A stretch of 64,000 bases of DNA. It comes from Naegleria gruberi. Its lineage: Eukaryota. The position numbers and the translations under genes are program-made. The notes under the pieces were generated by a model. It did not search any database. It worked only from the letters and a program-made list of their open reading frames with translations, and was not told the DNA's origin. Within the stretch, counting starts at the first letter, position 1. Each line of letters opens with the position of its first letter. Below are positions 1 through 64,000 of the stretch, in pieces. Where the stretch lies: the NCBI GenBank assembly GCA_000004985.1, contig GG738914.1, one strand, 5' to 3'.

Positions 1-804
1 AAAAGAAGCAAGTCTAAACAACAAGGCTTCAAAGCAAGAAATTAATTTCAAAGAGTTGTTATATTGTTGATGATTCAAGAGGAGTAACTTTTCCTGCATG
101 CAATATCGGGTGTGTGTGATCGTCTATTCTATATAACAAGGCTTGTTTCTTCTTGTGATCCGACAAGGAAAAAGAACAAATTTTGTATGTTGATATACCT
201 ATAGTATGAGCCTTCCGATCAAGAAAATATATATTTCTTTTTGTTAGAGTTGTTGGTGATGATTTGTATTTCTGAGGTTGACTACAATCAAGGGTGTTGT
301 TTGATTTTTTAAAGATATTTTTAGAGAGGACACTATTGGGCCATTGAGACTATTTATGGTTACGTGCATGGATAGAATGTCAAATCACAGTAGTGTGGTG
401 ATGGATTGAGAGGTTGTGTTACAAGCATGAAAAACTATTTCAAGACTTTCATGAAGTGTCATCAATCTTGTTTGATAGAAATAGGGTTTACAATTGAAAC
501 TGGAAGAGGATTCGAAATGTATACAATAGATTTGATTAGATTTCAAAGATTTTATTGATTTGAAATGTGTTGTCAGCCGATGGGTCAGGTCCTCTCATTT
601 TAATATGATTGTTTAAAACAATTAAGAAGCATACCTTGAAACAACTCGATTGTATAATTTTTTAAAAATATTTTATTAAGAGAATCTTATATCAACTCCT
701 TATTCTCTATTAGAGAAACATCTTTTTATGCAATAACAATTATTGCATGCTCACGATATTTATATATTTAATATACAAATATATTTGTTGTTTTATTTTG
801 TTGT

Positions 805-2052
805 CTATGGAGGTGGGACAATCGTATATAGTCTTTCGACTGCAGGGCAACCAGCATATGGTGTCTGTCTATAAAAAGTACCCAGTTCTTCATCCTCTTC
901 TAATATTGTGGTAATAATCTTTACAATTCCTTTAATATCTTGCATAATCTTGTAAGTTAGCAGGAAGAATGTTAGTGGATAATCCTTCCATAATTTCAAA
1001 ACATTTTTTGGTATGGTCTTTTTAACCAGCTTGGCATAATTAAAGCCAATAGGTTGTGATGATGCAATGGATGCATTTTTGAGGTCGTCCTTAATCTTTT
1101 CCACGTTTGGGATTGGTGTTTCTTTTTTCAAGTATTCCAGTGTTACCGTCCAGCTACGGGTAAGACTATCAGTTTTTCTTGCCTTTTCTATGTATTCTGA
1201 TGATTTCTTATTTGAAGAGGATGATGTTGTTGGTGTTTCATTGAGTTGAGCAACATCTTCTTGCTGTTTGTTGGTTGATGTACTTAATGTCGAATTGGTT
1301 TGTTTAGATGAGGATGGTGATGATCTCTTCTCAGTCCTGAGTGCTTTTGATTTAGGGACAGCCACATCTACTGACTCAGTGTCAGACTGCGCTAATTCAG
1401 CGATTGCTTCAATGGCAGTAGACTTGGCTCTTCTTTTTGGAGGTGTTCTTTTGTTGCTAGAATTCTCATCTGGGGATTCATCGCTCGAAGAGGATGGTGT
1501 CTGAGCAGATGGCGATTCGCTGTTGATAGTGTTTCTGGATCTACTACTTGCTCTTGTTTTTCTCTTGTTTTTCTTTTCCTGAAAGAGAGAAGGGCTACCA
1601 TCATTATAGTCGGTTGGCATATCAACAGCACCATTTGTATCCAGTACACTTCGTTGATTGCTACTTTGGCTTGTTTGGTTTGTTAGTGTACCAATATTTG
1701 GTTGTTGGTTATTTGTCAGATGCGATGATATAAAACCACGAGTGGACGCATCCGTGATTTCAATCACACTTTCTTCTTCTTCTATTTTCGTTATTACTTT
1801 ACAATTTTCTCCCATTAAATTGAGGCACTTTTGCCAGTATTTGGCATCTGGATCTGGACTTATTCTGTTCTCTGTTAATTTAAATAAAAGCTTTCCGGTA
1901 TCTACACCAGCAAAAACTTTTTTAAAACTTGTGAGTGTCTCCTTGATGGTGGTATTATCATCGACTTTTTGCAGGGTCGTAAGTGTTTTCTTTAGAAAGA
2001 GTGTAATATTTGTGAGTGCTATTGCCTCCGAAGTATCATCATTATTTAGCAT
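805..2052 (-). CDS. hypothetical Ser/Thr/Asn-rich low-complexity protein (415 aa)
   Basis: Long minus-strand ORF with ATG at 2052. The central region is poly-Ser/Thr low complexity (SSRSRNTINSESPSAQTPSSSSDESPDENSS) with Lys/Arg-rich patches. No recognisable domain. A further 3' exon is possible but unresolved. Confidence 0.5.
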   Translation of the reverse strand: MLNNDDTSEAIALTNITLFLKKTLTTLQKVDDNTTIKETLTSFKKVFAGVDTGKLLFKLTENRISPDPDAKYWQKCLNLMGENCKVITKIEEEESVIEITDASTRGFISSHLTNNQQPNIGTLTNQTSQSSNQRSVLDTNGAVDMPTDYNDGSPSLFQEKKNKRKTRASSRSRNTINSESPSAQTPSSSSDESPDENSSNKRTPPKRRAKSTAIEAIAELAQSDTESVDVAVPKSKALRTEKRSSPSSSKQTNSTLSTSTNKQQEDVAQLNETPTTSSSSNKKSSEYIEKARKTDSLTRSWTVTLEYLKKETPIPNVEKIKDDLKNASIASSQPIGFNYAKLVKKTIPKNVLKLWKDYPLTFFLLTYKIMQDIKGIVKIITTILEEDEELGTFYRQTPYAGCPAVERLYTIVPPP

Positions 2053-3186
2053 GCTTGATTATTATTGTTGTTGGTATTTTTTTTTAAACGAGCTTTGAGA
2101 GAAACAACACTTTTTGCGTCTTGGTTTTTTCGCTTATAAAGCTTGGTTTACAATGTGTTTTGTAACGCTGTTTAGTTTAGCAAACTCTGTTGTATAATCC
2201 GTATAGTGCCTTGACGTTTAGATGTTAAGGGTTTGTTACACAAATGATTAACTACTTGCTTGTTAACCAAATTTCTTTTGTTATTGACTGGTTGGCATAT
2301 ATTCTGTAAATTGATAATCTACCTCGAATACTTATGTACCCATAAAGAATTTACGAAATAATAAAAGTCAAGTAGCAATGTATTTGTAAATTGTATCATA
2401 TACATTTTCCCATTCAATAGTTTTTTGTAAGCATGTGATAAAAACCATTCACATGTTACGTATCTATGCCACATAAATAACCATTATTATGAATTGTTGG
2501 GTGTTTGTCGGGTGTATCCAATAGAAATCCATTATTTTTCCAAACTCCTCTTAACTGGTGAAATCTCAAAAGTTCGTTTGTTAAAACCGAAAAACTCTGG
2601 GAGCATAATACTTTTTGATTGGTTCCAAAGTACAATTCTAAAAATCATTAAAATAACTACTATTTCATTGATTTAATTCGGGATTGAACTTCTGTGCTAA
2701 AGCATGTATTATTGCTTTGATATTAAATTTGTTTGAATAATATCTTGTTTAAAATAGATCTCTGTAAATACTATTCTATATTTCTTCCGCTAGGATGTTG
2801 TTTGATGGTTGGTGCAACCGTTACATATGATGAACATTTTTTTATCAAAATAAAAAATACAATTTTTTGTAATTTTCGAACAACTTGTTAATGCAAGAAA
2901 ATGATATGTACAAAATCAGTAATATTTAACACTCTACAGTATTTCAATTTAAACAAAAGTATTCAAGACGGTTTTTATCCAAAAAAAGAAAAATGGCGTT
3001 CCTTCCACCGTAACGCACCTTTGCCTTCAATCAATTTTACTCGTGAGCTTGTTTTCATCATCTTCATATTGATAGATTAGAGAGAATCCTGCATCATGGA
3101 CTTTATTTCAACTAAGAATAACACACCAGTAAATATTCATTTCAATTCTCTTAGAAAAAAAGTGTCCGTACAACCTTTATTACAAG

Positions 3187-5452
3187 ATGATGAAAACAAG
3201 CTCCTACTCTCTGATGAAGAAGGCCTCTAACAAGGGAAGTAAAACTCTTGCAGCATTGGGTTCTTCTTCTTCATCGCCATCGGTTCTCTCTTGCTATAAT
3301 CATTCATGCTCGATATTGTCATCATCATCCACTAAACAATTATCATCAACAAGTTTATTTACTGGTGGTAATAATAATAACATTTGTAGAAGTTTTTCCA
3401 CCTCTTCTACTAATAGACAATCAATTTCATTAGATAACAATTCATCCTCATCATCATCTTCATCCAATAATAATAAGAAATCATCTTCGGTTTTTGTCAT
3501 GCTCCGAAACTTTCTCATCAAGGCTTTGAAAATCTATGGCAAGATACTTTTAGGACTTGGTGCCATTGTTTTAACAATGTATGGAGCACTTCGTGGATTC
3601 TTGGCCATTATTCACTTTGCACAATTTGATAATCCATCATCTCCTTATTATAACAAGGATTTGGCTGATAAATTGGAAGGTGCTGTTCAGATTGGTGAAG
3701 GATTGAATCGTTATATCAAATCACTCATGACAATTTATGCAATTGCTATCGATTACTTTTGGTTATTGATAACAGAACCATATAATCCTCATTATTGGTT
3801 TGTGGAAAAACCAGATAAGAATAGTGAAGAATTTATACAAAAGAAGAAGCAAGCTCACAAGAGAAATGCAGAAAGATTATTGGATTTATTTATTGAACAA
3901 AGAGGTGTCTATATCAAGATTGGGCAATTTTTGTCATCTTTGGTTTCTGCCATTCCTGATGAATATATTGATACATTGAAAGTTTTGAGAGATAGAGCAC
4001 CAACAATTCCATTTGATGATGTAAGAAAGGTCATTCATCAAGATTTTGGCAAGTCTATTGAGGAATTATTTGACGAATTCGATGAAAAACCAATTGCTGC
4101 AGCAAGGTTAGTTTAATTTCAATCAATTGTTTTTATTTAACTGCACCTTCAATTAATTTCAATTAACTTTGATTTAATCTTTGGAATTAACATTTTGGAA
4201 TTTCTGTTGATATACTTTTTAAACTTTGGATATTAAACTTGAAATCAACATATATAGTATTGCTCAAGTACATAGAGCTCGTACCAAGGATGGTAGATTA
4301 GTTGCCGTAAAGGTACAATACCCATTTGTTAGAAGTTATTTCGAAGGAGATATGAGAACCAACGATTCAATGAGTACTCTCAGTCTCAAACTCTACTACA
4401 TGCAAGAAGATGCTGAAAATATTGACACTCTAGTGGAAATGAATAACAAGTTCAATAGAGAATTGGAAAATGGTTTATATTCTGAATTGGACTTTAGACA
4501 TGAAGCATCTAATGCAAGACAAGCTGCTGACCATATGAAAGACCGTCCAGATGTCTACGTTCCAAAAATGTTTGACGAATTGACAAGCGAAAGAGTACTT
4601 ACTATGGAATTTATTGAAAATGCCTGTACTGCTAACAATGTAGAGCGTATCAAGGAAATGGGATTCAAGGAAGAGGATGTTGCTGAAAGAATTTTGTCTG
4701 CCTTTTCAGATCAATTATTTGTTCACGGTTTCATTCAAGCCGATCCTCATTCTTCAAATGTCTTTGTGAGACGTAATCCTTTGAAACCTTCCGAACCTCA
4801 ATTGGTCCTTTTGGATCACGGATTGTACAAGAAATTCGATGAGGATTTCAGAATTGGTTATGCCAAGTTTGTCAATTCTATTGTCCTAGGAGATGAAAAG
4901 GGAATGAAGGATTATTGTGAATCATTAGGTATTACAGATTACAAAATGTATGCCAGTATGATGATGATGCAAGCTTTTGATCAATTGGAAGGTGGAGAAG
5001 ATTATTCAGGAAAGAATTTTGAGGAATTCAATGATGTCGTCAAGGAACAATTTGAAGGAATTTTGGATATTTACAAGAAAATGCCAGCCGACATGTTATT
5101 CATCTCGAGAGCTGACAATATTTTGAGAGGACTCAATAAGGATTTAGGAGCTAAGGTCAATCGTTTTACTGTTATGGCTAGATCAGCCGCTAGGGGAATG
5201 AACATCAATTCCAAAACACCATCCGAAACTGGAATTTTCTCTCAAATGAATGAATGGAGGAGAAGAATGTACTTTGAATTAAGATTGTACATTCTTGCCG
5301 TTCACTCATGGTTTATCATGTTCTACATGAAACTCTTTGGCATGAATGCAGAAACAATGATGATCAAGAAGGAACACGACAAGATTGAAATGTTGGAAAA
5401 GGAAGTTGATTTATTGGAAACTCCTAAACATCTTGCATCTGAATTCAAGTAA
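3187..5452 (+). CDS. ABC1/UbiB-family atypical kinase (ADCK-like), two exons
   Basis: Exon 1 is 3187..4106 and exon 2 is 4258..5452. Splicing restores the conserved ABC1 motif PIAAASIAQVHRA...VAVKVQYP. Downstream kinase-like motifs are present (FIQADPHSSNVFV, LLDHGL). The N-terminus is poly-Ser/Asn, like an organellar presequence. Confidence 0.85.
4107..4257 (+). other. spliceosomal intron (151 nt, phase 2) of the ABC1 kinase gene
   Basis: It starts GTTAGT and ends ATATAG. Removing it joins two ORFs in different frames into a contiguous conserved ABC1 motif. Confidence 0.8.
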
Positions 5453-5531
5453 AATCATTATTTACAACCTCTAGAATTGCACTTTTTCACACAACCATCT
5501 CTTTTCACACTCAATTATCCAATCATAAAAA

Positions 5532-8500
5532 ATGTTCAACTTTCACAAGTATGCACTCGTCACTTCCCCTCCGAATCAACAGGAACAACAACAAACAATT
5601 CTATCCAACAACAAATTCCAACCACTTTTGACAGGAATTTCCTTCGGAGATATGCTTTTAATTCTAGAAACAGTTCCATGCACAAATGATCATCATCACG
5701 ACGATGACAATTCCTCTTCCTCACAGCAATCATCATCAATGAGTTATGTGCAACGAGTGAATATTCATGCCCTGCACAAGCACGGCTATAAACTCTATGA
5801 TCATCGTAATAGACCTCAGAAACCACAACTCTTCAGCACCTGTGGTTGGATCCCAACCAGTTATCTGACAACCATTCTGCCAGATCCATTGGTGTGTAGT
5901 CCCAATAAGAGTTTGGATCTGGGAAGGGCACTCGTTGATAGAGAAGAAGATATTGAACAAGCAGAGCAGTATCAGAAGGAGCATGGTATGAGGATGGATA
6001 ATTATGAGAGTTTCTGTAGGGATATGTATCGATTTGAGTGTTGGAATGATGTGGAGAAGGTCAGAGGAGGAGAATTGGATCGATTGGAGAAGGTTTCCAC
6101 ACAGCAATGTCATGTACATTGTTTGGAAGCTCCAAAATATGATGAGTTCAATATTGGTGTGGAAAGTTTTGAGAAGGAGAAGGAGGAGTGGAAGAAATTG
6201 GCGAGGGAAAAGTTTAAGGACTGTAGAGATGTATTCTTTGTGAAGAATTCGAAACATCCTGGATATTTGCATTGGCTCATTAGGAGTGCCTACATTTCAG
6301 AGACAATTATTAATGCTCTGAATGCCTTTGGAGATCGTCCTTGCTTGGGTTATCGTAGAAGAATTTCTGCAACTGAATTTGAAACTTTTCATAGATGGTT
6401 CACTTTCGAACAGTTGCATGAACGAGTGATGAGATTTGGTTTGGGTCTCTATCAATTTGAAAAGGAATTTTTAAATCAACCAAGACCATTTAGTCAAGAG
6501 GAAGGCAGAGGATTCGTTGGAATTTGTTCGAGCAATAGAGCCGATTGGTTTGTAGCTGATTGGGCCTCTCTCACTCAGAGTTTCATTTCTGTTGCATTGC
6601 CTCAAACCAAAGTCGATTGCATTAGTGAAGATATTGTGAATATGGAAAGTGTTGATGTTTTGAAAAGTATTTCACATGAAATTATTTGCATTATCAACAA
6701 TTCACAAATTCCATTATTGGTTTGCAGTCGTGATTTGACAGTCAAATTTTTGAAATTAATCAAACATGGATTGATTCCTTCTGTTAAGGTAATTGTTCAA
6801 ATGGAAGATTTCCTTGTAAAGAAGGAAGAATTTGATGAAACAAGTTATAAGAATGCAGGAGAGGAAGAATTGACCAAATATTTGAAAAATTTGAGAGCTG
6901 TTCATCAGGGAAAAGTGAAACAACATGCTAAGAAATTAACTTCTCAAGATGATTCCACGTCATCACCACTCTATTATCTCATGAAGAGTCGCTATAAGAA
7001 TTCAAATCTTAATATGAATGTTTCCATTGAGGAATTGTGTGATTTTAATAAGAGCGATGATGAATTTGTCATTCACAATTACATTTCTGAAAATGATATC
7101 AACTTGGATTGTAAGTCAATCATGTTAGCTAGAGAACTCTCGATAGAATTGACAGATATGACAAGTATCGAATTGAGTACTTGCAAGGACTATCCAACTT
7201 TTAACAATGCGCTCAGATTTAACATTAGAACTAATAATTCAGTGAACGACTTGACCACCATTGTCTATACTTCTGGATCGACTTCAACAGAACCTAAAGG
7301 AGCTGTCATGACCGATCGACAATATAATGAAAATGTACAAATGGAAATCTATCATTACCATCCACTAGTGTTCATTACCTATGCTCCATTGTCACACATT
7401 ACAGATAGAATGAACACTACAGCATGCATGGTAAATGGTGGAAGAAGTGGATTCAATTGTGGAGAGATGGATAAGGTATTTGATGATTATCAATCTATTC
7501 AACCAGTGACTGAGTCAAACACTCCAAGATTTTACAATATTCTTTATGCAGAATATCAAAGATTGAAAGTTTTGGAAGGTGATTCACTCACCCCTGAAAA
7601 GGAAGAAGAAATTATGCAAAAGGTCAGAAATATGCTTGGAGGAAGAATTAAATCCCTCGTGACAGGTGGTGCTTCAACTTCACCACAAGTAGTTGAATTT
7701 TTAAAGGAGTGTTTCAAATGTAATGTTTACAATGGGTATTCTTCAACAGAATGTGGATATATTGGACCAATTGGTGTTGATGGAGTTGACTATTTGAGTG
7801 AGAAAATTCAAGAGGAAAACAAACAACTTCCTAGACATATTATGAAATTGAAAGATGTGGAAATCAAATTGGAAAGCGTTCCAGAACTTGGCTATTTTAT
7901 AACTGATGTGCCATTTCCAAGAGGAGAAATTTGTGTCAAGAGCTCGACTATAATTTCAGGATATTACAGAGATACTGAAAAGACTAAACTTTCATTCGAT
8001 TCGGAAAATTATTTCCAAACAGCTGACATTGGTGAAATTGATAAGGAAAAGCTCAGATTGAGAATTATTGATAGAAAGAAGAATATTTTCAAATTGAGTC
8101 AGGGAGAATTCGTAGCTCCAGAAAATTTGGAAAATTTGTTCATTTCCAAAACATTATTTGTGGATCAAATTTACATTTACGGAAATTCTGAAAAATCCTT
8201 CCTTGTGGCTGTAATTGTTCCAAGGAATTTACCATTACTGAAAGAGAAAGCTAAGAGTATGGCTATAGAAAGAAATCAAATCTTTGAAGATTCGGATTTA
8301 TCGAGAAATGGTTTCATTTACAAGGTCATTCAAGATGATTTGAACAAGTGTGCAAGAGAAGCCAAATTGGAATCGTACGAAATTCCAAAAGGTTTCATTA
8401 TTGAGATGGAAATATTCACTCCAGAGAATGGTAAAATGACAGCATCTTACAAGCTTTGTAGACCAGCACTTGTAAAGTCTTACAAGGAAGATTTAGAGAA

Positions 8501-10062
8501 ATTGTATAAGGAAATTGAAGGAGAAGATATGTCCACTCTGGATCAAGTTTCCAATAAGGTTCAATTGGAGGAATTTTTGAAAAAACTATTCGAAAGTGGA
8601 GGAGTTGTCGATTCGTTGAGCTCTGTTCGATTATCCAACCTTCTGTCACAGAAATTCAATGTAAAACTTGGTGCAGATAAAATCTTACAAGAATGCAAGA
8701 ATAATGAAAATCCAGCACTTGCCATTATGGAAATGATTGAGAAGCTGCTGGAAAATGGACAAGCCCAAGATGAATTATTTAGAAATGATGAAGAGTTGTT
8801 GCGGGAAGTTAAAGATCTCATCAAGGATATTCCAATAGTTGACGAAACTCTTTCGAAAACTATCGAACTGAATAAGAATAGAAATATTTTAATCACTGGA
8901 TCAACTGGATTCATTGGAGTTGGATTGGTATGTGAGCAATTATTCAGCAATCCAGAATCCAATTTGACATGTATTATAAGAGGAAAATCATTGGATAATG
9001 AAAGGGAAAGATTAATCAGTAATGTAATGAATTATTGTTATCATTTTTCACCTGAAGAGAAGAAATCTCTATTGGAAACATTTAATAGTCGAGTTTCAGT
9101 AATTTTAGGAGATATTTCAATGAATAGATTTGGACTAGATCAAGATATTTATAACAAATTAGAAACCGATATTGATACAGTCATTCATTGTGCAGCCAAT
9201 GTCAACTTCATCATGAATTATACTCAACTTGAAGCACGTCAATGTTCAAAGTGTTATTGAATGTTTGAAATTATGTACCTCTCAAAGAATCAAACACTTG
9301 CACTTTGTTTCAACTATTAGTGTCATTCCATATTCAATGATTGATCAATATAAGGAGCTGAACAAGCTTGTCGCACAAGATTTCATTCCTCTTTCTCTTC
9401 AAAATTTCAATGACCTTTCAGATGGTTATCCACAATCCAAATACATTGCAGAGCATGCTCTCCGTTTAGCTATGGAACAATGCAACTTTAGTCAATTGAA
9501 AATTTACAGACCTGGACTCGTAGTTGGACATACCATGAATGGATTCAGCAGTGTGAGGGAATGGATTTGTAGATTGATATGTGGATTTGCTCATTTGGGT
9601 GAAATTCCAATTGAATATTCCAAACATGGCATGCAAGTTATTCCAGTCAATTGCTGCGCCAAAGGAATTATTGACCTCATCAATAATCAATCAAAATCCA
9701 ACACTACAATTCATCATTTAACCAATTGGAACAAACTCTACAGAACCATTGATAACATCCTGCTAGCCATGAAGAATTTAAATCTCACATGGAAATCCAT
9801 CCATTACAAAAATTGGATTGAAAATATTCACACACAAATGAATAATGGAAAAATGGAAAAGTTTCCACAAATGACAAAAGAAAATTCGATATTTGGAATT
9901 GTACACATGTTTCCACTCGAACATGACATGCTTAATATTGATTCGACAATGGAAGAGCAAATTTGCCAACACGATTTGAGTTATCTTTCGGATGAGAAAG
10001 TGGACGATAGAAAGTTAGTGGAAAGGGAAATTGAATTTCTAATTAGAAACAAACAGATCTAA
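5532..10062 (+). CDS. NRPS-like adenylation-carrier-thioester reductase (A-T-R) enzyme, carboxylic-acid-reductase-like; apparent +1 frameshift near 9228-9233
   Basis: ATG at 5532. The AMP-binding core has YTSGSTSTEPKG and acyl-CoA-synthetase-like blocks. A carrier-like GVVDSLSSVRL motif offers a candidate phosphopantetheine Ser. The C-terminal NAD-binding reductase has ILITGSTGFIGVGLV. The reductase alignment runs across two ORFs, 5532..9260 and 9229..10062 (NVNFIMNYTQL|KHVNVQSVIECLKL), which requires a 1-nt shift. Confidence 0.8.
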
Positions 10063-10475
10063 TGGTTATACAAAATGAAATTGGAATTGCTGTAGAAACT
10101 CAAATAAAGTTAGAACCAAATTCTAGACCTTTCAGATTTTTTATTCGAACAGATACGAAACCTTTCAAAAATCATTATTTAACATTCCAATCTTTTTCAA
10201 ACAATGCTTTACAATGCAACATTAGATCTCATGGATAATAATCATTTCACACCTCAAACAAGGAAAGTGAAAAGGTTGAAATTTGATTGATTTGACACTG
10301 GTCGCTTATTTCAAACCTCATTTGTGAATGTCAAGCTTTTAAATGGGTAATTACAAGGATTATAAGCAAACATGAATGGTTGGATTATCTAAACAGCTCC
10401 GCTCAACCACTATTCGAAACATTTTTCACACAAGGACAATAAATTATATTATTCGAAAGGTATCTTACTTAAAAA

Positions 10476-13400
10476 ATGACTCAACAAGTTAGTACAACCA
10501 ACATGTTGCGTTTAGTCTTGTTTCTACTCTCATTGATGTGTTGTTTGTCCACCATAACACATGCCACAACCATCAATGGTTACACTTTGGATTTGTTCAT
10601 TGGTGGTAATTTTACGAGTGGATTGAAAGTTGCCGAAACTTCACCAACCTTCTCAACCAACAACTTTGAATATCGACTCGTCTATCTGGATAAGAGAAAC
10701 GGTGATTTGTACTATTCTGTTTCAGGAAAGGTTATTCGAAAGCTCGATAAGAATGGAATTGTAACCAATGTGGCAGGAAGCATGAGAAATAATGGTAATT
10801 ATGAAGATATAGCCACCATTCAAGATTATTACTATGCCTTGGACAGAGAATTGATAGATATTGGTGGTTTAATTATTGACACCAAGTCAAATGATATTTA
10901 CTATTTAAATAATGGAATTTATATGGAAAGAATTCGAAACTCTGATAAGAAATCGATTATTGCAGTTGGTTATGGCACCAATAACGAACTTCCCTCTGAA
11001 GGATTGGGAAATCAAATCAATTTTGCTTACAATTATCCTTCTTACAATAATTACGTTCGTGGACTTGCCATAAATGGTAAGAATGAAATATTTATTGTCC
11101 AAAGAAGTTCAATTTCCAAATATAATATTGGAAATTATAGCGTTACTAATATTTTGACAGATTTTGAACCTGGCACTTATTCACAAATTGTTCTTTCCAA
11201 AGACGAAACTTTTTTGTTTGCCAAAAATGGTGAAGCAATTGATAAGATTTCCATGAATGGACAAGTGACATTTGGTTATACTAGTATTTCTAATTTAATG
11301 AGTATTGATACTGTTGATAATGAACTCTACATGTTAACTTTAACTGGTGTTTACGTTTTCAGAAACAATTCGAATCAACTTATTGCTGCCGGAAGTTCAG
11401 GAAGTTTCGTCGATGGCATGAATTCTACCAATTTACTAATTAATTATGGTACTACCATGCTTGTTGATGATAATAAGGATATTTACTTGACTGATTTGTA
11501 TAGTTCTGTAATTCTCAAGATTGACCATGCTAGTCAATTGGTCACAAATTTGTTAGCTGTTGAAATTCCAACATCTAGTGAAACAGTTTATTCAGCAAAG
11601 AATTTTACTAGTAGAGGTATTTCACATGCAGTTCATAATAAGGTCAATGGTTTCGTATACATGTGTGATTCGAATGGAAATGTATTCGAATATGACAATA
11701 ATTTAGTTTCTCAAAAAGTAACTGGTTATTCCTGTATTGATATTGCTGTAAATTCCCTCGGAGAAGTATACTTCCTTTCTAATTACTTTATTTATCAATT
11801 ATTAAGCAATGGAACTGTTATTACCTTTGCAGGAGATGGAACTTGGGGTGTTCCTATAAATGGAACTTATCTTGACCAAAACCCAGTTGCAGCAGTTAGA
11901 TTTGGTTTCTATTCGAATAATGACATGTTTCTTCAATCCAGTTATTACATTTTCAGAGTTGACCACACAACCAAATTTGTCCAAAAAATTTATTCCTCAA
12001 CCAATAGTGAATTAAGAATTACAATCATCGATCCAGACACTGACAACTTGTACACTTCTGAAGGATCGTCAATTAGTTTAGTTTATCCTAATGGAATTGC
12101 CGAAATAGTTGCTGGAATTAACTCTCAACCAGCAGTTCGTTCATTCAAGAGAAAGATTAGTTTATCCGATGTAGGAGAAGATGCATTCGCCAATTACATT
12201 AATCCAACTGGTATGTCCATTGGAGCCGATGGAAAATTATACATTTCCTATCAATATATGGTTAAGAGACTTGAGAATGGATTGTTATGGACACAGCAAT
12301 TTGTGGACACACAACAAGGACCTATGAGTGCTGCCTTTATTAGTGATGTGGTCATTTTGGGAAGATTTGGAGATGCAATCATGTTGACGAATCCAAATGG
12401 AAATATTTATTTATTGAATCCAGTTTCTAGTTTTACCTGTTTTGGTAATTTACCTTCTTCATCAAGTGTTTGTTCAGGTTACGGTTCATGTGTTGGTCCA
12501 AATCGATGCAACTGTCAAAATACCAACTTTGGTTTCGAATGTGAATATTCCACTTGTTTCGACGTTTCAGGATTCGACTATCAAACTGTTTGTGGAGGTG
12601 TCGGTAAATGTTCCATACAAGATCAATGCTCATGTCCATCTGGATACACTGGCACCACCTGTTCCACACCACTTTACAATATCTGTTATGGAATTTCCTC
12701 AAATTCGTCGAATGTTTGTTCTGGAAAGGGAAGTTGCGTTTCGACTGATTCCTGTAAATGCAATGCTGGAAGAGTTGGAAGTTATTGTCAGTATGAGTTT
12801 TGTGCAAGTACTTGGAATGCAAATTCTGAAACCTTGACATGTGCTGTTCCATCCTCGAGTTCTGTTGAGGTCAATCAGGAAATTGTGGCTGTCAATCAAT
12901 TAAGTTCAAAGGTTTTGAGGTTTAGTAGAACTCCATCAGTTTCTATAACGTTCCCATCTGATTTTTATTCGTATGTGTTAAAGACTTATCCTGAAATTGG
13001 TGATCAGTTGACAGTTGTTTCTTCCATTTATGATCCAACACTTGACACTTCTCAAGAATTGCTTGTAGTGAGTTCGACTGCTTCAGTTTCTGTCTTTAAA
13101 AATACTTCAGATATTCTCCCAGTCTATAATCTTCCAAATCCAATTGTCATTCAATTCAACAGCATCAAAATTGACAAGACAGGTGGCAGTTTCAACTATT
13201 CCTGTATGTATTATGACACTGCATCAAATTCTTGGAGCAGTAGTGGAATTAAGAGTACCATCACATCCTCACAACTTTCCTCTACTTATTACACATTCTC
13301 ACTCAAGTGTGAAACCTATCACTTGACATCTTTCTCAGTAATTGACATGAATTATAAAAAGACAAGTCGAGATGACACATTACAATTAGGAGGATTGACT

Positions 13401-13538
13401 ACTGGTGGAATCATTGCACTTGCTGTTACATTGGGAGGTGCTGGTTTGATTTGTATTGTGGTTGGAATAATCGTGGCTGCCATTATTGGCGTTTGTATGT
13501 GGACGAAACATAACAAGAAGAAGAATATGGCCAATTAG
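10476..13538 (+). CDS. type I membrane protein with beta-propeller-like repeat region and four tenascin-type EGF repeats
   Basis: Signal peptide MTQQVSTTNMLRLVLFLLSLMCCLSTITHA. Four Cys-spaced EGF-like repeats (CSGYGSCVGPNRCNCQNTNFGFECE, CGGVGKCSIQDQCSCPSGYTGTTC, CSGKGSCVSTDSCKCNAGRVGSYCQ). C-terminal TM helix (GGIIALAVTLGGAGLICIVVGIIVAAIIGV) followed by a KKKN tail. Confidence 0.8.
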   Translation: MTQQVSTTNMLRLVLFLLSLMCCLSTITHATTINGYTLDLFIGGNFTSGLKVAETSPTFSTNNFEYRLVYLDKRNGDLYYSVSGKVIRKLDKNGIVTNVAGSMRNNGNYEDIATIQDYYYALDRELIDIGGLIIDTKSNDIYYLNNGIYMERIRNSDKKSIIAVGYGTNNELPSEGLGNQINFAYNYPSYNNYVRGLAINGKNEIFIVQRSSISKYNIGNYSVTNILTDFEPGTYSQIVLSKDETFLFAKNGEAIDKISMNGQVTFGYTSISNLMSIDTVDNELYMLTLTGVYVFRNNSNQLIAAGSSGSFVDGMNSTNLLINYGTTMLVDDNKDIYLTDLYSSVILKIDHASQLVTNLLAVEIPTSSETVYSAKNFTSRGISHAVHNKVNGFVYMCDSNGNVFEYDNNLVSQKVTGYSCIDIAVNSLGEVYFLSNYFIYQLLSNGTVITFAGDGTWGVPINGTYLDQNPVAAVRFGFYSNNDMFLQSSYYIFRVDHTTKFVQKIYSSTNSELRITIIDPDTDNLYTSEGSSISLVYPNGIAEIVAGINSQPAVRSFKRKISLSDVGEDAFANYINPTGMSIGADGKLYISYQYMVKRLENGLLWTQQFVDTQQGPMSAAFISDVVILGRFGDAIMLTNPNGNIYLLNPVSSFTCFGNLPSSSSVCSGYGSCVGPNRCNCQNTNFGFECEYSTCFDVSGFDYQTVCGGVGKCSIQDQCSCPSGYTGTTCSTPLYNICYGISSNSSNVCSGKGSCVSTDSCKCNAGRVGSYCQYEFCASTWNANSETLTCAVPSSSSVEVNQEIVAVNQLSSKVLRFSRTPSVSITFPSDFYSYVLKTYPEIGDQLTVVSSIYDPTLDTSQELLVVSSTASVSVFKNTSDILPVYNLPNPIVIQFNSIKIDKTGGSFNYSCMYYDTASNSWSSSGIKSTITSSQLSSTYYTFSLKCETYHLTSFSVIDMNYKKTSRDDTLQLGGLTTGGIIALAVTLGGAGLICIVVGIIVAAIIGVCMWTKHNKKKNMAN

Positions 13539-13751
13539 AATTAGTTAACATATTTCCATTATTGAACAATAAACCTATCGCTCTATTTTTTCACAGAGCC
13601 TTATAAATTCTTAGATATAAATCAATTAAAAAACATCATTGTGAAATTAATCAATTTGAAAGCAATTTGTATGTGAACCAATTATTTTGTTCAAGTAAAA
13701 AGTTGATTGCTCAACTCATAGAGTTGGAGCATTGAAATACGGAAGAGCTTC

Positions 13752-14900
13752 TCATTCAATTGGTTCTTCCTCGCTGTCACTAAATGTATCAGCATTTTCT
13801 TGATATTCCTCATCATCATCCTCATCATCCTCTTCCTCACTACTAGATCCAAAATCTGTCGAGCCCACTTCACGAACCACCAATCTAACTTTTCCAACAA
13901 ACGGTACCCATCCAAGACTAAATCTTCTGAACATGGTACCATTCTTTCCGAAGCAACATTGTAAAAATTCATATAACAAAGAGAGCTTGACATCTGTAAG
14001 ATCCTTCTCTGGAATTTTACCTTCCTTCACCAGTACTTCATCAACATTTTTGGAGAAGAGTAATTCTTGTAGAGTTGCTAACATTTCCTTATCGAACTTA
14101 TCGGTGGCATCTCCATGACTCAATTGATGCATGAACACATGTTTTCCAAACACATCCAATTTCTCCTTAATAGATCCATGACTCATACTAAAATATTCAC
14201 TCTTAAAGAAGAGTGGATATCCAAAACTAGTAAATAAACAAAGATTAATCTCTGTCGAATTTGCAGTAGTTGCTATCAAGAACAAATCCTTCACATTTCC
14301 AAAAATCTTCAATAAAACCTTCTCTGAAATGATAAAATCCTTAGAACGAGTCATGATTCTCTGTGGCTCCTCACTCGTGAAATAATTAAACGATTTCAAT
14401 AAGTAACTTTCCAATTGTAAGGTCATCAATTCCTCCTGAGCAGTTTCCAACACATGAACCGTTCCCTTATGAAACTCTTTCAATCTCTCAATAACATCCC
14501 ACTTGATAGACTCTGAATCATATGCACTACACATTTCAAAATAAATCCACAACACTTCCCTCATTGATTTTGCAATTCTATTCATTCCCAATTTTTCATT
14601 AGCCTCATCGTCATCATCATCGTGATGAATTTTTCTCTTCTTTTTTCTAGGCTTTAATAACGAACGTGAATTATTATACATCATCAGACATGCCTTTTCT
14701 AATTGTTCTACCTGTTCCGAAGAGAGTTTGAATAAATTGATGAGAAATTGCTTGGCGAATTCTTCCGATGAGCAAACGAGAGAAAATTTGCTCGAGATGA
14801 GGAAAGGCTTGCTAATTCGCCAATCCTTCGGAGGTAAGAAGAGTAGAATGGAATTGCAAATAATTTCATCGAAGAGAGTATTATTGTTGTTGTTGGACAT
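13752..14900 (-). CDS. hypothetical protein (382 aa) with basic NLS-like KKKRK stretch and acidic C-terminus
   Basis: ATG at 14900 (MSNNNNNTLFDEI). Contains a KPRKKKRKIHHDDDDDE segment and an acidic SSEEEDDEDDDEEY tail. No recognisable domain. Confidence 0.55.
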   Translation of the reverse strand: MSNNNNNTLFDEIICNSILLFLPPKDWRISKPFLISSKFSLVCSSEEFAKQFLINLFKLSSEQVEQLEKACLMMYNNSRSLLKPRKKKRKIHHDDDDDEANEKLGMNRIAKSMREVLWIYFEMCSAYDSESIKWDVIERLKEFHKGTVHVLETAQEELMTLQLESYLLKSFNYFTSEEPQRIMTRSKDFIISEKVLLKIFGNVKDLFLIATTANSTEINLCLFTSFGYPLFFKSEYFSMSHGSIKEKLDVFGKHVFMHQLSHGDATDKFDKEMLATLQELLFSKNVDEVLVKEGKIPEKDLTDVKLSLLYEFLQCCFGKNGTMFRRFSLGWVPFVGKVRLVVREVGSTDFGSSSEEEDDEDDDEEYQENADTFSDSEEEPIE

Positions 14901-15324
14901 TTTTTTTTAGTATTAAAACTTTTAAAAGTTAAATGTAATTGGTTAATATTTTAAATATTAAATAATGTTAAATGTTAATGTATGTTTCAATATGAAATTT
15001 TCTGAAAATGATAGTAATTCGCTAATTGCACTAATGCCTTTTTAAAGATGAGCGTACAATAATATTTTAATATTGTAAAGTGGTGCATTCCTGAAAATCT
15101 AACATTGATTTTAGAAATATTAACCAATTAGGTAGCGATTCACAACATTCCTAAAATCCTTACAAAATCCATGATCTAACCGGCTATTATGAAACTCCTA
15201 AAGAAAATGAGCGAAATTGCACTTTAAATTTCCAAATAAATTGCACCTAATCATTTCACACCAATTCGTTTGTAACACAAAAAAAACAATTAATCGATTA
15301 TCCGTGTGTGTGTTGTGGTGGAAA

Positions 15325-16128
15325 ATGAAAGCTGTTCGTTGTGTGAATGTTTGTTGCTTGCTCTTGTTAGCAATTGTCTCTGCTATGATGTTATTAGAAA
15401 CTAGTGTTGGAAAGGATGTCAAGTTTTGCATGCCTCCACAAGCTACCTTCTGGGAGACTACCAAGGATGCTAGCTATATCATGAAGGAATTCAAAAATAA
15501 TGATCAGGTTATCAAGAACCAATACAATGTCAAGACTTCACAACAACGTCAAGATTTTATCGTAAAAGGAAATGTTGTAAAAAGTGAAATTTCCATTCAA
15601 AATCCAATGAATAATGATACCATCGTGTATACTCTGACCAGTGACAATGGTGATTGTTCTTGCATGAATTTTGGTCCATCTGATTCCAGTGTTTTTGTAC
15701 AATGTCACACTTTACCAATTTTGGAAAAGGGTAGTATAGCTGGAATTAATGCATTGAAAATTGGTTACAATCAAAGTGATTTGTATCCAACATGGACTGA
15801 AATTAATTATTATTGGGTTGTTCCTGCTAAGGAAAGTGGATATTGGTGGTTTTTGAGTAGAACTAGTTATGTCATTGATGATTCGAATAATGTTCAATTG
15901 GGAACTACTACTTATTATAATCAAGAAGATAAGGCTGATCCTTATGCATTCTATCTTCCAAAGTATTGTCCTCATTACTCACAATGTACCAATCCAAGAA
16001 AAAATAAACTGTTTTTGAATGACTTCCATATTTGGCAGTTTACTTGTCAATCACAAGATGAATTAAATTTTGCATTTGATTTAGAAATTTCTGTCCTTCA
16101 TCAGTTATACCATTTGAATAAACATTAA
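15325..16128 (+). CDS. secreted hypothetical protein (Cys-containing)
   Basis: The first ATG at 15325 gives MKAVRCVNVCCLLLLAIVSAMMLLETSVG, a signal peptide. The ORF track extends upstream only through a non-ATG start. The 3' end overlaps the convergent LRR gene by about 90 nt, so the true C-terminus is uncertain. Confidence 0.5.
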   Translation: MKAVRCVNVCCLLLLAIVSAMMLLETSVGKDVKFCMPPQATFWETTKDASYIMKEFKNNDQVIKNQYNVKTSQQRQDFIVKGNVVKSEISIQNPMNNDTIVYTLTSDNGDCSCMNFGPSDSSVFVQCHTLPILEKGSIAGINALKIGYNQSDLYPTWTEINYYWVVPAKESGYWWFLSRTSYVIDDSNNVQLGTTTYYNQEDKADPYAFYLPKYCPHYSQCTNPRKNKLFLNDFHIWQFTCQSQDELNFAFDLEISVLHQLYHLNKH

Positions 16129-17264
16129 GATCAGTCAAACTATTCAATTGACTAATGAAATTTGCTCCCTGATCACGAATGCAGTTATTACCAATGTTAA
16201 GCGTAGTCAATCTATCCAATCCACTAATGTGTTCAGCTCCTTTTTGTCCAATATTATTTCCACAAATAGTAAGGTTGGTCAACTGTTTCATTTCACTAAT
16301 ATATTGAGCGCCTTCATCGCCTAATTTGTTATATCCAATACCAAGAGTAGTCAATTGCTTGAGTACACATAAATGTTTTGCACCTTCTTCACTAATATTA
16401 GATGTGTAAATATAAAGATTTGTGAGTTTGGACATTTCGCTAATATATTTAGCTCCTTCATCACCAACTTTTGTGTTATTAATAGAGATAGGTTAATTGT
16501 TTCAAAGAGTGAATGTGTTTAGCACCTTCAACTCCAATATCATTGTTACTAATGTTGAGACTAGTCAATTGATTCATTCTACCAATGTATTGAGCTCCTA
16601 TATGACCAATATTATTCGAAAGGATGAGCAGTGTGGTTAACTGGTTGAGTTGACTAATAGATTTTGCTCCTTCATCTCCAATTTCATTTTCTGATATTTC
16701 GAGATATCTTAGTTGTTGCATATTACCGATATACTTGGCTCCCCCCATATCGATAGGATACAAATACCCACACATATCAAGATGAGTCAATTGATTCATT
16801 TTGCTAATGTATTTAGCACCTTCATTACCAAAATCATTGGCAGTAATATCAAGAATTCTTAATTTCTTCAGTTGACTAATGTGTTTTATATCTTCACTAC
16901 CAAGATTGTTATAATGAATATCAAGAACAGTCAACTGCTTCATCAATTCCAATATTTTACAATCAAATTTAAAAGATAAATCTCTATTTTCCACTTTTAA
17001 AGTTACAATATTTTGTAAAAATTGACCTTTCACCATTCTATCATTCCTACATATTACCGAAAGTTTACATCTTTCTCTAACAATTTTCAACCACTGTTTT
17101 GAAACTAGTGCACAACTCATTGCAATAAATTTAAAATCATCGGAATGAAAAGATAAAATCTCTCCGAGTATATCATCATCAATAACATGATGAGAATTAT
17201 TCATTGTATTGAGTGTCGATACCTCTGCAGCAGCAGAAGGGTTGCTTGTTTGTTGTTGGCCCAT
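16040..17264 (-). CDS. F-box-like / LRR (ribonuclease-inhibitor type) repeat protein; frameshifted near 16479
   Basis: ATG at 17264. The N-terminus is F-box-like (DDILGEILSF...SKQWLKIVRERC). About 14 repeats of 28 aa with consensus NxIGxEGAKYISxMxQLTxLxI follow. The repeat register continues across a tandem TAA TAA (LTYLY**INNTKVGDEGAKYISEM), which requires a 1-2 nt indel. Confidence 0.75.
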
Positions 17265-17368
17265 TTTTTTAAAATTCTATTTTTGAAAAACTTTTATTAA
17301 GGAAGGAAATTTTGTTTGAATTTGAATGTAATTTATATTAGAAATTTTGGAAATGGGCCCATAGTTGA

Positions 17369-18663
17369 CTAATGGTTTAAGCAAACTGTCTTGATATATT
17401 TCCCAGAATAGGTAATATTTGGTCGTCTCAACATTTGAGCTGTACTTCCAACCACATGCAAATAATAATTCATATAACATTGAATTACTGACAATGCTCC
17501 ACAATCAGAAGGATCTACCGAAATGGAAATTTCAAATAAGAGAGATCCTTTTTGTAAGTTTTCAGGGCTCACATAGAATTGAACCCAAGGATTCAAATAG
17601 CTTGTATCAATTCCTGATTTGGCAATTACTTTTCTACTCTTCTTTTCAGTAATTTGAATCTTGAAATTCTTGGCATAAATATCTGGAACTACCAATACGG
17701 AAACATATTGAGGTTCTGTAACGTTAACAACATAAACGTCTGCGTTAAGTGAGCCAGTTGTTGTAACCATAAAACTGGTATCCAATTGACCAAGAGAACT
17801 TAATTGCATCGCTCTATTTTTTGTGTAATCTTCATAGAGTGGCCATCTCACATTCGTTTTATCATCCCATGCAACAGTGACAAATCTCTGAATAACTCCC
17901 TTTGAATCTACATAATCTCCATTTTCATTCCTAGTAAACCCATGAATTCCAATTGGTCCCAATGGCCCTAATCCACCCAGAGGGCCCAAAGGACCTAGAG
18001 GACCCATAATTGACCAAACTCCCAATCCTTGCATGTGTTTAGTAAAATCATTAATCAATGGCATTAAATTATAGAAAGAATCACCTAGAGGCCCATCAGC
18101 AGACAATGGATTTTCCGAATTATAAATAAGAGGATTATATTCCTTATAGTATGGACCTAGCAAGATTTCCAAATATTCCTGAAAGAGAGCATAAGCTCCA
18201 CTAGGACTAGGTACTTCATGACTCAATGGTCTATCAATTGGTTCGATATTCTCATTCAAAAACAACTTACCCTAATGTTCCCAGAGGTCCATACGCAGCT
18301 ATTGGTCTATGTCCCCATTTGTGAGAATTATTTAACAATCATTCACACTTACCCATTCCATCCCAAACAACTCGAAGGTGTAATATACAAATCACAATCA
18401 GGTGCAGCTGGACAATTTCTAGGATAAGGCACCACACCAGACCCCACAAACGTATCATCCAATCCAAATATCGTGTCAGAACTAGTATATCTGTAGCAGT
18501 TTGGAGAATTTGTTTGTATCTTGCCAGATACGAGCGAGAGAGCATCCACTACCACTACTACTTGATTGTTACTGATCAGTAGCAGTACAAGCAGTAGTAG
18601 TTGTGTGATCAATAATGAGGTGTTGTTGAATTTTTGGTGGGTTGTGACCTTGTTTTGTTGCAT
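17369..18663 (-). CDS. secreted protein with short collagen-like Gly-Pro-Leu triplet run; two exons, junction unresolved
   Basis: Exon 1 (18349..18663) encodes a signal peptide (MQQNKVTT...LLLLVLLLISNNQVVVVV). Its 3' end sits on a canonical GGGTAAGT donor. Exon 2 (17369..18265) contains GPLGPLGPLGGLGPLGPIG. The intervening ~81 nt ends in TTAG. I could not obtain a frame-preserving junction. Confidence 0.55.
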
Positions 18664-18982
18664 TTTTTTTGCTTGTAGAAAAACGCGAAAAGATTACAAT
18701 TTATTTTCGCGTTTTTCATTTGGAAATTGTGCGAATGGTAGTATCACCAAATGTTAATGTTGAACGCATTCGGAGCATTTTCCTACGTGGATATTTGTTT
18801 TAAGATGATGATGAGGAGAATGAATAGTTTTTAATGGTGATCGATTTATTACTTCCTTTATAGCTTCCTTTTGAATATTAATTAAATTATTTTTCAATAT
18901 TGTTTGTGATGCAAATTGATATCATCCTAGAAATTGCATTGTAATTAAAATTTTATTTATTAATTTTCAAATTAAAAAAATT

Positions 18983-21271
18983 ATGAAGAATGAATTTTCC
19001 AGGGAGTATGACTTGTTATTGTTCATAGAGGAGGCAATTGAAGCGAAAATTATTCTTCCTTCATCATTATCATCAAATCATCATCAAAATCAACCGACAT
19101 CATCGACATCTTCCTCTCAAATTCTTCATGTTTACTTGTATGGATCCCGAGCCTACTTTCCATCTGATGAAGATCAACAACAACAGCAGCTCGGATCTAA
19201 CAGAGACTATGATACTGTTGTCATTGTTGAGAATTGTACCTTTATCAAATTGATGAATTATTGCAAAACTCTTCAACAAGAACCTTCTCATCATCACACA
19301 GAGGAAAATATTAAACTTGAAGAATTCCTACTCAATTCTAACAAGCAATACTACAAGATTCTGTACACTTTTATGAGGAATAACGTGGAAATATCCATGT
19401 CGATCTATTCGGAAAGGATTTTCCAGAGAATGATTCAGGATCACTCGATATTCATCTTGTTTTGTGTTCATAATAGGAATTCAATAGTAAAGTGGAAGGA
19501 AACTTGGAATGAACGAGTGGAGGGCTATAATTCCAATGATCTCTCCCTTTCCGAATGTTACTATAGGAAATACTTTCAGAAACACAAGTTTGTTCCATCT
19601 GTACTATCGGAAGTGAATAGAGCTTGGCAAAAGTTCTATAACAAGATTGTGAAAGATCATGATGAGAGTAAGGGAACTAAGTTGGTGGTGTACTGCTTTA
19701 GATTCTTGGCTTGGGCTACAGAATTATTGCAATATCATTGTGTGGATGAGTCAGTGTTTAGTGGAAATGAAATTTATTGGAATTTACAGCAAAATGTGTT
19801 GGATAAATTTGATAGACAGGATTATAAGGCCCTGTACAAGACTATCGATGAAGAGTATGGAGAAAAGTATAGTCTGACAGTAGATTCATTCACGAAATTG
19901 TCTGAATTTTCATCTCTCTATCCAAATATTAGTCTCACAAAATCCGAAACAACTGAAGTGATTATTAGTGATCCTTCAATGGTATTGAAAGAAATGAAGC
20001 AATTATTGGAAGGATTGAACAGCATTGAGGATCTGTATAGACTCTTTTCAATTTATTACAAAAATTCAGCACAAAGTCAAGGTATTGCATTGAGTGCTAC
20101 CGATATGAGTCCAAGGGATTATCCAATTATTAGCCTGTGCATTAACTCATCTGTAAATAATTCAATATTATTTGACACTGCTCAACATTCAATTCTCAAA
20201 GCAATACCATTTATTCCTAATATTAGAATAGAGATGAACGAAAGTGCTTGCAGAGAAGTGATGTTGAAGAATAGTCCTGGATCAACTTGGCATGAAATTT
20301 ATACCTCTCGAAATCATCAGAATTGCTTTTTAGTTTGGTGGAACTTTCAAAGTTCAAAGTGGTGCGTGAATGAAGCAACTAATTTAACATTGGCTTTGAG
20401 AATATTCATTAATTACCTACCATGTTTATTGAATAATGATCAATTTGAAAATTATTCAATAACTATACAACTAGAAAATTCGAATGATATTACTATAATA
20501 GGATTTAATTATTTGGAAAAATCTGGAAATTATAGACAACAACTGGTTACCAAATTTGAGGATTTTGCTCCAAATATTATTTTCTCTAAAGAGAATTTTA
20601 ATAGAGATGAATTTAATTTAACATTTAGAAAACCAATACTCAAAATTCAGCAACCTAGTGTAGCTTTAACATTTGATGGATACAGAACCTTTGTATTGAA
20701 TCACGATGAAATTCAAGATATTCTCCATGACAATCAAGTGGAAGTTATTGAAATATTTACCTATTCTTCTGATGTGGACACAAAGCCACTCTATACCTCC
20801 ATAACTACGCCTTCATATAATTGCCTTCGTAAAATGAAACAGGTAATTCTCGATAATGGAGATTGCACGCTCAGAGAAGTCTCACAACTACCAAAGCATA
20901 TAAAGGAATTGTGCTTGGAATTCACTCGTTGGAATTTAAATATTAACAAGTTATTGGAGGACATACAGCTTGAATTTTATGGAAATACAGTGGAGATGAT
21001 TTGTCAACAAATTGAATTATATAGTTCTTTAATTTCAAACCTTAGAGAAACTATTCAAAAGCTATCTAATATTTCGGAACCCAAACTTTTGGACAAGAAT
21101 ATAAAAGAAATTATCACCAGTAAGCAAACAGTTTCACTACTCAAGGCAATTCTATTCCGAGTTCAACAAAAATCCTCAGTGGGTGATATAATTATTAGAT
21201 GCATTAGAAATACATACCGTCAAAGATTATTAACACTGTTGGAAGAAGTTTCTAAAAAACCTCAACAGTAG
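18983..21271 (+). CDS. hypothetical protein (762 aa), possible nucleotidyltransferase-fold N-terminus
   Basis: ATG at 18983. The N-terminal region reads VYLYGSRAYFPSDED...(polyQ)...RDYDTVVIVEN, which loosely fits the hG[GS]...DhD NTase pattern. The rest has no recognisable domain. Confidence 0.6.
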   Translation: MKNEFSREYDLLLFIEEAIEAKIILPSSLSSNHHQNQPTSSTSSSQILHVYLYGSRAYFPSDEDQQQQQLGSNRDYDTVVIVENCTFIKLMNYCKTLQQEPSHHHTEENIKLEEFLLNSNKQYYKILYTFMRNNVEISMSIYSERIFQRMIQDHSIFILFCVHNRNSIVKWKETWNERVEGYNSNDLSLSECYYRKYFQKHKFVPSVLSEVNRAWQKFYNKIVKDHDESKGTKLVVYCFRFLAWATELLQYHCVDESVFSGNEIYWNLQQNVLDKFDRQDYKALYKTIDEEYGEKYSLTVDSFTKLSEFSSLYPNISLTKSETTEVIISDPSMVLKEMKQLLEGLNSIEDLYRLFSIYYKNSAQSQGIALSATDMSPRDYPIISLCINSSVNNSILFDTAQHSILKAIPFIPNIRIEMNESACREVMLKNSPGSTWHEIYTSRNHQNCFLVWWNFQSSKWCVNEATNLTLALRIFINYLPCLLNNDQFENYSITIQLENSNDITIIGFNYLEKSGNYRQQLVTKFEDFAPNIIFSKENFNRDEFNLTFRKPILKIQQPSVALTFDGYRTFVLNHDEIQDILHDNQVEVIEIFTYSSDVDTKPLYTSITTPSYNCLRKMKQVILDNGDCTLREVSQLPKHIKELCLEFTRWNLNINKLLEDIQLEFYGNTVEMICQQIELYSSLISNLRETIQKLSNISEPKLLDKNIKEIITSKQTVSLLKAILFRVQQKSSVGDIIIRCIRNTYRQRLLTLLEEVSKKPQQ

Positions 21272-21325
21272 CAGTAGATTTTCAACAATGAAGTACACCA
21301 AGGTTGATTATTAATAAGGAGCTAT

Positions 21326-23962
21326 CTACTGTTTCCACATTTTATTGATTTTCTTACAGAAAACATCACTCATCAACAGTTGATTTCCATTCGAATTGAA
21401 ATTTCTGAAACAACTTTGCATTTCACATTCCTTTCCAAAATATCCCTCATCACAAACACAACTATTCGGTGCAGCACAATAACCACGGGATGAGCATGCT
21501 AGGGCATTTGTTGAATTATATCCAAAACATGAAAATTCATCTCTTGTGTAAAGGGAAACTCTTGTTTGTCTAAGAGCTACCAAATAAGGAATTCCATCGT
21601 ATAGTTTAGGATAGAGATCTGGAGTGGCTATTGGTGGTTGTCTATATCGAATAGGAGAAGTTTGAAAGTAATCATTCACACCACCTGCATATAAATTACC
21701 TTTCCTTGTGATCAAATAATAACTCTTGTCCATCGTATAGCCCGAAACTACATACGAATCATCGGAAGGTAATATGATGGGATAGGGTTGACCATAAAAA
21801 TAATAAGGCTTTCCAATTGTTGAGATAAGAAGCATAGAAGAAGTACCTCCTGTAACCAATTGCCTAACTTTGACATCTCCATTAACTCGAATAAAGTTTA
21901 CAATATTTGTTTCTGAACTCAATGACAAGTATTTTGAATTATCATTATTTCCACAGCCATACACATTTCCTTGATTGGTTAATAATAGCAATGTTGCTGC
22001 ATAGGTTATTACTTTCAAATCCACAACTCTTTCACCAACTCCTAAAAAGGAAATATCTAACATGGTAAATGAATTGAAAACTGTTGGAGCATTTACACCA
22101 AATCCAAATTGATAATTGGAATTTCTACCAATTCCAAGGACACTTCCATTTTTCATCAAGAAGAAAATATTGTCGTCTCCTATTAAGGCGAATTTTTCAA
22201 CATTCGAATAGAAAAGTTGTGGACTTGAAGTGAAGGTAATTGGAAGAGAGAATTGGTAAGCTGGGGATCCCCAACCATACAAATCTCCATTCGAAAGCAG
22301 AATGAATCCAACTTGGTTTCCCAATTCGATTGAAACTATTTCTTGTTTCGTCAAGTTGGACGAAATTAAACTTTCCTTAACTGGTAATATAGAAGATGGG
22401 AAGAGTCCAGAGCAGAGTCCCCAATACTCCATTGAAGTGATATTTCCATTAGATTTTGAAATTATCACTGAACAATCTCCATTCGATTTGGCAGAAATAA
22501 TCGAAACACTGTTCGAAATGTTCATTGATGGAATTGTCAAATTTCTAGGATAACGAATCTCTCTTTCTTCACCTTTAGCCAATATTCCATCTCTATTTGT
22601 TCCCCAAACATATGCCATCCCTTCAGAAGTGACTGAAACTCCATTTGCATCTGTAAACCCAACTTTCGTCAAGTTTCCACCATTCATCATTACAATCTTA
22701 TCAAAATTTGGACCATAAAAATCATGTCCATAATTATCTTGTCTTCCATATCCCCAAGAATACAAATTTCCACCAATAATACAAGCCGAAATCAAACCAG
22801 AAGCATAACATTCGGTAACATTCGAATTAATGTAACTCATTTTTCTTGGAACCCAAACAACCTGTCCAGCACTTGGATCACACTGTTGTGCATCATTATC
22901 ACCAAACACATACACATTTCCATTTTCCAAAATTGTCAAGGCATGTGAAACTCCAAAATGAATTTTTTTGACTTTTGAAGGAAGCAATGTGACTTGTCTA
23001 GGTGTTTCAGTATAATCAAGAGAAGTATCATTCACACCCATAGATCCACGATAATTACTTCCCCACGTATATAATTTACCATCCTTATCAATTGCTGCCA
23101 TTACTGACCTTCCACTAGAATAGGAAGATTTCGAACCACTTAACGAAACTATATTTTGCAATGAAGCAATCTGATTAATCACATAACTATTAATAGCAGT
23201 TGCTACTCCTCTAATATAATCTCCACATCCAAAACTGAAAACATGTCCATAATTAGTAAGTGCAAAATAAGTTTGGCAATAAATATAACCACAAATTTCA
23301 ATATCAACAATTTCTACATTCTGATAAGGTTGAAAATCATCTTGATTGATGTAATTATTGAGAATGAATGTTTCTGTCCAAGGTGTCATTGAATTAGACG
23401 TGTCAAGATATTCTTGAATGAAAACTTTTCCATCACTTGTCAAAATTAAACATGAAAATAAGCAAACCATTTTAGTGACAGTTCTGTTACCAGTAATGAA
23501 TGGATTTTCATTCTTTCCTTCTTCTGTATAGATGTATGTTGGTTCTGGAAGTGTGAAAATTTTTGGTGGTGAAGTTTTTGGATTTCCTCCACTTACGAGA
23601 ATTGTTTGATTGATTGGCATGGATGTGGTTGTGTTGGAGTATTGTAGAATGTAGTAAATTGAATAAGTTGCTGGAACTATTTGTTGAAGCTTGACAGAAA
23701 CGTCACGTGCTTGAATGCCAGTTGTCAATCTGTAAGATTCAGAGCCGTTGAAGAATAAAGTGGAAAGATAAGAGTTGGGTTCTGCTGGATATCCGATTGA
23801 TGTTGGGTAATAGAAATTAAAACCATTGTTGTCAGCGTTACCAAAGTTGTAAATATTTTTCACATTAATTGAACAGCTGGCATGATGTAATATTGACAGG
23901 AAGCATATCACAAACAATAGACCTATCGGTAGCAATTGTTCCCCGCTACGTTTTACACTCAT
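21326..23962 (-). CDS. secreted RCC1-like repeat (beta-propeller) protein with C-terminal EGF-like module
   Basis: ATG at 23962. Signal peptide LLPIGLLFVICFLSILHHASC. RCC1-type repeats are recurrent (YTWGSNYRGSMGV, VFGDNDAQQCD, YGWGSPAYQFSL, YGCGNNDNSKYLS). The C-terminus has CSSRGYCAAPNSCVCDEGYFGKECEMQSC. Confidence 0.75.
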   Translation of the reverse strand: MSVKRSGEQLLPIGLLFVICFLSILHHASCSINVKNIYNFGNADNNGFNFYYPTSIGYPAEPNSYLSTLFFNGSESYRLTTGIQARDVSVKLQQIVPATYSIYYILQYSNTTTSMPINQTILVSGGNPKTSPPKIFTLPEPTYIYTEEGKNENPFITGNRTVTKMVCLFSCLILTSDGKVFIQEYLDTSNSMTPWTETFILNNYINQDDFQPYQNVEIVDIEICGYIYCQTYFALTNYGHVFSFGCGDYIRGVATAINSYVINQIASLQNIVSLSGSKSSYSSGRSVMAAIDKDGKLYTWGSNYRGSMGVNDTSLDYTETPRQVTLLPSKVKKIHFGVSHALTILENGNVYVFGDNDAQQCDPSAGQVVWVPRKMSYINSNVTECYASGLISACIIGGNLYSWGYGRQDNYGHDFYGPNFDKIVMMNGGNLTKVGFTDANGVSVTSEGMAYVWGTNRDGILAKGEEREIRYPRNLTIPSMNISNSVSIISAKSNGDCSVIISKSNGNITSMEYWGLCSGLFPSSILPVKESLISSNLTKQEIVSIELGNQVGFILLSNGDLYGWGSPAYQFSLPITFTSSPQLFYSNVEKFALIGDDNIFFLMKNGSVLGIGRNSNYQFGFGVNAPTVFNSFTMLDISFLGVGERVVDLKVITYAATLLLLTNQGNVYGCGNNDNSKYLSLSSETNIVNFIRVNGDVKVRQLVTGGTSSMLLISTIGKPYYFYGQPYPIILPSDDSYVVSGYTMDKSYYLITRKGNLYAGGVNDYFQTSPIRYRQPPIATPDLYPKLYDGIPYLVALRQTRVSLYTRDEFSCFGYNSTNALACSSRGYCAAPNSCVCDEGYFGKECEMQSCFRNFNSNGNQLLMSDVFCKKINKMWKQ

Positions 23963-24356
23963 TGTTTGGGTGTTGTTCTTTTGATATTGTTTAATTTTTT
24001 TATAATGACGTTTGGCAGTGAAATCCGATAATTCACCTACGAAGAGCTTTCATTATTTGGAAAATAATTCGCACAACACAGTAACACCAATGTCGGACTA
24101 TTTGACCATCACTGTTATTAATGACTTTTGGCAGTGATATTAAAGTGACATTTGAAGTTGACTGACTTTGAATTTAATTTCCATTCCAATGAGAAACTAG
24201 TTGAATATCTTAATAATATTTTGAACAAGACGAATGAGGTTGAACATTAGAAACTGGCGTTACTTGTTTCGATGTCGAAACCTTTCGTCTTGTTTCTCTA
24301 TCTTGCTTCCAGATTCCCAAACTTTTAAGATTCGAATATTTTTCTCTTAAAAAAAA

Positions 24357-25748
24357 ATGTCAGAATTAAAAACCACACCATCACCATCTTGCTCTCTATT
24401 TCTTCCTGATGATATTTGTTATGAAATATTAACTTTTTTACATTGTAACGATGAATACGATGAATACGATGATGATGGATCATTTTTAACACATCAATTA
24501 TTTATTTTAAATACTTGTTGTTTAATATCTAAACAATGGTTAAATGTAATTCGGAATCGATGTGAATTTACTATTTTTATTCATCATGCCAGCTGTCAAG
24601 TATTAAATTCTTTAATGGATTCGCAATTTGTTTCTAATTTTACAACACTACATGTCACTGAATCTTGGGATTGTAATATGGAAATGATTAGTTCTATGAA
24701 TCATTTAACTAAATTGCACATTAACAATAATTACACCAGTAAGAAAATGGAATTTATATGTAAATTGAATCAATTGAAAATATTGGAATTGGAATTGAGT
24801 GATATTGGAAATGAACAACTTATTCAAATTTCCCAATCTATGAAACAATTAACAAAACTTAGTGTTGGTTTTAATGATATTGGAGGAGAAGGATTGAAAT
24901 TAATTAAAGAGTTGAGTAATTCCTTGACTATCTTAAATATTGAACATAATCAAATAGGAAATGAAGGTTTGGAATTATTAAGTGGATTGACACGATTGGA
25001 TAGTCTTGATATTTCTACGAATAAGATTGATAAATTCAATTCAATTTGTAATTTGAATCAATTAACAATATTAAATGTCAGTAATAATATTGTTGGAAAT
25101 GAGGGTGTGAAATTCATAAGTAAATTGAAACATTTAACTGAGCTAGTTATGCAGAGTTGTAACGTTAAGGAGGAAGGAATGAAATCAATTTGTGAATTGA
25201 AGAATTTAACCAACTTTAACATTAGTAATAATTTTATTCGAAATGAAGGAATGATATTGATATGTAATTCATTTCCACTATTGAAATGTCTACGTGCAAG
25301 CTCAAACAAGATTAGCAACGAAGGAGTTCAAGATATTACTAAATTAGAAAGATTGACCGATCTGAATATTTGCCGAAATGAAATTAGCAATAATGGAATG
25401 AAATCAATTAGTGGATTAAAGAAGCTAACTTGTCTAGATGTTAGTGGTAATAATATTAGTGATGAAGGTGCAACATCTATTAGTCAACTTTCTCAATTAT
25501 CAAGTCTTTATATTAATGACAATCAAATTGGTGATGAAGGAATGGAATCAATTAGTGAAATGAACAATTTATCTAAACTTTGGATTAATGATAATCAAAT
25601 TGGCAATATAGGAGCCAAGGCAATTTCAGTTAACATGCATCAATTAACCTTCCTTTTTATTGCCAACAATAGGATTGGTGAGGAAGGAATTAAACTTCTT
25701 GAGAATATGAAACTGACCTATTTGGAGACCTTTGATAAACTTTATTAG
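24357..25748 (+). CDS. F-box-like / LRR (ribonuclease-inhibitor type) repeat protein
   Basis: ATG at 24357. F-box-like LPDDICYEILTFL...ISKQWLNVIRNRC is followed by about 14 RI-type LRRs (NxIGNEGxKxISxLxxLTxLxI). It is a paralog of the 16040..17264 gene. Confidence 0.8.
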   Translation: MSELKTTPSPSCSLFLPDDICYEILTFLHCNDEYDEYDDDGSFLTHQLFILNTCCLISKQWLNVIRNRCEFTIFIHHASCQVLNSLMDSQFVSNFTTLHVTESWDCNMEMISSMNHLTKLHINNNYTSKKMEFICKLNQLKILELELSDIGNEQLIQISQSMKQLTKLSVGFNDIGGEGLKLIKELSNSLTILNIEHNQIGNEGLELLSGLTRLDSLDISTNKIDKFNSICNLNQLTILNVSNNIVGNEGVKFISKLKHLTELVMQSCNVKEEGMKSICELKNLTNFNISNNFIRNEGMILICNSFPLLKCLRASSNKISNEGVQDITKLERLTDLNICRNEISNNGMKSISGLKKLTCLDVSGNNISDEGATSISQLSQLSSLYINDNQIGDEGMESISEMNNLSKLWINDNQIGNIGAKAISVNMHQLTFLFIANNRIGEEGIKLLENMKLTYLETFDKLY

Positions 25749-25824
25749 TGAAACATTTCGAATAAACAATCATGATATGTAAGCAATTGTTTTCACATAT
25801 ATTAAATTTTCTCAAGTAAATGTA

Positions 25825-25905
25825 GCAGACTTGGCCGAGTGGTTAAGGCGACAGACTTGAAATCTGTTGGGGAAACCTTCGTAGGTTCGAATCCTGCAGT
25901 CTGCG
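25825..25905 (+). tRNA. tRNA-Ser (anticodon UGA)
   Basis: Cloverleaf is intact. Acceptor GCAGACT pairs with AGTCTGC and the discriminator is G. D-arm is GCCGAGTGGTTAAGGC. Anticodon stem ACAGA/TCTGT carries loop CTTGAAA. The variable arm is long. T-arm is GTAGGTTCGAATCCTGC. Confidence 0.9.
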
Positions 25906-25980
25906 TCTGAGATTTTGATTTGGCTTTAATTGGGGAGCGTAAAGTGTTTCCCTAGTATTGATTAAGAGGCTTTTATCAGA

Positions 25981-26093
25981 GTGTAAGGCGGTCTTGACCG
26001 AGTGGTTAAGGTGATTGACTAGAAATCAATTGGGGCGACCCGCACAGGTTCGAGTCCTGTAGATCGCGATCAGTTTTATCTTTTAAAAAATTA
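25981..26093 (+). repeat. duplicated ~110-bp unit containing tRNA-Ser(AGA) plus shared flanks (copy 1)
   Basis: Near-identical to 31591..31702. The shared flanks are GTGTAA upstream and ATCAGTTTTATCTTTTAAAAA(A)TTAAC downstream. Confidence 0.8.
25988..26068 (+). tRNA. tRNA-Ser (anticodon AGA)
   Basis: Acceptor GCGGTCT pairs with AGATCGC, with one G-T pair. Anticodon loop is CTAGAAA. The variable arm is long. T-loop is GGTTCGAGTCC. Confidence 0.9.
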
Positions 26094-26515
26094 ACTATCT
26101 TTTACAAATATTTAAACATATTACACCATTAATAATGAATTAATCACATATCATATCACATAATCTTTCTATTAAGTTAACTTGCATACTTGAGAGATTC
26201 ATACAAGATATTGTACTACTTTTTGTTGTCGAGAAAAGGTTTACCCGAGCTAAAGTCTTACACCAGGTTTTACAGTACTCTGCCTTCAACTCATCTCCTT
26301 TAAAGTGGGTAATAACCTTATTAATAATTCCACAGTAAACCATCTGGAAATTGTCCATTGAATTTCCAAACCGTAACACTCGCTGCTGTTCACGCCACGC
26401 ACCTTCACGCTATCAATAGTAAAATCAATCTACACAGCCTTAATCAAAAAAGTGTTTGCTGGCAATTTTTCGTAAATTTTGAGTGGCGCTCAAATCCGTT
26501 TTTTGATTAAAAAAA

Positions 26516-29500
26516 ATGCAAGGAAGAACGCTACTGCTTTTCACGCTCATCCTTTTATGTGTGCTAGCTTATTGTTGTGTAGAGAATGTTACTGCTGAAT
26601 CATGGGGAAGTTTCTTGAGTCAATCTATGCAAGTTACAAATGGTAAGTGGAGTGTAATTTGACATTTTGGAAGAATTAAGCATTATGATCATTATTCATA
26701 TTTAGGAAAATTATTTTCATCATCAAAAAGATCACAAGTTGTTTGTCCTCCAAATACCTTTGGAAGTAAATGTAATAATAAGGTGAATCTCCCAGATACA
26801 TATCCTCTCAAAAAAGGTCCGTTAATGATTGGCCAGATGGAGATTAATGATGGAAATTCTTATTCATGCGAGTGGACTATTTTTGTTTTAGAATTTAATC
26901 AAAGTTTTAGTTATCCCTGTTTTTTTGTCGTAGCCGATACAACTGTTCCACCAATCAATTACACTCTAACCTATTCAGTGTGGTCTGCAGGTTTCATAAT
27001 TTTTTCAAAGGATGTTGTGTTTATTGATGGGATAATTCCAACATTGAATACTAAGGTGACCTACATGGGTGATTTCAATTTCTTGATTGACAAACCAATG
27101 AGCTGGGATGATTCTGCCAACACATGCCAAGTTGGAATAGTTCAACAAAAGATTTCTTCATTGCAAGAACTTTCAAAGTTGAAAAACTTAACTACATTTG
27201 ACATTCCTTGCAATTCATCTTCAACAATCAAGGTTCCATATTTTGGATATCCTTACTAAGATAGTGTTTTCCTATCATAATTTAAAATATTCAATGTATG
27301 ATAATTATATTCAAGAAAGAACCTTAATTGAATACTTTCCAACATTTTTTGCAAATCTTGGAAACACGACAGACATTAGCATTTCAAACTCTGATAGAAT
27401 TATCTCTTTCTATAGCATTGTGAGTTCTAACATTCCTGTTTTGAAATGCAAAGTCCAATTGAGTCTAGGAAATTCTCTCACTACCCTATTCGAATCTAAT
27501 TGTTCTTCCTTTTTGAACTTTACCCATTCACTCACTCAATACAGCACCAATACGAATGCCTCCATCATAGTCACTCTCTCAAATCAAGAATACATGTTTG
27601 AAGAAAGTGAAACTTTTGACATGAATCTATCAAATTGTTCTCAGTGTCAAAATGGAATTTGTCGATTGTCTCAAAGTAGTATTGATGGTTCAACTCATTG
27701 CGAATGCTCAGGCTTGTTTGAAGGAGAATTTTGTCAAGAGTGTAAAGATGGTTTTGTCAAATTATCGGACAAGTGCGTTTGTCCGAATGGTTATCAACAA
27801 ATTGGTTTTGGCTGTGTCTTTGTTAGTAGCTCAAACGCCACTTCCTGTTTTGGATATAGTGTCAAAGAAGGTGATCGTGCATGTTCTTATCATGGAATTT
27901 GTAATTTGAATACTCATTTGTGTGAATGTAGTGAAAACTTTGATGGTGACAGATGTTCAACATGTAAGACAGGTTACACTGGTTCAAAGTGTGATATTCC
28001 AATTTGTCATGATGTGAGTGCCATCGATTCAACTGTTTGTAATTCCAAAGGTGATTGTGTAGCACCTGACAGCTGTCAATGTAATGCAAATTATTATGGA
28101 CCTAATTGTGCAAGCTTTAAATGTAATGGCATTGAAAAGAATAATGCTTTAGTTTGTTCATCACATGGTACATGTTCCAATGCTGATGTATGCACTTGTT
28201 CCTCAAATTATGATTCGTCCACTTTCTGTTCAAAATGTCTTCCTTCCTACAATGGAACTGATTGTTCCATAAAAATTTGCAGCCCAGAAACCACTTGTAG
28301 AGGCCATGGACAATGTAACGATCAATTACAATGTATCTGTAATGGAAAATTCACAGGCACCTATTGTGAAAAGTGTTTAGATGGTTGGGTTGGCAGTAAT
28401 TGCGACATTACTTGTTCTGCACAGACAACTTGTTCTGGAAAGGGAAGTTGTTCATCAACTGGATCTTGTATCTGCTCGGCAACTTCCTATGGAGATCATT
28501 GTGAGAATTGTAAAGATGGTTGGTATGGAGCTAATTGCGACTTTAGAATAGATTTTACATCTTTTGAATTTAATGAGAATGGTGATTCGATTAGTGCTTC
28601 TGTAAACTCTGTCATGAAGAAGAATATCAACTGTTCATCGCTCATTGTAAACACTGAAGTGTTAGGACAAGGTGCAACTTGTGTATTGGATGGTGATAAG
28701 AGTTTATTGATCATTAATCTTGGCACCTTGGCAACTATTGTCATTAATGGAAATCTCATTATCAGAAACTACATTGACAGCAAATTAACAACCAATGCCA
28801 AAGTGTCAGGAACTTTCTATCAAAGAGTTGATCCTGTCGCCTCCTTGACATCTGAAAAGTCTGTCATTGGTTGTGGAACAATGTTCTTGGATGCTTCTTC
28901 ATCCACTTCATTGGACAGAAGAAGATTGTTATTCACATTCTCTGCAGTCACAGCTCCAAATAATCAAGCCTTATCAAACCTTAATAATCTCATTTCTGGA
29001 AATAGTGCAAGTACTGTCAAATTCTCAGTGAATAATTTTACAGGTGGATCTTATTCTGTTCAGGTTGCTGTTCAGAGCACATTCTCTGGTAGAGTTTCGT
29101 ATGCTACGTTTGCATTCATGGTGACTGATGCCTCCCCACCAAATTTGAGTATTAAGAATGGTGTTTCGAGTACTGTGACTATTGGAAACTCATTTGTGGT
29201 TACACCAATTGTTTCATTCCCTTCATGTTATTCTGGTTCTGCTTTAATATCTAATCTGAAATTTACCTATACTCAAGTTAGCGGTGCTGCACTCCAGATT
29301 AAACAAAAGAATGAATTGTTGGTGTTTAGTTCAGATTATACCAAGTTGACTGAAGAAGGTAAATATGTATTTAGTTTGAGTGCTGTTGAACAGGGATATC
29401 CAGGAGCATCCATCACATTCGAAATCATCGCAGTAGCCCTTCCATTGAAAGTTTCGTTCAATATTCGTGACATGTCTCAATCCATGGAAGATAAAATCTC

Positions 29501-31454
29501 GTTTACAGTACTCAAACAGGATCCAAGTAATCCAGATGATGCAAGTGGACAAGTAGCTCTATCTTGTGTCAATATGGAAACTTTACAAAGTTGTGATGGT
29601 TTCGTCCAGAATGGTGCAAATATTGATCAGACCACTTTGTTATTTAACCAAAAGTATGGACCTGGCGTTTATTTGTTTACTGCTGTGTACACCAAGGGTT
29701 CGAGATTCTCCTCTTCCAAAGTTAAAATCACTGTCACAAGTCAATCGAAATCATCCTTCTTGAGAATATACATTAATACTCCTTCCAATATTGATCTGAC
29801 CTCAGTTGACCCATCCACTTATTTAATTCTTCAAGCACAAAGCATCGACTCACTAAGCGTTCAAAGAATCTACTCATGGACAACTGATTTTGATTCCTCC
29901 TCCACCTCCTCATTGGATCTCAACAAGAAATACTTGTCCATTCCAAAGAGTTTACTTGTTCCTGGTGCTTCTTACACAGTTTCTGTTAAGGTTGTGGATG
30001 GAGCAAAGGTAGGTGAGGGAGTTATTTCATTTGTGGTCAATTCGCCTCCAACATTGGGAAGTTTGGAAATTAATCCATCGACAGGTGTTGCCCTCACTGA
30101 TGAATTTAAGGTTTCATGTGGAAATGGGTGGTCGGATGTTCAACTCCCGCTGACCTTCAAGTTTTTGTACAGACTTCAAGGAGATGTGTTCTGGAAAGTA
30201 TTGAAAGAAAGATCTGAAACGAGGTCTTTCAGTACTGTCATGCCAAGTGGACATATAGAAATCAAATCCATTGTCTATGATGCTTTAGGAGCCGCCACAG
30301 AAACAACACAAATCATTCAAGTCACTAATCCAGTTGACATTACATCAGCCGTTCAATCTTTGAATGCTATTAGTACTTCTTCAGTCACTTCCTCTTCGAC
30401 CTCATCTGCATTGAGTGTTATTCAATCATTGAAACCTCAAACTCAAGAAGAAAAGCAAAAATTGAGTGAAACTGGATCAAAGATTGCAATTGCCTATTTT
30501 TCACAGATAGAAAAGGAAGAAACCGTCACTTCCCAAACAGTTTCATCAACAGCCTCTTCAATTTCTGTTATTTCATCCATCAGTACTTGTATTTCAAATC
30601 TGCCTGAAAGCACAGTCAGTTTTATCATTACTAAATTCAAGTCAACTGTCGATGGCGCCAATTCAAAGCTTAATTTACCAGATGAAGATATTGAATCATC
30701 ATTCAACAGTGCCACCACCATTCAATCCTATGTTGTCAAAAATGGAGAAAAGAGGGCAATCTATGTCTTCTCCAAAGTTGATATTACAATGTTAGATCAA
30801 ATTAAGGAAACTCTTGTTAACCTACAAGTGAAGAATTTAGTTGCAGACATGCCTGCTGCTAGAACATTCGGCACAGATTACTATTCATATATGAGATTAA
30901 TGAGCGTTTCGTCTTTGAGTAATTTGAATGATACAATCAGTTCAGAATCTTCATTCTCTCTCAGTCAACCATTCAGCACACTATCACAATTTTCTAATTT
31001 GGATACTGTTAAACTTGTGATGAAAGTCCAACAACAAAACGAAAGTGTTACCAAACTTTTCTCATTCAAGGTAGTTTCTACCAATACTGAAATACCAATC
31101 AGTTCTGATTCAATTGCTGAACTCACCATTGAAAATAATGATGGAGTTGTACAAAATGCTGCCACTTACGAATGCAAGATTTTACAAAATGGACAATTGA
31201 CATCATTGTCCTCATGTGTGATTGTTTCACACTCTGCAACCAGCTTTACAGTTAGGGTTCCTTCAACTGGTTCTTATGCAATTGTGGCCAATGTTAAGAA
31301 AGATGTTATTGTTGACATATTGTCAGAAGATAATTTGAAATATCTTGCTTTCCTATCATTGATTGTTCCAATTGTTGTGTTGATTGTCATTGTTTTCATT
31401 GTTGTGGTTTGTGTTATTAGAAAGAGAAAGAGAGCAAAAGTTCAAGGTGTTTAA
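26516..31454 (+). CDS. large type I membrane protein with ~9 EGF/laminin-EGF-like repeats and long Ser/Thr-rich ectodomain; one intron plus an apparent frameshift
   Basis: Exon 1 (26516..26642) encodes signal peptide MQGRTLLLFTLILLCVLAYCC. A 63-nt GTAAGT..TTTAG intron at 26643..26705 joins it in frame to ORF 26783..27259. The reading frame then continues in ORF 27198..31454 and needs a 1-nt shift. EGF repeats include CECSGLFEGEFCQECKDGF...CDITCSAQTTCSGKGSC. The C-terminal TM helix is IVPIVVLIVIVFIVVVCVI followed by RKRKRAK. Confidence 0.75.
26643..26705 (+). other. spliceosomal intron (63 nt, phase 1)
   Basis: It starts GTAAGT and ends ATTTAG. Splicing joins the signal-peptide exon to the downstream ORF in frame. 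Confidence 0.75.
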
Positions 31455-31590
31455 GATTTTTAATAAACAATTAAAATAATTCAAGTTGCATTTCGTATTT
31501 TATTATTAAAGGGCAAGTTACGATTTAGTCACTTTTTATCAACAATTACTTGTGAATATTGGAATTATGTGTTAATGTACTCAAACATTT

Positions 31591-31702
31591 GTGTAAGGCG
31601 GTCTTGACCGAGTGGTTAAGGTGATTGACTAGAAATCAATTGGGGAGACCCGCACAGGTTCGAGTCCTGTAGATCGCGATCAGTTTTATCTTTTAAAAAT
31701 TA
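31591..31702 (+). repeat. duplicated ~110-bp tRNA-Ser(AGA) unit (copy 2)
   Basis: Flank identity with 25981..26093 extends beyond the tRNA on both sides. Confidence 0.8.
31598..31678 (+). tRNA. tRNA-Ser (anticodon AGA), second copy
   Basis: Identical to 25988..26068 except for one substitution in the variable arm (GGGGCGACCC versus GGGGAGACCC). Confidence 0.9.
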
Positions 31703-31712
31703 ACAAATCTGT

Positions 31713-32237
31713 TTATTCACCCAATAATCTTCCTGCCTCCAATTTTAAGGCCTTTCCAATTGTGTTGGCCTCCATTGTTTCTTTCACATTCTCCAAATAT
31801 TTTAACATGACTTCCAAGATTCCATCATGAAATATTTTAATGGCATCTTCATTGAAAATCACTTGATTCTTCTCTGGTGTGTTGTCTTGTTCTTCTTCTA
31901 ATTGATTGGAAAGAAATTCTTTAAACGTATAAAAGGATATGATATTTCTTGCCAACTTCATTTTCTTTTTCAATTCGTTTCGTTTTCGTTTCTTCTTCAT
32001 TTGCTTCTTACAAATTTTCGAATCATGATCTTCATTGCTTCTCTTGAGTTTGTCTTGTGAATCGCTTGTTTTTATATTCAATTCTTCCTTCATTTTGCTT
32101 CTTGATCTGGTGATTACACTTGGTTTGTGTTTGGTTTCGATTGTTCCAGCCAAGAGTTGAAATGCTTTCATATTTCTTTCAAACTCATCCTGGGTGAGGA
32201 GTGGAGAATTTTCTTCTGAATGATTGGATGATTCCAT
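31713..32237 (-). CDS. hypothetical small basic protein (174 aa), Lys-rich
   Basis: ORF with ATG at 32237. Contains KKQMKKKRKRNELKKKMK basic stretch. It ends 35 nt from the tRNA-Ser copy on the opposite strand. No domain recognised. Confidence 0.45.
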   Translation of the reverse strand: MESSNHSEENSPLLTQDEFERNMKAFQLLAGTIETKHKPSVITRSRSKMKEELNIKTSDSQDKLKRSNEDHDSKICKKQMKKKRKRNELKKKMKLARNIISFYTFKEFLSNQLEEEQDNTPEKNQVIFNEDAIKIFHDGILEVMLKYLENVKETMEANTIGKALKLEAGRLLGE

Positions 32238-32290
32238 TGGGAAGAAGTGCTTGAGAGGTTTGTTGTTGTTTTTTTGTTGATGGTTTTTTC

Positions 32291-32495
32291 AAATTTAGAT
32301 TTTAAAAGATGTGATGAGTCATGACACAAGACAAACCTTTTTGTTTTTAATCAAAGAAAAAGGAAAAAGCAAATGTTGATGTTTGAAATTATGATTATTT
32401 TATTGTTATTAATACATGACAATAATAATACTGTAACTGAAATATTTCAATTAATTTTAATTGAACTTCTCAAAAGATATTCCAATAGAATGTTG
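32291..32495 (+). repeat. ~200-bp direct repeat, left copy
   Basis: About 85% identical to 34923..35113. Shared blocks are AAATTTAGATTTTAA..GATGAGTCAT..AGACAAA..AATGTTGATGTTTG(A/G)AATT..TTATTTTATTGTTATTAATA..ACAATAATAATA..AAATATTTCAATTAATTTTAA..GATATTCCAATA. Confidence 0.8.
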
Positions 32496-33136
32496 ACACA
32501 TTCCTTATAGAAAATTACAAAGAACAGATTTTTCAGCTGCCGTCTGTCACTTGACATGATATGGCTTTTCAATTAATAAAATATGGAGATTTTAATGTGT
32601 GGCCAGTTCTCCTCCATCGGCACTTCAGCTAAAATTGTAACTAAGGAAGAGTGGAATTATGAAAATGAAATTGTTTTGAGTCAGGAGAAGTGTCCAACTA
32701 TTTGATAGATGTATTTCTGAATCAGACATTGGTAATTTCTCTAATATTATCCAATATTCAAGATTCTGAAATTTATTCCAAGTGGATTATCAATTATAGT
32801 GCAAGCATAAAGAAATGGCCCTTAGAATGGACAATTAAATTATTTAATTTCAAATTAATCAATGTAAATTTATAATAAATTAGTGGTCTTTGCTCTGAAG
32901 AGTATCAATTTTATTTCTGTCCCGTGGCTCATTTCTTAATTCCAGAAAGTTGGAGAACTATGATGTCAGTTTTACAATGTTTGAATCAATGATTGTTCTA
33001 ATTAAATAACAACAAGTAATAAATCTCCAGTCAATAAAATAATTGAAAATGAAAATAATTGGGAGATTATTTGTTGAATATTGTTTATTTTGTTATTTAC
33101 ACATGTGTTAATATAGCTTTCTTGTTGGATTAGTTA

Positions 33137-34588
33137 TTATTCCATCATCGTTTGCCTCCATTCTTTATAGGCATTGATAGGTCTATAAATCTTATCCAAG
33201 TCTTGATGGAATAATGCAATACTGTCGGCTATTTTTTGAGTTTTAGCCTGATAATTCATCCTTGATTGATTATATATTGGAGGCAATGGATTTTGATTAT
33301 TGTAAAGATTTGTAATGAAAACATTATAGTGATTAATCATATGTCCTAACAAGTCTGCAACAAGTTGTTTCATTAATTCAATGTGTGCATCTGCCTCGTT
33401 CATTTTCAAACCTCTATGTGCTGCAGGATGACGAATATTAAAGATAACTGATTCAACTAAGGGCTTGATGTTGTTTCCAGTTACTTGTTGATACTGTTTA
33501 CCATAATTTCTGACACAATCAGAAAATTCACGAGTATAGGTACCAACTAACTCATAGGCGCAGTCACAGACCAGATCCTTAAATTTTGTAAAGAAGGTCT
33601 CAAAGTCCCTGCCTGTCTTTTGATGGAGCTCTATGCTTTGATCAGTTGTTTGAATAAATGTTGGTTGACTATATTGATTTTTGTTGTATTTGTTTTGTAC
33701 AGTATTACTTGGATTAATGTTTGTGTTTGGAAGGATGCTCAATGATACAGAAGCACCAAGAGATAGATAGCATTCACCTCTAATATCAATATATTGTTTA
33801 GTGTCCACACTTTTGGAGCTGGAATTCTTAAGACCAAATGGATGATGTTTCCAAATAAGACAAGAATTGATTCCAAAATCAGATAAACGACCACCTTCTT
33901 CTCCCAGTGGTTGAAATTTACCTTGATAGGTAAATCCATCAACAGTGTTGACTGAGACAAAAGGTGCATTGGATTCACAGTTTTGGAATGATGGAATCAA
34001 ATTGGTATCTCCATAATAAATAAACACCAAACTTCTCAAAGAAAATGGTTTTGAAAGATCCACAGTGAATCTACCGAAAATGGGACATTTCTCCTTGGCA
34101 TACACAGTACCCATGTTAGCATAATATCTGGTATGTGCTAATGGAAGATTACAGTGATCACTACGAAATGCTTGTAATTTGCCAAGGAGTTTGTTAGAGT
34201 TGGAGTACAAACCCAGTAACAAGCCAGGGTAATGATATGCTTTCTTTTCTCTTTCATCATTCAAAGTAACACTATCTGATGTCAGTTCAACATACGACCC
34301 ATTACGAATTGTTGCAGGGTCCTTATGTCCAATCCAAACACCAATCTTGGAAATTGTACCAATATCAATGCAAGCTGTAGGTTGAATACTAACAGCAAAA
34401 TCATTGTAAACTCTAATATTATTTAAGTACAAAATATTGCCATAACGAGCAGAACAACGACATGAAACAGGTCTCTCATATGAGGAGGAGAATATCATTA
34501 CCTCCACTCCTGTGTTAATTGTGTCATCAATGGCTTGAGTAATGTGATTGATAGATGCACTTTCAAGTCCTGTGCTTTGGTATTGCAT
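33137..34588 (-). CDS. hypothetical protein (483 aa), lineage-specific, no recognised domain
   Basis: Intronless ORF with ATG at 34588. The N-terminal half looks beta-rich and Cys-containing, the C-terminal half helical. No homology recognised by eye. Confidence 0.6.
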   Translation of the reverse strand: MQYQSTGLESASINHITQAIDDTINTGVEVMIFSSSYERPVSCRCSARYGNILYLNNIRVYNDFAVSIQPTACIDIGTISKIGVWIGHKDPATIRNGSYVELTSDSVTLNDEREKKAYHYPGLLLGLYSNSNKLLGKLQAFRSDHCNLPLAHTRYYANMGTVYAKEKCPIFGRFTVDLSKPFSLRSLVFIYYGDTNLIPSFQNCESNAPFVSVNTVDGFTYQGKFQPLGEEGGRLSDFGINSCLIWKHHPFGLKNSSSKSVDTKQYIDIRGECYLSLGASVSLSILPNTNINPSNTVQNKYNKNQYSQPTFIQTTDQSIELHQKTGRDFETFFTKFKDLVCDCAYELVGTYTREFSDCVRNYGKQYQQVTGNNIKPLVESVIFNIRHPAAHRGLKMNEADAHIELMKQLVADLLGHMINHYNVFITNLYNNQNPLPPIYNQSRMNYQAKTQKIADSIALFHQDLDKIYRPINAYKEWRQTMME

Positions 34589-34922
34589 TGTTTTGGATTT
34601 GGTTTTTTTTAAAGAGTTGTTTTGGTTGGTGAGAGCACGTGATGGGTTTAAATTGTCTTTACAATGAAAAGTGAAGAATTCCTAACTGGATTCTATTCTA
34701 TTTTTAAATTTTCAATCACGTTGAGTGATTGAGAGATTTTTAGCATTTTACAACTTTGTTACTTCATTACTAATTTCAAAAGTAAGGGCCATCAACACAT
34801 ATGAATACAGATTACTTTCTATTGAATTATTAACCTTGTTGGGTAGATTAGGTGGAGAATTGGAAAAAATTGGTTTCTTTAGGTCCATACAGAATAAGTG
34901 TTTAGACTACTTAAAGAATATT

Positions 34923-35113
34923 AAATTTAGATTTTAACGATTTGATGAGTCATTCAAGACAAATCCTATTAATCAAAGTAAATGGAAAGTAAATGTTGAT
35001 GTTTGGAATTGTGCTTATTTTATTGTTATTAATATATTACAATAATAATAACTAAAATATTTCAATTAATTTTAAATTAATCTCATATATATAGATATTC
35101 CAATAAAATATTG
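34923..35113 (+). repeat. ~200-bp direct repeat, right copy
   Basis: Direct-orientation partner of 32291..32495. The pair flanks the 33137..34588 ORF. Confidence 0.8.
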
Positions 35114-35209
35114 GAATTAATTTCAAATATTCAATTAATTCTTCTTTGATATCTTGATCTTTCCATGCAATAACATTCTCTCCATCAATTATTTCCACTA
35201 TTAGAAAAA

Positions 35210-36048
35210 TCAATTATCTTCTGGTGGATCTAGATCAATAATATCTCCAACAATATCAAAAATCTGTCTTGCATCATCTCCATAAACAGAGAAGAAAATC
35301 TTACTAAACTCCTCTTCAAATTCATTATCATTAATCTTTGTTCCAAGAACCTTTTCAAGTCCTAAATTCAACGAAAATAGCTTGGTTGCCTCAATATTCG
35401 AATATGTACTTATTGATTGATCCACCTTCCTAACCAGTGGCATATCCCACTGTCTACAACTTGCTTTTTGATTATCCATTTCTGAACTAATCAGTGGAAT
35501 CACCTCTGCCGTCAAGAGACTATGCTCCTCCTCAAGTTCAAGTGATTGTTTCACATAGGGAATTACAAAATTCACTTTCCTAGCCAATGCATGTTTAAAA
35601 CTCGGAAATGATGTATCAGCTCTCTGATAGAATTTCAATGTAGTATTAACCAATTCATCATCATCACTAGCTCCCACACCAGAAAATCCTATATTATTAT
35701 TATGTGTGATGAAGTCCTTTTGGATGAATTATGATCACCAATAAAAAGAACAGGAGTGTTGTTAGATGATGAAGTTACAAATCTATTCATTTGCCTAAAT
35801 AATTGATTCCTCTCTTCAACATCCTCAGCGTCCTCAGTTTTATCGTCCTCACCGTAGAAATTATTATTATTAAAATTAGTATTTTGAATAATGGCAGCAG
35901 AAGGTGGCTGTCTACTAGTAACTTCTAAAGTAACATCTTCACCCTCTGTTAGTGCATTGCCCGCATCAGTTGATACATCATCTTCATCATCATCCATAAG
36001 ATTAATCACCTCGTGCTCATTGGATGCCTGCTGCATATTTTTCATCAT
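35210..36048 (-). CDS. hypothetical acidic protein; two ORFs joined either by a 1-nt frameshift or by a 50-nt GT..AG intron (about 35689..35738)
   Basis: ORFs 35689..36048 and 35210..35677 are adjacent on the minus strand. The downstream reading frame is open upstream of its GTG (..ITHNNNIGFSGVGASDDDELVNTT). A 50-nt minus-strand segment (GTGATC...ATATAG) would join them in frame as ..VLFI-G-FSGVGASDDD. Confidence 0.5.
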
Positions 36049-36165
36049 ACAGGTTATAGCAACAACGCAAACTTTTTTGAGTTCGGAATCTACGAGCCGA
36101 TTACATAAGAATTTTGTATAAGAATCGTTGTATTTTTAGAATCAAAACTTCCTGTTCCTAAAAAA

Positions 36166-38922
36166 ATGTTGGCACGTATGAAAGAGCACAAGCATGCTAG
36201 CCAACAGCAACAACAAGCAAATTCCCAACAACAACAACAAACAACGAATAGTACTACTGTTTCTACTACTACAACTCCCAATTCTTCCAATTCTACCTCT
36301 CCAGCAACTACGAATACATCCTCTCTAAATTCACTAGCCTCTTCTATCCAGTCAACACAAAATCCTTCTCCAGTGATTGTAGGTACTGGTAGCAGCAGCA
36401 ATAATAACAGTCAAACAACATCCTCATTGCTGACAACAGCAGCAACATCTATTGGTAGTCTTGGAGGAGGCGGTTTGCAAAATTATGATGATGATAACAA
36501 TAGCAAGAAGAGAAGTTTCCAAGAGATGGAACAAACAAGTTCTTCATATTCTCGTACTGACGACTCTAGCAAGTTTAACAAATCTTCTCATCCAAGCAAT
36601 CCTTCAAACCTTCATCACTATGATGAGAATAATGATGAAGATGATGAAGATTTAGACCTTTCTACAACAACAACATCTTCATACAACAAGCCACCACCAA
36701 CACACCAACAAGGTTCATCCTCCTCTTCGACTCATTCTGCTTATCCATCTCATTTCTCCAGCAGCAATAACCGTCCAGTTGCTCCTCCTTCCAAAGTCCT
36801 CCTCTTTTCGAACCTTCCACCAAATTGCCAAAAATCAGAATTGTTAGAATTTGATACCTTCAATGAGTGTAAATTCCAAAAGGTTTTCCTCTTCAAACAA
36901 CCAGCTCCAAGTGGTCCAAATAGACACAACAACAAGAAGAGAAAACGTGATGGTTATTTGGCATTTGTCGAATTTGAAAGCGTTGAGAAGGCACAAATGT
37001 TTCTAGACAAGTTTGAAGGACAAAAGATAAAGATTAGAAACAGAACCGCCTACCTCAAGTTCTCTGAAAAACAACAATTGGAAGGTACTCCTGGAGGATT
37101 GACCATGAATGTTAATGAAGACTTGAACACAGTACCTGTTAGCAAGACTGTTGTAAATACCAATAACGCAACCATTATACATATTACATTTACTCATTGC
37201 GATGAGTATAATTATCCCCTCAACGTTGATTTACTCTTTAATTTATTCAGCAAGTTTGGAACCATTGAAAAGATTAATATTTTCATCAAGAATGAACTCA
37301 CCCAATCACTTGTTCAATTCAAGTCAGACACTGAAGCAACAGAAGCTGTCAAGGAAATGGAAGGTGTTTTTGTCTATCCAGAGATGAAACTTTATAGAAT
37401 GAATATTCAATTCAGCAAAAAGTCACGTGAAGAACTTTTAATCAAGGAGACTAACCATAGAAATAGAGACTATGTTGTTCATCCAATGCGTTCTCAGAAA
37501 CCATATGATGGTAGTGGCAGCAGCATGAGATACAACAACAATACTCCTTCTAATAATCACTATGCTCCTCCACCTGAAGACCCATACTATGTCTCTGAAT
37601 CATCGAATAGCAATTCTCCAGACAGAAGAATTCCTGGTAATGATATGGATGAAATGATGCACAATAGAAGAAAATCACCTCCTCCATACATGTCATCACG
37701 TGATTCTTACCCTTCTCATCATTTTGCTCAACCATCCTATAATAATTATCCACCTCCATCTTCTTATTATCCACCACCATCATCTAGTTCTAATGGTGCC
37801 ATGATGATACCACCACCATCATCAATGCATTCATACAATGGTCCAAACGATTATATGGGCTCATCAGGTTTCCCTCCAATGGGTGGACCACCTCCAATGC
37901 CTCCTCAACATCACGGAGTGCCACAGCCTCATCATGGTCATCCTCAACAATTCCCTCCACCTCCTTCTTATTCATCAAACGGAGTACCACCTCCAATGCA
38001 CATGCCAATGTTCCCTCCAGGTACTTGTGTTGTTATTGTTAAGAATCTTCCAGTCCAATGTACATGTGATCATTTATTCGTTCTGTTTGGCCTCTATGGT
38101 GATGTTATCAAAGTTAGTATTAGTTTATCTAAGAAGGATCACAAGACTCCATACATGGCTTTTATTCAATTCAAGTATCCACACGAGGTTGGTAATGCTC
38201 TCCGTTTCCTAGGTGCTCCATTCTATCCAACTTTCAACAAGTATACACCTGGAAATACACCTATTTCCAGTGGGTCCACTCTATTTGGAAAAGAGTTACA
38301 TATTGAACCATCTTTCCGTATTTTTGACATTATTCCTCCAAGATCATCAAAGTCAAAGGAAAATGACGGTTCAAAGGATATTTTATTTAGATCCTATGAA
38401 AACTCTCCTCTTCATCGCTTTACTCCTAGACAAGGTACTCAAGAAAGTTACCAAGCCAACATGAAGAAGCTTATGAACATTTGTCCTCCTTCTCCTGTTC
38501 TTCATATCAGTAATGTATCAGGAACAACAACTGAGGATAAGATTAGAAGAGAAATTGACAAATTGTTCGAATCACCAAATCAAAGAAAGCAAAAGTCAAG
38601 AATTGTGGACTTTAAATTCATCGACTACAAGAAAACTCAAACATCTGATCATAAAATGAAAGAAAAGAAATCAGCAATCATCGAAATGGATAGTATTGAT
38701 GCAGCAACTACTGTTTTAGTTGAATTGCATGATATTTCCATTGATTCTCATCACTTGAACATCAAGTTTAGCAACAGAAGTGGCAGTCAATCCTCGTCAC
38801 AAAGCCACTATGATTCATACTACCAAAATGATCAAAGATCCAACAACAATAGACCACCAAGAAGAAGTAGTGATAGAATGCCTCAACAAGACACAATGAT
38901 GGGAGAAAATCAGGATAATTAG
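36166..38922 (+). CDS. PTB / hnRNP-L-like RNA-binding protein with four RRMs and long low-complexity regions
   Basis: ATG at 36166. The N-terminus is poly-Q/S/T. RRM-like blocks are present (GYLAFVEFESVEKAQMFLDKFEGQKI; LVQFKSDTEATEAVKEMEGVFVY; CVVIVKNLPVQCTCDHLFVLFGLYGDVIKVSISLSKKDHKTPYMAFIQFKY, which resembles PTB RRM3; PSPVLHISNVSGTTTEDKIRREIDKLF, which resembles PTB RRM4). A Pro/Tyr-rich linker separates them. Confidence 0.8.
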   Translation: MLARMKEHKHASQQQQQANSQQQQQTTNSTTVSTTTTPNSSNSTSPATTNTSSLNSLASSIQSTQNPSPVIVGTGSSSNNNSQTTSSLLTTAATSIGSLGGGGLQNYDDDNNSKKRSFQEMEQTSSSYSRTDDSSKFNKSSHPSNPSNLHHYDENNDEDDEDLDLSTTTTSSYNKPPPTHQQGSSSSSTHSAYPSHFSSSNNRPVAPPSKVLLFSNLPPNCQKSELLEFDTFNECKFQKVFLFKQPAPSGPNRHNNKKRKRDGYLAFVEFESVEKAQMFLDKFEGQKIKIRNRTAYLKFSEKQQLEGTPGGLTMNVNEDLNTVPVSKTVVNTNNATIIHITFTHCDEYNYPLNVDLLFNLFSKFGTIEKINIFIKNELTQSLVQFKSDTEATEAVKEMEGVFVYPEMKLYRMNIQFSKKSREELLIKETNHRNRDYVVHPMRSQKPYDGSGSSMRYNNNTPSNNHYAPPPEDPYYVSESSNSNSPDRRIPGNDMDEMMHNRRKSPPPYMSSRDSYPSHHFAQPSYNNYPPPSSYYPPPSSSSNGAMMIPPPSSMHSYNGPNDYMGSSGFPPMGGPPPMPPQHHGVPQPHHGHPQQFPPPPSYSSNGVPPPMHMPMFPPGTCVVIVKNLPVQCTCDHLFVLFGLYGDVIKVSISLSKKDHKTPYMAFIQFKYPHEVGNALRFLGAPFYPTFNKYTPGNTPISSGSTLFGKELHIEPSFRIFDIIPPRSSKSKENDGSKDILFRSYENSPLHRFTPRQGTQESYQANMKKLMNICPPSPVLHISNVSGTTTEDKIRREIDKLFESPNQRKQKSRIVDFKFIDYKKTQTSDHKMKEKKSAIIEMDSIDAATTVLVELHDISIDSHHLNIKFSNRSGSQSSSQSHYDSYYQNDQRSNNNRPPRRSSDRMPQQDTMMGENQDN

Positions 38923-39316
38923 TCTCATCACACTCCTCTCACAACACTCAACATTCATATCCTTCACACATTTGTGCCTCTTCTTTTCGTCAAATCTTGA
39001 TGATCAACTTCTTCATCTCATTAAAACACTTTAAAATTTCAAAAATCCCTCTAAGCTTCATAACATCTTTTCATTCCTTCTTTCAAAATAGCCATTAACG
39101 GCAATATCCTCTTTTTGTTAGGTAAGGAATATTTGGAACACAACACCCAATTGCTTTTTTTATTTATTAAATAAATCTAAGTTATCTGCTCTCGATTGAG
39201 AGGATAGTTTTATCAAGGATGATTCGAATATGTTCATCCTCAAATGATTCTGTATTTAATAGCCGCAAGTTTCTCCGAAACTAATCAGGAACTAAACATT
39301 AAAAAAATAGCAAAAC

Positions 39317-40774
39317 ATGAAGAGGTCTGCCTTCGAAATTTCCACCACCAAACAACAGCAACCCACAAGCAATTGTGCAGAAGAACAAGCAAACAAGAGG
39401 AGACATTTCTCTCCAGAACTATCACTTTCCACATTGGATGCATTACCACTTCACACGATTTTCTTTTTCCTTTACAATGATTTATCATCACAATTAGCAC
39501 TCTATGGAACCTGTGCTAATTTTACGATATTTGTCAAAAGTGAAAAGCAAATTCCTTTGAATGGAGTGTTGCAACTCAAGAAATTCACACAGGAAAATCC
39601 TGATATTTCCTTGATTACTTTACATTATAGAATGTGTGGATTGTTTCAGCAATATGCATGGCTACATGATTATTCCATTTTCGAATTTCCAAAATTAGCA
39701 AAAGATTTACCTCAATCCTTGATGGAACATTGTAAGAATGGATTGATTCAAGCTGTTTATGCATATCGTAGTGAGTTTTATGGAGGAGGATTTACATATT
39801 TGGAAGTTGCTGTAAAGAAGGTCAATTCTGATGAGAAGATTAGTTTGAAATTTAGTGAATTGAAAACTATTCATGGAAGAGATTTTCAAGTTGTTAGATC
39901 TTTGGATGTTTCAATTGATAACACAAGAGTTTTCAATCGAAGAGGCATTACTGATCTGGAGGCCTTGGATGAATTGACTCAAAATGTAGAAATTTGTAAG
40001 GAGATGAAAGGCATTGAATTATTGAACTCATTGTTCAGTATTTCTATGAATGAAAAGAAAATTTCTAAAGAATCTCGGCCATCACTCTACCCAAGATTTG
40101 CAAGAGAGCACGAGACAATTATTGACACATTTATGAGTGAAGTTGTTGATGTAAAGGATGTGGATTCTTTCTCATCAATTTGTGAATTGGTTTCAATTAC
40201 TGAAAATTTATGTCGTGTGAAAAAGAGAGAAGAGGATGTTAATGAAGAAGAAGAAATAACAAAAGATGATGAAGAAAATCCCAATAAGGAAGCAGAATTT
40301 GATTTGTTTGAATTTGTGGCACTTGTTAAACACAATATCAATTATTTATATTATGATGGGTACAGTAACTATAGTACTGCCTATATTGATTGTAATTTGA
40401 AAAGAAAGGATAATGGAGAGATTGTTTCTGTTTCTGTAACTGCAATTGTTGGACCAAGCTATACTGGAATAGGTGTAGAGTTGGATATGTTGGTCAATGG
40501 TGAACTGGCTCTAACATTCAAAATGGAAGAAGGAAGTGTCAAACCAAGCAAAAAACAAGACTGTTTTGAAACTTTTGTTGAGAGTTTTAAAACTTCCAAA
40601 AATCCAAATGAATTTGCTGCTGACATGTTAGAATTCAGTATTTCCAAGCCAAAATGGGCTGTTTATTCTCTTTATGATATGGAAAATTATAAAACTGGAA
40701 TCACAACAGAAAATGGTTATCCAATAGAGTTTATTTCTGAAGTATTGGAATTTTTCTGTGAAAAAACTGAATAG
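39317..40774 (+). CDS. hypothetical protein (485 aa)
   Basis: ATG at 39317. Intronless ORF containing an acidic KKREEDVNEEEEITKDDEENPNKEAEFD stretch. No recognised domain. Confidence 0.55.
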   Translation: MKRSAFEISTTKQQQPTSNCAEEQANKRRHFSPELSLSTLDALPLHTIFFFLYNDLSSQLALYGTCANFTIFVKSEKQIPLNGVLQLKKFTQENPDISLITLHYRMCGLFQQYAWLHDYSIFEFPKLAKDLPQSLMEHCKNGLIQAVYAYRSEFYGGGFTYLEVAVKKVNSDEKISLKFSELKTIHGRDFQVVRSLDVSIDNTRVFNRRGITDLEALDELTQNVEICKEMKGIELLNSLFSISMNEKKISKESRPSLYPRFAREHETIIDTFMSEVVDVKDVDSFSSICELVSITENLCRVKKREEDVNEEEEITKDDEENPNKEAEFDLFEFVALVKHNINYLYYDGYSNYSTAYIDCNLKRKDNGEIVSVSVTAIVGPSYTGIGVELDMLVNGELALTFKMEEGSVKPSKKQDCFETFVESFKTSKNPNEFAADMLEFSISKPKWAVYSLYDMENYKTGITTENGYPIEFISEVLEFFCEKTE

Positions 40775-40827
40775 AAATATCACATTGTAACTGATAAAAC
40801 AAATGACTCTGTTTTCTATTATATTTT

Positions 40828-43800
40828 TTAATCAAGATAACTTCTAAACGCACAACAAATACCATTAATCAATCCAACGTGATTGAGGTAAGCTGTGTGG
40901 TTCATCTTTTTGGTCATTCTATCTATAATTGAGGCGTTAATCTTCTTCTTTTTGGAACCATCAAAGGCCTCTTCCTTTTCATCTTCACTACTATCGTCTC
41001 CAGTTTCTGGTTTCATAAAGGAATAAGTTCCAATAGACGAAACATCTTCATATAAATCACCAGAGTTATGCTTCTTATTAAAAACCTGTACAGATGAGTA
41101 TTCCTTCTTTTCACTCTTACTGAAAAGATTACTCATATCGCATTTGCATCTGATAATTTTCACATAGGAGAAGGTTTCCTGAAGATTGGAAATCATTCTC
41201 TCCAGAACATCTTTGGAAGACTTTTTCTTGTTACTCTTCTTTCCAAATGAAATGTTATCAGACCAAATCAATGCAGACTCAATTGGAACGTATGTGTCTT
41301 GTTCTGATCCAATCAGCAAGACTTGTTTGAACCATGACAAATCGTTTGTCATTGAAAGTTTAAATAGCAAGCATTGTTCTAACTTGTGGCTTTCATAATT
41401 GGTCTTGTTATCTTTCGAATCTTTTACATCAGAATGATCCTCCATGGATAATTCTTGTAAACATTTCTCCTTTTTAAAGGATTTCAAAAACCAAATTCCA
41501 GCCCTTACTAAATTATTGGAGGCAAAACTCTCGTTATCCTTGTTAATCAGTGTTTTAATTGGACCAATACCAAGGTGAGGCACCGACAAACTCACAAAGG
41601 TATGCAAGTATGGAAAGACAGTTTTCCAGCTTGGTCTAAAGTAATAGAAGGCTGATCTCATAATTATTCCACCAAGTGAGTGGCAAATGAAACTAACTTT
41701 GTGGAAGAAGATTTCATTTTCCTGAATCATTTGAGTAATTTCATCAGTTACTAGTTTGGCCATTATTTTGATTGGTGCATTGTGGAGCTCACTTGAAGTA
41801 TCTTTAGTGTGCAGCTTATCAAGAGATTTGACAATATAAAACTGGTGTCTATCATCTGGGAAGTGAAGGCCAAGGATTGTTTTAAATGTAACAAAATCGT
41901 AATGACTGGACTTGTAGCCAGGGATAAAGATAATTAAGTGATTCTTTGTAAGTGCTCCAGCATCTACCTTTTCTCCAACCAATAGTCCTTTCTTTTCAAT
42001 TTCTCTATATTCATCCTTGGGTATTAATTGTGGTTCAAGATCATCACCCATTATATCGGCCACTGAAAACAATGGCTCTGCTGGCTCTGAAACTTCTGAA
42101 ATTAAACTAAACTTGGAAAATCTTGGATAGAAAAATAAATTATTATCAATCAAATTATCAATTGAGGTGGTGATACATGTCTTTTCAGGGTACGGATCAT
42201 TAATAATGGAACCTCCAAACACGGATTGATTACATTGGTCACTATCTCCATTCCAAAACTTTTCAAATCTTTGTATAAAATGTTTTTCCAAGTTATCTAC
42301 CAAAGTTTTAGGATCGTTCACTATGGTGTTTTGTTGACAATACCATAAATCTTCAATACTCTCAAGAATTGGTGTAAATTTGGTGATAATAAGATCTGGA
42401 ATTAGTTCAACATTTCCAACAGACTCAATGAGAGCACTCAGCTCGTCTAAAAATTGTTCCACTTCCTTGTTTTCTTTTCTTTCCAATATATGATGGTATT
42501 GATTTGATAATCCACTTGTGGAGGCAAGCTCTCTTAATGAATTTGTTGTTGGCATTGGTGGTTGAGTATTTCTTGTTGTTGTGTTACCACTTGCTGTTGA
42601 TAGATTCAGAGTTGGTAACACTGGTGATGACAAACTTTGAATTTTTGAATGAATATCAGAGTAGGATTTTCTTCTCTTTCCTGAAAGGGGAACCTTTTTC
42701 GATGGGGAGGGAGGAACCTCAGAATCAGTAGGTGAAACAATATTAAGTTCTGGAATATCAGATACGGAAATTGATGTGCTGGAGGATACATTCATAGTAC
42801 TTGCTGATTTGTCAATGTTGTTCGACTTCTTCTCTTCTCCTATTGTCATGAGCGATATTCTTGAACCCATGAGGCAATTGAGAATCTCCTTTGTGATTTC
42901 CAGAGTGTAAGCCACAATTTCCTTCTTTTTCCACCTCCTATTTCTTTTCAACAAACTTGGAAAGAGAATGTTCAGTATCTTGATTAAATTCTTCTCGTAG
43001 GACGAAATATTAGAGAACCAAGTCTCATCGAATTCAGTCTCTGGATCCTTATTCTCCTCAATTTCAATTACAGGTGATGAGCAACTCATCTTTGATGCAA
43101 CCACTTCCTGATTCTTCAAAAACGTAAAATCTTCCAATGACCTTGGAATATCACTGCCGTACGAAACGTCAATCATTACACAATGGATTGAAGACTTTAC
43201 AATACTGTAATACCAATTTTCAAAGATGGCTGGATAGGCAATATTGTATCCTCTCATTGCTTTTCTAATGGTGATTGTTCTGTCTGCAACTTTTACAAAA
43301 TCATTGACATCCAATTGTTTGATCTTGTATTCGTACTTGTTTGAGTGCATTGCCTTCTCGAATTTCTTTTCCTCTCGTTGAACTTCTTCCTTATCCTTCG
43401 GAAGATGAAATAATTGAAAATCAATATCAATTAAATTATGCTTTAACAAAATTGCAATATCTGCAGTAAAATCAAAGATGAAAACCTCATTCAATAAAAC
43501 CTCTTGTTCTCTATATCTGATATAGAAAACTTGACTCAGTTTTGAATTGTTATAAACTCTTGTTGTCTCTTCCTTAACAGTTTGATTCATACTCAAATCA
43601 ATACCATTCCTCATCAATGATTGACTCAGAACAGTAGCATTCGGTGGTGTTGGAGGACTGGTTATTATTGCTGTTGAATCCACAAAACGAACAGAAAAGT
43701 CCGAGGCTGAATTATTATTTACATGATTAGCATCATATTTGCCACTTCTTCCATCCTTTGATGAATGCAAAATAAAGGAATTAATATGAAAATCCGATAA

Positions 43801-44070
43801 GGAAGCATCAATAGATCCATCATGATGTAAATTACTATTGCTACAACTACTATGAGAATTATTGTGAGAGGCAGAAGAACCCTTTTTGTATTTATGTTCC
43901 CTACTATGATGATGAAGAGTATTTTCTTCTTGTTGATGATTTCTTCTATTCACCTTTCCAAAACGTGGATTCACCTCCACCCTCACATAATAATAACCCT
44001 TGTGGAGCATTCCCGAGTTGATGAATCTCTCCATATTGACCATCAGCCTTACTTTGCCCTTGAACGTCAT
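40828..44070 (-). CDS. FAM135-like protein with DUF3657 N-terminus and DUF676 putative serine hydrolase domain
   Basis: ATG at 44070. The N-terminus MERFINSGMLHKGYYYVRVEV resembles the DUF3657 start. The C-terminal domain has HLIIFIPGYKSSHYDF...KVSFICHSLGGIIMRSAF, a GHSLGG-type nucleophile elbow of the alpha/beta-hydrolase DUF676 family. Low-complexity linkers separate the domains. Confidence 0.8.
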   Translation of the reverse strand: MTFKGKVRLMVNMERFINSGMLHKGYYYVRVEVNPRFGKVNRRNHQQEENTLHHHSREHKYKKGSSASHNNSHSSCSNSNLHHDGSIDASLSDFHINSFILHSSKDGRSGKYDANHVNNNSASDFSVRFVDSTAIITSPPTPPNATVLSQSLMRNGIDLSMNQTVKEETTRVYNNSKLSQVFYIRYREQEVLLNEVFIFDFTADIAILLKHNLIDIDFQLFHLPKDKEEVQREEKKFEKAMHSNKYEYKIKQLDVNDFVKVADRTITIRKAMRGYNIAYPAIFENWYYSIVKSSIHCVMIDVSYGSDIPRSLEDFTFLKNQEVVASKMSCSSPVIEIEENKDPETEFDETWFSNISSYEKNLIKILNILFPSLLKRNRRWKKKEIVAYTLEITKEILNCLMGSRISLMTIGEEKKSNNIDKSASTMNVSSSTSISVSDIPELNIVSPTDSEVPPSPSKKVPLSGKRRKSYSDIHSKIQSLSSPVLPTLNLSTASGNTTTRNTQPPMPTTNSLRELASTSGLSNQYHHILERKENKEVEQFLDELSALIESVGNVELIPDLIITKFTPILESIEDLWYCQQNTIVNDPKTLVDNLEKHFIQRFEKFWNGDSDQCNQSVFGGSIINDPYPEKTCITTSIDNLIDNNLFFYPRFSKFSLISEVSEPAEPLFSVADIMGDDLEPQLIPKDEYREIEKKGLLVGEKVDAGALTKNHLIIFIPGYKSSHYDFVTFKTILGLHFPDDRHQFYIVKSLDKLHTKDTSSELHNAPIKIMAKLVTDEITQMIQENEIFFHKVSFICHSLGGIIMRSAFYYFRPSWKTVFPYLHTFVSLSVPHLGIGPIKTLINKDNESFASNNLVRAGIWFLKSFKKEKCLQELSMEDHSDVKDSKDNKTNYESHKLEQCLLFKLSMTNDLSWFKQVLLIGSEQDTYVPIESALIWSDNISFGKKSNKKKSSKDVLERMISNLQETFSYVKIIRCKCDMSNLFSKSEKKEYSSVQVFNKKHNSGDLYEDVSSIGTYSFMKPETGDDSSEDEKEEAFDGSKKKKINASIIDRMTKKMNHTAYLNHVGLINGICCAFRSYLD

Positions 44071-44313
44071 GTTGTCTCGTGCTGCTGATTTTTTATTTTC
44101 CTTATTGGCGCGATAATTTTTGAGAGAGTTTATTTGAGATATTTGTCAATGAACAACACGAAGAATGAGGTTTTGAAGGGTTTTGTTTCAAAGTGGGGAA
44201 AATAAGGAACTGGTGTTGATGCCTTAGATTGACAAGCAATGATGGAGCGAAATTTTAAAAGGATGTTGGATGTGGTATGTTCTGATATTTGTTGTTATGG
44301 TATTAAACAAGAA

Positions 44314-44384
44314 GCGTCGATGGTTTAGTGGTAGAATACGGCGTTGCCATCGCCGTGACCCGGGTTCAATTCCCGGTCGACGCA
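44314..44384 (+). tRNA. tRNA-Gly (anticodon GCC)
   Basis: 71 nt. Acceptor GCGTCGA pairs with TCGACGC and the discriminator is A. D-loop is TAGTGGTAGAAT. Anticodon stem GGCG/CGCC carries loop TTGCCAT. T-loop is GGGTTCAATTCCCGG. Confidence 0.9.
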
Positions 44385-44932
44385 TCTGAAAGATATCAAT
44401 TTTTGCTTTTTACTCTTGTAATTGCACTTTCAATTTTTTACTATATAAACTAGACATGTGGGACTATGATTCTTCCAAATATCTCATTCTGATATTTTAT
44501 ATTGATCGAGATAATAACCGCAGTTTTGACCTCATTTTTTTACTTGACTTTTTTAAAGTTGTAAAAAAATAAAATCAATTAGGATTCTGTTCACTATCTT
44601 TCCTCTGTGTAATTACTAGCTATTACTTGATGAAAGGAAACATGAAATTGAAGTCTTCATTCATCTGATATTTATGTATCTTGGTTTCGGTTCCACAAAC
44701 CTGCAAGGTGTTGGCGAGAAGGAAATATTTTGTTTTACCGGAGATGTTTTTTGTTCTTAAAATTGCCCGAGATGAATTTTTTTGAATACGAGAAATTGTT
44801 CATTGCCAAATTTGTTCTCCGATAAGTGAAAATTTAAGGTTTTGGTTGGATCATCATGGATATTGAAAAAACAATAAGAAAAAATAACCCTACTGCTAAT
44901 TTAAACATTATATAATATATTATTGATATAAA

Positions 44933-46030
44933 ATGGCATCTAATTCAATTCCAGCACTTTTTGAACCAATTACCATAAGAGGAATGACCTTAAAGAATAG
45001 AATTGTGGTCGCACCAATGTGTCAATACTCTTGCAATGATGGATTTGCAAATACTTGGCATCAAATTCATGCTACTTCGAGAATTGTTGGTGGAGCTGCA
45101 TTATTCATTATGGAAGCCACAGGAGTTTCGGCCATTGGAAGAATTTCACCTAACTGTTTAGGATTATATAAGGATGAACATGTGGAAATGTTGAAAACCA
45201 TTGTAGATCAATCACATGAATTGGGTGGAAAGATTGGAATTCAATTGGCACATGCTGGACGAAAGGCAAGTTTAGGTAGATTATGGGATAGTGGAAGATT
45301 GGCTTTATCTGAAGATAGAGGTGGTTGGGAAGTTGTCGGTCCATCTGAATTGCAATTTGATGATATTCACAAAATGCCAAGGGAAATTACCATTCCAGAA
45401 ATTGAGGAAACTATTAAGGATTTCATTGAGGCTGCTAAGAGAGCTGTTAAAGCAGGATTTGATGTGATTGAGATTCACGGAGCTCATGGTTATTTGATTC
45501 ACTCGTTCATGTCACCTGTGTCAAATTTGAGAACTGACATGTATGGTGGAAGTTTTGAAAATAGAACGAGATTATTGTTGCAAATTGTTGATGGAGTGCG
45601 AGGTGTTATTCCTGAGGAAATGCCATTGTTTGTGAGATTGTCATGTGAAGATTATATGGAAGAAGGTTGGACAAGTGATGATACTGTCAAAGTTTCACAA
45701 ATTCTCAAAGATCATGGTGTTGATTTGATTGATTGCTCAACCGGTGGAACTAAACCAATTCAAAACGTTCATGGTTTGGTTGTTGAACCTGGTTATCAAG
45801 TTAAATATTCAGTTGCTATCAAGGAAAAGGTTGACATTTTGACAGGAGCTGTTGGTAAATTAGAAGATCCAATTTTGGCCAATAAGGTCATTGAGGAAAA
45901 GAAAGCAGACCTCGTTTTGATTGGTAGAGCCATGATGGGTGATCCTTACTGGGCTTTGAGAGCTGCCAAAACTCTTGGTTATGCCAATGCTGGAATTCCG
46001 CCTCAATACGGTTTCGCCATCAATTTGTAA
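44933..46030 (+). CDS. NADH:flavin oxidoreductase, Old Yellow Enzyme family, YqjM (bacterial thermophilic-like) subclass
   Basis: Intronless. The motifs FEPITIRGMTLKNRIVVAPMCQYS, KIGIQLAHAGRKA, FDVIEIHGAHGYLIHSFMSPVSNLRTDMYGGSFENRTRLL and VDLIDCSTGG match Bacillus YqjM block by block. Confidence 0.9.
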   Translation: MASNSIPALFEPITIRGMTLKNRIVVAPMCQYSCNDGFANTWHQIHATSRIVGGAALFIMEATGVSAIGRISPNCLGLYKDEHVEMLKTIVDQSHELGGKIGIQLAHAGRKASLGRLWDSGRLALSEDRGGWEVVGPSELQFDDIHKMPREITIPEIEETIKDFIEAAKRAVKAGFDVIEIHGAHGYLIHSFMSPVSNLRTDMYGGSFENRTRLLLQIVDGVRGVIPEEMPLFVRLSCEDYMEEGWTSDDTVKVSQILKDHGVDLIDCSTGGTKPIQNVHGLVVEPGYQVKYSVAIKEKVDILTGAVGKLEDPILANKVIEEKKADLVLIGRAMMGDPYWALRAAKTLGYANAGIPPQYGFAINL

Positions 46031-46091
46031 TGTTAAATATTTCAAAAAGTATTCCAATAAATTTAAATTATGAATTCCAAATTATTGTAAA

Positions 46092-47438
46092 TTATTGTAT
46101 TGAACAGTTTTTCTTCTTATCCTCATCATTTGATTCCTCTGCTTCTGGAGGAACTGCTCCATTGATTTCTTCCAACATTTCTCGAATGTCCTTTGCTAGT
46201 TCTTCACGACCTTCCTTGAGAGTGAGTGGTTTGGTGAGTACTCTGAATTCCATTGGTCGATTTCCCATCAATATTTCATTACTCACTGGATCATTCCAAT
46301 CAAACATGCAAGGACTTGCTTGTTTTGAAAAGCTGTTAATTTCAATCATCCAAATCTTACTCACTGTACAATCACCAGTCTCATTCTTATCATACTCCAC
46401 TGATACATCCAATACGAAGTTCTCTGTAGTGCTCAATCGTTTGGAAACCTCTTGAGCTAGCTCTTCAATTCCCTTCTGAATCTGTTCCTTCAACGTTCCA
46501 TGTTGAATATCCTCCAAATAACAAGTTCTGAAATATTGAGTAATACCAGTCACTTGATGTTTCATTTCCTTTTCAAAATACTTGACAAACACTCGGAATT
46601 CATACTCTGGTCGTTTCATCTTTTTAAAAAGTCGAGCCACAAACTTTTGTCCAGGCAATTCACATTCTGGAGTTTTTTTCAGTTTTTCATCAATGAATAA
46701 GAGGGCTCTAAAAAGATCAGCATACATTCTCTCAGAGTGAATAACCAGATTCATGGCTTGCATTGCATTTTGGACACAGAGTTTGGCGTTGAGGGTTCTA
46801 ACGACAGCCAATGGTTCATTGTAGGTCAATTCTCTATTCGAATCTTGTGAATTCTTGACAAGTTCTTGTTTCAAATGTTCCATAAACGATTCTCTGTGTT
46901 TGAGACAACCATCTTTTGGAGATCTTGTGGATGCACGTACGAAATATCCATTATTTCTATATTCACAATCGGAAGGCATAGATTCAAAAGTTTCGTGTAA
47001 ATTTAAAGCAAGTTGTTGAATGAGAGTTGCATCCTTTTGTGTGAAAATCTTTTGTTTACGCAAGTTTGGTTCATAATTTTCCAAATCAACTTCACTTCCT
47101 TCATTAGAAACACTTTCGAATAAATAAAAATTCTCAACAATATTCGAAGGCTCACAATTAGCAAATCTTTTCATCAATTTAACTTTAGCTCCCTTCAAAT
47201 AATAATACACCTTCTCCTCATCCAAATCTGTCCTATTCGAAAGCTCTGGAATTAATTGTCTCGGATATTTGTGAAAAATTTCATACAAGTGAACAACTGC
47301 ATTTGCTTGTTCGATTGTGATTGGCATGAATTTAGTGACAAAAGTCAGTGGGTTGCCATCAAAGCAACAATCATACCAATCCTCCACCCGAAAATCGTAG
47401 AATTTCTTGTGTGATGATGGACTTTCTTGTGATGACAT
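46092..47438 (-). CDS. cell division cycle protein 123 (CDC123/D123 family)
   Basis: ATG at 47438. Family motifs are present: FRVEDWYDCCF, YFVRASTRSPKDG and EFRVFVKYFEKEM. Confidence 0.8.
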   Translation of the reverse strand: MSSQESPSSHKKFYDFRVEDWYDCCFDGNPLTFVTKFMPITIEQANAVVHLYEIFHKYPRQLIPELSNRTDLDEEKVYYYLKGAKVKLMKRFANCEPSNIVENFYLFESVSNEGSEVDLENYEPNLRKQKIFTQKDATLIQQLALNLHETFESMPSDCEYRNNGYFVRASTRSPKDGCLKHRESFMEHLKQELVKNSQDSNRELTYNEPLAVVRTLNAKLCVQNAMQAMNLVIHSERMYADLFRALLFIDEKLKKTPECELPGQKFVARLFKKMKRPEYEFRVFVKYFEKEMKHQVTGITQYFRTCYLEDIQHGTLKEQIQKGIEELAQEVSKRLSTTENFVLDVSVEYDKNETGDCTVSKIWMIEINSFSKQASPCMFDWNDPVSNEILMGNRPMEFRVLTKPLTLKEGREELAKDIREMLEEINGAVPPEAEESNDEDKKKNCSIQ

Positions 47439-47544
47439 TTTTTTTATTGATTGTAAAAGATCTCTAAAATGTTCACTTTTCTTAAACTATGAACTTGTTT
47501 AGAACTAGCAGTAACCTATTTCAAAGTTCAATTATTGTAAGGAA

Positions 47545-50026
47545 TTAACCAATTGTTTCATTATCAAATAATTTCTCTAATTCCCTTTGAAAATCTTTCA
47601 TTAAAATTGGTTTTTTTAATACCAAGTCGAATCCAGATTCTAGTAATGATTCATCACTCCCAAACATTTGCAGTTACTGCTACAATCTTGCATTTTCTCT
47701 CCTTCTCAATTGACCTAATGAGTTTGCAACATTCCTTTCCACAGATAATTGGCATTAGTAAGTCCAATAAGATTAAATCAAAATTCATTTCCTTTTTGAA
47801 TGTTTCTAAAGCTTCTAATCCATCACATGCTGTTTGAGAATTAAATCCAAGATTGTTTGTCATTTTCTGTAAAACTTTTCTATTGACTTGGTTGTCATCA
47901 ACAACAAGAACCTTTTTGGAATGAAAAATTGAATTAGAATTGGAAGGAGCAATTGATGTGAGTTTGGTTGATGAAATTTTAGAGTGGATTGTGGTAATAA
48001 AGTGTTCAATTCGAGTAGGTAGGTAAATGTCAGATGTTGACAATTGAGAGGAATGCCTGAGACTCGTAGAAATAATTATAGCATTCGTAGTGATTGGACT
48101 AAATGATTCAATAGTAAATATTTTTGAATTAGATGGGTAAAATATCAGAACTTTTGATTGTGGAAGGGTATTTGATTGGAAATATTTTGGAATATTTCCA
48201 ATAACATCATTTAGAGATTTCAAAGTATTAACTTTCATCGAATTTACATTTGGATAGATGGATCTACACAGTTGCTCTAAAGAATAGGATAAATTATCAT
48301 TCTCTTCTAGAATTAAAACTTGTCTGATTGAAAAGTTCTTAATTTCCTCAATTTCCTCAGAAATTCTTGAATCAATTTTCGCAATTTGAGACATGTTACA
48401 TTTCTTTAGAGGAATGTAGATTGTTACTTTGGTTCCAACTCCAATTTCACTCTCAAAATTGATTTTTCCATTCATTAGCTCAATGAATTGATTCGAAAGT
48501 GATAAACCAATTCCATGGCTTTCGTGGAATGAGCCTCTATTTTGATTAATAACAGAATAAGAGTAATACCTTTCAAAATCCATAGATGCACCATCAACAG
48601 TGTGAAATGGTCGGAATAAATTACGAATATCTTTTGTTGGTATTCCAATACCAGTATCCTGACAAGTTACTTTCAAACATATAAATTCCTCCGTATCAAT
48701 AATGCTCCTTCCCTCTAAGAATGGATAATCTTCATCTGTTTTATCACAAACTGTGCAATTCAACATAATACTTCCTTTTTTAGTGTATTTGACAGAATTA
48801 GAAACAAAGTTGAGCAAGATTTGTGACAATCTAACATGATCTCCTATCAAATATAGTGGAACCTTATTTAAATCAAGAACAGATTGCAGCATCAGTCCTT
48901 TTTCTTTGGCTAAATTTGTGAAAACTGACAATATTGAATCAGTCAATTCTAAAATATTAAATGGAAAGTTGTTGAGCTTAATTTTACCAAGTTCTAAGTT
49001 GCTAATCTGAAGATAGTTCGAAAATACATCCATGAAAATCTTGGAATTGCTTTCAATATCATGTAATAATTCTAATTGAGCCTTCAAGTCGTTTTGCAAC
49101 CTAGTGACAAACTTTCCAAAACTCTCTATTTTCAATCCCACCAAATTTTGTAAAGTTTCCGAAATCTTTTTCATATCTAGTTGCATTAATTCAACAGTAA
49201 CCAAAAGTCCATGTAATGGATTTCTCAACTCATGAGACAAATTGGAAATAAATTTCGTCTTGGATTTGTTCATTTCTTTTTGATTGTAAAGAGCAATTCT
49301 GGAATTAATGGTTTCATCGTATTGTTGTTCCACTAAATCTTCATATACAAATCCAATAAATATGGGAGTGCTGAATGCTATGATCGGTTCCAACAGTTTG
49401 ATTATTCTATCTCTGTTCGAATCCCAAATATGTTGAAATACGTAAGGTGTTTGCCTTTCTAGATGCGTTAAGGTAAAGAACTTGCCTCCATTTCCTAAAT
49501 GTTTCGAACTATACTCAAAAGCAAGGTACTGTGCAACAATATTCGAAATGAAAATAACCAGGAAGTTCAATATCAACATTTTCTTTCTAAAATAGGAAGT
49601 ATGAGTCAAGGTCAACAAGGCATACATATTTATCAACCAGATTGGAACTTCCCTTCCCAAATAAACCTGCATGGTCAATCTGACCATCGCATTTGCCACA
49701 GTTTTGGCTAAATACCCAAATTCCAAAGTATTCAAATGATTCAAATCTTTGCTCTTCAACACTGCTCTACCTGCAATTGCATTCACAATCAAATCAATCG
49801 CAACAAGTATCAAGAAATTCACTCTCTCAATAAAATTCTCAATCCAAAATGAACAAATCAGAAGAATCATGACGAAATATCCCAAAAAAACTGGAGCCAT
49901 TCGTTGTTGGACACTATTAATCTTCATTTTGAATTTGATATTGTCCATGCATCTTCCCTGTTGCTCCTGCTTAGCAAAAAGATTCGGAAGAATTTGAGAA
50001 AGCTGTTTGGCGTAGTAATTGACCAT
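47545..50026 (-). CDS. hybrid sensor histidine kinase (TM sensor region, HisKA, HATPase_c, receiver); frameshift near 47654-47672
   Basis: ATG at 50026. Several N-terminal TM helices. H-box is ISNLSHELRNPLHGLL. ATPase G-boxes are QDTGIGIP and GIGLSLSNQFIELMNGKINFESEIGVGTKVTIYIPL. Receiver is KVLVVDDNQVNRKVL...DLILLDLLMP...IVAVTANVW. The receiver C-terminus (SDESLLESGFDLVLKKPILMKDFQRELEKLF) lies in the +1 frame and runs to the stop at about 47545. Confidence 0.85.
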
Positions 50027-51403
50027 TTTTTTGTGATGTTGAGGAGATATTGAACATCATGATGAATTATTTACATATCATCCTACATCGTCTTCGGTTT
50101 TGATCCATATGATATAATTTTTTCTAAATATTCATAATCTCTTTGATGATGAACTTCATAAAGAAAGACTTAGTAGTATGGACGGCAGGTTATCTCATAA
50201 GGCCAGTTTTCATTAGGATAAAGAGATGAATGATGATGAAGTATTTTTTTAAAAAAATAAATATCCCTAATGACGGAAATAAGTGGTAGTTTGCAAAAAA
50301 TCGAGGGGTAAAATCAGGTACCACTATCTGAACAGTGGTTTTTATCAAATCCAGACCTGGCTTTTTGAAAAAGTGAGGGGTTGATTTGTAATAAATTGAG
50401 GACTTGAATTTTTTACAATCATAACCTAAACTTTTATTAAGAGTCAACTTAGCAGAATGGAATGGTTGGAAAAATGACCAAGACCAAATGAATCAACAAA
50501 TGAAAATGTGAGGTCTTTGAGGTTAGTAATTGGCTCCGTGAAAGTGTGAGTAAATTTCCCATCCACATAATTATCCAAAACAGCAAATACAGTATTGTTC
50601 TTCTCAATAAAACTTGTGATTATTACACTTCTAAAATATTAGTTGCAATTTAGCCATGAAACCACTTACTTTCCACTGCTAGTAAAAGCATATTGAGATT
50701 GATTTAAGTGAAAAATCCATTGATTTGACACTAGCAATGTTCCCTGAAACAGTCTTGACCACCAAATCTGAAAGGGATGTATTAATACGGAAATCCTAAA
50801 GATATCAATAAATTAATTAATTTAAATACTTACATGATTCTTATCTATTAGTCGTAGAATTAAATACCTTTACCATTTTGCCAAAGTTGAGCACATATTT
50901 CAACAGAGCATCTTTAGTTTTACATAATAAATGATCTTTGGGAAGCAATTCTCCTAATAATTTCAATAACAATCCAATCTTTGATGTTGCAATCTCGCAA
51001 AATACAATAATAAAGAGAATAATTGTTATTGCTGTAACAACATTCACCGCCTACCCCTTATACAATGATTCGTCAACAATACTACTACTATTGTCATTTA
51101 AATCAAATCATCCTCCCAATTCTCCAAAACTGAAACTCTCTTGCTCATGAAAAATTACTTCTTGTTGTCCAGATTTCAAATTTGATTCATCTATTCCAAT
51201 TTCAAATTTCCAGTTAATAATTGTTCCTTTGTTACATTTTTGCTAATATCTTCATAGTCTCTTTTACAACCTTCTTGATACGTTTTCGTTCTCTGTATGT
51301 TTTTGTGTATTGAATGTTTTTCTTCTTAACGCTTTTTGATTCATTTTTAATGTTTCATAAATGATAGACTTCTTAATTTAGAAATTCTTCTTTCCCAATA
51401 AAA

Positions 51404-51634
51404 GTGCTTTCTGTAGATGGTGTTGGAGCCAAGATTAGATTTGAAGAGGTTGTTATTTCAGATAAAATCAATGAAGTAGAACACCTTGACATTCAGTTGG
51501 TAGAGGATATTTGCTTGACTTTTCAAAATGAGTGTCTCTTCAGTGAAATCAAGGACAAGATCAAAGACTATTTGAGTTCAGCTTTGAAAAAGAGAAGAGT
51601 CGAATTGAAGTTGAATAGTGTTTGTGACTTGTAA
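51404..51634 (+). CDS. possible small ORF or exon (76 aa), unassigned
   Basis: It is open upstream of its GTG and has no ATG. It sits in an otherwise ORF-poor 2.4-kb interval. Weak. Confidence 0.2.
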   Translation: MLSVDGVGAKIRFEEVVISDKINEVEHLDIQLVEDICLTFQNECLFSEIKDKIKDYLSSALKKRRVELKLNSVCDL

Positions 51635-52495
51635 ATTGGTGTGATGAGTGTGATGTGACAATTCTAAAAATTGAATAAACCAAATTTGTGTGCTATGGTG
51701 TGTTAGCCATTTAGGAATTGAATTTTGGTGGTCTGTTGTTTTTCGGAATGAGGTAGTTGTTTTTCAAAAGTAGCCGCCCTCTATTCTTTTTTCGAAAAAT
51801 CAACTCCCGAATTTAATAAAACTTAATAGTTAAATACAGGGTACAATTTATGAAAAACACCAACCCTGTTGTTTAGCTGTGTGATTCTGATGAAATGTGG
51901 TAGATGATTTGTGTCAAAGTAGGACCTAAATTCATTTTTTTTTTGCTCAGGTTGGTGGTTTTTTGCAGTTCAGGGGTAAATCCCGTCATTAGGGATTTTA
52001 AAAAAAATCTATTAAATAGATTAACAACATATGATATTGGAATTAATTTTCATCCGAACATTCAACAAGAAAGCATAGGTCATGCTAACAACAATATTGC
52101 TGGAAATTTTTGTTAATTATTTTTCATAAATAATAAATCTATTCAATTTTCATCAAACTTACCAATTTCAAATAATCTCATACTGATATTATAATAACAT
52201 TTAATTGGCATGAATCTCAGTAGGCACCATATTTTACCTTGCCTTCCAAAAACAATGTTTACCGCCAAAAAAAATGAATATAATCTACAGCACACGACAA
52301 CACATTACAAGCCTAGGGGCATCTGTTCTGGGCCAATTCAATGATAATCGGTGATGGGTGAATGATTGCAAGCAGGACAATGGAGAGTGACTGAAAAACA
52401 ACCCAAGCATTTACCAAATTAAAAAGAAATTCCAACACAATAAGCCGTACTCCCTCTACGGCTCCTCTCCTTGTTGAAATTCGCATTTGTTTGTC

Positions 52496-54412
52496 ATGAT
52501 GGTGATGTTGATGGATTGGCTGCTAGACTGGTTTCATCAGCAATACATGAATCAATTTAAAGTTCCATCATCTTCCCTCTCGAATATCAATCTTCCCTCT
52601 AATTTTAATAATTACTATGAACTATTTGCTTCATCACAACAACAACAATATAATTCATCGAATAATGATGGTATTCAAGTGAATGGAACAAGATGCCATC
52701 CAATACTATTCAATTCTGGAGGTATTTCTATGGAACCTGAGAATCCAAAGTTCGAATATGGAATTTGTCCTGATACTATTTTCACAGTTATCTTTACAGG
52801 CATTACATTGGCCTTCTCTCTTGGCTTTCTAATATTTGGATTGATTGGAATTATTAAAAAACGAAAGAGTGGACACATCAAGGCAAGAAATCCAATTCTA
52901 ATGGTTTCAACCTTGGTGGCAAGCTTTTCGTTTGTTCTCATTTCGACGTTGAGGTACTTAGTTGGGAGAAAGATATTCCCGTGTGCATTGTTTGCATTGA
53001 CTTTCTTCATTATTGTTCCACTTATTATTATTCCAACTCTATTGAGATCTGTTAGATTGTATTGCATGTTTAAATTGAACATGATAAAGGTTGGAAATAA
53101 GAGAATGTCAACTAGTAGTGTTCCAACAAACTTGGCAATGAATACTTCACAAGTATCAGCAACAGCTTTAAGACTAGATCTCAACAAAGTGGAACCTGTA
53201 ACAACAACAACAGACCAACAAACAGCACAAATGCAACAATCAGATTTTGCATCACCTGCAGATTCTTCAACAACAACAGATCAGACAACACAACTGCAAC
53301 AATCAGAAACACCGACAAGTGGAAATGATTCACCTCAACCTGCTCAACAACAAACTTCCACTACACCACGTTCAGTCAAATTTCAGGAAGCAAAATCATC
53401 CAACATTGATACAGTGGAACCTTATGATTCTTGGAATGAAGTTTCGGATATTGATATTTTATCTGACATTGCTTCAGATTATGCCCCTCATATGATGGAA
53501 GAGGCAGATTTGAAGAAAATCAGAATATTGACCTTTCTTACTAGTAACAAATTTATTGTAATCACTTATGCTGTTCTCATTCCTATTCATCTTGCCTTTT
53601 GGCTTGTATTAGGAGGTATTGAGGAAGGAATATTTGAAAGAGATCCCACTCAGAAGAGAGTCTTTTTAGAAGATGGAGGATTACTCATGTTCTCACACGG
53701 TTGCATTACAAATTACAAAACTGTAATCATTATTGTTGTACAGGCTGTTCTCTACATACTGGCTGAGATTATTTTACTGATTTTTTGCGTATTTGCAGAT
53801 AGAGATACATGGAAAATCAAAATAGAAACATTCGTGGTAGTGATATTCCAATTTACCTTTACAGTTTTGTTTGGTTGTGAACAAATTAGTGTTATTTATA
53901 CTCTCATTGAATTCATCTTCCCCTCAGGAAACGTTATGGCGACTGCCACTGTAATTGAAGTATTTATTAGTGTAATTTTACCACTCATCTATTCCATCAT
54001 TAGAGATGAGCGAGCAAAGAAGTATAGTGGTGAATCTGATTTAGAAAAGGTTTTGAAAAACAAGCGAATGTTCGCCAAATTATTGGAATTTTCAAGAAAA
54101 TCATACTGTCCAGAGAATATTCTCTGCTTTAAAGATATTCAAATTTACAAACGATTGAAACAACCTGGAAAGAAAAAGATGGCAGACTATATCTGCCAAA
54201 CTTATTTGCGTCAATTTGCTCCTCTAGAATTGAACATGCCTCACTCTGAAACAAGATATGATGATATTATGGGAAAGTTGGAAAGAAAGGAAACTTTGGA
54301 AAAGAACTTATTTGATTATTTGAGTGTAACATGTCTCAACAATATGCAAGATGTATTTGAGAGATTGAAAGAAACCGATTCATCAGTTAAAGATTTTATC
54401 AATACAAAGTAA
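52496..54412 (+). CDS. 7-transmembrane receptor-like protein with C-terminal RGS domain (7TM-RGS), paralog A
   Basis: First ATG at 52496. Seven predicted TM helices, with a long Thr/Gln-rich loop between TM3 and TM4. The C-terminal RGS box is KLLEFSRKSYCPENILCFKDIQIYKRL...YLRQFAPLELNMPHSETRYDDI. Confidence 0.8.
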   Translation: MMVMLMDWLLDWFHQQYMNQFKVPSSSLSNINLPSNFNNYYELFASSQQQQYNSSNNDGIQVNGTRCHPILFNSGGISMEPENPKFEYGICPDTIFTVIFTGITLAFSLGFLIFGLIGIIKKRKSGHIKARNPILMVSTLVASFSFVLISTLRYLVGRKIFPCALFALTFFIIVPLIIIPTLLRSVRLYCMFKLNMIKVGNKRMSTSSVPTNLAMNTSQVSATALRLDLNKVEPVTTTTDQQTAQMQQSDFASPADSSTTTDQTTQLQQSETPTSGNDSPQPAQQQTSTTPRSVKFQEAKSSNIDTVEPYDSWNEVSDIDILSDIASDYAPHMMEEADLKKIRILTFLTSNKFIVITYAVLIPIHLAFWLVLGGIEEGIFERDPTQKRVFLEDGGLLMFSHGCITNYKTVIIIVVQAVLYILAEIILLIFCVFADRDTWKIKIETFVVVIFQFTFTVLFGCEQISVIYTLIEFIFPSGNVMATATVIEVFISVILPLIYSIIRDERAKKYSGESDLEKVLKNKRMFAKLLEFSRKSYCPENILCFKDIQIYKRLKQPGKKKMADYICQTYLRQFAPLELNMPHSETRYDDIMGKLERKETLEKNLFDYLSVTCLNNMQDVFERLKETDSSVKDFINTK

Positions 54413-54425
54413 GACGAAACACAGT

Positions 54426-54848
54426 TTACTTTTTGAGAATATGATCTTGCATTGCAGAGGCAATTCTTCTAGCCTTACTCAATGCAATGAATCCATGACT
54501 AATTTCAATAGAGGATGAATTATTCATTATCAAACTAATGATACCACCATTCTCACCATTAACTGTAGAAGAAGTGTCAACTGCAACTGTTACATCTTTA
54601 ATGTCAGCCAAATTATATTCCTCAGTAGATTCTCCACAACTTCCAAAAATACTTCCATAATTATGAACAACCAATAATTGTTGTTCCTCATCAATGGAAT
54701 AGTCGGTTGATGTTTGTTTGAGAGCAATGCAAAGGAATGGACATCCAATGCATGGACAAATAAAACAACAGACACATCCAACCATTCCAAAAATATTGGC
54801 CATAGTGTTTGGCTCGGCTTTGATGAAGAAGTTATTGTTGTTTGACAT
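54426..54848 (-). CDS. small Cys-cluster membrane protein (140 aa), hypothetical
   Basis: ORF with ATG at 54848 (MSNNNNFFIKAEP). Contains a hydrophobic Cys cluster GMVGCVCCFICPCIGCPFLCIAL. Confidence 0.4.
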   Translation of the reverse strand: MSNNNNFFIKAEPNTMANIFGMVGCVCCFICPCIGCPFLCIALKQTSTDYSIDEEQQLLVVHNYGSIFGSCGESTEEYNLADIKDVTVAVDTSSTVNGENGGIISLIMNNSSSIEISHGFIALSKARRIASAMQDHILKK

Positions 54849-55109
54849 TTTTTTTGATTTTTGGTTGTTGATGAACTTTTGTGGCTATTTCAATCATTGC
54901 GCATGGAACTTTATTCGAAAGGGCACTTTGCTGACAAAACGTGTTCTTCACATATTGTTCAAGTCTTCTTTGAAAATATCCAAACAATCCTATTTTTTGA
55001 TCAATTTTTGTAAACATTTGAAAAACATCACAATTTATCTAATTTCCATAATTGACAAATTTCCAAATCCAAAAGGCATTAGCAAATTGAAAAATTCCAT
55101 CTTTAAAAA

Positions 55110-55685
55110 ATGTACACTCCTTCCATCACTGAAACCATCGAAAATCCACCACCAACATCAAAACCAATTAGTGGTGGAAGCAATGCAACCTTCGAACCAT
55201 CATCTTCAACACCCTTCTCACCAACTGAACATGCAGTACAATTACAATATCCTCCACCAGAATCAAAATCAAATCCTAGTGATACTTATATAAGTGAACA
55301 GGTTCCTGTTTCGAAACCTGTTACTGCACTCATTGAGCCACCAGAATTAAAACCAGCAGTGGCTGCATCTGGTCAACCATCAAGTAATTCACCTCCCAAG
55401 ACAGATATCAAAGATCCAAAAAGTTTACATCTTCCACATCTTCATGTACCTTCAATGTTTCATGATAAATCTGATCCTATTCATAAGGTTAATGAATATG
55501 ATGTTGATGGAATAAGGCAGAGAAGGCTTATTTATGGAGCTGTATTGGATCGCTTTGTTTATGTCTGTTTGGATGTTGGTGCATTCCTTGGATACCTTTC
55601 GTATTTGTCCATACGAAATATTCCAGAGCAACAAGTGCTAGAGCTAGAAGATATTCTCAGTTGGCTAAAATTACTTGGATTGTAA
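55110..55685 (+). CDS. Pro/Ser-rich protein with C-terminal TM segment, hypothetical
   Basis: ATG at 55110. The N-terminus is Pro/Ser-rich and low complexity. The C-terminus has a hydrophobic segment VYVCLDVGAFLGYLSYLSI. Confidence 0.4.
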   Translation: MYTPSITETIENPPPTSKPISGGSNATFEPSSSTPFSPTEHAVQLQYPPPESKSNPSDTYISEQVPVSKPVTALIEPPELKPAVAASGQPSSNSPPKTDIKDPKSLHLPHLHVPSMFHDKSDPIHKVNEYDVDGIRQRRLIYGAVLDRFVYVCLDVGAFLGYLSYLSIRNIPEQQVLELEDILSWLKLLGL

Positions 55686-55811
55686 TTTTGATATCCTTGT
55701 TGAGTGTTTTATTGTTGGGTATTCTAGTTGCAATTGTTGTGCCTTCAGTTTATTCTGTTCGTCATCAAAAAATTTAACATTTGATTCGAATAAAAATTTT
55801 ATTGTAAAGTG

Positions 55812-56384
55812 TTATCTGTTAAAAATTCCAATTGAAAATAGAACAATTAACACAATCATTACAGCAACCAAGAACATGAATACATTCGAAAATAATACCC
55901 CAATTGCAATCCATCGACATCTCTCCGAAAATGCATAAACACGTGGACTTTCGGTTGGATTCGATCTAAATCTAAAATAAACTACACTAAATGGAATAAA
56001 AGCCAATGGAACCATGCAAAACATTGCCAAAATTATGGAAATCAAAATTGCTAAATGATAACTCGATCTTGCATTGTTTCCTTCCACATCAATCACTTGT
56101 CCTTTTCCTGTTGGTTTTTGAATGACTGGTGGTGGTTGTGTTATTTGGGATTTGGAAGGAATTTGTAATTCTGCATCTGCTGGTTTTATTTCTTCTTTGG
56201 TTGTGGGGGTTGAGATTTCTTTGGCATTAAGAGATTCTTCACTTTTATTCGAAAGATTTTCTGCTGGCAAACTTCCATTCGAAGCTTTGGCTGGAGTTTC
56301 CTTTATGGCAGTTTCTGCAATTACTTTAATTTGCAGAGGTGAAAGTTGAGCGAATTGTTCAGGATTCAAAACTACGGTCGTCAT
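55812..56384 (-). CDS. CD225/dispanin-like two-TM protein with Pro-rich N-terminus (tentative)
   Basis: ATG at 56384. The C-terminus SYHLAILISIILAMFCMVPLAFIPFSVVYFRFRS...RWIAIGVLFSNVFMFLVAVMIVLIV resembles the CD225/IFITM two-helix pattern. Confidence 0.4.
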   Translation of the reverse strand: MTTVVLNPEQFAQLSPLQIKVIAETAIKETPAKASNGSLPAENLSNKSEESLNAKEISTPTTKEEIKPADAELQIPSKSQITQPPPVIQKPTGKGQVIDVEGNNARSSYHLAILISIILAMFCMVPLAFIPFSVVYFRFRSNPTESPRVYAFSERCRWIAIGVLFSNVFMFLVAVMIVLIVLFSIGIFNR

Positions 56385-56801
56385 GAGTTTCGAATAGTTT
56401 CAATTTTTTTTATTGTTGATTTCGTCGGTATGCAAATCTGGTGTGAAGGTAAAAGGAAATGTTCTTTTTGTAAATTTTCTTACAATGGAAATCGATCATG
56501 AGTGCAGGAGGATTCTGTCGCTGATGCTAAACTTTCAATTTGTGTAGAAACTCCTTTCGAATTGTTATCCTAAACTTTTTGTATCGAGCATGATCTTTCT
56601 TGAACCTTAATCTCAATCATTCAACATCTTTGTTAACGGTTTCAATAGTTTCCTTATTAATCTTTCAATATATTTGAAGTTTCCAATAACAAACAATGTT
56701 TACAATATCTAATTAGAAACCTAAGGAGTCAATTTTTTTAATGTGCTTCCACTCCTAGCAGAACTTTCAGAATCTCCGGTAAATTATGTAATCAGAACAT
56801 C

Positions 56802-56851
56802 NNNNNNNNNNNNNNNNNNNNNNNNNNNNNNNNNNNNNNNNNNNNNNNNNN
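56802..56851. other. assembly gap (50 N)
   Basis: Run of N. It truncates the 5' part of the downstream lipase gene. Confidence 1.
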
Positions 56852-57275
56852 CGGTTTATTAGACAAGTTGACTTTTGACAGAGTCATTTTCACAGGACAT
56901 TCTCAAGGAGGTGCCGTCGCCATGCTATCCATCTATGATTTCCTCTTACACTATCCTAAATACTCCTCCAAAATTGAGTTAATCACTTTTGGTCAACCAA
57001 GAGTAGGTCAATCAAACTTTATCGAAAAATTCAAACAAATTCTTTCCCCGCCAAAATATACTCGTCTCGTTACAATTTTTGTAAATAAAGACGCAAAAGG
57101 AAATGGAAAAAGCGTTGGTGAAGATTTGGTCTCTCAAGTTCCGCCGCCATTTCTTGGATTTAAACACGCGGGAAGTAAGGTAAATGTTGTGTGCACTGCG
57201 TTGAGTATTACAAAGTGTCATGATATGAATACTTATTTGGATGGTGTTAAGGCTGGAAAATATGTTGAGAATTGA
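56852..57275 (+). CDS. class-3 (fungal-type) lipase, C-terminal fragment (5' end lost in gap)
   Basis: DRVIFTGHSQGGAVAMLS is a GHSxGG nucleophile elbow of Lipase_3. ITFGQPRVGQSNF matches the conserved GxPRVGN block. Confidence 0.7.
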
Positions 57276-57346
57276 GTTGTTTGAATTAATTTTTGAAAAT
57301 ATACGAAAGGTCTGTAATAAAAATTAATTTAAATTTTTCAAAAAAA

Positions 57347-59128
57347 ATGGAGGTCGAATCTGAAGAATTATTCGAATCATTTTTTTATTATTCAAAATCG
57401 GAGAAAATTCAACAAGTAATTTTACACGAAAATCAATTATCACCACTCGGATCAGATGTTATGCAATTAATTCTTTCCTTTCTGCAACCGATTCCTTTCT
57501 TATTTCAACTAAAACGAGTTTCGTCTAATTGGAATAAGTTATGCGAAAGTTGCATGAAAGAAAGTTGTACAGAATTATATTGGGATGAAAAAACAGCAAG
57601 TTCTCTACTTGGAAATCTAAAGAAACATGCAAAAAAGTTGTGGCAATTTCCAGAATTTTATGAAGATGAAAATTTATTAACAAATTCAAAATCTGAATCA
57701 GAAAGTACTTTTGAATTTGTAAAGAATTCAATAATGCTGCCATTTAAAAGTGGAAATTCAATTGAATACATGATGTTTGGATTGTTTAGGAGTGTATTAT
57801 TCAAATTTGGCAAGTTGAGCTCACTAATTTTACATAATGTTAAGGTGAATGCTGGATTGCTTTATTTATTATTTGTGGAATGGGGAAAGGAGTTGGAACG
57901 AATCAAATTCATTAATTGTATTGTTGATTTTGGTTTGCCGAAACAAATTACTTGTCAAGATGATGTCAATTCCCATAATAGTTATTGGCTTGTTTCAGAT
58001 TTGAATCAAATACAGAGCTTGAAATTTGAGATTCCAAGTCAATTACCTGATCTTACAATTCAAAAAAGTCTTTTAATTGAAAATTTGAAGAAAGCCAAGA
58101 TGAAAGATATCTCATTTAGCAATTGTTCAATTGATAGATCACTTGTTTTGAATCATACGCATGCTTCTCACTTTTCTCTGGAATTAATGTGCTTTTTTTC
58201 ATCAATTGGAAGTTTGGAAACTGCTTATTATGATTGTTTTGAATTTAATGAAACTTTTGATCAAGACAGGACCTTCTTTAAAAAGCTTGTGCCAAATGTC
58301 AAGTTTAATATTCCATTCTTCCTTGCAGTTAAGCAACTGTTGGACATTTTACCATTTGAAAAAGTTGTAGAATATTTCAAATTTGACATGGAACGTAATT
58401 ATTCGTTAGTGAAGAATAGAATGAATGCTTATCAAAAGAGAAAAATACGAAATAAGGAAGAATTAATCAATTTTTACTATGAAGTTTTTCCCTCATTTGC
58501 ATCATTCCATGTTAGGTGCTCTCCTTTTATATTTGATTTATATTACAAAGATTATAGAGGATTCAACATGCTTCAATCGATATTGTCTTCTATTTATTTT
58601 AGTAGAAAACATCAAACTCATCTGCTTGATTTCATTTTTGATTATTTTTCTTTTTACAATGAAGATACAAACTCTGTAAAAGAAAGTACTGAGATTTTAA
58701 ATGAATTATTTGCATCAAATAATCGAGTGGACGGGAGAAATTCGACCTTTATTGTAATTTCATATGAACTGACATTCATGTTTGAAAAGATGGTTAAACA
58801 TAAAGTTCATTTCAATGCCAAAGATAGAGAAGGATCAACCATAGCTCATTATCTAGCTCAGGTAGGAAATGGTTCAACATTACAAAAATTAATTGAGATA
58901 TTGGACAAACTACCAACTGTGGAAGAGAGGAAATACTTTTTAGATTTAAACATTCCCAATAATCAAGGACAAACTGCAGCTATGATTTGTTACAATGAGA
59001 AGAAATTTGAATTATTGGAATATTTGATGCAAATTGCTCCAAGATATGGAATTCTTGCTGCAAATGGCATGCCATTACAAAAAGATAATGTTTCAGTACT
59101 GGAACAACAGTCTTGCTCTTTAATGTAA
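57347..59128 (+). CDS. F-box-like / ankyrin-repeat protein, hypothetical
   Basis: First ATG at 57347 (MEVESEELF). F-box-like LGSDVMQLILSFLQPIPFLFQLKRVSSNWNKLC. The C-terminus has ankyrin-like repeats (GSTIAHYLAQVGNGSTLQKLIE; NNQGQTAAMICYNEKKFELLEYLM). Confidence 0.6.
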   Translation: MEVESEELFESFFYYSKSEKIQQVILHENQLSPLGSDVMQLILSFLQPIPFLFQLKRVSSNWNKLCESCMKESCTELYWDEKTASSLLGNLKKHAKKLWQFPEFYEDENLLTNSKSESESTFEFVKNSIMLPFKSGNSIEYMMFGLFRSVLFKFGKLSSLILHNVKVNAGLLYLLFVEWGKELERIKFINCIVDFGLPKQITCQDDVNSHNSYWLVSDLNQIQSLKFEIPSQLPDLTIQKSLLIENLKKAKMKDISFSNCSIDRSLVLNHTHASHFSLELMCFFSSIGSLETAYYDCFEFNETFDQDRTFFKKLVPNVKFNIPFFLAVKQLLDILPFEKVVEYFKFDMERNYSLVKNRMNAYQKRKIRNKEELINFYYEVFPSFASFHVRCSPFIFDLYYKDYRGFNMLQSILSSIYFSRKHQTHLLDFIFDYFSFYNEDTNSVKESTEILNELFASNNRVDGRNSTFIVISYELTFMFEKMVKHKVHFNAKDREGSTIAHYLAQVGNGSTLQKLIEILDKLPTVEERKYFLDLNIPNNQGQTAAMICYNEKKFELLEYLMQIAPRYGILAANGMPLQKDNVSVLEQQSCSLM

Positions 59129-59155
59129 TTAATGAAGAGCAATTTTTTGATCTAT

Positions 59156-60231
59156 TTAAAAGAGGCCACCAAAAACAGGGCCTTCTTCCTCTTCATCTAC
59201 TGCTATGGCAACGAAACTAGGGTGTTCTTGGTCCTCTTCATCGACTACTACTCCTTCATTTGGAGATTTGAAAATATTGTTAGCATTATCAGTTGGGGAA
59301 AGCTTGTTTACAATATTCTTCATTCCAAATTTGTTACAAGCACACAAGAGTGCTTGTTTGGTATCTTCATCCAATTTACTTCCAATAATTCCATAATTTA
59401 ATCAAGTATATGTGAAAAAATTAATGGATTACAATCAATGAAATAAATTGGATCATCAAACTGTTTTGAAGCTGGTGTTTGATAACATGGATATTCACCA
59501 TTGAACATTTTCTTAAACAAGTTATCAGGTTCTTGTTGATTGGAGGTGAAATCTCCCAACGAAACTGTCATTATAGTTCCTCTCACATTCAAGTGAATTG
59601 GTTTGTTGCTATTTTCGAGCTTTTCTCTTGCCAATACTTGATTTTCAAATTCGTTCATTCTAGTTTCCAATAATTCTTCTTTCTTTCTAAATTGGTCTAT
59701 TAATTGTTGTTCAAGGGATGCCAATCTATCTTTTGAAACAGTCAATAATTGTTCATTTTCAGTTTGTAATGCTGCCATCCGTTCCAGGTGTTCTCTTTCC
59801 AATTTACTCTTGAATTCTTCGACTTGTTGATATGCTTCATGGAGTGGACAGTACTTTTCTTGATGGTCTTTCAACTCACCTCTCAATACAATATTCTTAC
59901 ACATGCCACACTTGACTTTCAATTTATCCAACATGTTTCGAATAGTTTTGGCACTTGCTGCACAATTCTTCTTGAATCCACCTTCGTTACACAATGGACA
60001 AACCGTTACATTCTCAATACATTTGGCACAGAAAGTATTTCCGCATGAATTATGGGAAATTGGATCCACGAAAGGATGTAAACAAATAGAACAAATTAAA
60101 TCTTCATCAATTTCCTTCTCTACATAATCGAATAGCACTTCTTCTTTCTCCTCCTTGATCAATGGTGTGTTGGAGGAAGTTATTGACGAGTTGGCTATTA
60201 GCTTGCGTTGTTTGAGTTTTTTTAACCCCAT
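59156..60231 (-). CDS. RING finger / TRAF-type zinc finger / coiled-coil / BTB (KCTD T1) protein; frameshift near 59375-59400
   Basis: ATG at 60231. C3HC4 RING CSICLHPFVDPISHNSCGNTFCAKCIENVTVCPLC. TRAF-like Cys/His cluster and coiled coil. T1/BTB region IHLNVRGTIMTVSLGDF...IYFIDCNPLIFSHILD continues in another frame as NYGIIGSKLDEDTKQALLCACNKFGMKNIVNKL (ORF 59156..59374). Confidence 0.75.
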
Positions 60232-61308
60232 AGTGTCTATTTTTTTGTGATTGTAATTCTAATTTTTGATTTGTGACACGAACACTTGTCATTGGGATTT
60301 ACGGAATCAGATTGTGATCAACAGTTGGTAAACCAAGGACAATAATGATACATTCTTTTACAACGAAATTAAATCGCCAAATCAACCAAGAAAATTATTA
60401 GGTAGAGTGGATAGTCAAACATGCTTCTTGTTTCCGAGTGTAAGAAAATCTACATCAACCTGAAATATTTACAAGTTATCGTGTACATCCAATCATAGCT
60501 TGACCAAAATTGATCAAATAAAGTGCTACTGTTGACCATTCCGAACAATCATCAATATGTTTTCCCATCAATTTTATAATAGTATTTGTAAATTCAATTT
60601 TAGTGATTTTTGGTGAACTCATAATCAATGCTGAATCTACAACTGACAAGTTGAGAAGGAACGTAGTATCGACGATATTCCAAGTTGTAACTTTCCATCT
60701 TCAAAAATAATTTCCAATTTCATGATAATAATCCAACAATAAAAATTTCTATTATTACTACTATTTAAATAATGTTGAGATGATGATGTGAAAGTTTGGT
60801 GCTTTCATCATGATGTAAAACCACTCCGAAAATCATCATGTCCTCCTTGCCACATTTCCTTTAATATTTTTTGATAATTTTTTTTATTATTAAAAAATAT
60901 CAAACTCTAACTTGGAAGCAACAACAGCTGCAATGGTCATCACGAAATAATAATTTCCAGATATTTGCTCCTTTCATCATCATTGCTTCAAATAATATAT
61001 CCAATATTGATGGAAATATTACAGTTAAAAAACCATCATGATGAATTTCTTTTAGGGTTCCTCTCGCACTCCAATGCGAGTTCCGATACAAAATTATCTT
61101 TGGAAGGTTCACAATAGTGTTTGATGGATGAACTGAAGAATTCACATAGTAATAGAAGACTTTTTTGACATTGTTGATGCTTATACCCTACTGTAATTGA
61201 AGCCTAAAAAATCACATTTCCAAAGTAAGGTAGGAGTCAAACGTGGATGGATATCTCAATTGTCCATTTTTCAAAAGTCCTTTTAACCAACAGAAAAACA
61301 TCAAAAAA

Positions 61309-63231
61309 ATGTCAATGAAAGAATATATAGAGCTCATCTTTTTATCTTCGTATCAGAATCCTTCACTAATAGTCAATGGTCATGCTTCATCAACAGCGCC
61401 ATTTTCGTCATCTTTACATAACGTTTTATTGGAAAGTTTGAATAGCTCAACAACAATAACCAACACAACAAACAATGGTACATCAAACTTTTGTGATCCG
61501 TCACTGTTTAATACACCTTGGAGTAGAGAAGTGAATGGAAGTGTCATTTACGGGCTTTGTCCAGATACTTATTTCTCAATGGCTTTTTGTTTGGCATTTG
61601 TTGTACTTTATCTGTTAGTTGTCATTTTGAGTGGTGTTGGAGTTTATTGGAAGAGGAAGAGTGGTCATATTGTGGCTAGGAATCCAATCTACCTCTACTT
61701 TACATTAGGAGCTGCACTATTCTTTGTGATATCTCTTACTATGAGAGTGATTGTGGGCAGGAAAATATATCCGTGTGGATTGTTGACTGCTTCCTTTTTT
61801 ACATTCCCTCCTGCAATTTGTTTACCTACCATCTTTAGAATGATGAGAACATTCTTCATGTATAAGATTAATTTACAAAAGGCCAAATTATTCGATTCCT
61901 CTACTGGCACCAATAAGCCGGAGGGGAAAGATTTTGAATTATTTAAAGGAGCAGTAGAACCTGAAATCAAACATGAAACGCCAACACCAGGAATTGATTT
62001 TTCACAAATATTTCATGCTGAGACTTCTCCTTCTGTTCACCAAAATAATCCATTCGTAGGAAGTCCTAGTTCAACAGTTGACTCACTCAGTAGTACCACA
62101 GATGATGTGGATGACGTTTCGAATTCCAATACTGGAATTGATTCAGAATCTATTGCTGATGTTTCAACATGGAATTTTACAGAACTCAAAGAAATTCAAT
62201 CACTCAGATCTGAAATTAGAAAGTTGAAGATTTACAATTTTGTGACCAGTTTGAAATTTATTACCATTTTTTACATTCTGGGTTTTATATTTGGACTTGT
62301 AGTATGGCTGATTATTGGAGGTATAGAAGAAGCTTTATATTCATTCAATACTAGTCCAGATAAGAAACGTATCTTCCTCTATGATGGTGGATTGTTTGTT
62401 TTTGATCATGGTTGTGGAATGACATCAAACTCTATCATTATCGTTGGTATTGAAGCAATTTTATACATTATTCTAGAGTTTATCTGTTTCATAATGTGTG
62501 TCAGAGCTGATAAAGATACTTGGGGTATCAAGTTAGAATCTCTCACATTGATTGTAATTCAGATTCTTAGTGCAATAATTTTCCTAGTGGCAGGAAATAT
62601 AGAATTCATTTTCAACTTTACAGAATATTATTTCCCATATGGATTTGTATTGTGGGGTTACATGCTGATTGAAATTATTGTTTGTGTGACACTTCCAGTT
62701 CTCTATGCCATTGTAAGAGATAATAAGGACAAGGTTCAACAAGCAGCTCAATTGAGTACTTTGGAAAAGATTTTGAAAAATAAGAAAACCTTCCAAGTTA
62801 TGCTTGATTTTGCAAGAAGAAGTTATTGTACTGAAAGTATATTGTGTTGGAGGGATATTCAGAGATATAGATTGGCAAGAAAGAAAAGTCATAGAAAAAA
62901 GGCAATCATTCACATACTTGGAGTTTATTTGACATTTGGAGCTCCCTTGGAATTAAACATGCCAAATGTAGAGAAACTGAAACAGGAAATTCTAGCTCAA
63001 ATTACTGGAGGAAAATTTATAGTAACAGAAGGATTGATTGTTGATGCCAATGAAATTTCCAAAATTATGAATGGTAATGCACTTGTACAACTTCACACAA
63101 ACTTGTTCCAAGCTGTACAGGAGCATTGTTTGAATGATATGAGTGATTTATTTGAAAGATTGAAGAATTCTAATAAGGAGATTGCAGAGATTGTCAAGTC
63201 ACATAAGGAACTTTCACAAACCGTGAACTAA
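61309..63231 (+). CDS. 7TM-RGS protein, paralog B
   Basis: First in-frame ATG at 61309 (MSMKEY). Same architecture as 52496..54412: GLCPDTYF...KRKSGHIVARNPI, seven TM helices, a long hydrophilic TM3-TM4 loop, and RGS box VMLDFARRSYCTESILCWRDIQRYRLA. Confidence 0.8.
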   Translation: MSMKEYIELIFLSSYQNPSLIVNGHASSTAPFSSSLHNVLLESLNSSTTITNTTNNGTSNFCDPSLFNTPWSREVNGSVIYGLCPDTYFSMAFCLAFVVLYLLVVILSGVGVYWKRKSGHIVARNPIYLYFTLGAALFFVISLTMRVIVGRKIYPCGLLTASFFTFPPAICLPTIFRMMRTFFMYKINLQKAKLFDSSTGTNKPEGKDFELFKGAVEPEIKHETPTPGIDFSQIFHAETSPSVHQNNPFVGSPSSTVDSLSSTTDDVDDVSNSNTGIDSESIADVSTWNFTELKEIQSLRSEIRKLKIYNFVTSLKFITIFYILGFIFGLVVWLIIGGIEEALYSFNTSPDKKRIFLYDGGLFVFDHGCGMTSNSIIIVGIEAILYIILEFICFIMCVRADKDTWGIKLESLTLIVIQILSAIIFLVAGNIEFIFNFTEYYFPYGFVLWGYMLIEIIVCVTLPVLYAIVRDNKDKVQQAAQLSTLEKILKNKKTFQVMLDFARRSYCTESILCWRDIQRYRLARKKSHRKKAIIHILGVYLTFGAPLELNMPNVEKLKQEILAQITGGKFIVTEGLIVDANEISKIMNGNALVQLHTNLFQAVQEHCLNDMSDLFERLKNSNKEIAEIVKSHKELSQTVN

Positions 63232-63645
63232 TTGTCAGATTTATTGGCACAATATGGACAAAAGTAATCAACTATTAACAAACTTAGGGTAATTGTTTGA
63301 GAATAATATTGATCCAATATCTTTTACAATTCATTTTACAATTGAAGTTACCATATCTCTAAAAAGGTTTTTGAAGTCAAGTGACTTGTTGACCTTCATA
63401 TTTTACAAGTCCTTGGAGCGCAACAGGAATGGTGAGGCATGGAAAAGGTACGGTGTGTAATAAAAATAGAATTGGCAAGGAACAGCGAAGGTTTGGTGAC
63501 TTATTTTTAAGAAACGACCAAGGTACGGCAGAAAATAGGAACGGGAATAGGTATGCAAACAAGGCATGGATATTTTTAAAATTTTTACAAGTCAGTTCCA
63601 CCATTGAAATCCTTGCTAATTTTCTATAAAAGTACAAATAACACT

Positions 63646-64000
63646 NNNNNNNNNNNNNNNNNNNNNNNNNNNNNNNNNNNNNNNNNNNNNNNNNNNNNNN
63701 NNNNNNNNNNNNNNNNNNNNNNNNNNNNNNNNNNNNNNNNNNNNNNNNNNNNNNNNNNNNNNNNNNNNNNNNNNNNNNNNNNNNNNNNNNNNNNNNNNNN
63801 NNNNNNNNNNNNNNNNNNNNNNNNNNNNNNNNNNNNNNNNNNNNNNNNNNNNNNNNNNNNNNNNNNNNNNNNNNNNNNNNNNNNNNNNNNNNNNNNNNNN
63901 NNNNNNNNNNNNNNNNNNNNNNNNNNNNNNNNNNNNNNNNNNNNNNNNNNNNNNNNNNNNNNNNNNNNNNNNNNNNNNNNNNNNNNNNNNNNNNNNNNNN
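63646..64000. other. assembly gap (N run to end of window)
   Basis: Run of N. Confidence 1.

What the first reader, a model, noticed from the sequence alone, without database searches (positions are those of the whole stretch)
5532..10062. NRPS-like A-T-R carboxylic-acid-reductase-type enzyme with an unusual 300-aa N-terminal extension
An adenylation domain (YTSGSTSTEPKG), a carrier-like motif (GVVDSLSSV) and a terminal NAD(P)-dependent thioester reductase (TGSTGFIG...YxxxK-type) sit in one polypeptide. This architecture is typical of Lys2/CAR/fatty-acyl-AMP reductases that make aldehydes or alcohols, and hints at specialised lipid or secondary metabolism. The gene also carries frameshift (1).
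Basis: partly seen in the sequence, partly recalled or inferred. Interest (0 to 1): 0.5.

Follow-up and report, generated by a model that had tools for sequence, protein, structure and literature searches.

The report
Amoeba carboxylic-acid reductase with SH3/ZZ-relic head
This is a Naegleria gruberi gene for a large enzyme of the carboxylic-acid-reductase type that probably turns a fatty or similar acid into an aldehyde. Its odd front end is an SH3-like adaptor plus a decayed zinc finger shared with unstudied relatives in other amoebae, and one extra base in the assembly splits its last domain.

Summary
Window 5532-10062 (+) is one Naegleria gruberi gene read as two ORFs. One extra C at 9228 (CAA-C-TTG where the relatives have CAA-TTG) breaks the frame. 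Removing it gives a 1509-aa protein that aligns end to end with N. fowleri and Willaertia magna.

The architecture is adenylation, carrier and thioester-reductase domains (A-T-R). The best matches are NCBIfam carboxylic acid reductase and the CAR crystal structures. A confident T-R model (pLDDT 89) matches the CAR PCP-R didomain, and every family-invariant catalytic residue is present. It is not Lys2.

The "300-aa extension" is about 250 aa and is not an orphan. It is an SH3-like domain followed by a ZZ zinc finger that keeps only 2 of 6 cysteines. Relatives from Amoebozoa and metagenomes carry an intact ZZ, with or without SH3, in the same place. In a distance tree they form a ZZ-bearing group apart from the labelled bacterial CARs. 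I found no literature on it.

No PPTase or biosynthetic cluster lies in the window, and neighbours are not conserved between species. Whether the frameshift is an assembly error or a real recent lesion cannot be decided here. The substrate is unknown, and a fatty or other hydrophobic acid is only a guess.

The parts
5532..10062 (+). Whole gene. With the extra base at 9228 removed it encodes 1509 aa. The ATG is at 5532 and the TAA stop at 10060-10062.
   Evidence: The MFNFHKYAL start is conserved in N. lovaniensis, N. fowleri and Willaertia. The public N. gruberi model (P0001, 1202 aa) starts at aa 41 and stops at the frameshift stop.
5541..5882 (+). SH3-like domain, aa ~4-117. It carries a His/Asp/Ser-rich low-complexity insert (aa 50-69, 5679-5738) and a loop insert of about 25 aa (aa 78-104, 5763-5843).
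   Evidence: A profile of 7 homologous segments (A8) against PDB sequences returned only SH3 domains among the 60 chains listed, best E 0.0013. Pfam SH3 hits are all below threshold: P0010 1.4e-4, P0015 2.2e-4, P0011 5.5e-3, N. fowleri 8.8e-3, Willaertia 1.5e-2. N. gruberi itself has no Pfam SH3 hit.
6000..6176 (+). Degenerate ZZ-type zinc-finger relic, aa ~157-215. Only Cys170 and Cys197 remain of the six ligand cysteines.
   Evidence: It aligns colinearly with the intact ZZ of P0010 and P0015 (A3): 'HCLEAPKYDEFNIGVES' against 'HCLECKDYDEFNLCYSC'. A profile of the heterolobosean extension hits the ZZ region of P0010 at domain E 1.1e-9 and of P0015 at 1.1e-5. P0015's ZZ scores above the Pfam cut-off (25.5 bits) and P0010's just below (20.4). 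N. gruberi has no direct Pfam or PDB match. hhalign against 20 other ZZ fingers finds the same register but only at P=0.058.
6249..8531 (+). Adenylation (ANL, ACSL/FadD9-type) domain, aa ~240-1000. Motifs: FGDRPCLGYRR 266-276; A3 TSGSTSTEPKG 580-590; PLSH with His622; STECG 738-742; TAD 830-832; DRKKNIFKLSQGEF 847-860; A10 Lys974.
   Evidence: Pfam AMP-binding 2.4e-35. CAR model and structures align from aa ~508/573 onward. Motif coordinates are, and Lys974 is invariant in 65 homologues.
6807..7115 (+). Insertion of about 100 aa in the N-terminal A subdomain (aa ~426-528), specific to Naegleria and Willaertia. A smaller insertion lies at aa ~372-384 (6645-6683).
   Evidence: Family alignment against P0010, Balamuthia P0013 and Mycobacteroides CAR P0109. 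The insertions are conserved among the three Naegleria.
8556..8756 (+). Carrier (T/PCP) domain, aa ~1009-1075. The phosphopantetheine-attachment Ser1028 is the codon at 8613-8615.
   Evidence: PP-binding scores 21.8 bits on the isolated segment. Ser1028 is invariant in 65 homologues. The AF2 model has four helices with Ser at the start of helix 2, and Foldseek aligns it to the CAR PCP-R didomain 5msv.
8883..10059 (+). Thioester reductase (R) domain, aa 1118-1509: Rossmann TGSTGFIG 1122-1129, Arg1150, Ser1260-Thr1261, Tyr1299, Lys1303, plus a C-terminal subdomain.
   Evidence: NAD_binding_4 1.1e-47 over the full model length. TIGR01746 scores 195.5 bits. Model pLDDT is 89.3, and Foldseek gives MxaA R domain 1.2e-24 and CAR R 5msu/5mso about 1e-19.
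9228..9228 (+). The extra base (C) that shifts the frame by +1 inside the R domain, between Gln1232 and Leu1233. As written, the frame ends at the TGA at 9258-9260.
   Evidence: Codon alignment with both orthologues and the sequence itself. Reading G9231 as the extra base gives the same protein.

Best explanation
The locus is the Naegleria gruberi member of a group of CAR/FadD9-type carboxylate reductases found in amoeboid eukaryotes.

Inferred mechanism, by homology with characterised bacterial CARs:
1. The ACSL-like adenylation domain uses ATP to form an acyl-AMP from a free carboxylic acid. The substrate is most likely a medium- or long-chain aliphatic or other hydrophobic acid.
2. The acyl group passes to the 4'-phosphopantetheine thiol on Ser1028 of the carrier domain. 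That arm must be installed by a PPTase encoded elsewhere in the genome.
3. The carrier delivers the thioester to the C-terminal SDR-type reductase (TGxxGxxG, Thr1261/Tyr1299/Lys1303). The reductase uses NADPH to release an aldehyde, which may be reduced further to the alcohol.

The N-terminal 250 aa are not catalytic. They are an SH3-like domain followed by a ZZ zinc finger that has lost four of its six cysteines, which suggests a protein-interaction or localisation module.

Shown here: the domain order, the folds of T and R, the presence of all family-invariant catalytic residues, and the homology of the extension to the SH3+ZZ modules of relatives. Inferred: the chemistry, the substrate class, the cofactor, and the role of the extension.

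In the deposited sequence one extra C (9228) splits the R domain. I judge it about even whether this is an assembly error, or a heterozygous allele, in an otherwise functional gene, or a real and very recent inactivating lesion.
For: - **CAR similarity by sequence.** NCBIfam's best hit is carboxylic acid reductase, 1.3e-122, covering aa 508-1460. PDB's best is CAR 5msc at 2.4e-74 as one stretch, aa 573-1362.
- **Domains.** Pfam finds AMP-binding and a full-length NAD_binding_4.
- **Structure.** The T-R model has pLDDT 89.3 and pTM 0.85. It matches CAR PCP-R 5msv over 533-569 alignment columns and the terminal R domains 4w4t/4u7w.
- **Catalytic residues.** Columns invariant across 65 homologues are all kept: Lys974, Ser1028, T1122/G1123/G1126/G1129, His1219, Asn1237, Ser1260, Tyr1299 and Lys1303. 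The CAR signature motifs of PMC5826065 are present.
- **Mechanism in characterised CARs.** The CAR mechanism, the PPTase requirement and activity on C4-C18 fatty acids are described in PMC5396282.
- **Relatives.** Willaertia, Rhizamoeba, Balamuthia, Cavostelium, Stenamoeba, Protostelium and dictyostelids score 310-1160 bits, against 270-307 bits for the three bacterial CARs that carry a name. The NJ tree separates a ZZ-bearing group holding all labelled eukaryotes from a group holding all labelled bacteria.
- **The extension.** 29 of 43 relatives' N-termini have Pfam ZZ.
- **No sign of decay in N. gruberi.** The region downstream of the frameshift is an open 277-codon frame in 34% GC DNA. It is 66% identical to N. 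lovaniensis, against 51% for the upstream part of R. N. gruberi breaks no more family-conserved columns than its relatives: 9 of 82, against 9, 6 and 8.
Against: - **Below curated thresholds.** The protein scores 410 bits against the NF041592 cut-off of 1300, and 195.5 against 213.35 for TIGR01746. It is therefore not an equivalog of bacterial CAR.
- **Deviations in ANL and CAR signature motifs.** The A3 P-loop is TSGSTS-T-EPK. GYGSTE is GYSSTE. TGD is TAD in N. gruberi only. In GxxNxxD/E, the Asn is Ser in N. gruberi only.
- **As written, the gene lacks a reductase active site.** The ORF stops 26 codons after the shift, before Tyr1299 and Lys1303.
- **The closest orthologue is also broken.** The N. 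lovaniensis assembly shows two further frame breaks near the 3' end, which fits real decay of this paralogue.
- **Missing context.** No PPTase was found in the window. There is no expression or biochemical data, and substrate specificity was not predicted.
Confidence: 0.7

Rival explanations
1. The frameshift is real and homozygous. In strain NEG-M the gene is a very young pseudogene, or it encodes only SH3-ZZrelic-A-T plus a third of the Rossmann fold. That product could load an acyl group but could not reduce it.
For: The extra C is in the deposited assembly, and the public protein model ends there. It is not in a homopolymer, so it is not a typical base-calling slip. The nearest orthologue, N. 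lovaniensis, has two further single-base frame breaks in the last 350 bp of its gene, in a PacBio RSII assembly polished with Quiver from 10 SMRT cells. The other paralogue type (N. fowleri, Willaertia) is intact. N. gruberi alone has G831A (TGD->TAD), N1340S and D1373N at columns conserved across the family.
Against: The downstream 277 codons contain no stop, and all invariant residues are kept. Downstream identity to N. lovaniensis is higher than upstream identity within R. N. gruberi shows no excess of broken conserved columns. The two N. lovaniensis breaks lie in an A-run and a CA-run, which are typical contexts for long-read indel errors. No independent N. gruberi sequence was found to check against.
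Confidence: 0.4
2. The enzyme is an alcohol-forming (four-electron) reductase, or its R domain performs some other kind of release, rather than an aldehyde-forming CAR.
For: The best structural match of the R domain is MxaA (4w4t/4u7w), ahead of the CAR R domains. From background knowledge, not tested here, MxaA releases an alcohol. CAR R domains themselves can over-reduce aldehydes (PMC10168641). The Asp of GxxNxxD is Glu in all four heteroloboseans, and the Asn is Ser in N. gruberi.
Against: Across the whole A-T-R protein, CAR is the best match both to the NCBIfam models and to PDB sequences. Two-electron versus four-electron outcome cannot be read from sequence with present knowledge.
Confidence: 0.2
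3. It is a Lys2-type alpha-aminoadipate reductase of lysine biosynthesis, or a classical NRPS-like amino-acid-activating enzyme.
For: The domain order is the same, A-T-R. TIGR03443 gives a hit at 1.9e-47.
Against: TIGR03443 matches only aa 887-1460 (end of A plus T-R) at 161 bits, against a cut-off of 1030. The A domain resembles acyl-CoA synthetases and FadD9 (FKLSQGEFVAPENLEN; the remaining NCBIfam A-domain hits are acyl-CoA and related carboxylate-CoA ligases, mostly fatty-acid-CoA ligases). There is no condensation domain.
Confidence: 0.03
4. The +1 break is bypassed at expression, by programmed +1 ribosomal frameshifting on CUU-G or by transcript-level correction.
For: The site is CAA-CUU-GAA. 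A peptidyl-tRNA-Leu could re-pair from CUU to UUG, and that would restore exactly the conserved protein (this is inference only). The sister species also shows apparent single-base breaks followed by conserved open frames.
Against: No stimulatory context is evident, since GAA is not a rare codon. The site is absent from the relatives, which read CAA TTG in frame. As far as I know, no such mechanism is known for Naegleria nuclear genes.
Confidence: 0.02

Closest known systems
Bacterial type I carboxylic acid reductases (Nocardia iowensis, Segniliparus rugosus and Mycobacterium marinum CAR; 'FadD9'; EC 1.2.1.30; NCBIfam NF041592; PDB 5msc/5msp/5msv)
   Same: The A-T-R order is the same in one polypeptide, with an ACSL-like A domain. 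Shared motifs are the PxxH His, the LSQGEF hinge, the A10 Lys, the DSL Ser, TGxxGxxG with an Arg 21 residues later, the bacterial-type Thr in 'VST', and GYxxxKxxxE. Sequence alignment is continuous over about 790 residues, and the PCP-R fold matches.
   Different: Identity is only about 31-34%, and the score is 410 bits against the equivalog cut-off of 1300. The amoebal protein has an extra 250-aa SH3-like plus ZZ-relic head, insertions of about 100 aa and about 14 aa in the A domain, and a P-loop one residue longer. It comes from a eukaryote and falls in a separate tree group.
Uncharacterised ZZ-A-T-R and SH3-ZZ-A-T-R proteins of Amoebozoa, Heterolobosea and metagenomes. Examples: Willaertia magna KAL9644932.1, Polysphondylium violaceum KAF2072257.1, Acytostelium subglobosum XP_012747882.1, Rhizamoeba P0011, and metagenomic P0010 and P0015.
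   Same: These are the true family of the window gene. They score best (310-1160 bits), share its tree group, and carry an N-terminal module at the same position. P0010, P0011 and P0015 have the full SH3 + ZZ order in colinear alignment with the window protein.
   Different: Most relatives keep all six ZZ cysteines (29 of 43 hit Pfam ZZ). Naegleria and Willaertia keep two. Most relatives lack the SH3 domain and the heterolobosean A-domain insertions. None has a published function.
Fungal carboxylic acid reductases (e.g. Neurospora crassa NcCAR, PDB 8aep)
   Same: The A-T-R logic is the same, and Ser, Tyr and Lys are essential (PMC5826065).
   Different: The match is much weaker: the 8aep R domain gives 3.9e-7 by sequence and 1.6e-14 by fold. 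PMC5826065 notes that fungal CARs have Ser where bacterial CARs, and this protein, have Thr in the catalytic triad.
Lys2 / alpha-aminoadipate reductase (TIGR03443)
   Same: A-T-R order and dependence on a PPTase.
   Different: Only the T-R part aligns, and the A domain is of a different subfamily.
Terminal thioester reductase domains of PKS/NRPS (MxaA 4w4t/4u7w; S. coelicolor PKS TR 8v1x; Mtb NRPS R 4dqv)
   Same: These are the best structural matches of the R domain (E 1e-24 to 1e-18).
   Different: They are the C-terminal domains of multi-module assembly lines, whereas this protein is a stand-alone single-module enzyme.

Membership tests
Carboxylic acid reductase (EC 1.2.1.30; NCBIfam NF041592 equivalog) | Adenylation, carrier and thioester-reductase domains in that order in one polypeptide | tested here: met
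   Pfam; NCBIfam alignment aa 508-1460 to model positions 172-1107 of 1160; continuous alignment to CAR 5msc; T-R model and Foldseek. This requires removing one base at 9228.
Carboxylic acid reductase (EC 1.2.1.30; NCBIfam NF041592 equivalog) | Whole-protein score at or above the curated equivalog cut-off (1300 bits) | tested here: not met
   410.5 bits. It is therefore CAR-like but not an equivalog of the bacterial enzyme.
Carboxylic acid reductase (EC 1.2.1.30; NCBIfam NF041592 equivalog) | A-domain signature motifs of Stolterfoht et al. 2018 (S/TSGS/TTGxPK; PxxH; G/STExG; D-x14-17-R; LSxGEF) | tested here: met
   PLSH (His622), STECG, D832...R848 and LSQGEF are present. There are deviations: the P-loop is TSGSTSTEPK, with G->S and one extra residue, and TGD is TAD in N. 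gruberi only.
Carboxylic acid reductase (EC 1.2.1.30; NCBIfam NF041592 equivalog) | Phosphopantetheine-attachment Ser in a carrier-protein fold | tested here: met
   Ser1028 in GGVVDSLSS is invariant in 65 homologues. PP-binding scores 21.8 bits on the isolated segment and 16.4 in the full protein, against a cut-off of 20.8. The model has four helices with Ser at the start of helix 2 and aligns to the CAR PCP-R didomain.
Carboxylic acid reductase (EC 1.2.1.30; NCBIfam NF041592 equivalog) | R-domain motifs T/SGxxGxxG, downstream Arg, Thr/Ser-Tyr-Lys triad (GYxxxKxxxE) and GxxNxxD/E | tested here: inconclusive
   TGSTGFIG, Arg1150, Thr1261 and GYPQSKYIAE are present. GxxNxxD/E reads GFSSVRE: the Asn is Ser in N. 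gruberi only, and the Asp is Glu in all heteroloboseans. Tyr and Lys are encoded only after the frameshift.
Carboxylic acid reductase (EC 1.2.1.30; NCBIfam NF041592 equivalog) | ATP- and NADPH-dependent reduction of a free carboxylic acid to an aldehyde, dependent on a PPTase | not testable with these tools
   This needs recombinant enzyme assays. No PPTase gene was found among window ORFs of 140 aa or more, and the rest of the genome could not be searched.
Thioester reductase domain (Pfam PF07993 NAD_binding_4; TIGR01746) | Match to the family models above their thresholds | tested here: met
   PF07993 scores 162.8 bits against a cut-off of 20.1, covering 1-258 of 258 positions. TIGR01746 scores 195.5 bits, just under its cut-off of 213.35. 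The fold match to R domains is E 1e-24.
Lys2 / L-aminoadipate-semialdehyde dehydrogenase (TIGR03443) | Full-length match above the cut-off (1030 bits), including the A domain | tested here: not met
   161.4 bits, and only aa 887-1460 align.
ZZ-type zinc finger (Pfam PF00569) | Cys/His ligands for two zinc ions (C-x2-C ... C-x2-C ... C-x2-C) and a match to the model | tested here: not met
   N. gruberi keeps only Cys170 and Cys197. It has no Pfam hit even at E<=10 and no ZZ hit in PDB with the heterolobosean profile. Descent from a ZZ finger is nonetheless supported through intermediates: P0010 at 1.1e-9 and P0015 at 1.1e-5, in register. It is a relic and not a member.
SH3 domain (Pfam SH3_1/SH3_2/SH3_9) | Match to SH3 models or structures in the register of the ALYDY-like start and the G-W/F-x-P-x-x-Y/F-L end | tested here: inconclusive
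   N. gruberi alone has no Pfam hit. Five of seven homologues give SH3 hits below threshold at the same place. The 7-sequence profile lists only SH3 domains among its 60 best PDB chains, best E 0.0013. Structure prediction of the extension failed, with pLDDT 35.

The most novel reading that the evidence does not exclude
SH3/ZZ-headed A-T-R proteins are a further class of carboxylate reductases, so far seen only in amoeboid eukaryotes and distinct from bacterial type I and the fungal CAR classes. Their adaptor head tethers aldehyde or alcohol production to a protein partner or cellular site. Naegleria and Willaertia inherited two ancient paralogues. One of them, the gruberi/lovaniensis type, is now losing its reductase domain, which would explain frame breaks in two independent assemblies.
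Probability: 0.2. Interest if true: 0.6.

Novelty: new variant of a known kind. Interest (0 to 1): 0.42.

Why it matters
CARs are prized biocatalysts, and the characterised ones are bacterial or fungal. This gene points to a sizeable, uncharacterised group in amoeboid eukaryotes (Heterolobosea, many Amoebozoa, environmental sequences). In that group the same chemistry is fused to ZZ and sometimes SH3 protein-interaction domains, an architecture I found discussed nowhere in the searchable literature.

It offers new enzyme diversity to test. It also raises the question of why a soluble acid reductase would need an adaptor head, and gives a possible link to fatty-aldehyde and fatty-alcohol metabolism in Naegleria.

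On the practical side, the public N. gruberi model is truncated at both ends: 40 aa at the N-terminus and 277 aa at the C-terminus. The N. lovaniensis model is also truncated. Both annotations can be corrected once the frame breaks are checked against reads.

Tried and rejected
1. **Structure of the extension.** AlphaFold of aa 1-276 with a 3-sequence alignment gave pLDDT 34.7 and no usable fold. No fold search of the extension was possible.
2. **Searches for the extension alone.** The search for homologous proteins with the 7-sequence alignment A3 and with the N. gruberi extension alone both returned nothing. They did not even return the identical public N. gruberi protein, so I treat these as tool failures and not as evidence of absence.
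3. **Direct ZZ tests.** hhalign of the heterolobosean ZZ-like block against 20 canonical ZZ fingers found the expected register but only at P=0.058. The same block against PDB gave no ZZ hit. The ZZ link therefore rests on the intermediate sequences.
4. **Intron explanation for the frame break.** Rejected. The switch must occur within a few bases of CAACTTG, and the protein is colinear with its orthologues without a gap.
5. **PPTase or biosynthetic cluster nearby.** None was found among the 39 window ORFs of 140 aa or more outside the target gene. Neighbours differ in N. lovaniensis and N. fowleri.
6. **Independent copy of the frameshift site.** An exact-pattern scan of metagenome contigs, with or without the extra base, found nothing.
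7. **Literature.** Searches combining Naegleria, Dictyostelium, Amoebozoa or ZZ with CAR, thioester reductase or FadD9 found nothing relevant. The Gahloth et al. 2017 CAR structure paper was not held.
8. **Lys2 assignment.** Rejected.
9. **Substrate specificity.** I did not attempt a prediction from pocket residues, because no validated code exists for this group.

Full report
**Source and gene structure.** The window is eukaryotic. GC content is about 27-39% per 2-kb window. The upstream ABC1-kinase gene is split by a 151-nt GT...AG intron (4107-4257) that restores the AAASIAQVHRA motif. The target protein is 100% identical to 'predicted protein [Naegleria gruberi]' (P0001).

The finding's coordinates are exactly ORF A (5532-9260, 1242 aa) plus ORF C (9229-10062, 277 aa) in another frame. 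A codon alignment with the orthologous DNA of N. lovaniensis (L001) and N. fowleri (L002) shows CAA TTG (Gln-Leu) where the window has CAA C TTG. So one extra base, C9228, causes the +1 shift. Removing it gives a 1509-aa protein with no gap at the break site. It aligns over its full length with N. fowleri P0003 (1524 aa, ~50% identity) and Willaertia magna P0009 (1496 aa), and with N. lovaniensis P0002 (66%) as far as that model runs.

The public N. gruberi model (1202 aa) begins at Met41 and ends at the frameshift stop (...EARQCSKCY), so it is truncated at both ends. The MFNFHKYAL start is conserved in all four heteroloboseans.

**Catalytic part.** Pfam calls AMP-binding (2.4e-35), PP-binding (weak) and NAD_binding_4 (1.1e-47, full model length). 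The best NCBIfam model is carboxylic acid reductase NF041592, at 1.3e-122 and 410 bits over aa 508-1460. That is far below the 1300-bit equivalog cut-off. Lys2 (TIGR03443) matches only the T-R part.

The best PDB sequences are the CAR structures 5msc, 5mso and 5msp (about 1e-74). In 5msc and 5msp a single alignment runs from the P-loop, through the hinge motif and the carrier DSL motif, into the reductase.

An AlphaFold model of aa 960-1509, built on 65 homologues, is confident (pLDDT 89.3, pTM 0.85). It shows a four-helix carrier domain with Ser1028 at the N-terminus of helix 2, followed by a Rossmann-type reductase with a C-terminal subdomain. Foldseek places it with terminal thioester reductases (MxaA 4w4t, 1.2e-24) and with the CAR PCP-R didomain 5msv (5.5e-22, 533-569 aligned columns).

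Every column that is invariant across the 65 homologues is kept in N. gruberi: Lys974, Ser1028, the TGxxGxxG residues, His1219, Asn1237, Ser1260, Tyr1299 and Lys1303. The published CAR signature motifs (PMC5826065) are present. The exceptions are a P-loop one residue longer with G->S (TSGSTSTEPK, shared by all four heteroloboseans), TAD for TGD, and Ser for Asn in GxxNxxD/E. The last two are in N. gruberi only.

The heterolobosean A domains also carry insertions of about 14 aa and about 100 aa in the N-terminal subdomain.

The mechanism I propose is the established CAR cycle: adenylation, thiolation on a PPTase-installed phosphopantetheine arm, then NADPH-dependent thioester reduction (PMC5396282). 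It is inferred by homology and was not tested. The ACSL/FadD9-like A domain, together with the activity of characterised CARs on C4-C18 fatty acids, makes a fatty or other hydrophobic acid the best guess for the substrate.

**The N-terminal extension.** An exhaustive HMMER search of 1.84 billion cluster representatives with aa 251-1450 found 23,106 relatives. The top hits that carry names are eukaryotic:
- Willaertia (Heterolobosea);
- Rhizamoeba, Balamuthia, Cavostelium, Stenamoeba and Protostelium;
- the dictyostelids Polysphondylium, Acytostelium and Dictyostelium.

These score 310-1160 bits. The three bacterial CARs that carry a name (Hellea, Maricurvus, Mycobacteroides) start at about 307 bits. 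A neighbour-joining tree on 915 well-occupied columns separates a group holding all labelled bacteria from a group holding all labelled eukaryotes and all sequences with a ZZ pattern.

In that second group the region before the A domain very often holds a canonical ZZ zinc finger. 29 of 43 N-terminal regions hit Pfam ZZ, best 6.4e-11. Three relatives form the nearest outgroups of the heteroloboseans in the tree: P0010, P0015 and Rhizamoeba P0011. P0010 and P0015 carry SH3 plus an intact ZZ, and Rhizamoeba carries SH3 plus a partly degenerate ZZ. All three align colinearly with the Naegleria extension.

A profile of the heterolobosean extension, with the A domain excluded, hits exactly the ZZ region of P0010 (domain E 1.1e-9) and of P0015 (1.1e-5). 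In N. gruberi, however, only two of the six cysteines survive...RFEC170W...HC197LEAPKYDEFNIGVES against P0015's ...KCNQC...HCLECKDYDEFNLCYSC. Direct tests against ZZ models are negative or weak. It is a relic of a ZZ finger and not a zinc-binding member.

The first ~117 aa are SH3-like. Five of seven homologues give Pfam SH3 hits below threshold at the same position. A profile of the seven segments lists only SH3 domains among its 60 best PDB chains, best E 0.0013, in the expected register. N. gruberi has extra loop insertions there, including a His/Asp/Ser-rich tract. Structure prediction of the extension failed.

SH3 and ZZ domains are protein-interaction modules in general, which is background knowledge. 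I therefore infer an adaptor or localisation role, but this is untested.

**Genomic context.** None of the 39 window ORFs of 140 aa or more outside the target gene is a PPTase or an obvious pathway partner. The neighbours are an ABC1 kinase, EGF-repeat membrane proteins, LRR, RCC1, REJ, RRM, an OYE flavoprotein, a hybrid histidine kinase, RGS proteins and others. The orthologues in N. lovaniensis and N. fowleri have entirely different neighbours. This is a stand-alone gene and not part of a cluster.

**Status of the frameshift.**

Evidence for an artefact, or at most a very recent event:
- The 277 downstream codons are open in AT-rich DNA.
- They keep all invariant residues.
- They are more similar to N. 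lovaniensis (66%) than the upstream part of R is (51%).
- N. gruberi breaks no more family-conserved columns than its relatives.

Evidence for a real lesion:
- The extra C is not in a homopolymer.
- N. gruberi alone has three substitutions at conserved positions.
- The N. lovaniensis orthologue shows two further single-base frame breaks near its 3' end, at an A-run (~L001:12170) and a CA-run (~12490-12505). Each is again followed by a conserved open frame. That assembly is PacBio RSII plus Quiver only (PMC6125883), so these may be consensus indel errors.

No independent N. gruberi sequence was available. I put error-or-heterozygous against real-and-fixed at roughly even odds.

**Novelty.** The chemistry and domain logic are those of a known enzyme kind (CAR/FadD9). 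The SH3/ZZ-headed architecture in amoeboid eukaryotes, and its decayed form in Naegleria, is a variant I could not find described. The sequences themselves sit in databases as hypothetical proteins. I rate it as a new variant of a known kind, of moderate interest.

Noticed in passing
Locus L001:8001-12620 (N. lovaniensis), L002:8001-12621 (N. fowleri), window 5532-10062: The gene tree conflicts with the species tree. N. gruberi and N. lovaniensis are 66% identical and N. fowleri and Willaertia 56%, but N. lovaniensis and N. fowleri only 53%, although N. lovaniensis is described as the closest relative of N. fowleri. This suggests two ancient paralogues with reciprocal loss.
   Followed up: partly
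L001 ~12170 and ~12490-12505: The N. lovaniensis orthologue has two apparent single-base frame breaks near its 3' end, one in an A-run and one in a CA-run. The annotated model (P0002, 1375 aa) stops at the first one, yet the conserved C-terminus (...NSIFGIVHMF......LLEQEIEWLIRSGNI...) continues in other frames.
   Followed up: partly
window 5532-5651 and 9229-10062: The public N. gruberi protein model (P0001, 1202 aa) omits the first 40 conserved residues and the last 277 residues of the gene.
   Followed up: yes
window 7269-7301: The ANL P-loop (A3) is TSGSTSTEPKG in all four heteroloboseans. That is G->S plus one extra residue relative to the near-universal TSGSTGxPKG. GYGSTE is likewise GYSSTE or GYASTE.
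   Followed up: partly
window 3187-5452: The upstream gene is an ABC1/ADCK-type atypical kinase with a long Ser/Asn-rich N-terminus. It is split by a 151-nt GT-AG intron at 4107-4257.
   Followed up: partly
L001 ~10506-10551; L002 ~10146-10224: Each orthologue shows one short gap between tblastn segments inside the A domain (about 46 nt and about 79 nt), at different positions. These are probably short introns. N. gruberi has none.
   Followed up: no
window 25825-26068, 31598-31678, 44314-44384: There are three tRNA-Ser genes (TGA, AGA, AGA), two of them 83 nt apart, and one tRNA-Gly(GCC).
   Followed up: no
window 44927-46027 (+), 47657-50056 (-), 40831-44145 (-): Other genes in the window: an Old-Yellow-Enzyme-type NADH:flavin oxidoreductase (4.6e-78), a hybrid histidine kinase with a receiver domain, and a DUF676/FAM135-like putative serine esterase.
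   Followed up: no
tool behaviour: the search for homologous proteins returned no hit for the N-terminal extension, either as an alignment or as a single sequence, although the identical public N. gruberi protein is in the database. Negative results from these two calls should not be trusted.
   Followed up: no

What the first reader, a model, noticed from the sequence alone, without database searches (positions are those of the whole stretch)
9200..9262. Recurrent single-nucleotide frameshifts break at least six otherwise intact, homology-supported genes
Conserved domain alignments run straight across frame changes at six sites where no GT..AG intron can explain the shift. The sites are as follows. 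(1) About 9228-9233 in the A-T-R enzyme (NYTQL|KHVNVQSVIECLKL). (2) About 16436-16481 in the LRR gene (LTYLY**INNTKVGDEGAKY). (3) About 27200-27259 in the giant EGF protein. (4) About 35678-35740. (5) About 47654-47672 in the histidine-kinase receiver (TANVW|SDESLLESGFD, at a GGG run). (6) About 59375-59400 in the KCTD-like T1 domain (FSHILD|NYGIIGSKLDEDTK). Both +1 and -1 shifts occur, and they are not at consistent stop-codon slippery motifs, so programmed frameshifting is unlikely. The likely causes are draft-assembly indels or recent pseudogenisation, and either one matters for any annotation of this scaffold.
Basis: partly seen in the sequence, partly recalled or inferred. Interest (0 to 1): 0.55.

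Follow-up and report, generated by a model that had tools for sequence, protein, structure and literature searches.

The report
Small indels break Naegleria reference genes
In this stretch of the Naegleria gruberi reference genome, several genes are cut short by 1–4-base insertions or deletions that a nearly identical strain lacks, so they are ordinary young broken alleles or consensus errors rather than a new decoding mechanism, and they matter mainly for annotation.

Summary
The window is Naegleria gruberi NEG-M, a Sanger draft assembly. Several window ORFs are exact matches to public XP_0026705xx/0026706xx proteins.

Four of the six sites (1, 2, 5, 6) are true reading-frame breaks inside domains that no intron can explain.
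- Site 4 is bridged by a 50-nt GT–AG intron in the public model XP_002670597.1.
- Site 3 can be bridged by a 55-nt GT–AG intron.

The lesions are not all single nucleotides. Independent short-read contigs from a 98–99% identical Naegleria (ENA ERZ929261) have uninterrupted ORFs at sites 5 and 6. Relative to them the window lacks 2 nt (GAG[AG]T) and 4 nt (GATT[GGTT]AAAT). Site 2 keeps its 24-residue LRR register only if 2 nt are missing. Site 1 is one extra base.

The comparison revealed two further frame-shifting differences, at 55511/55512 and in the A7 run at 60219–60225.

The two broken genes with a comparator have pN/pS of about 1, against roughly 0–0.4 for eleven intact genes in the same contigs. 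No nonsense lesions were found.

Programmed frameshifting is effectively excluded. My best reading is real, recent loss-of-function alleles. Sanger consensus error remains possible, mainly for the 1-nt sites. This is an ordinary result and needs NEG-M reads to settle.

The parts
9228..9231 (+). Site 1. One extra base (any one of C, T, T, G in CAA-CTTG-AAG) in the thioester-reductase domain of an adenylation-thiolation-reductase enzyme. The gene is ORF 5532-9260 followed by ORF 9217-10062.
   Evidence: The Pfam NAD_binding_4 profile is split at positions 108|109. After removing 1 nt the alignment to P0001 is gapless at 38% identity. The old-frame stop lies 10 codons downstream, so the shift is not at a stop codon. 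The GxxGxxG and YxxxK motifs are read directly from the repaired translation. Any GT..AG pair would delete conserved residues.
16475..16487 (-). Site 2. Frame break in an RNI-type LRR gene (ORFs 16479-17276 and 16040-16492) inside CTC TAT TAA TAA C. Most likely 2 nt are missing; the alternative is 1 extra nt.
   Evidence: Paralog 24351-25748 aligns across both halves. Nine consecutive repeats keep a strict 24-residue register only with a 2-nt insertion repair; a 1-nt removal gives a 23-residue repeat. There is no GT in the 14-nt overlap.
27178..27232 (+). Site 3. Junction between the signal-peptide-bearing ORF (ATG 26516, 63-nt GTAAGT intron 26643-26705, ORF to stop 27259; this is public protein XP_002670539.1) and the 1420-codon EGF/REJ ORF 27192-31454. 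It is either a candidate 55-nt GT..AG intron (GTTGAA...TCAAG) or an indel somewhere in 27192-27259.
   Evidence: P0135 is 100% identical and ends at the old-frame stop. The downstream ORF has EGF and REJ domains, and its first Met is at codon 34; by inspection it has no signal peptide of its own. Only one short intron restores the frame; its GC is 0.31 against 0.36 for coding sequence. No homologs span the junction.
35689..35738 (-). Site 4. A 50-nt GT..AG intron (GTGATC...ATATAG) joining ORF 35689-36135 to ORF 35210-35728. This is most likely not a frameshift.
   Evidence: Public model P0136/XP_002670597.1 reads ...NNTPVLFIGFSGVGASDDDE, which is exactly this splice. GC is 0.28, which is intron-like. 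Homolog P0138 aligns only downstream of the junction. The 5' splice site is weak compared with GTAAGT/GTTAGT elsewhere in the window.
47652..47664 (-). Site 5. A 2-nt deletion (GTT TGG GAG [AG]T GAT) in the receiver domain of a hybrid histidine kinase (ORF 47654-50056, with a 42-codon tail at 47545-47673).
   Evidence: ENA contig L005 has an uninterrupted 566-codon ORF with Response_reg 1-107/111. The repaired window protein scores 64.9 bits over positions 1-107, against 59 bits over 1-79 when truncated. pN/pS against the ENA strain is 1.06 (Nd 20, Sd 5).
59391..59406 (-). Site 6. A 4-nt deletion (CTT GAT T[GG TT]A AAT) in the T1/BTB domain of a RING-T1 protein. The truncated product is public protein XP_002670602.1, which ends ...FSHILD.
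   Evidence: Cluster mate P0141 (379 aa, ENA) reads ...FSHILDWLNYGIIGSKL... straight through. The DNA alignment is 99.08% identical over 2273 nt with a 4-nt gap at about 59400. pN/pS is 0.95 (Nd 4, Sd 1).
60219..60225 (-). An extra frame-shifting difference in the same RING-T1 gene. The window has A7 and the ENA contig has A6. With A6 the ORF starts 22 codons further upstream (MTSVRVTNQKLELQSQKNRHYGVKKLKQ).
   Evidence: An upstream 63-codon ORF 60107-60298 in another frame was seen.
55506..55520 (+). An extra frame break that is not in the finding. One nt is missing (GAT GGA [T]AT AAG) in gene 55110-55685 (public XP_002670545.1, 191 aa). The ancestral two-transmembrane C-terminus is still open in another frame, at 55514-55777.
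   Evidence: The ENA protein is 222 aa; the window tail is frameshifted. The out-of-frame tail differs from ENA at 8 nt: 6 synonymous third-position changes and 2 amino-acid changes. The gene is therefore constrained.

Best explanation
The window is part of a 233-kb scaffold of the Naegleria gruberi NEG-M reference, a Sanger whole-genome-shotgun draft.

Four of the six sites (1, 2, 5, 6), plus two more found here, are genuine breaks of the reading frame in this sequence. They are caused by small indels of 1-4 nt at short direct or tandem repeats: an extra base in CTTG, probably 2 nt lost from a TA-rich run in TAT[..]ATT, AG lost from GAGAG, GGTT lost from TTGGTT, T lost from GATATA, and A7 instead of A6.

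I think most of them are real DNA-level, lineage-specific loss-of-function alleles that arose recently by replication slippage. They sit mostly in dispensable, fast-evolving genes (a hybrid histidine kinase, a RING-T1 protein, an LRR paralog, an orphan adenylation-thiolation-reductase enzyme). In other words they are young pseudogenes, or null alleles of a heterozygous genome that the haploid consensus happened to pick. Some of the 1-nt lesions may instead be Sanger consensus errors.

Sites 3 and 4 are most simply short GT-AG introns of 55 and 50 nt.

No special decoding is involved: each broken gene simply yields a truncated product, as the public annotation already shows.

Shown here: the breaks themselves, their size at sites 5 and 6, their absence from a near-identical strain, and relaxed constraint on two of the broken genes. 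Inferred: that the lesions exist in NEG-M DNA rather than only in the consensus, and the slippage origin.
For: Identity of the source:
- Fifteen window ORFs are exact matches to N. gruberi XP_/EFC proteins on a 233,110-bp scaffold, and spliced public models P0135 and P0136 match window exons at 100%.
- The assembly is Sanger-based with 784 scaffolds (PMC9928731; PMC6125883). The window contains N gaps.

The frame breaks:
-.

Independent comparator:
- Five megahit contigs from ENA ERZ929261 cover 21,493 window nt at 95.7-99.4% identity per aligned segment.
- In coding sequence the other six indels are all multiples of 3. The only frame-shifting ones are at 47657 (2 nt), 59400 (4 nt), 55512 (1 nt) and 60217 (1 nt). 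In each case it is the window that loses the longer ORF, which at 47657 and 59400 is the domain-bearing one.

Lesion type:
- Deletions of 2 and 4 nt are not base-calling-type errors (inference).
- Small indels are abundant natural variation between the two lineages: 31 events in 2.9 kb of non-coding sequence.

Relaxed constraint:
- pN/pS is 1.06 for the histidine kinase and 0.95 for RING-T1, against 0-0.41 for eleven intact genes. Fisher's test for the kinase against six pooled intact genes gives p=2.5e-8. In the first set of ten genes compared the two broken genes had the two highest ratios, a 1/45 chance.
- RING-T1 carries two independent frame-shifting differences.

Introns at sites 3 and 4:
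-.
Against: - No NEG-M reads could be examined, so a consensus error cannot be excluded at any site.
- All four frame-shifting coding differences are on the window side and none is clearly on the ENA side. This asymmetry is what assembly error predicts.
- Gene 55110-55685 is under purifying selection (6 synonymous against 2 non-synonymous changes in the out-of-frame tail) yet carries a 1-nt deletion. That fits an error or a very recent or heterozygous lesion better than an established pseudogene.
- Apart from RING-T1, every broken gene shows a single lesion. There are no nonsense lesions among about 29 genes, whereas real decay should also give stops.
- The ORFs downstream of the breaks are fully open with catalytic motifs intact.
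- Four to six broken genes in about 29 is a high density for true pseudogenes. BUSCO fragmentation for this assembly is low, 7 of 303 (PMC6125883).
- Sites 1 and 2 have no same-species comparator.
- The pN/pS of about 1 could reflect fast evolution rather than loss of function. The kinase shows only one indel against 25 substitutions, so its frame was maintained until recently.
Confidence: 0.55

Rival explanations
1. All the breaks are consensus or assembly indel errors in the 2010 8x Sanger draft. Possible sources are low-coverage stretches, read-end miscalls, or mis-merging of two haplotypes. On this view the NEG-M genome itself encodes intact genes.
For: - It is a draft Sanger assembly with gaps in the window.
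- All frame-shifting coding differences against the Illumina-based ENA contigs are on the window side.
- There is one lesion per gene (RING-T1 excepted), no nonsense lesions, and the downstream ORFs are perfectly preserved.
- A constrained gene (55110-55685) is hit.
- Three lesions are single bases in or next to short runs: TT at site 1, GATATA at 55512, and A6/A7 at 60219-60225.
Against: - Site 6 is a 4-nt gap and site 5 a 2-nt gap, and site 2 fits a 2-nt gap. Base-callers do not drop 2-4 peaks, and at 8x several clones would have to agree.
- Random errors should not pick out the two genes with pN/pS of about 1.
- The implied rate, at least 4 in 18.6 kb of compared coding sequence or about 2e-4, is at or above what is usually quoted for such drafts (my own knowledge, not checked here).
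- BUSCO fragmentation is low.
Confidence: 0.33
2. The frame changes are decoded on purpose, either by programmed +1/-1 ribosomal frameshifting (as at stop codons in Euplotes, or at antizyme- or Ty1-type sites) or by insertion/deletion RNA editing. Full-length proteins would then be made from the sequence as it stands.
For: Sites 2, 5 and 6 have a stop codon at or next to the shift point (TAT TAA T, GAG TGA T, GAT TAA A). Site 1 is CUU GAA G, where a Leu tRNA could re-pair on UUG. The downstream ORFs are intact.
Against: - The near-identical ENA strain encodes the same proteins in a single uninterrupted frame at sites 5 and 6, and also at 55512. The shift sites are therefore not conserved even within 1-2% divergence.
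- There is no shared motif, both directions occur, and lesion sizes range from 1 to 4 nt.
- A nearby stop is expected anyway, because the stop frequency is 0.06 per codon.
- Site 1 shifts 10 codons before the stop.
- No literature on nuclear recoding in Naegleria was found.
Confidence: 0.02
3. All six sites are unrecognised short introns or annotation problems, and not lesions at all.
For: Short introns exist in this window: 151 nt in the ABC1 gene and 63 nt in the P0135 gene, and possibly 38-50 nt elsewhere. Sites 3 and 4 are bridged by 55- and 50-nt GT..AG intervals.
Against: For sites 1, 2, 5 and 6, every frame-restoring GT..AG interval removes conserved domain residues: NAD_binding_4 positions around 108/109, an LRR unit, the IVAVTA strand of the receiver domain, and the F-x-x-IL motif of T1. 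At sites 5 and 6 the ENA strain shows that the difference is a 2- or 4-nt indel.
Confidence: 0.03

Closest known systems
Young (polymorphic) pseudogenes and loss-of-function indel alleles in expanded gene families of microbial eukaryotes
   Same: There are small frame-shifting indels at short repeats, and an intact ORF in a very close relative. Two of the genes show pN/pS of about 1. The truncated products are already annotated as proteins.
   Different: Apart from RING-T1, each gene has only one lesion, and there are no nonsense mutations. One affected gene is clearly constrained. Whether the alleles are fixed, heterozygous or absent in NEG-M DNA is unknown.
Frameshift artefacts of draft assemblies that split gene models (as documented for the rhesus macaque draft, PMC3426473, listed)
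   Same: This is a draft shotgun assembly. Gene models are truncated or split exactly at the breaks, as with XP_002670602.1, XP_002670545.1 and XP_002670539.1. The lesions are found only in the reference and not in an independent assembly.
   Different: Two lesions are 2 and 4 nt long, and they fall in the two genes that evolve neutrally. That is not expected of random consensus errors.
Programmed +1 ribosomal frameshifting at stop codons (Euplotes; antizyme UCC-UGA-U; yeast Ty1 CUU-AGG-C). This comparison rests on my own knowledge.
   Same: There is superficial resemblance: a stop codon at three of the shift points and a CUU codon at site 1.
   Different: The sites are not conserved in a strain 1-2% diverged. 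There is no common motif, and the directions and lengths are mixed.
Short spliceosomal GT-AG introns of Naegleria
   Same: Sites 3 and 4 have GT..AG boundaries, lengths of 55 and 50 nt, and AT-richer composition than the exons.
   Different: Their 5' splice sites (GTTGAA, GTGATC) depart from the GTAAGT/GTTAGT seen at the better supported introns. No transcript evidence was available.

Membership tests
Programmed ribosomal frameshift site | The shift site is retained in orthologs and close relatives | tested here: not met
   The ENA strain at 98-99% identity has single uninterrupted ORFs at sites 5 and 6 and at 55512.
Programmed ribosomal frameshift site | A common slippery or shift-prone motif and a single direction of shift | tested here: not met
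   The contexts are CTT GAA G, TAT TAA T, GAG TGA T and GAT TAA A. Both +1 and -1/+2 shifts occur, and the underlying indels are 1, 2 and 4 nt.
Programmed ribosomal frameshift site | A full-length trans-frame protein is produced | not testable with these tools
   This needs proteomics or ribosome profiling of NEG-M.
Spliceosomal intron | GT..AG boundaries, a length within the organism's range, and removal that restores one ORF without deleting conserved residues | tested here: not met
   This row covers sites 1, 2, 5 and 6. Every frame-restoring GT..AG interval deletes conserved domain segments. Sites 5 and 6 are 2- and 4-nt indels against the ENA strain.
Spliceosomal intron | GT..AG boundaries, a length within the organism's range, and removal that restores one ORF without deleting conserved residues | tested here: met
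   This row covers sites 4 and 3. Site 4 has a 50-nt intron used by public model XP_002670597.1. Site 3 has one 55-nt candidate. No conserved residues are known in either interval. Transcript support was not testable.
Pseudogene or loss-of-function allele | A frame-disrupting lesion relative to an intact ortholog or allele | tested here: met
   Sites 5 and 6 and position 55512, compared with the ENA contigs. Site 1 compared with P0001 and Pfam. Site 2 compared with the paralog and the LRR register.
Pseudogene or loss-of-function allele | Relaxed selective constraint (pN/pS near 1) | tested here: inconclusive
   Met for the histidine kinase (1.06, p=2.5e-8) and for RING-T1 (0.95, n=5). Not met for gene 55110-55685. 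Not testable for sites 1 and 2 because there is no comparator.
Pseudogene or loss-of-function allele | The lesion is present in the organism's DNA | not testable with these tools
   No NEG-M reads are available. Contig look-ups for window ORFs and for P0135, a public N. gruberi protein, returned nothing.
Assembly or consensus indel error | Reads from the same strain disagree with the consensus | not testable with these tools
   This needs the NEG-M trace archive or re-sequencing.
Assembly or consensus indel error | Single-base miscounts, blind to gene function | tested here: inconclusive
   Three lesions are 1 nt (site 1, 55512, A6/A7). However, 2-nt and 4-nt gaps occur at sites 5 and 6, and those two genes are the two with the highest pN/pS.

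The most novel reading that the evidence does not exclude
The NEG-M reference may be faithfully reporting an unusually high load of null alleles. That would mean about 15-20% of the genes in this window carry a recent frame-shifting indel, in constrained genes as well as dispensable ones. The cause would be that N. gruberi NEG-M is a long-propagated clonal, heterozygous and possibly polyploid line in which one allele of many genes is decaying independently, and the haploid consensus samples those decayed alleles. If so, allele-specific degeneration would be measurable genome-wide in a free-living protist.
Probability: 0.15. Interest if true: 0.45.

Novelty: new member of a known kind. Interest (0 to 1): 0.2.

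Why it matters
The main consequence is for annotation.
- At least five public N. gruberi protein records from this scaffold are truncated, split or carry a frameshifted tail. Three were confirmed here: XP_002670602.1, XP_002670545.1 and XP_002670539.1. The histidine-kinase and adenylation-thiolation-reductase models are inferred.
- One record (XP_002670535.1) probably contains a retained in-frame intron.
- Anyone counting histidine kinases, LRR proteins or NRPS-like enzymes in Naegleria, or using these proteins as references, inherits these errors.

There is also a modest biological point. Small indels are a very frequent kind of variation between N. gruberi lineages, about as common as substitutions in non-coding DNA. 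Some fast-evolving signalling genes are being lost, or are null, in the laboratory reference strain.

Nothing here points to a new mechanism.

Tried and rejected
- Ciliate-style recoding or tiny introns (Euplotes, Stentor). Rejected once the organism was identified as Naegleria, after a 151-nt intron was mapped, and after the ENA strain showed plain ORFs.
- Synteny with N. lovaniensis, to obtain orthologs of the neighbouring genes. Gene order is not conserved.
- Exact-protein look-ups for window ORFs, to find the source contig or Logan assemblies. They found nothing, and P0019 was also not on record.
- The search of protein representatives with a repaired chimeric protein.
- Metagenome scans for the site 1 DNA pattern and for relatives of RING-T1. 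Both were empty.
- Literature searches for reports of frameshifts, pseudogenes or long-read re-assembly of NEG-M, and for the ENA accessions. Nothing relevant turned up. The 2010 genome paper is not held.
- A reciprocal frame-breaking 22-nt deletion in the ENA strain's EGF2 gene. I first read it as evidence for symmetric natural pseudogenisation. I now think it more likely lies inside an unannotated 120-nt in-frame intron, so I do not count it.
- The 104-residue N-terminal extension of the ENA DUF676 protein. I considered it as another broken region, but it is a spurious ORF running through a tRNA-Gly gene.
- An in-frame stop after the LRR gene. This is the natural gene end.
Full report
**What the window is.** The sequence is AT-rich (about 33% GC) and gene-dense, with long ORFs that end mostly in TAA or TAG. 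An ABC1-kinase ORF has its best hits in Naegleria lovaniensis and N. fowleri at 68% identity. Fifteen window ORFs are exact matches to public N. gruberi proteins on a 233,110-bp scaffold (XP_0026705xx/XP_0026706xx, EFC37xxx), and spliced models P0135 and P0136 match window exons at 100%. That assembly is strain NEG-M, sequenced by Sanger shotgun, with 784 scaffolds and 1,977 contigs (PMC9928731; PMC6125883). The window has two runs of N, at 56802-56851 and 63646-64000.

**Site 1 (9228-9231, + strand).** This site is robust. The Pfam NAD_binding_4 profile is matched over positions 1-108 at the end of ORF 5529-9260 and over positions 109-258 at the start of ORF 9217-10062. Deleting any one of C9228, T9229, T9230 or G9231 gives NYTQLKHVNVQSVIECLKL. 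That aligns without a gap to NYDQLKSVNVGSVVECLKL in the closest homolog, a metagenome protein of 38% identity. The old frame runs ten more codons before its stop, so the shift is not at a stop codon. The 281-codon ORF after the break would be open by chance with probability 3e-8.

**Site 2 (16475-16487, - strand).** ORFs 16479-17276 and 16040-16492 together align to the in-window LRR paralog 24351-25748. Nine neighbouring repeats have a strict 24-residue period. A 1-nt removal gives a 23-residue repeat, while adding 2 nt (..LTYLY-INNTKVG..) keeps the register. The lesion is therefore more likely a 2-nt loss in a TA-rich run. There is no GT in the 14-nt overlap.

**Site 5 (about 47657, - strand).** The receiver domain matches profile positions 1-79 before the break. 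After repair it matches 1-107 of 111, including the conserved K-P.

**Site 6 (about 59400, - strand).** The weak T1/BTB_2 match and the alignments to KCTD1 and KCTD15 structures end exactly at ..FSHILD. An 81-codon ORF with one of the highest codon-usage scores in the window follows in another frame.

**Sites 3 and 4 are different.** At site 4 the public model XP_002670597.1 (P0136) reads ..NNTPVLFIGFSGVGASDDDE... This is exactly what removal of a 50-nt GT..AG interval (35738-35689, GTGATC...ATATAG, 28% GC) produces. The only distant homolog aligns downstream of the junction.

At site 3 the upstream ORF is public protein XP_002670539.1. It has a signal peptide (ATG at 26516), a 63-nt GTAAGT intron, and ends at the old-frame stop 27259. 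The 1420-codon EGF/REJ ORF that follows has no start or signal peptide of its own. The two ORFs are therefore one gene, but a single 55-nt GT..AG interval (27178-27232) can join them. No homolog spans either junction. For sites 1, 2, 5 and 6, in contrast, every frame-restoring GT..AG interval deletes conserved domain residues.

**An independent comparator.** Cluster look-ups showed that several window proteins share 90% clusters with proteins from one ENA metagenome assembly: ERZ929261, run ERR1078381, project PRJEB11402, assembled with megahit. Five of its contigs (L004-L008) align to 21,493 nt of the window at 95.7-99.4% identity per aligned segment. The mismatch rate is 1.1% in coding and 1.5% in non-coding sequence. 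This is a very close Naegleria strain, or conceivably the other haplotype. I could not find what the sample is.

**What the comparator shows at the sites it covers.**
- At site 6 it encodes a 379-residue protein that reads ..FSHILDWLNYGIIGSKL.. straight through. The window lacks GGTT.
- At site 5 it has an uninterrupted 566-codon ORF with a complete receiver domain. The window lacks AG from GAGAGT.
- It exposed two further frame-shifting differences. One is A7 against A6 near the 5' end of the RING-T1 gene, at 60219-60225. The other is a missing T at 55511/55512, which gives public protein XP_002670545.1 a frameshifted tail. The ancestral two-transmembrane C-terminus stays open in another frame of the window.
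- All six other indels inside compared coding sequence are multiples of three. Thirty-one indels, mostly 1-2 nt, lie in 2.9 kb of non-coding sequence.

**Selection.** Between the window and the ENA strain, pN/pS is 0-0.10 for EGF2, g13752, RRM, DUF676, OYE, D123, g54429 and the RGS gene 52487-54412. It is 0.2-0.4 for four others, one of them the frame-broken gene 55110-55685 (0.23). For the two broken genes it is 1.06 (histidine kinase, 20 non-synonymous against 5 synonymous) and 0.95 (RING-T1, 4 against 1). Fisher's test for the kinase against six pooled intact genes gives p=2.5e-8. In contrast, the out-of-frame tail of gene 55110-55685 shows 6 synonymous and 2 conservative changes, so it is clearly constrained. 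No in-frame nonsense lesion splits any gene in the window.

**Interpretation.** Programmed frameshifting or RNA editing is effectively excluded. The shift sites share no motif or direction, the underlying differences are 1, 2 and 4 nt, and a strain 1-2% diverged has ordinary ORFs. The real choice is between true NEG-M alleles and consensus errors.

*For true alleles:*
- The 2-nt and 4-nt sizes at short direct repeats point this way. This is my inference: a base-caller does not skip 2-4 peaks in most clones.
- Small indels have a very high natural input in this genome.
- The two genes with the multi-nucleotide lesions are the ones evolving neutrally.
- RING-T1 has two lesions.

*For errors:*
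- All frame-shifting differences are on the reference side.
- There is one lesion per gene and no nonsense mutations.
- The downstream ORFs are perfectly preserved.
- A constrained gene is hit.
- The density is implausibly high for fixed pseudogenes.

A heterozygous null allele picked up by the haploid consensus would reconcile most of these points. My probabilities:

| Explanation | Probability |
|---|---|
| Real DNA-level lesions, for most of sites 1, 2, 5 and 6 and the two extra sites | about 0.55 |
| All lesions are assembly error | about 0.33 |
| Everything else | a few percent |

Per site, I rate real lesions at roughly 0.75-0.8 for sites 5 and 6. I rate them at roughly even odds for the 1-nt sites.

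**Verdict.** It is ordinary in kind and useful for annotation. It can be settled with existing NEG-M reads.

Noticed in passing
window 55110-55777 (+): Gene XP_002670545.1 (191 aa) has a frameshifted C-terminus. The window lacks one T at 55511/55512 relative to the ENA strain, whose 222-aa protein ends in two transmembrane helices. That tail is still open and conserved in another frame of the window.
   Followed up: yes
window 10606-10725 (+): The EGF2 gene (XP_002670535.1) probably contains an unannotated in-frame 120-nt intron (GTAATT...TTTCAG). The ENA strain has a 22-nt deletion inside it, yet the gene is strongly constrained (pN/pS 0.08).
   Followed up: partly
window 60219-60225 (-): An A7 run in the window against A6 in the ENA contig moves the start of the RING-T1 gene. 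With A6 the ORF begins 22 codons further upstream.
   Followed up: partly
window 50650-50900 (-): A small gene upstream of the histidine kinase has short GTAAGT introns of 38-78 nt. It also shows a possible further frame break just before the 5' splice site at 50669: one frame ends ..SISICFY* while the splice requires the other frame.
   Followed up: no
window 47654-49243 (-): The histidine kinase differs from the ENA strain by 20 amino-acid changes against only 5 synonymous ones. The changes cluster in the linker segments between domains. This could be relaxed constraint or rapid adaptive change.
   Followed up: partly
window 25825-26068, 31598-31678, 44314-44384 (+): There are three tRNA-Ser genes and one tRNA-Gly(GCC) gene. 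The gene caller on the ENA contig ran a spurious 104-residue N-terminal extension of the DUF676 protein through the tRNA-Gly gene.
   Followed up: yes
window 5532-10062 (+): The adenylation-thiolation-reductase enzyme has a long N-terminal extension. My search with its C-terminal 501 residues (reductase-domain region) returned no Naegleria homolog. The closest protein is a JGI metagenome sequence at 38% identity, so this may be a lineage-specific or transferred gene.
   Followed up: partly
window 56802-56851 and 63646-64000: These are assembly gaps (runs of N). The first lies inside the class-3 lipase ORF 56742-57275, whose N-terminal half of the domain is not found.
   Followed up: no
window 16040-16128: The 3' ends of the convergent genes 15325-16128 (+) and 16040-16492 (-) overlap by 89 nt.
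   Followed up: no

What the first reader, a model, noticed from the sequence alone, without database searches (positions are those of the whole stretch)
32291..35113. About 200-bp direct repeats (about 85% identity) bracket a 2.6-kb segment carrying one intronless lineage-specific ORF
Copies at 32291..32495 and 34923..35113 are collinear across more than ten conserved blocks. They share an embedded TGATGAGTCAT motif, which is AP-1/GCN4-like. They flank the 483-aa ORF 33137..34588, which has no recognisable domain. This layout fits an LTR-like or segmentally inserted unit, a relic of tandem duplication, or a dispersed repeat family that landed twice. The enclosed protein could be a horizontally acquired or fast-evolving secreted factor.
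Basis: seen in the sequence. Interest (0 to 1): 0.6.

Follow-up and report, generated by a model that had tools for sequence, protein, structure and literature searches.

The report
Duplicated spacer flanking a Naegleria orphan gene
Two diverged 200-bp copies of an AT-rich intergenic segment flank one annotated species-specific gene in Naegleria gruberi; this looks like the scar of a single local rearrangement, not a mobile element, and is fairly ordinary.

Summary
Copies at 32291-32495 and 34923-35113 align with 167 matches, 18 mismatches and 26 gap columns: 90% over aligned bases, 79% with gaps (blastn E=7e-45). They are the only such non-tRNA pair in the 64-kb window.

The window is Naegleria gruberi NEG-M. 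The enclosed minus-strand ORF is the annotated hypothetical protein NAEGRDRAFT_81826. It has one paralog on another scaffold (79% aa) and a 97% strain variant, and no other relative in 1.8 billion representative proteins. It has no domain and no signal peptide. Its codon usage is native, and dN/dS is 0.14.

No LTR hallmark is present: no TG..CA ends, TSD, PBS, PPT or gag/pol. Nothing beyond the 200 bp is duplicated. Mismatches are scattered as neutral drift predicts, so the conserved TGATGAGTCAT motif needs no selection.

Removing one copy plus the 2.4-kb insert leaves a normal spacer of about 350 bp between two neighbouring orphan genes. The best reading is a one-off local duplication or insertion in an orphan-gene island.

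Interest is low.

The parts
32291..32495 (.). Repeat copy A (205 bp, 22% GC). It lies 53 bp upstream of the ATG of the 174-aa gene and 641 bp downstream of the stop of the 483-aa ORF (both on the minus strand).
34923..35113 (.). Repeat copy B (191 bp, 18% GC). It lies 334 bp upstream of the ATG of the 483-aa ORF and 96 bp downstream of the stop of the 258-aa gene (both on the minus strand).
32312..32322 (.). TGATGAGTCAT in copy A (contains the palindrome TGAGTCA)
34943..34953 (.). TGATGAGTCAT in copy B
33137..34588 (-). 483-aa intronless ORF, the N. gruberi hypothetical protein NAEGRDRAFT_81826 (XP_002670596, D2VZI4). It belongs to a two-member species-specific family and has dN/dS 0.14 against a strain variant.
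32496..33136 (-). 641-bp non-coding stretch 3' of the ORF, inside the bracketed segment. It has no ORF of note and no RNA family match.
34589..34922 (-). 334-bp 5' flank of the ORF, inside the bracketed segment. It differs at 4 of 324 sites (1.2%) from the strain contig L001 and holds a 46-codon upstream ORF at 34748..34888.
31713..32237 (-). 174-aa gene NAEGRDRAFT_53502, a species-specific orphan and the left neighbour that bounds the reconstructed empty site
35210..36036 (-). 258-aa two-exon gene (P0005; exons 36036..35737 and about 35688..35213, stop at 35210-35212), a species-specific orphan and the right neighbour

Best explanation
The two copies are the product of one local, non-transposon rearrangement in an island of three Naegleria gruberi-specific genes. 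A piece of about 200 bp of the AT-rich spacer between the 258-aa gene and the 174-aa gene now exists twice. The 2.4-kb block carrying the 483-aa gene, with its own 334-bp 5' flank and 641-bp 3' flank, sits between the copies.

Two routes give this layout. In the first, the block was inserted into the spacer and the repair duplicated the target. This could be fill-in of a long staggered break, template switching, or single-crossover integration of a circular copy that shared the segment. In the second, the 200-bp segment was copied 2.4 kb away, next to a gene that was already there.

Since then the copies have drifted apart neutrally, to about 10% substitutions and 8 indels. The repeat is a scar, not a working terminal repeat.

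Shown: the repeat, its sharp ends, the absence of mobile-element hallmarks, that the gene is real and native, and the neutral mismatch pattern.

Inferred: that one event made both copies, and which of the two routes it took.
For: The repeat is highly significant and is the only non-tRNA pair of its kind in 64 kb.

Similarity stops sharply at both ends. The flanks give nothing by blastn or tblastx. They score no better than shuffles (64 of 400 shuffles on the left reach the observed score, 267 of 400 on the right).

The spacers are 53 bp, 641 bp, 334 bp and 96 bp. Deleting one copy plus the insert therefore leaves about 350 bp between the stop of the 258-aa gene and the ATG of the 174-aa gene. 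That is typical of the 50-400 bp gaps between ORFs elsewhere in the window. The present gaps of 900 and 622 bp are long for tRNA-free gaps between neighbouring ORFs.

The ORF family has a second member on another scaffold, so the gene has been copied between loci at least once.

Mismatches are scattered at random. The longest exact run is 21, against 25.1 +/- 7.0 simulated, P=0.72.

The strain contig L001 carries the same gene and the same 5' flank up to 11 bp from copy B, at 97.2% identity. The arrangement therefore predates the split of the two strains. This fits the greater divergence between the copies (K=0.10) than between the strains in the non-coding flanks (1.2-2.9%).

One recent survey puts transposable elements in N. 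gruberi at only 0.28% of the genome (preprint 10.64898/2026.06.24.734286).
Against: No empty site was seen in a related strain, and the paralog's locus could not be read.

Target duplications of 200 bp are unusual for simple break repair.

If the insert arrived when the repeat was made (K about 0.10) and the gene has evolved at dN/dS about 0.14, its donor should still be about 95% or more identical in protein. The only known paralog is 79% identical. Either the donor is lost, or the paralog evolved under relaxed constraint, or the gene was already resident and only the 200 bp was copied.
Confidence: 0.55

Rival explanations
1. The 200-bp segment belongs to a short dispersed repeat family of the N. 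gruberi genome (SINE-, MITE- or solo-LTR-like). Two members happen to lie 2.4 kb apart in the same orientation around an unrelated gene.
For: The ends are sharp and the flanks are unrelated on both sides of each copy. The segment is non-coding and AT-rich. Genome-wide copy number could not be measured.
Against: Only two copies exist in 64 kb, and they are adjacent and co-oriented. That is improbable for a sparse family. There are no terminal inverted repeats, no target-site duplication around either copy, and no tRNA-like or other RNA family signal. Reported TE content in N. gruberi is very low.
Confidence: 0.2
2. The segment is a working cis-regulatory module: 3'-end signals followed by a promoter, including the TGAGTCA bZIP-type site. 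It was duplicated and is retained because it drives both downstream minus-strand genes, the 174-aa gene and the 483-aa gene.
For: Each copy lies upstream of a minus-strand gene in the same orientation. TGATGAGTCAT is identical in both copies. TGASTCA is somewhat over-represented in the window: 18 against 9.1 +/- 4.1, with 3 of 100 shuffles reaching 18. The 5' flank of the 483-aa ORF is much better conserved between strains (1.2%) than its synonymous sites (dS 0.08).
Against: The distances to the two start codons differ sixfold, 53 against 334 bp. The mismatch pattern is indistinguishable from random scatter, so no block, including the motif, is conserved beyond expectation. An 11-mer survives intact with probability of about 0.3 at 90% identity. 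The other TGASTCA sites in the window are not confined to promoters. No transcript data were available.
Confidence: 0.15
3. The whole 2.8-kb unit is a non-autonomous LTR-type element (TRIM/LARD-like) or another terminal-direct-repeat element, and the 483-aa protein is its cargo or its enzyme.
For: Two co-oriented terminal repeats of LTR-like size flank an internal region with one ORF. A second ORF copy exists on another scaffold.
Against: The repeat ends are AAATTT...ATRTTG, not TG...CA. The outer flanks are GATGGTTTTTTC and GAATTAATTTCA, so there is no TSD. Neither internal end begins with TGG or matches the 3' end of any of the four tRNAs in the window. There is no polypurine tract. There is no RT, integrase, gag, protease or recombinase signal even at E<=10. 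The orthologous copy in another strain shows dN/dS 0.14. That means selection on this copy at this locus, which is not expected of a decaying insertion whose repeats are already 10% diverged. Only two family members were found among 1.84 billion representative proteins.
Confidence: 0.05

Closest known systems
Insertions flanked by a duplicated target, or single-crossover (Campbell-type) integration of a circular DNA that shares a segment with the target
   Same: Direct repeats immediately flank a single-copy insert. Removing one repeat plus the insert restores a plausible uninterrupted locus. A second copy of the cargo gene exists elsewhere in the genome.
   Different: No empty site, donor flank or circular intermediate was observed. 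A 200-bp duplication is far longer than ordinary target-site duplications. The copies are already 10% diverged, so junction signatures are gone.
LTR retrotransposons and their non-autonomous derivatives (TRIM, LARD)
   Same: Two co-oriented terminal repeats of about 200 bp bracket an internal region of 2.4 kb.
   Different: There are no TG..CA termini, TSD, PBS, PPT or retroviral-type domain. The ORF behaves as a host gene under purifying selection.
Short dispersed repeats (SINE, MITE, solo LTR)
   Same: Short, AT-rich, non-coding, with sharp boundaries.
   Different: There are no TIRs, no per-copy TSD, and no Pol III or tRNA-related head. Only two copies were seen, and they are next to each other.
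Promoter or cis-module duplication with an AP-1/GCN4-type (TGASTCA) site
   Same: The same upstream sequence with a TGAGTCA palindrome lies 5' of two co-oriented genes.
   Different: Spacing to the start codons is not conserved. Nothing is conserved above the neutral expectation. No expression evidence is available.

Membership tests
LTR retrotransposon / TRIM / LARD | Two co-oriented terminal repeats | tested here: met
LTR retrotransposon / TRIM / LARD | Repeat termini 5'-TG...CA-3' | tested here: not met
   Ends are AAATTT...ATGTTG and AAATTT...ATATTG; the reverse strand does not fit either
LTR retrotransposon / TRIM / LARD | 4-6 bp target-site duplication outside the two repeats | tested here: not met
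   Outer flanks are ...GGTTTTTTC and GAATTAATT...
LTR retrotransposon / TRIM / LARD | Primer-binding site next to the 5' repeat and polypurine tract next to the 3' repeat | tested here: not met
   Neither internal end shares 5 nt or more with the 3' ends of the 4 tRNAs in the window. Neither starts with TGG. There is no purine run. Only four tRNAs could be tested.
LTR retrotransposon / TRIM / LARD | gag/pol domains or their remnants (autonomous elements) | tested here: not met
   No Pfam family at E<=0.01; only chance-level hits at E<=10
LTR retrotransposon / TRIM / LARD | Multiple copies in the genome with the same termini | not testable with these tools
Only one paralog of the ORF is known.
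Dispersed short repeat (SINE/MITE) | Many copies at unrelated loci | not testable with these tools
   Only two copies in the 64-kb window. The metagenome 20-mer scan gave only chance AT-rich matches.
Dispersed short repeat (SINE/MITE) | Terminal inverted repeats (MITE) or a tRNA/5S/7SL-derived Pol III head (SINE), plus a TSD around each copy | tested here: not met
   No TIR in the repeat finder, no Rfam or ARAGORN hit inside the copies, no per-copy TSD
Tandem duplication relic | The sequence that follows each repeat copy is also homologous | tested here: not met
   blastn and tblastx between 29000-32290, 32496-34922 and 35114-38500 found nothing. Flank alignments score no better than shuffles. 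A collinear hint left of the repeat (32/73 matches at offset 2651) did not survive multiple-diagonal and shuffle controls.
Insertion with duplicated target / Campbell-type integration | Direct repeats abut a single-copy insert, and removal restores a plausible locus | tested here: met
   The spacers of 53, about 200 and 96 bp sum to about 350 bp, within the range of other gaps between ORFs in the window
Insertion with duplicated target / Campbell-type integration | An empty site in a related genome, or a donor locus whose flanks match the insert | not testable with these tools
   The strain contig L001 has the insert and stops 11 bp short of copy B. DNA of the paralog locus is unavailable.
Functional AP-1/GCN4-type cis element | Motif conserved beyond the neutral expectation and linked to promoters | tested here: inconclusive
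   The motif is present in both copies. Mismatch scatter is random, P=0.72. Window-wide TGASTCA count is 18 against 9.1 expected, and the sites are not promoter-specific.
Horizontally acquired gene | Closest relatives in another lineage, or foreign composition | tested here: not met
   No relative outside N. gruberi in the 5.8 billion-cluster search, the 1.84 billion representatives, or the viral, metagenome and prokaryote genome scans. GC3 is 0.285 and codon-usage r is 0.89, like the neighbours.
Secreted protein | N-terminal signal peptide | tested here: not met
   Mean hydropathy of residues 1-25 is -0.40. The maximum 19-residue Kyte-Doolittle score is 1.04. This is a simple hydropathy test, not a dedicated predictor.

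The most novel reading that the evidence does not exclude
The repeat-gene-repeat unit is the integration scar of a gene-sized cassette that moves between Naegleria chromosomes without any transposase. For example, it could excise as a circle and re-integrate by recombination through the 200-bp segment. In that case the paralog NAEGRDRAFT_52722 on the other scaffold would be flanked by the same segment.
Probability: 0.07. Interest if true: 0.55.

Novelty: new member of a known kind. Interest (0 to 1): 0.2.

Why it matters
If the best reading holds, this is one small, datable example of how a species-specific gene island in Naegleria gruberi was rearranged. It is useful as an anecdote for work on orphan-gene dynamics, and it is not a new mechanism. 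It would matter more only if the same 200-bp segment also flanks the paralog. That would point to transposase-free cassette movement in a genome that is almost free of transposons.

Tried and rejected
1. Fetching the N. gruberi loci of the paralog, the ORF itself and the 174-aa neighbour by exact-protein look-up failed; the genome is not on record.

2. Metagenome scan with the protein alignment: 600 pattern hits, none a relative.

All 120 loci were chance AT-rich matches with no extension beyond about 40-60 nt.

4. Viral and prokaryote genome scans with the protein and with a 35-nt repeat pattern found nothing.

5. The structured-RNA or snoRNA idea (TGATGA as a C box) was rejected. There is no Rfam hit. 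MFE z-scores are -0.57 and -0.19. The D-box-like CTGA is not kept in copy B.

6. The coding-exon idea for the repeat (the 45-aa ORF MLMFEIM...) was rejected. By eye, all five differences between the copies in its first 20 codons change the amino acid. Copy B has a 5-nt deletion and an early stop.

7. Extension of the repeat over the start codon of the 174-aa gene was suggestive on one diagonal. It was not significant after scanning neighbouring diagonals and shuffling.

8. AlphaFold2 on the 3-sequence alignment gave mean pLDDT 38, so no fold search was run.

9. Literature search for the locus tags and accessions found no paper. The supplements of the N. gruberi methylome paper do not list these genes.
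Full report
**The observation**

Copy A (32291-32495) and copy B (34923-35113) align by blastn at 79% over 210 gapped columns, E=7e-45. A global alignment gives 167 matches, 18 mismatches and 26 gap columns in nine ungapped blocks. That is 90% identity over aligned bases, with a Jukes-Cantor distance of 0.10. The local score is 222, against 29.7 +/- 5.0 for 500 dinucleotide-preserving shuffles.

A self-comparison of the whole window finds no other pair of this kind. The only comparable pair is a duplicated tRNA-Ser gene. TGATGAGTCAT occurs exactly once in each copy.

**Where the window comes from**

The 174-aa ORF 31713..32237 (minus strand) is 100% identical to the Naegleria gruberi protein NAEGRDRAFT_53502. 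The 483-aa ORF 33137..34588 (minus strand) is identical to NAEGRDRAFT_81826 (XP_002670596, D2VZI4). Both lie on a 233,110-bp scaffold. The window is therefore N. gruberi NEG-M, and the enclosed ORF is an annotated, intronless hypothetical protein.

**The gene**

- **Relatives.** There are only two. One is a 97% variant on a 1.9-kb soil-metagenome contig, L001. That contig matches window 32997-34912 at 97.2% DNA identity, so it is the same locus in another strain. The other is a 79% identical paralog, NAEGRDRAFT_52722, on a different 304-kb scaffold of the same genome.
- **Wider searches.** An exhaustive HMMER pass over 1.84 billion representative proteins found nothing else. Scans of viral, metagenome and prokaryote genome collections also found nothing.
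- **Domains and structure.** There is no Pfam or PDB match. AlphaFold2 on the three sequences was unusable, with mean pLDDT 38.
- **A real gene.** Against the strain variant, dN/dS is 0.14 (dS 0.081, dN 0.011).
- **Native composition.** GC3 (0.285) and codon usage (r=0.89 with the other ORFs) are like the neighbours. The protein has no hydrophobic N-terminus or membrane segment.
- **Conclusion.** 'Lineage-specific, no domain' is confirmed. 'Horizontally acquired' and 'secreted' find no support.

**The surroundings**

The right-hand neighbour is a 258-aa two-exon gene (36036..35213, minus strand). It too has no relative outside N. gruberi, and neither does the 174-aa gene on the left. The repeats thus sit in an island of three co-oriented orphan genes. 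The island lies between a tRNA-Ser(AGA) gene (31598-31678) and a conserved RRM-protein gene.

The spacers are as follows:

| From | To | Distance |
|---|---|---|
| ATG of the 174-aa gene | copy A | 53 bp |
| copy A | stop of the 483-aa ORF | 641 bp |
| ATG of the 483-aa ORF | copy B | 334 bp |
| copy B | stop of the 258-aa gene | 96 bp |

Taking out one copy and the 2.4 kb between them leaves about 350 bp between the two outer genes. That is typical of gaps between ORFs in this window (mostly 50-400 bp). The present gaps of 900 and 622 bp are among the longest between neighbouring ORFs that hold no tRNA gene.

**What the repeat is not**

- **Not a tandem-duplication relic.** The segments that follow each copy share nothing by blastn or tblastx. 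They score no better than shuffles. A hint that the similarity runs on to the left over the start codon of the 174-aa gene (32 of 73 matches on one diagonal) did not survive controls. Neighbouring diagonals give equally good windows in this T-rich sequence, and 64 of 400 shuffles reach the alignment score.
- **Not an LTR pair by any defining feature tested.** The ends are AAATTT...ATRTTG, not TG...CA. The outer flanks share no target-site duplication. Neither internal end starts with TGG or matches the 3' end of any of the four tRNAs in the window. There is no polypurine tract. There is no retroelement or recombinase domain. The ORF is also kept under purifying selection at this very locus in two strains. 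That is host-gene behaviour, not that of an old insertion whose terminal repeats have already diverged by 10%.
- **Not a recognisable SINE or MITE.** There are no inverted termini, no per-copy duplication and no tRNA or Rfam signal.
- **Not a structured RNA.** MFE z-scores are -0.57 and -0.19, and no Rfam family matches at E<=1.
- **Not a coding exon.** By eye, all five differences between the copies in the first 20 codons of the small ORF inside copy A change the amino acid. Copy B is truncated by a 5-nt deletion.

**Is the conserved motif meaningful?**

The 18 mismatches are scattered as chance predicts. The longest exact run is 21 nt. Random placement of the mismatches on the same block structure gives 25.1 +/- 7.0, and P(>=21)=0.72. 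The 'conserved blocks', including the 11-nt TGATGAGTCAT, are what 90% identity gives without selection.

TGASTCA is mildly over-represented in the window: 18 against 9.1 +/- 4.1, with 3 of 100 shuffles as high. The sites are not confined to upstream regions. Both copies do lie 5' of a minus-strand gene. However, they lie at very different distances from the start codon, 53 and 334 bp. A regulatory role is possible but unsupported.

**Best explanation**

One local, non-transposon event duplicated about 200 bp of the spacer between the 258-aa and 174-aa genes and left the 483-aa gene block between the copies.

There are two routes. Either the block was inserted and the target was duplicated in repair, which could include single-crossover integration of a circle that shared the segment. 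Or the 200 bp was copied next to a gene that was already there.

The event predates the split of the two sampled strains. L001 has the same gene and 5' flank. The distance between the copies (0.10) also exceeds the strain divergence of the non-coding flanks (1.2-2.9%).

A timing argument (inference) weighs against the known paralog being the donor. At dN/dS about 0.14, a donor that split off at K about 0.10 should still be about 95% or more identical in protein, not 79%. So the donor is lost, or the paralog evolved under relaxed constraint, or only the 200 bp moved.

The very low transposon content reported for N. gruberi, 0.28% in one recent survey, lowers the prior for any mobile-element reading (preprint 10.64898/2026.06.24.734286).

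**What remains open**

The decisive data were out of reach. These are the genome-wide copy number of the 200-bp segment, the flanks of NAEGRDRAFT_52722, and an empty site in a relative. The N. gruberi assembly is not in the look-up collection. One metagenome scan found no relative. I therefore hold the local-duplication reading at about 0.55, a dispersed family at about 0.2, a selected cis-module at about 0.15 and an LTR-type element at about 0.05.

**Verdict**

This is a real feature, correctly described. Its mobile-element, HGT and secreted-factor interpretations are not supported. It is an unremarkable rearrangement scar around an annotated orphan gene. Interest is low (0.2). It is a new instance of a known kind of event.

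Noticed in passing
window 25981-26095 and 31591-31704: Two tRNA-Ser(AGA) genes are 98% identical over 115 nt, including 7 nt upstream and about 25 nt downstream of the tRNA. They lie as direct repeats on either side of the 1418-aa EGF-like ORF 27198..31454. A tRNA-Ser(TGA) gene sits 83 bp before the first one.
   Followed up: partly
window 31713-36036, minus strand: Three consecutive co-oriented genes (258 aa, 483 aa, 174 aa) each have no relative outside Naegleria gruberi. They form an orphan-gene island between a tRNA gene and a conserved RRM-protein gene.
   Followed up: partly
window 34589-34912 (with L001 1-327): The 5' flank of the 483-aa ORF differs between two strains at only 4 of 324 sites (1.2%), while synonymous sites of the ORF differ by 8%. 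The flank contains a 46-codon upstream ORF (34748..34888, minus strand), intact in both strains with one amino-acid change. This suggests a constrained 5' UTR or promoter.
   Followed up: partly
window, whole: The palindrome TGASTCA occurs 18 times against 9.1 +/- 4.1 expected from shuffles; 3 of 100 shuffles reach 18. Sites are in both coding and non-coding sequence.
   Followed up: no
window 16185-16327 vs 16543-16684, and 16563-16616 vs 16785-16838: Diverged direct repeats (72-81% identity) lie around and within the minus-strand ORF 16479..17264. They may be an internal protein repeat.
   Followed up: no
window 63001-64000: GC content drops to 0.21 in the last kilobase, against 0.29-0.39 elsewhere in the window.
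   Followed up: no
window 35689-35736: The annotated 258-aa protein requires a 48-nt GT..AG intron between the two open frames 36036..35737 and 35688..35213.
   Followed up: partly

What the first reader, a model, noticed from the sequence alone, without database searches (positions are those of the whole stretch)
52496..63231. Two paralogous 7TM receptor-RGS fusion genes about 9 kb apart on the same strand
Both proteins have a conserved N-terminal Cys (G[IL]CPDT), seven hydrophobic helices, a long low-complexity TM3-TM4 loop and a C-terminal RGS box. This is the receptor-GAP fusion architecture known from plant AtRGS1-type proteins. A local duplicated pair suggests a lineage-expanded self-regulating G-protein signalling module.
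Basis: partly seen in the sequence, partly recalled or inferred. Interest (0 to 1): 0.6.

Follow-up and report, generated by a model that had tools for sequence, protein, structure and literature searches.

The report
Two Naegleria 7TM-RGS receptor-GAP genes

Summary
Observation confirmed. Gene A (52496/52499-54412, +) and gene B (61309-63231, +) are uninterrupted ORFs, 100% identical to two annotated Naegleria gruberi "predicted proteins". They are paralogues (34% identity, E 1e-104). Both pass Pfam's RGS threshold, A only just.

7TM-RGS proteins are already published for this genus: 28 in N. fowleri, with GAP activity shown for three RGS domains on G-alpha subunits, two of which are self-activating (Bosch et al. 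2022).

Two corrections:
- A and B are not sister duplicates. They fall in different clades of a subfamily with at least 10 members in N. gruberi, and unrelated genes lie between them.
- Sequence homology of the 7TM part to AtRGS1 could not be shown (hhalign no better than reversed controls). Both groups give sub-threshold hits to the class C family 7tm_3.

Low novelty; interest about 0.25.

The parts
52496..54412 (+). Gene A: intact single-exon CDS for a 7TM-RGS protein. The first ATG is at 52496; the NCBI model P0011 (637 aa) starts at 52499; the stop is TAA at 54410-54412.
   Evidence: ORF list. 100% identical to an N. gruberi predicted protein on a 233,110-bp scaffold. Coordinates checked.
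52499..52771 (+). A: predicted extracellular N-terminus (aa 1-91). It has NxS/T sequons at N52 and N62, two Cys (C66, C90), and the GICPDT motif abutting TM1.
   Evidence: AF2 pLDDT is 75-91 for aa 61-90.
52772..53044 (+). A: TM1-TM3, including the K/R-rich first cytoplasmic loop (KKRKSGH) and the conserved FPC Cys at the top of TM3.
   Evidence: Hydropathy, AF2 helices H94-120, H125-155 and H162-205, loop composition.
53045..53548 (+). A: long disordered cytoplasmic TM3-TM4 loop (168 aa, 26% Ser+Thr). It ends in an acidic/Ser motif and a juxtamembrane helix.
   Evidence: pLDDT is below 50 for aa 211-329, and helix H335-348 follows. The motif is aligned.
53549..53995 (+). A: TM4-TM7. The second extracellular loop is 28 aa and carries the HGC Cys, the only invariant residue of the family. 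A conserved ADRDTW lies after TM5.
54038..54406 (+). A: cytoplasmic RGS domain (aa 514-636). PENI corresponds to RGS4 E87-N88, and ELNM contains the N128 equivalent.
61309..63231 (+). Gene B: intact single-exon CDS for a paralogous 7TM-RGS protein (640 aa from the annotated ATG). The ORF extends upstream to a GTG at 61243.
   Evidence: ORF list. 100% identical to N. gruberi predicted protein P0001 on the same 233,110-bp scaffold.
61309..61569 (+). B: predicted extracellular N-terminus (aa 1-87). It has four NxS/T sequons (N45, N52, N56, N76), two Cys (C62, C84), and GLCPDT abutting TM1.
61570..61842 (+). B: TM1-TM3. TM3 is weaker by hydropathy but helical in the model.
   Evidence: AF2 helices H88-114, H119-149 and H156-196.
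61843..62259 (+). B: long disordered TM3-TM4 loop (139 aa, 23% Ser+Thr). It ends in DSESIADVSTWN and a juxtamembrane helix.
   Evidence: pLDDT is below 50 for aa 197-296.
62260..62712 (+). B: TM4-TM7, with a 30-aa second extracellular loop carrying the invariant Cys (C369).
62758..63225 (+). B: cytoplasmic RGS domain (aa 484-639). TESI corresponds to RGS4 E87 followed by Ser, and ELNM contains the N128 equivalent.
   Evidence: Pfam RGS 32.6 bits, E 1e-7. Profile alignments.
63007..63090 (+). B only: 28-aa insertion inside the RGS box (GGKFIVTEGLIVDANEISKIMNGNALVQ). It is absent from the other aligned homologues.
   Evidence: Alignment columns 880-905. Low pLDDT for aa 568-592. Coordinates.

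Best explanation
Both genes encode plasma-membrane receptor-GAPs of the Naegleria 7TM-RGS class.

Anatomy, shown here:
- A short glycosylatable, Cys-containing N-terminus faces outward.
- Seven helices form a GPCR fold closest to class C receptors.
- A long disordered Ser/Thr- and acid-rich loop between TM3 and TM4 faces the cytoplasm.
- A canonical RGS domain follows TM7 in the cytoplasm.

Mechanism, inferred from the family:
- The tethered RGS domain binds the transition state of GTP-bound G-alpha subunits at the membrane and accelerates GTP hydrolysis. This keeps fast-exchanging ("self-activating") G-alpha proteins switched off.
- An extracellular or membrane cue sensed by the 7TM part changes the access, location or abundance of the GAP. 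One possible route is phosphorylation of the long loop followed by endocytosis, as with the AtRGS1 C-tail. This would release G-alpha signalling.

A and B are old, diverged members of a heterolobosean subfamily. They probably differ in cue and/or G-alpha specificity.
For: - Identity and integrity: both ORFs are uninterrupted and identical to annotated N. gruberi proteins.
- Topology: sequons and Cys lie in the N-terminus, loop 1 is K/R-rich, and paired Cys sit at the top of TM3 and in ECL2.
- Fusion conserved: 74 of 87 long family members carry RGS.
- Published biochemistry in the sister species: RGS domains of three N. fowleri 7TM-RGS proteins are GAPs for Nf G-alpha2, 3, 5 and 7. They bind only the GDP-AlF4 form and are blocked by the switch-1 G-to-S mutation. 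G-alpha5 and G-alpha7 are self-activating (PMC9283941).
- N. gruberi has more than 30 G-alpha genes and 229 RGS genes (PMC5784254).
Against: - No GAP assay, ligand, localisation or expression data exist for A or B.
- A's Pfam score is only 0.2 bits above the threshold.
- Most family members, including B, have Ser where RGS4 has N88. A keeps Asn.
- B carries a 28-aa insertion inside the RGS box, with unknown effect.
- The N. fowleri proteins that were assayed have EGF, lectin or GPS ectodomains. A and B lack these, so the assayed proteins may belong to another subfamily.
- Regulation through the loop is pure inference.
- The short TM2-TM3 loop is also basic, which is not ideal for the positive-inside rule.
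Confidence: 0.8

Rival explanations
1. The 7TM part is a conventional GPCR with exchange-factor activity, and the fused RGS acts as a built-in terminator. The receptor would both activate and rapidly deactivate its G protein, sharpening or spatially confining the signal, rather than acting as a pure receptor-GAP.
For: - The TM domain has a bona fide GPCR fold closest to class C receptors that couple to G proteins.
- de Mendoza et al. note that 7TM-RGS proteins and canonical GPCRs coexist in several lineages, which blurs the GAP/GEF distinction.
Against: - No GEF activity has been shown for any 7TM-RGS protein.
- The long insertion sits in intracellular loop 2. The third intracellular loop is only about 9 residues, and TM7 runs almost straight into the RGS domain. 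Nothing here tests coupling.
Confidence: 0.12
2. The RGS domains are non-catalytic. They would serve as G-alpha-binding (effector or anchor) modules, like the RH domains of GRK2 or RGS-RhoGEFs, so that the proteins act as G-alpha-regulated receptors or scaffolds rather than GAPs.
For: - The RGS boxes are divergent: Pfam scores are 24-33 bits, and 15 of 87 relatives also touch the RGS-like family PF09128.
- The N88 equivalent is Ser in B.
- B has an insertion in the box.
Against: - The E87 and N128 equivalents are invariant or nearly so across the family.
- The model of A superposes on RGS4 at 1.9 A.
- N. fowleri 7TM-RGS RGS domains are true GAPs.
Confidence: 0.06
3. One or both genes are decaying or unexpressed duplicates, or are mis-joined gene models with no present function.
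For: - The family is very large, and A scores only marginally in Pfam.
- Several database relatives are truncated models: P0007, P0008 and P0019 lack parts.
Against: - Both ORFs run for about 1.9 kb without a stop.
- All family-invariant residues are retained.
- A has conserved full-length relatives at 41-44% identity in environmental assemblies.
- The 7TM-RGS junction lies inside a single ORF, so no gene-model join is involved.
Confidence: 0.02

Closest known systems
Naegleria fowleri 7TM RGS proteins (28 genes; Nf 7TM RGS1-4 studied; Bosch, Jeck & Siderovski, J Biol Chem 2022, PMC9283941)
   Same: Same genus, and the same N-terminal 7TM plus C-terminal RGS architecture in a large expanded family. 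The isolated RGS domains are canonical GAPs for Naegleria G-alpha subunits, including self-activating ones. An N. fowleri protein (FDP41_001330) is a direct hit of the A/B 7TM profile.
   Different: The four proteins studied have large ectodomains with EGF-like repeats, lectin domains and GPS motifs. A and B have only about 90 extracellular residues and no detectable ectodomain family, and they carry a long TM3-TM4 loop. Orthology to any of the 28 was not established. A and B themselves are uncharacterised.
Arabidopsis AtRGS1 and plant RGS1 proteins
   Same: - Same 7TM + RGS order and orientation.
- The plant RGS1 profile recognises the family's RGS box (E 1e-6 to 1e-10 in a 159-sequence set).
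- Both have a Cys-Pro motif abutting TM1: plants GGCPSDY, Naegleria YG[LI]CPDT.
- Both give sub-threshold hits to Pfam 7tm_3. Plant P0178 scores 27.6 bits over the whole TM domain, and 8 of 87 family members score, with a best E of 1e-6.
   Different: - Profile-profile comparison of the TM domains is no better than reversed controls, so 7TM homology is unproven.
- Plant proteins are about 460 aa, have no long TM3-TM4 loop, and carry their regulatory phospho-sites in a C-terminal tail (my own knowledge).
- Plants usually have one gene; N. gruberi has at least 10 of this subfamily.
Class C GPCR transmembrane domains (GPR158, GPR156, GABA-B, mGlu, TAS1R, GPRC5D; Pfam 7tm_3)
   Different: - Neither A nor B has a Pfam 7tm_3 hit, and the family profile has no sequence hit to any solved GPCR.
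- There is no Venus-flytrap or Cys-rich ectodomain.
- The RGS is covalently fused rather than recruited.
- Sequence identity in the superpositions is only 7-14%.
Fungal class VI GPCRs with a C-terminal RGS domain (e.g. Aspergillus GprK; PMC10794492) and Trichomonas 7TM-RGS proteins
   Same: The same fused receptor-RGS idea in other eukaryotic lineages.
   Different: None appeared among the named hits of the 7TM profile search, so the TM parts are not detectably the same family. They were not compared directly.

Membership tests
RGS domain (Pfam PF00615) | Profile match at or above the Pfam gathering score | tested here: met
   A scores 24.1 bits and B 32.6 bits against a cut-off of 23.9. A is marginal. 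74 of 87 relatives match, with a best E of 8e-23.
RGS domain (Pfam PF00615) | All-helical RGS fold | tested here: met
RGS domain (Pfam PF00615) | G-alpha switch-contact residues (RGS4 E87, N88, N128; D163/R167) | tested here: met
   The E87 and N128 equivalents are invariant in the family RGS alignment and are aligned by HMMER and hhalign. N88 is Asn in A and Ser in B. The D163/R167 equivalents (D..ER in DLFERL / DVFERL) rest on my manual alignment only. RGS4 numbering is from memory.
RGS domain (Pfam PF00615) | GTPase-accelerating activity on a G-alpha subunit | not testable with these tools
   Shown only for three N. fowleri 7TM-RGS RGS domains in the literature.
7TM-RGS receptor-GAPs (AtRGS1 type) | Seven TM helices N-terminal to a cytoplasmic RGS domain, in one polypeptide | tested here: met
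   Single ORFs. Seven TM helices followed by an RGS bundle in both AF2 models. Hydropathy. N-terminal sequons are consistent with an N-out, C-in orientation.
7TM-RGS receptor-GAPs (AtRGS1 type) | 7TM domain homologous to that of plant RGS1 | tested here: inconclusive
   hhalign scores are 24 (E 0.024, 22 columns around CPxD and TM1) and 18, against reversed controls of 14-18. The plant TM HMM gives only 6-9-bit hits, some of them collinear. Both groups have sub-threshold 7tm_3 hits.
7TM-RGS receptor-GAPs (AtRGS1 type) | Partner G-alpha that exchanges nucleotide faster than it hydrolyses GTP | not tested
   Reported for N. fowleri G-alpha5 and G-alpha7. No G-alpha gene is among the window ORFs of 200 aa or more.
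Class C GPCR (Pfam 7tm_3, PF00003) | Profile match at or above the gathering score (33.5 bits) | tested here: not met
   A and B have no hit at E <= 1. 8 of 87 relatives hit below the threshold (best E 1.2e-6, for example P0142 at 26 bits).
Class C GPCR (Pfam 7tm_3, PF00003) | TM-domain fold closest to class C receptors | tested here: met
Class C GPCR (Pfam 7tm_3, PF00003) | Large ligand-binding ectodomain (Venus flytrap, with or without a Cys-rich domain) | tested here: not met
   Only 87-91 residues precede TM1, and no Pfam family is found there. Some class C orphans (GPR156, GPRC5) also lack this ectodomain.
Heterolobosean short-ectodomain 7TM-RGS subfamily (defined here by the TM profile A2) | Full-length match to the TM profile, conserved Cys pair (top of TM3 and ECL2), and ADRDTW after TM5 | tested here: met
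   A scores E 6e-172 and B E 5e-190 (by construction, since both are in the profile). There are 190 clusters at E <= 1e-3. Named clusters come from N. gruberi, N. lovaniensis, N. fowleri, Willaertia, Pharyngomonas and one Clastostelium transcriptome. The ECL2 Cys is invariant.

The most novel reading that the evidence does not exclude
The 7TM part of this heterolobosean subfamily and that of plant RGS1 may both descend from one class C-type (GABA-B/GPR158-like) receptor already fused to an RGS domain. A class C receptor-GAP would then date back to the common ancestor of Discoba and Archaeplastida, close to the last eukaryotic common ancestor. The long Ser/Thr-acidic TM3-TM4 loop would be the heterolobosean counterpart of the AtRGS1 phospho-regulated tail. 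The evidence does not exclude this. The class C-like fold, the sub-threshold 7tm_3 hits on both sides, and the collinear CPxD / C-H-x-G / RDxW motifs all fit it. Direct profile-profile comparison, however, is not significant.
Probability: 0.25. Interest if true: 0.5.

Novelty: new member of a known kind. Interest (0 to 1): 0.25.

Why it matters
The finding matters little as a discovery. The architecture is textbook for plants, it is published for Naegleria, and both proteins are already in public databases.

Its modest value is descriptive:
- It defines a short-ectodomain subfamily that is, among its named members, almost confined to Heterolobosea. This subfamily has a class C-like TM fold and an unusually long cytoplasmic TM3-TM4 loop.
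- It shows that members tend to lie in local pairs.
- It gives a concrete pair of diverged paralogues in the non-pathogenic model N. gruberi for testing how a receptor-GAP senses its cue. That question is still open even for AtRGS1, and it bears on drug-target ideas for N. fowleri.

Tried and rejected
1. Foldseek against afdb50, which would have allowed a direct structural comparison with the AtRGS1 model: the library was unavailable.
2. Foldseek of the B model against the PDB: nothing significant, best E 0.43, although only GPCRs and RGS domains were listed.
3. TM-only profile against PDB sequences: a single spurious hit to a cbb3 oxidase at E 0.4, so no solved GPCR is detectable by sequence.
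4. hhalign of the heterolobosean TM profile (8 and 86 sequences) against a 16-sequence plant RGS1 TM profile: scores of 18-24 against 14-18 for reversed controls. Rejected as evidence of homology.
5. Plant TM HMM against all family members: only 6-9-bit hits.
6. Genomic context of N. gruberi paralogues P0004 and P0008: not on record in the contig index.
7. Bradford et al. 2013 (Sci Signal), the survey I recall as listing 7TM-RGS in N. gruberi: not held by DOI or PMC id, so that point rests on memory and on citations.
8. First tree attempt timed out. It was redone as NJ with 100 bootstraps. Deep nodes are weakly supported, and only the statement that A and B fall in different clades is used.
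9. Whether the REJ/EGF protein at 27198-31454 is another adhesion-type 7TM-RGS: it has a single C-terminal TM helix and no RGS. Rejected.
10. The idea of a G-alpha gene next to the receptors: none found among ORFs of 200 aa or more. Short or multi-exon genes were not excluded.

Full report
**What is there**

The window has about 33% G+C. It is nuclear DNA of the amoeboflagellate Naegleria gruberi. The two ORFs in the finding translate to proteins 100% identical to NCBI/UniRef "predicted protein [Naegleria gruberi]" entries that lie on the same 233,110-bp scaffold (P0001 for gene B; P0011 for gene A).

Gene A is the ORF 52487..54412. Gene B is the ORF 61243..63231, with the annotated ATG at 61309. 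Both are on the + strand and neither is interrupted. Their starts are 8.8 kb apart, and 6.9 kb separates A's stop from B's start.

**Check of the observation**

- Paralogy. A and B align over about 610 residues at 34% identity, E 1e-104. tblastn finds no third copy in the window. At the DNA level only one 104-bp stretch at 69% identity remains.
- RGS box. Both proteins match Pfam RGS (PF00615) above the gathering score of 23.9 bits. B scores 32.6 bits. A scores 24.1 bits, which is marginal. The marginal score is backed by three other results:
  - A profile of the family's RGS region hits RGS22, RGS3, RGS10, RGS16, RGS5, RGS2, RGS18 and RGS4 among solved structures (E 1e-7 to 1e-2).
  - hhalign to RGS4 gives E 2e-4.
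- Seven helices. Hydropathy gives seven segments in A, and six strong segments plus a weaker TM3 in B. The AlphaFold models show seven long TM helices in both. The model of B, built from 13 sequences, has pLDDT 60.8. The model of A, built from 63 sequences, has pLDDT 78.9 and pTM 0.67, with the TM and RGS blocks above 90.
- Motif and loop. G[IL]CPDT abuts TM1 in both proteins. The TM3-TM4 loop is 168 aa in A and 139 aa in B, contains 23-26% Ser+Thr, and is disordered in both models.

**Anatomy and topology**

- The N-terminal 87-91 residues carry clustered NxS/T sequons and two conserved Cys.
- The first loop (KRKSGH) is basic.
- A Cys at the top of TM3 (F/YPC) and a Cys in the 28-30-residue TM4-TM5 loop (HGC) are conserved. 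The second is the only invariant residue across 63-87 homologues. They sit where GPCRs have their canonical TM3-ECL2 disulfide.
- A conserved ADRDTW follows TM5.
- TM7 runs almost directly into the RGS bundle.

These features fit an N-out, C-in topology with the long loop and the RGS domain in the cytoplasm. The loop ends in a conserved acidic/Ser motif (DSESxADVSTWN in the B clade, DIDILSDIASDY in A), followed by a juxtamembrane helix.

In the RGS box, the residues aligned with RGS4 E87 and N128 are invariant in the family (RGS4 numbering from memory). N88 is Asn in A and Ser in B and most relatives. B alone has a 28-residue insertion in the box.

**What kind of 7TM domain**

At the sequence level the TM part is an orphan. 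A and B hit no Pfam 7TM family, and the family profile hits no solved GPCR.

Consistent with this, 8 of 87 family members give sub-threshold hits to Pfam 7tm_3 (best E 1.2e-6). One example is the Clastostelium relative at 26 bits against a cut-off of 33.5.

**Family and distribution**

A TM-only profile was searched against 1.84 billion representative proteins. It found 190 clusters at E <= 1e-3, and 79 at E <= 1e-30. Every named cluster I looked up comes from Heterolobosea: N. gruberi, N. lovaniensis, N. fowleri, Willaertia magna and Pharyngomonas kirbyi. The one exception is a transcriptome of the amoebozoan Clastostelium. The remaining clusters are unnamed environmental assemblies.

At least ten N. 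gruberi proteins carry this TM domain. 74 of 87 long members have a detectable RGS domain.

**Relationship of A and B**

In a neighbour-joining tree with 100 bootstraps, A groups at 100% with two environmental sequences. B falls, with moderate support (54% bootstrap), among N. gruberi paralogues from other scaffolds and the N. lovaniensis genes C9374_011232 and 011233. A and B are therefore not sister duplicates, and the split between them predates much of the family's radiation.

Their proximity is still unlikely to be chance. About ten genes in a roughly 41-Mb genome gives about a 0.4% chance of a second copy within 9 kb (genome size from my own knowledge). Other members also lie in local pairs. 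The two N. lovaniensis genes are directly adjacent, and N. gruberi D2W2I5 and D2W2I8 share one 175-kb scaffold. The most economical reading is an ancient tandem duplication, later separated by insertion or rearrangement.

The interval between A and B now holds unrelated genes:
- a class 3 lipase fragment (56868-57275);
- an F-box/ankyrin protein (57293-59128);
- a RING-finger protein (59398-60231, minus strand);
- three ORFs without a Pfam family.

No G-alpha gene was found among the ORFs of 200 aa or more in the window.

**Comparison with what is known**

The 7TM-RGS architecture is well known. AtRGS1 is the prototype. Surveys report the architecture in many non-metazoan eukaryotes (de Mendoza et al. 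2014, PMC3971589, citing Bradford et al. 2013).

For this very genus, Bosch, Jeck and Siderovski (2022, PMC9283941) describe 28 7TM-RGS proteins in N. fowleri. They show that the RGS domains of three of them accelerate GTP hydrolysis on Nf G-alpha2, 3, 5 and 7. These domains bind only the transition-state form and are blocked by the switch-1 G-to-S mutation. G-alpha5 and G-alpha7 are self-activating. N. gruberi is reported to have 229 RGS genes and more than 30 G-alpha genes.

The proteins studied there have EGF, lectin or GPS ectodomains. A and B lack these, so they represent a short-ectodomain subfamily. I could not find that subfamily described individually.

**The AtRGS1 link**

I fetched real plant RGS1 sequences by querying with a recalled AtRGS1 sequence. 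The best hit is 93% identical and named "regulator of G-protein signaling 1". An A. thaliana fragment is 100% identical to the query.

- The plant profile recognises the family's RGS box.
- The TM domains do not align significantly. hhalign scores are 24 (22 columns around the Cys-Pro motif and TM1) and 18, against 14-18 for reversed controls.
- There are collinear resemblances. Plants have GGCPSDY where Naegleria has YG[LI]CPDT before TM1. A Cys-His motif lies before TM5 and RDxW after it.
- A plant RGS1 (P0178) gives a sub-threshold 7tm_3 hit across its whole TM domain (27.6 bits).

A common class C-like origin is therefore plausible but unproven. I file A and B under the architecture, not under a demonstrated AtRGS1 7TM homology.

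**Mechanism**

Shown here: two intact genes, a GPCR-fold 7TM domain, a canonical RGS fold with conserved G-alpha-contact residues, and a cytoplasmic placement consistent with the topology markers.

Inferred from the N. fowleri and plant literature: the tethered RGS acts as a membrane GAP that holds fast-exchanging G-alpha subunits in the GDP state, and a cue acting on the 7TM part relieves this.

Speculative: the Ser/Thr-acidic TM3-TM4 loop is the regulatory (phosphorylation or endocytosis) element.

The rivals are a GEF receptor with a built-in terminator, a non-catalytic G-alpha-binding RGS, and decaying duplicates. All are less likely, for the reasons given under each.

**Verdict**

The finding is nonetheless an ordinary pair of already annotated members of a published, greatly expanded Naegleria protein class.

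The only mildly new points are:
- the class C-like fold of this subfamily's TM domain;
- its near-restriction to Heterolobosea among named members;
- the long second intracellular loop;
- the fact that the two neighbours are old, non-sister paralogues.

Interest 0.25; novelty: new member of a known kind, bordering on already known.

Noticed in passing
window 63007-63090 (gene B aa 567-594): B has a 28-residue insertion (GGKFIVTEGLIVDANEISKIMNGNALVQ) inside its RGS box. None of the 12 other aligned homologues has it, and its pLDDT is low. The effect on G-alpha binding is unknown.
   Followed up: partly
window 47654-50026 (-): A hybrid histidine kinase (HisKA + HATPase_c + response-regulator receiver) lies about 2.5 kb upstream of gene A. 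It is another signalling gene, with no evident link to the RGS genes.
   Followed up: no
window 27198-31454 (+): This 1418-aa ORF has EGF repeats, a REJ domain (polycystin-1/sperm-receptor type) and a single C-terminal TM helix. I checked whether it might be an adhesion-type 7TM-RGS. It is not.
   Followed up: yes
window 3187-4116 / 4226-5452 and 5532-9260 / 9229-10062 (+): An ABC1 atypical kinase domain is split over two ORFs. An AMP-binding + NAD_binding_4 (carboxylate-reductase-like) protein is split over two overlapping ORFs. Introns are the likely cause; in the second case a frameshift is also possible.
   Followed up: no
L001 10001-12391 and 12518-14855 (N. lovaniensis PYSW02000004.1): Two family members (C9374_011232 and 011233) are directly adjacent tandem genes, 126 bp apart. 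N. gruberi D2W2I5 and D2W2I8 also share one 175-kb scaffold. Local pairing seems to recur in this family.
   Followed up: partly
plant RGS1 proteins P0178 etc. (fetched): Several plant RGS1 proteins carry a weak, sub-threshold Pfam 7tm_3 (class C GPCR) hit spanning their whole 7TM domain (27.6 bits against a cut-off of 33.5 for P0178). This is the same weak signal seen in the heterolobosean family.
   Followed up: partly
window 54426-54848 (-), 55110-55685 (+), 55812-56384 (-): Three ORFs of 140-191 aa lie between genes A and B and have no Pfam family. Two of them contain Cys-rich or hydrophobic stretches, judged by eye from the translations. It is not known whether they are real genes.
   Followed up: no
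P0142 (Clastostelium recurvatum transcriptome, EukProt): This is the only named non-heterolobosean hit of the 7TM profile (E 3e-9). It is a 470-aa 7TM-RGS with a strong RGS domain (8e-23) and a 26-bit 7tm_3 hit. It could be a true amoebozoan relative or contamination of the transcriptome.
   Followed up: no
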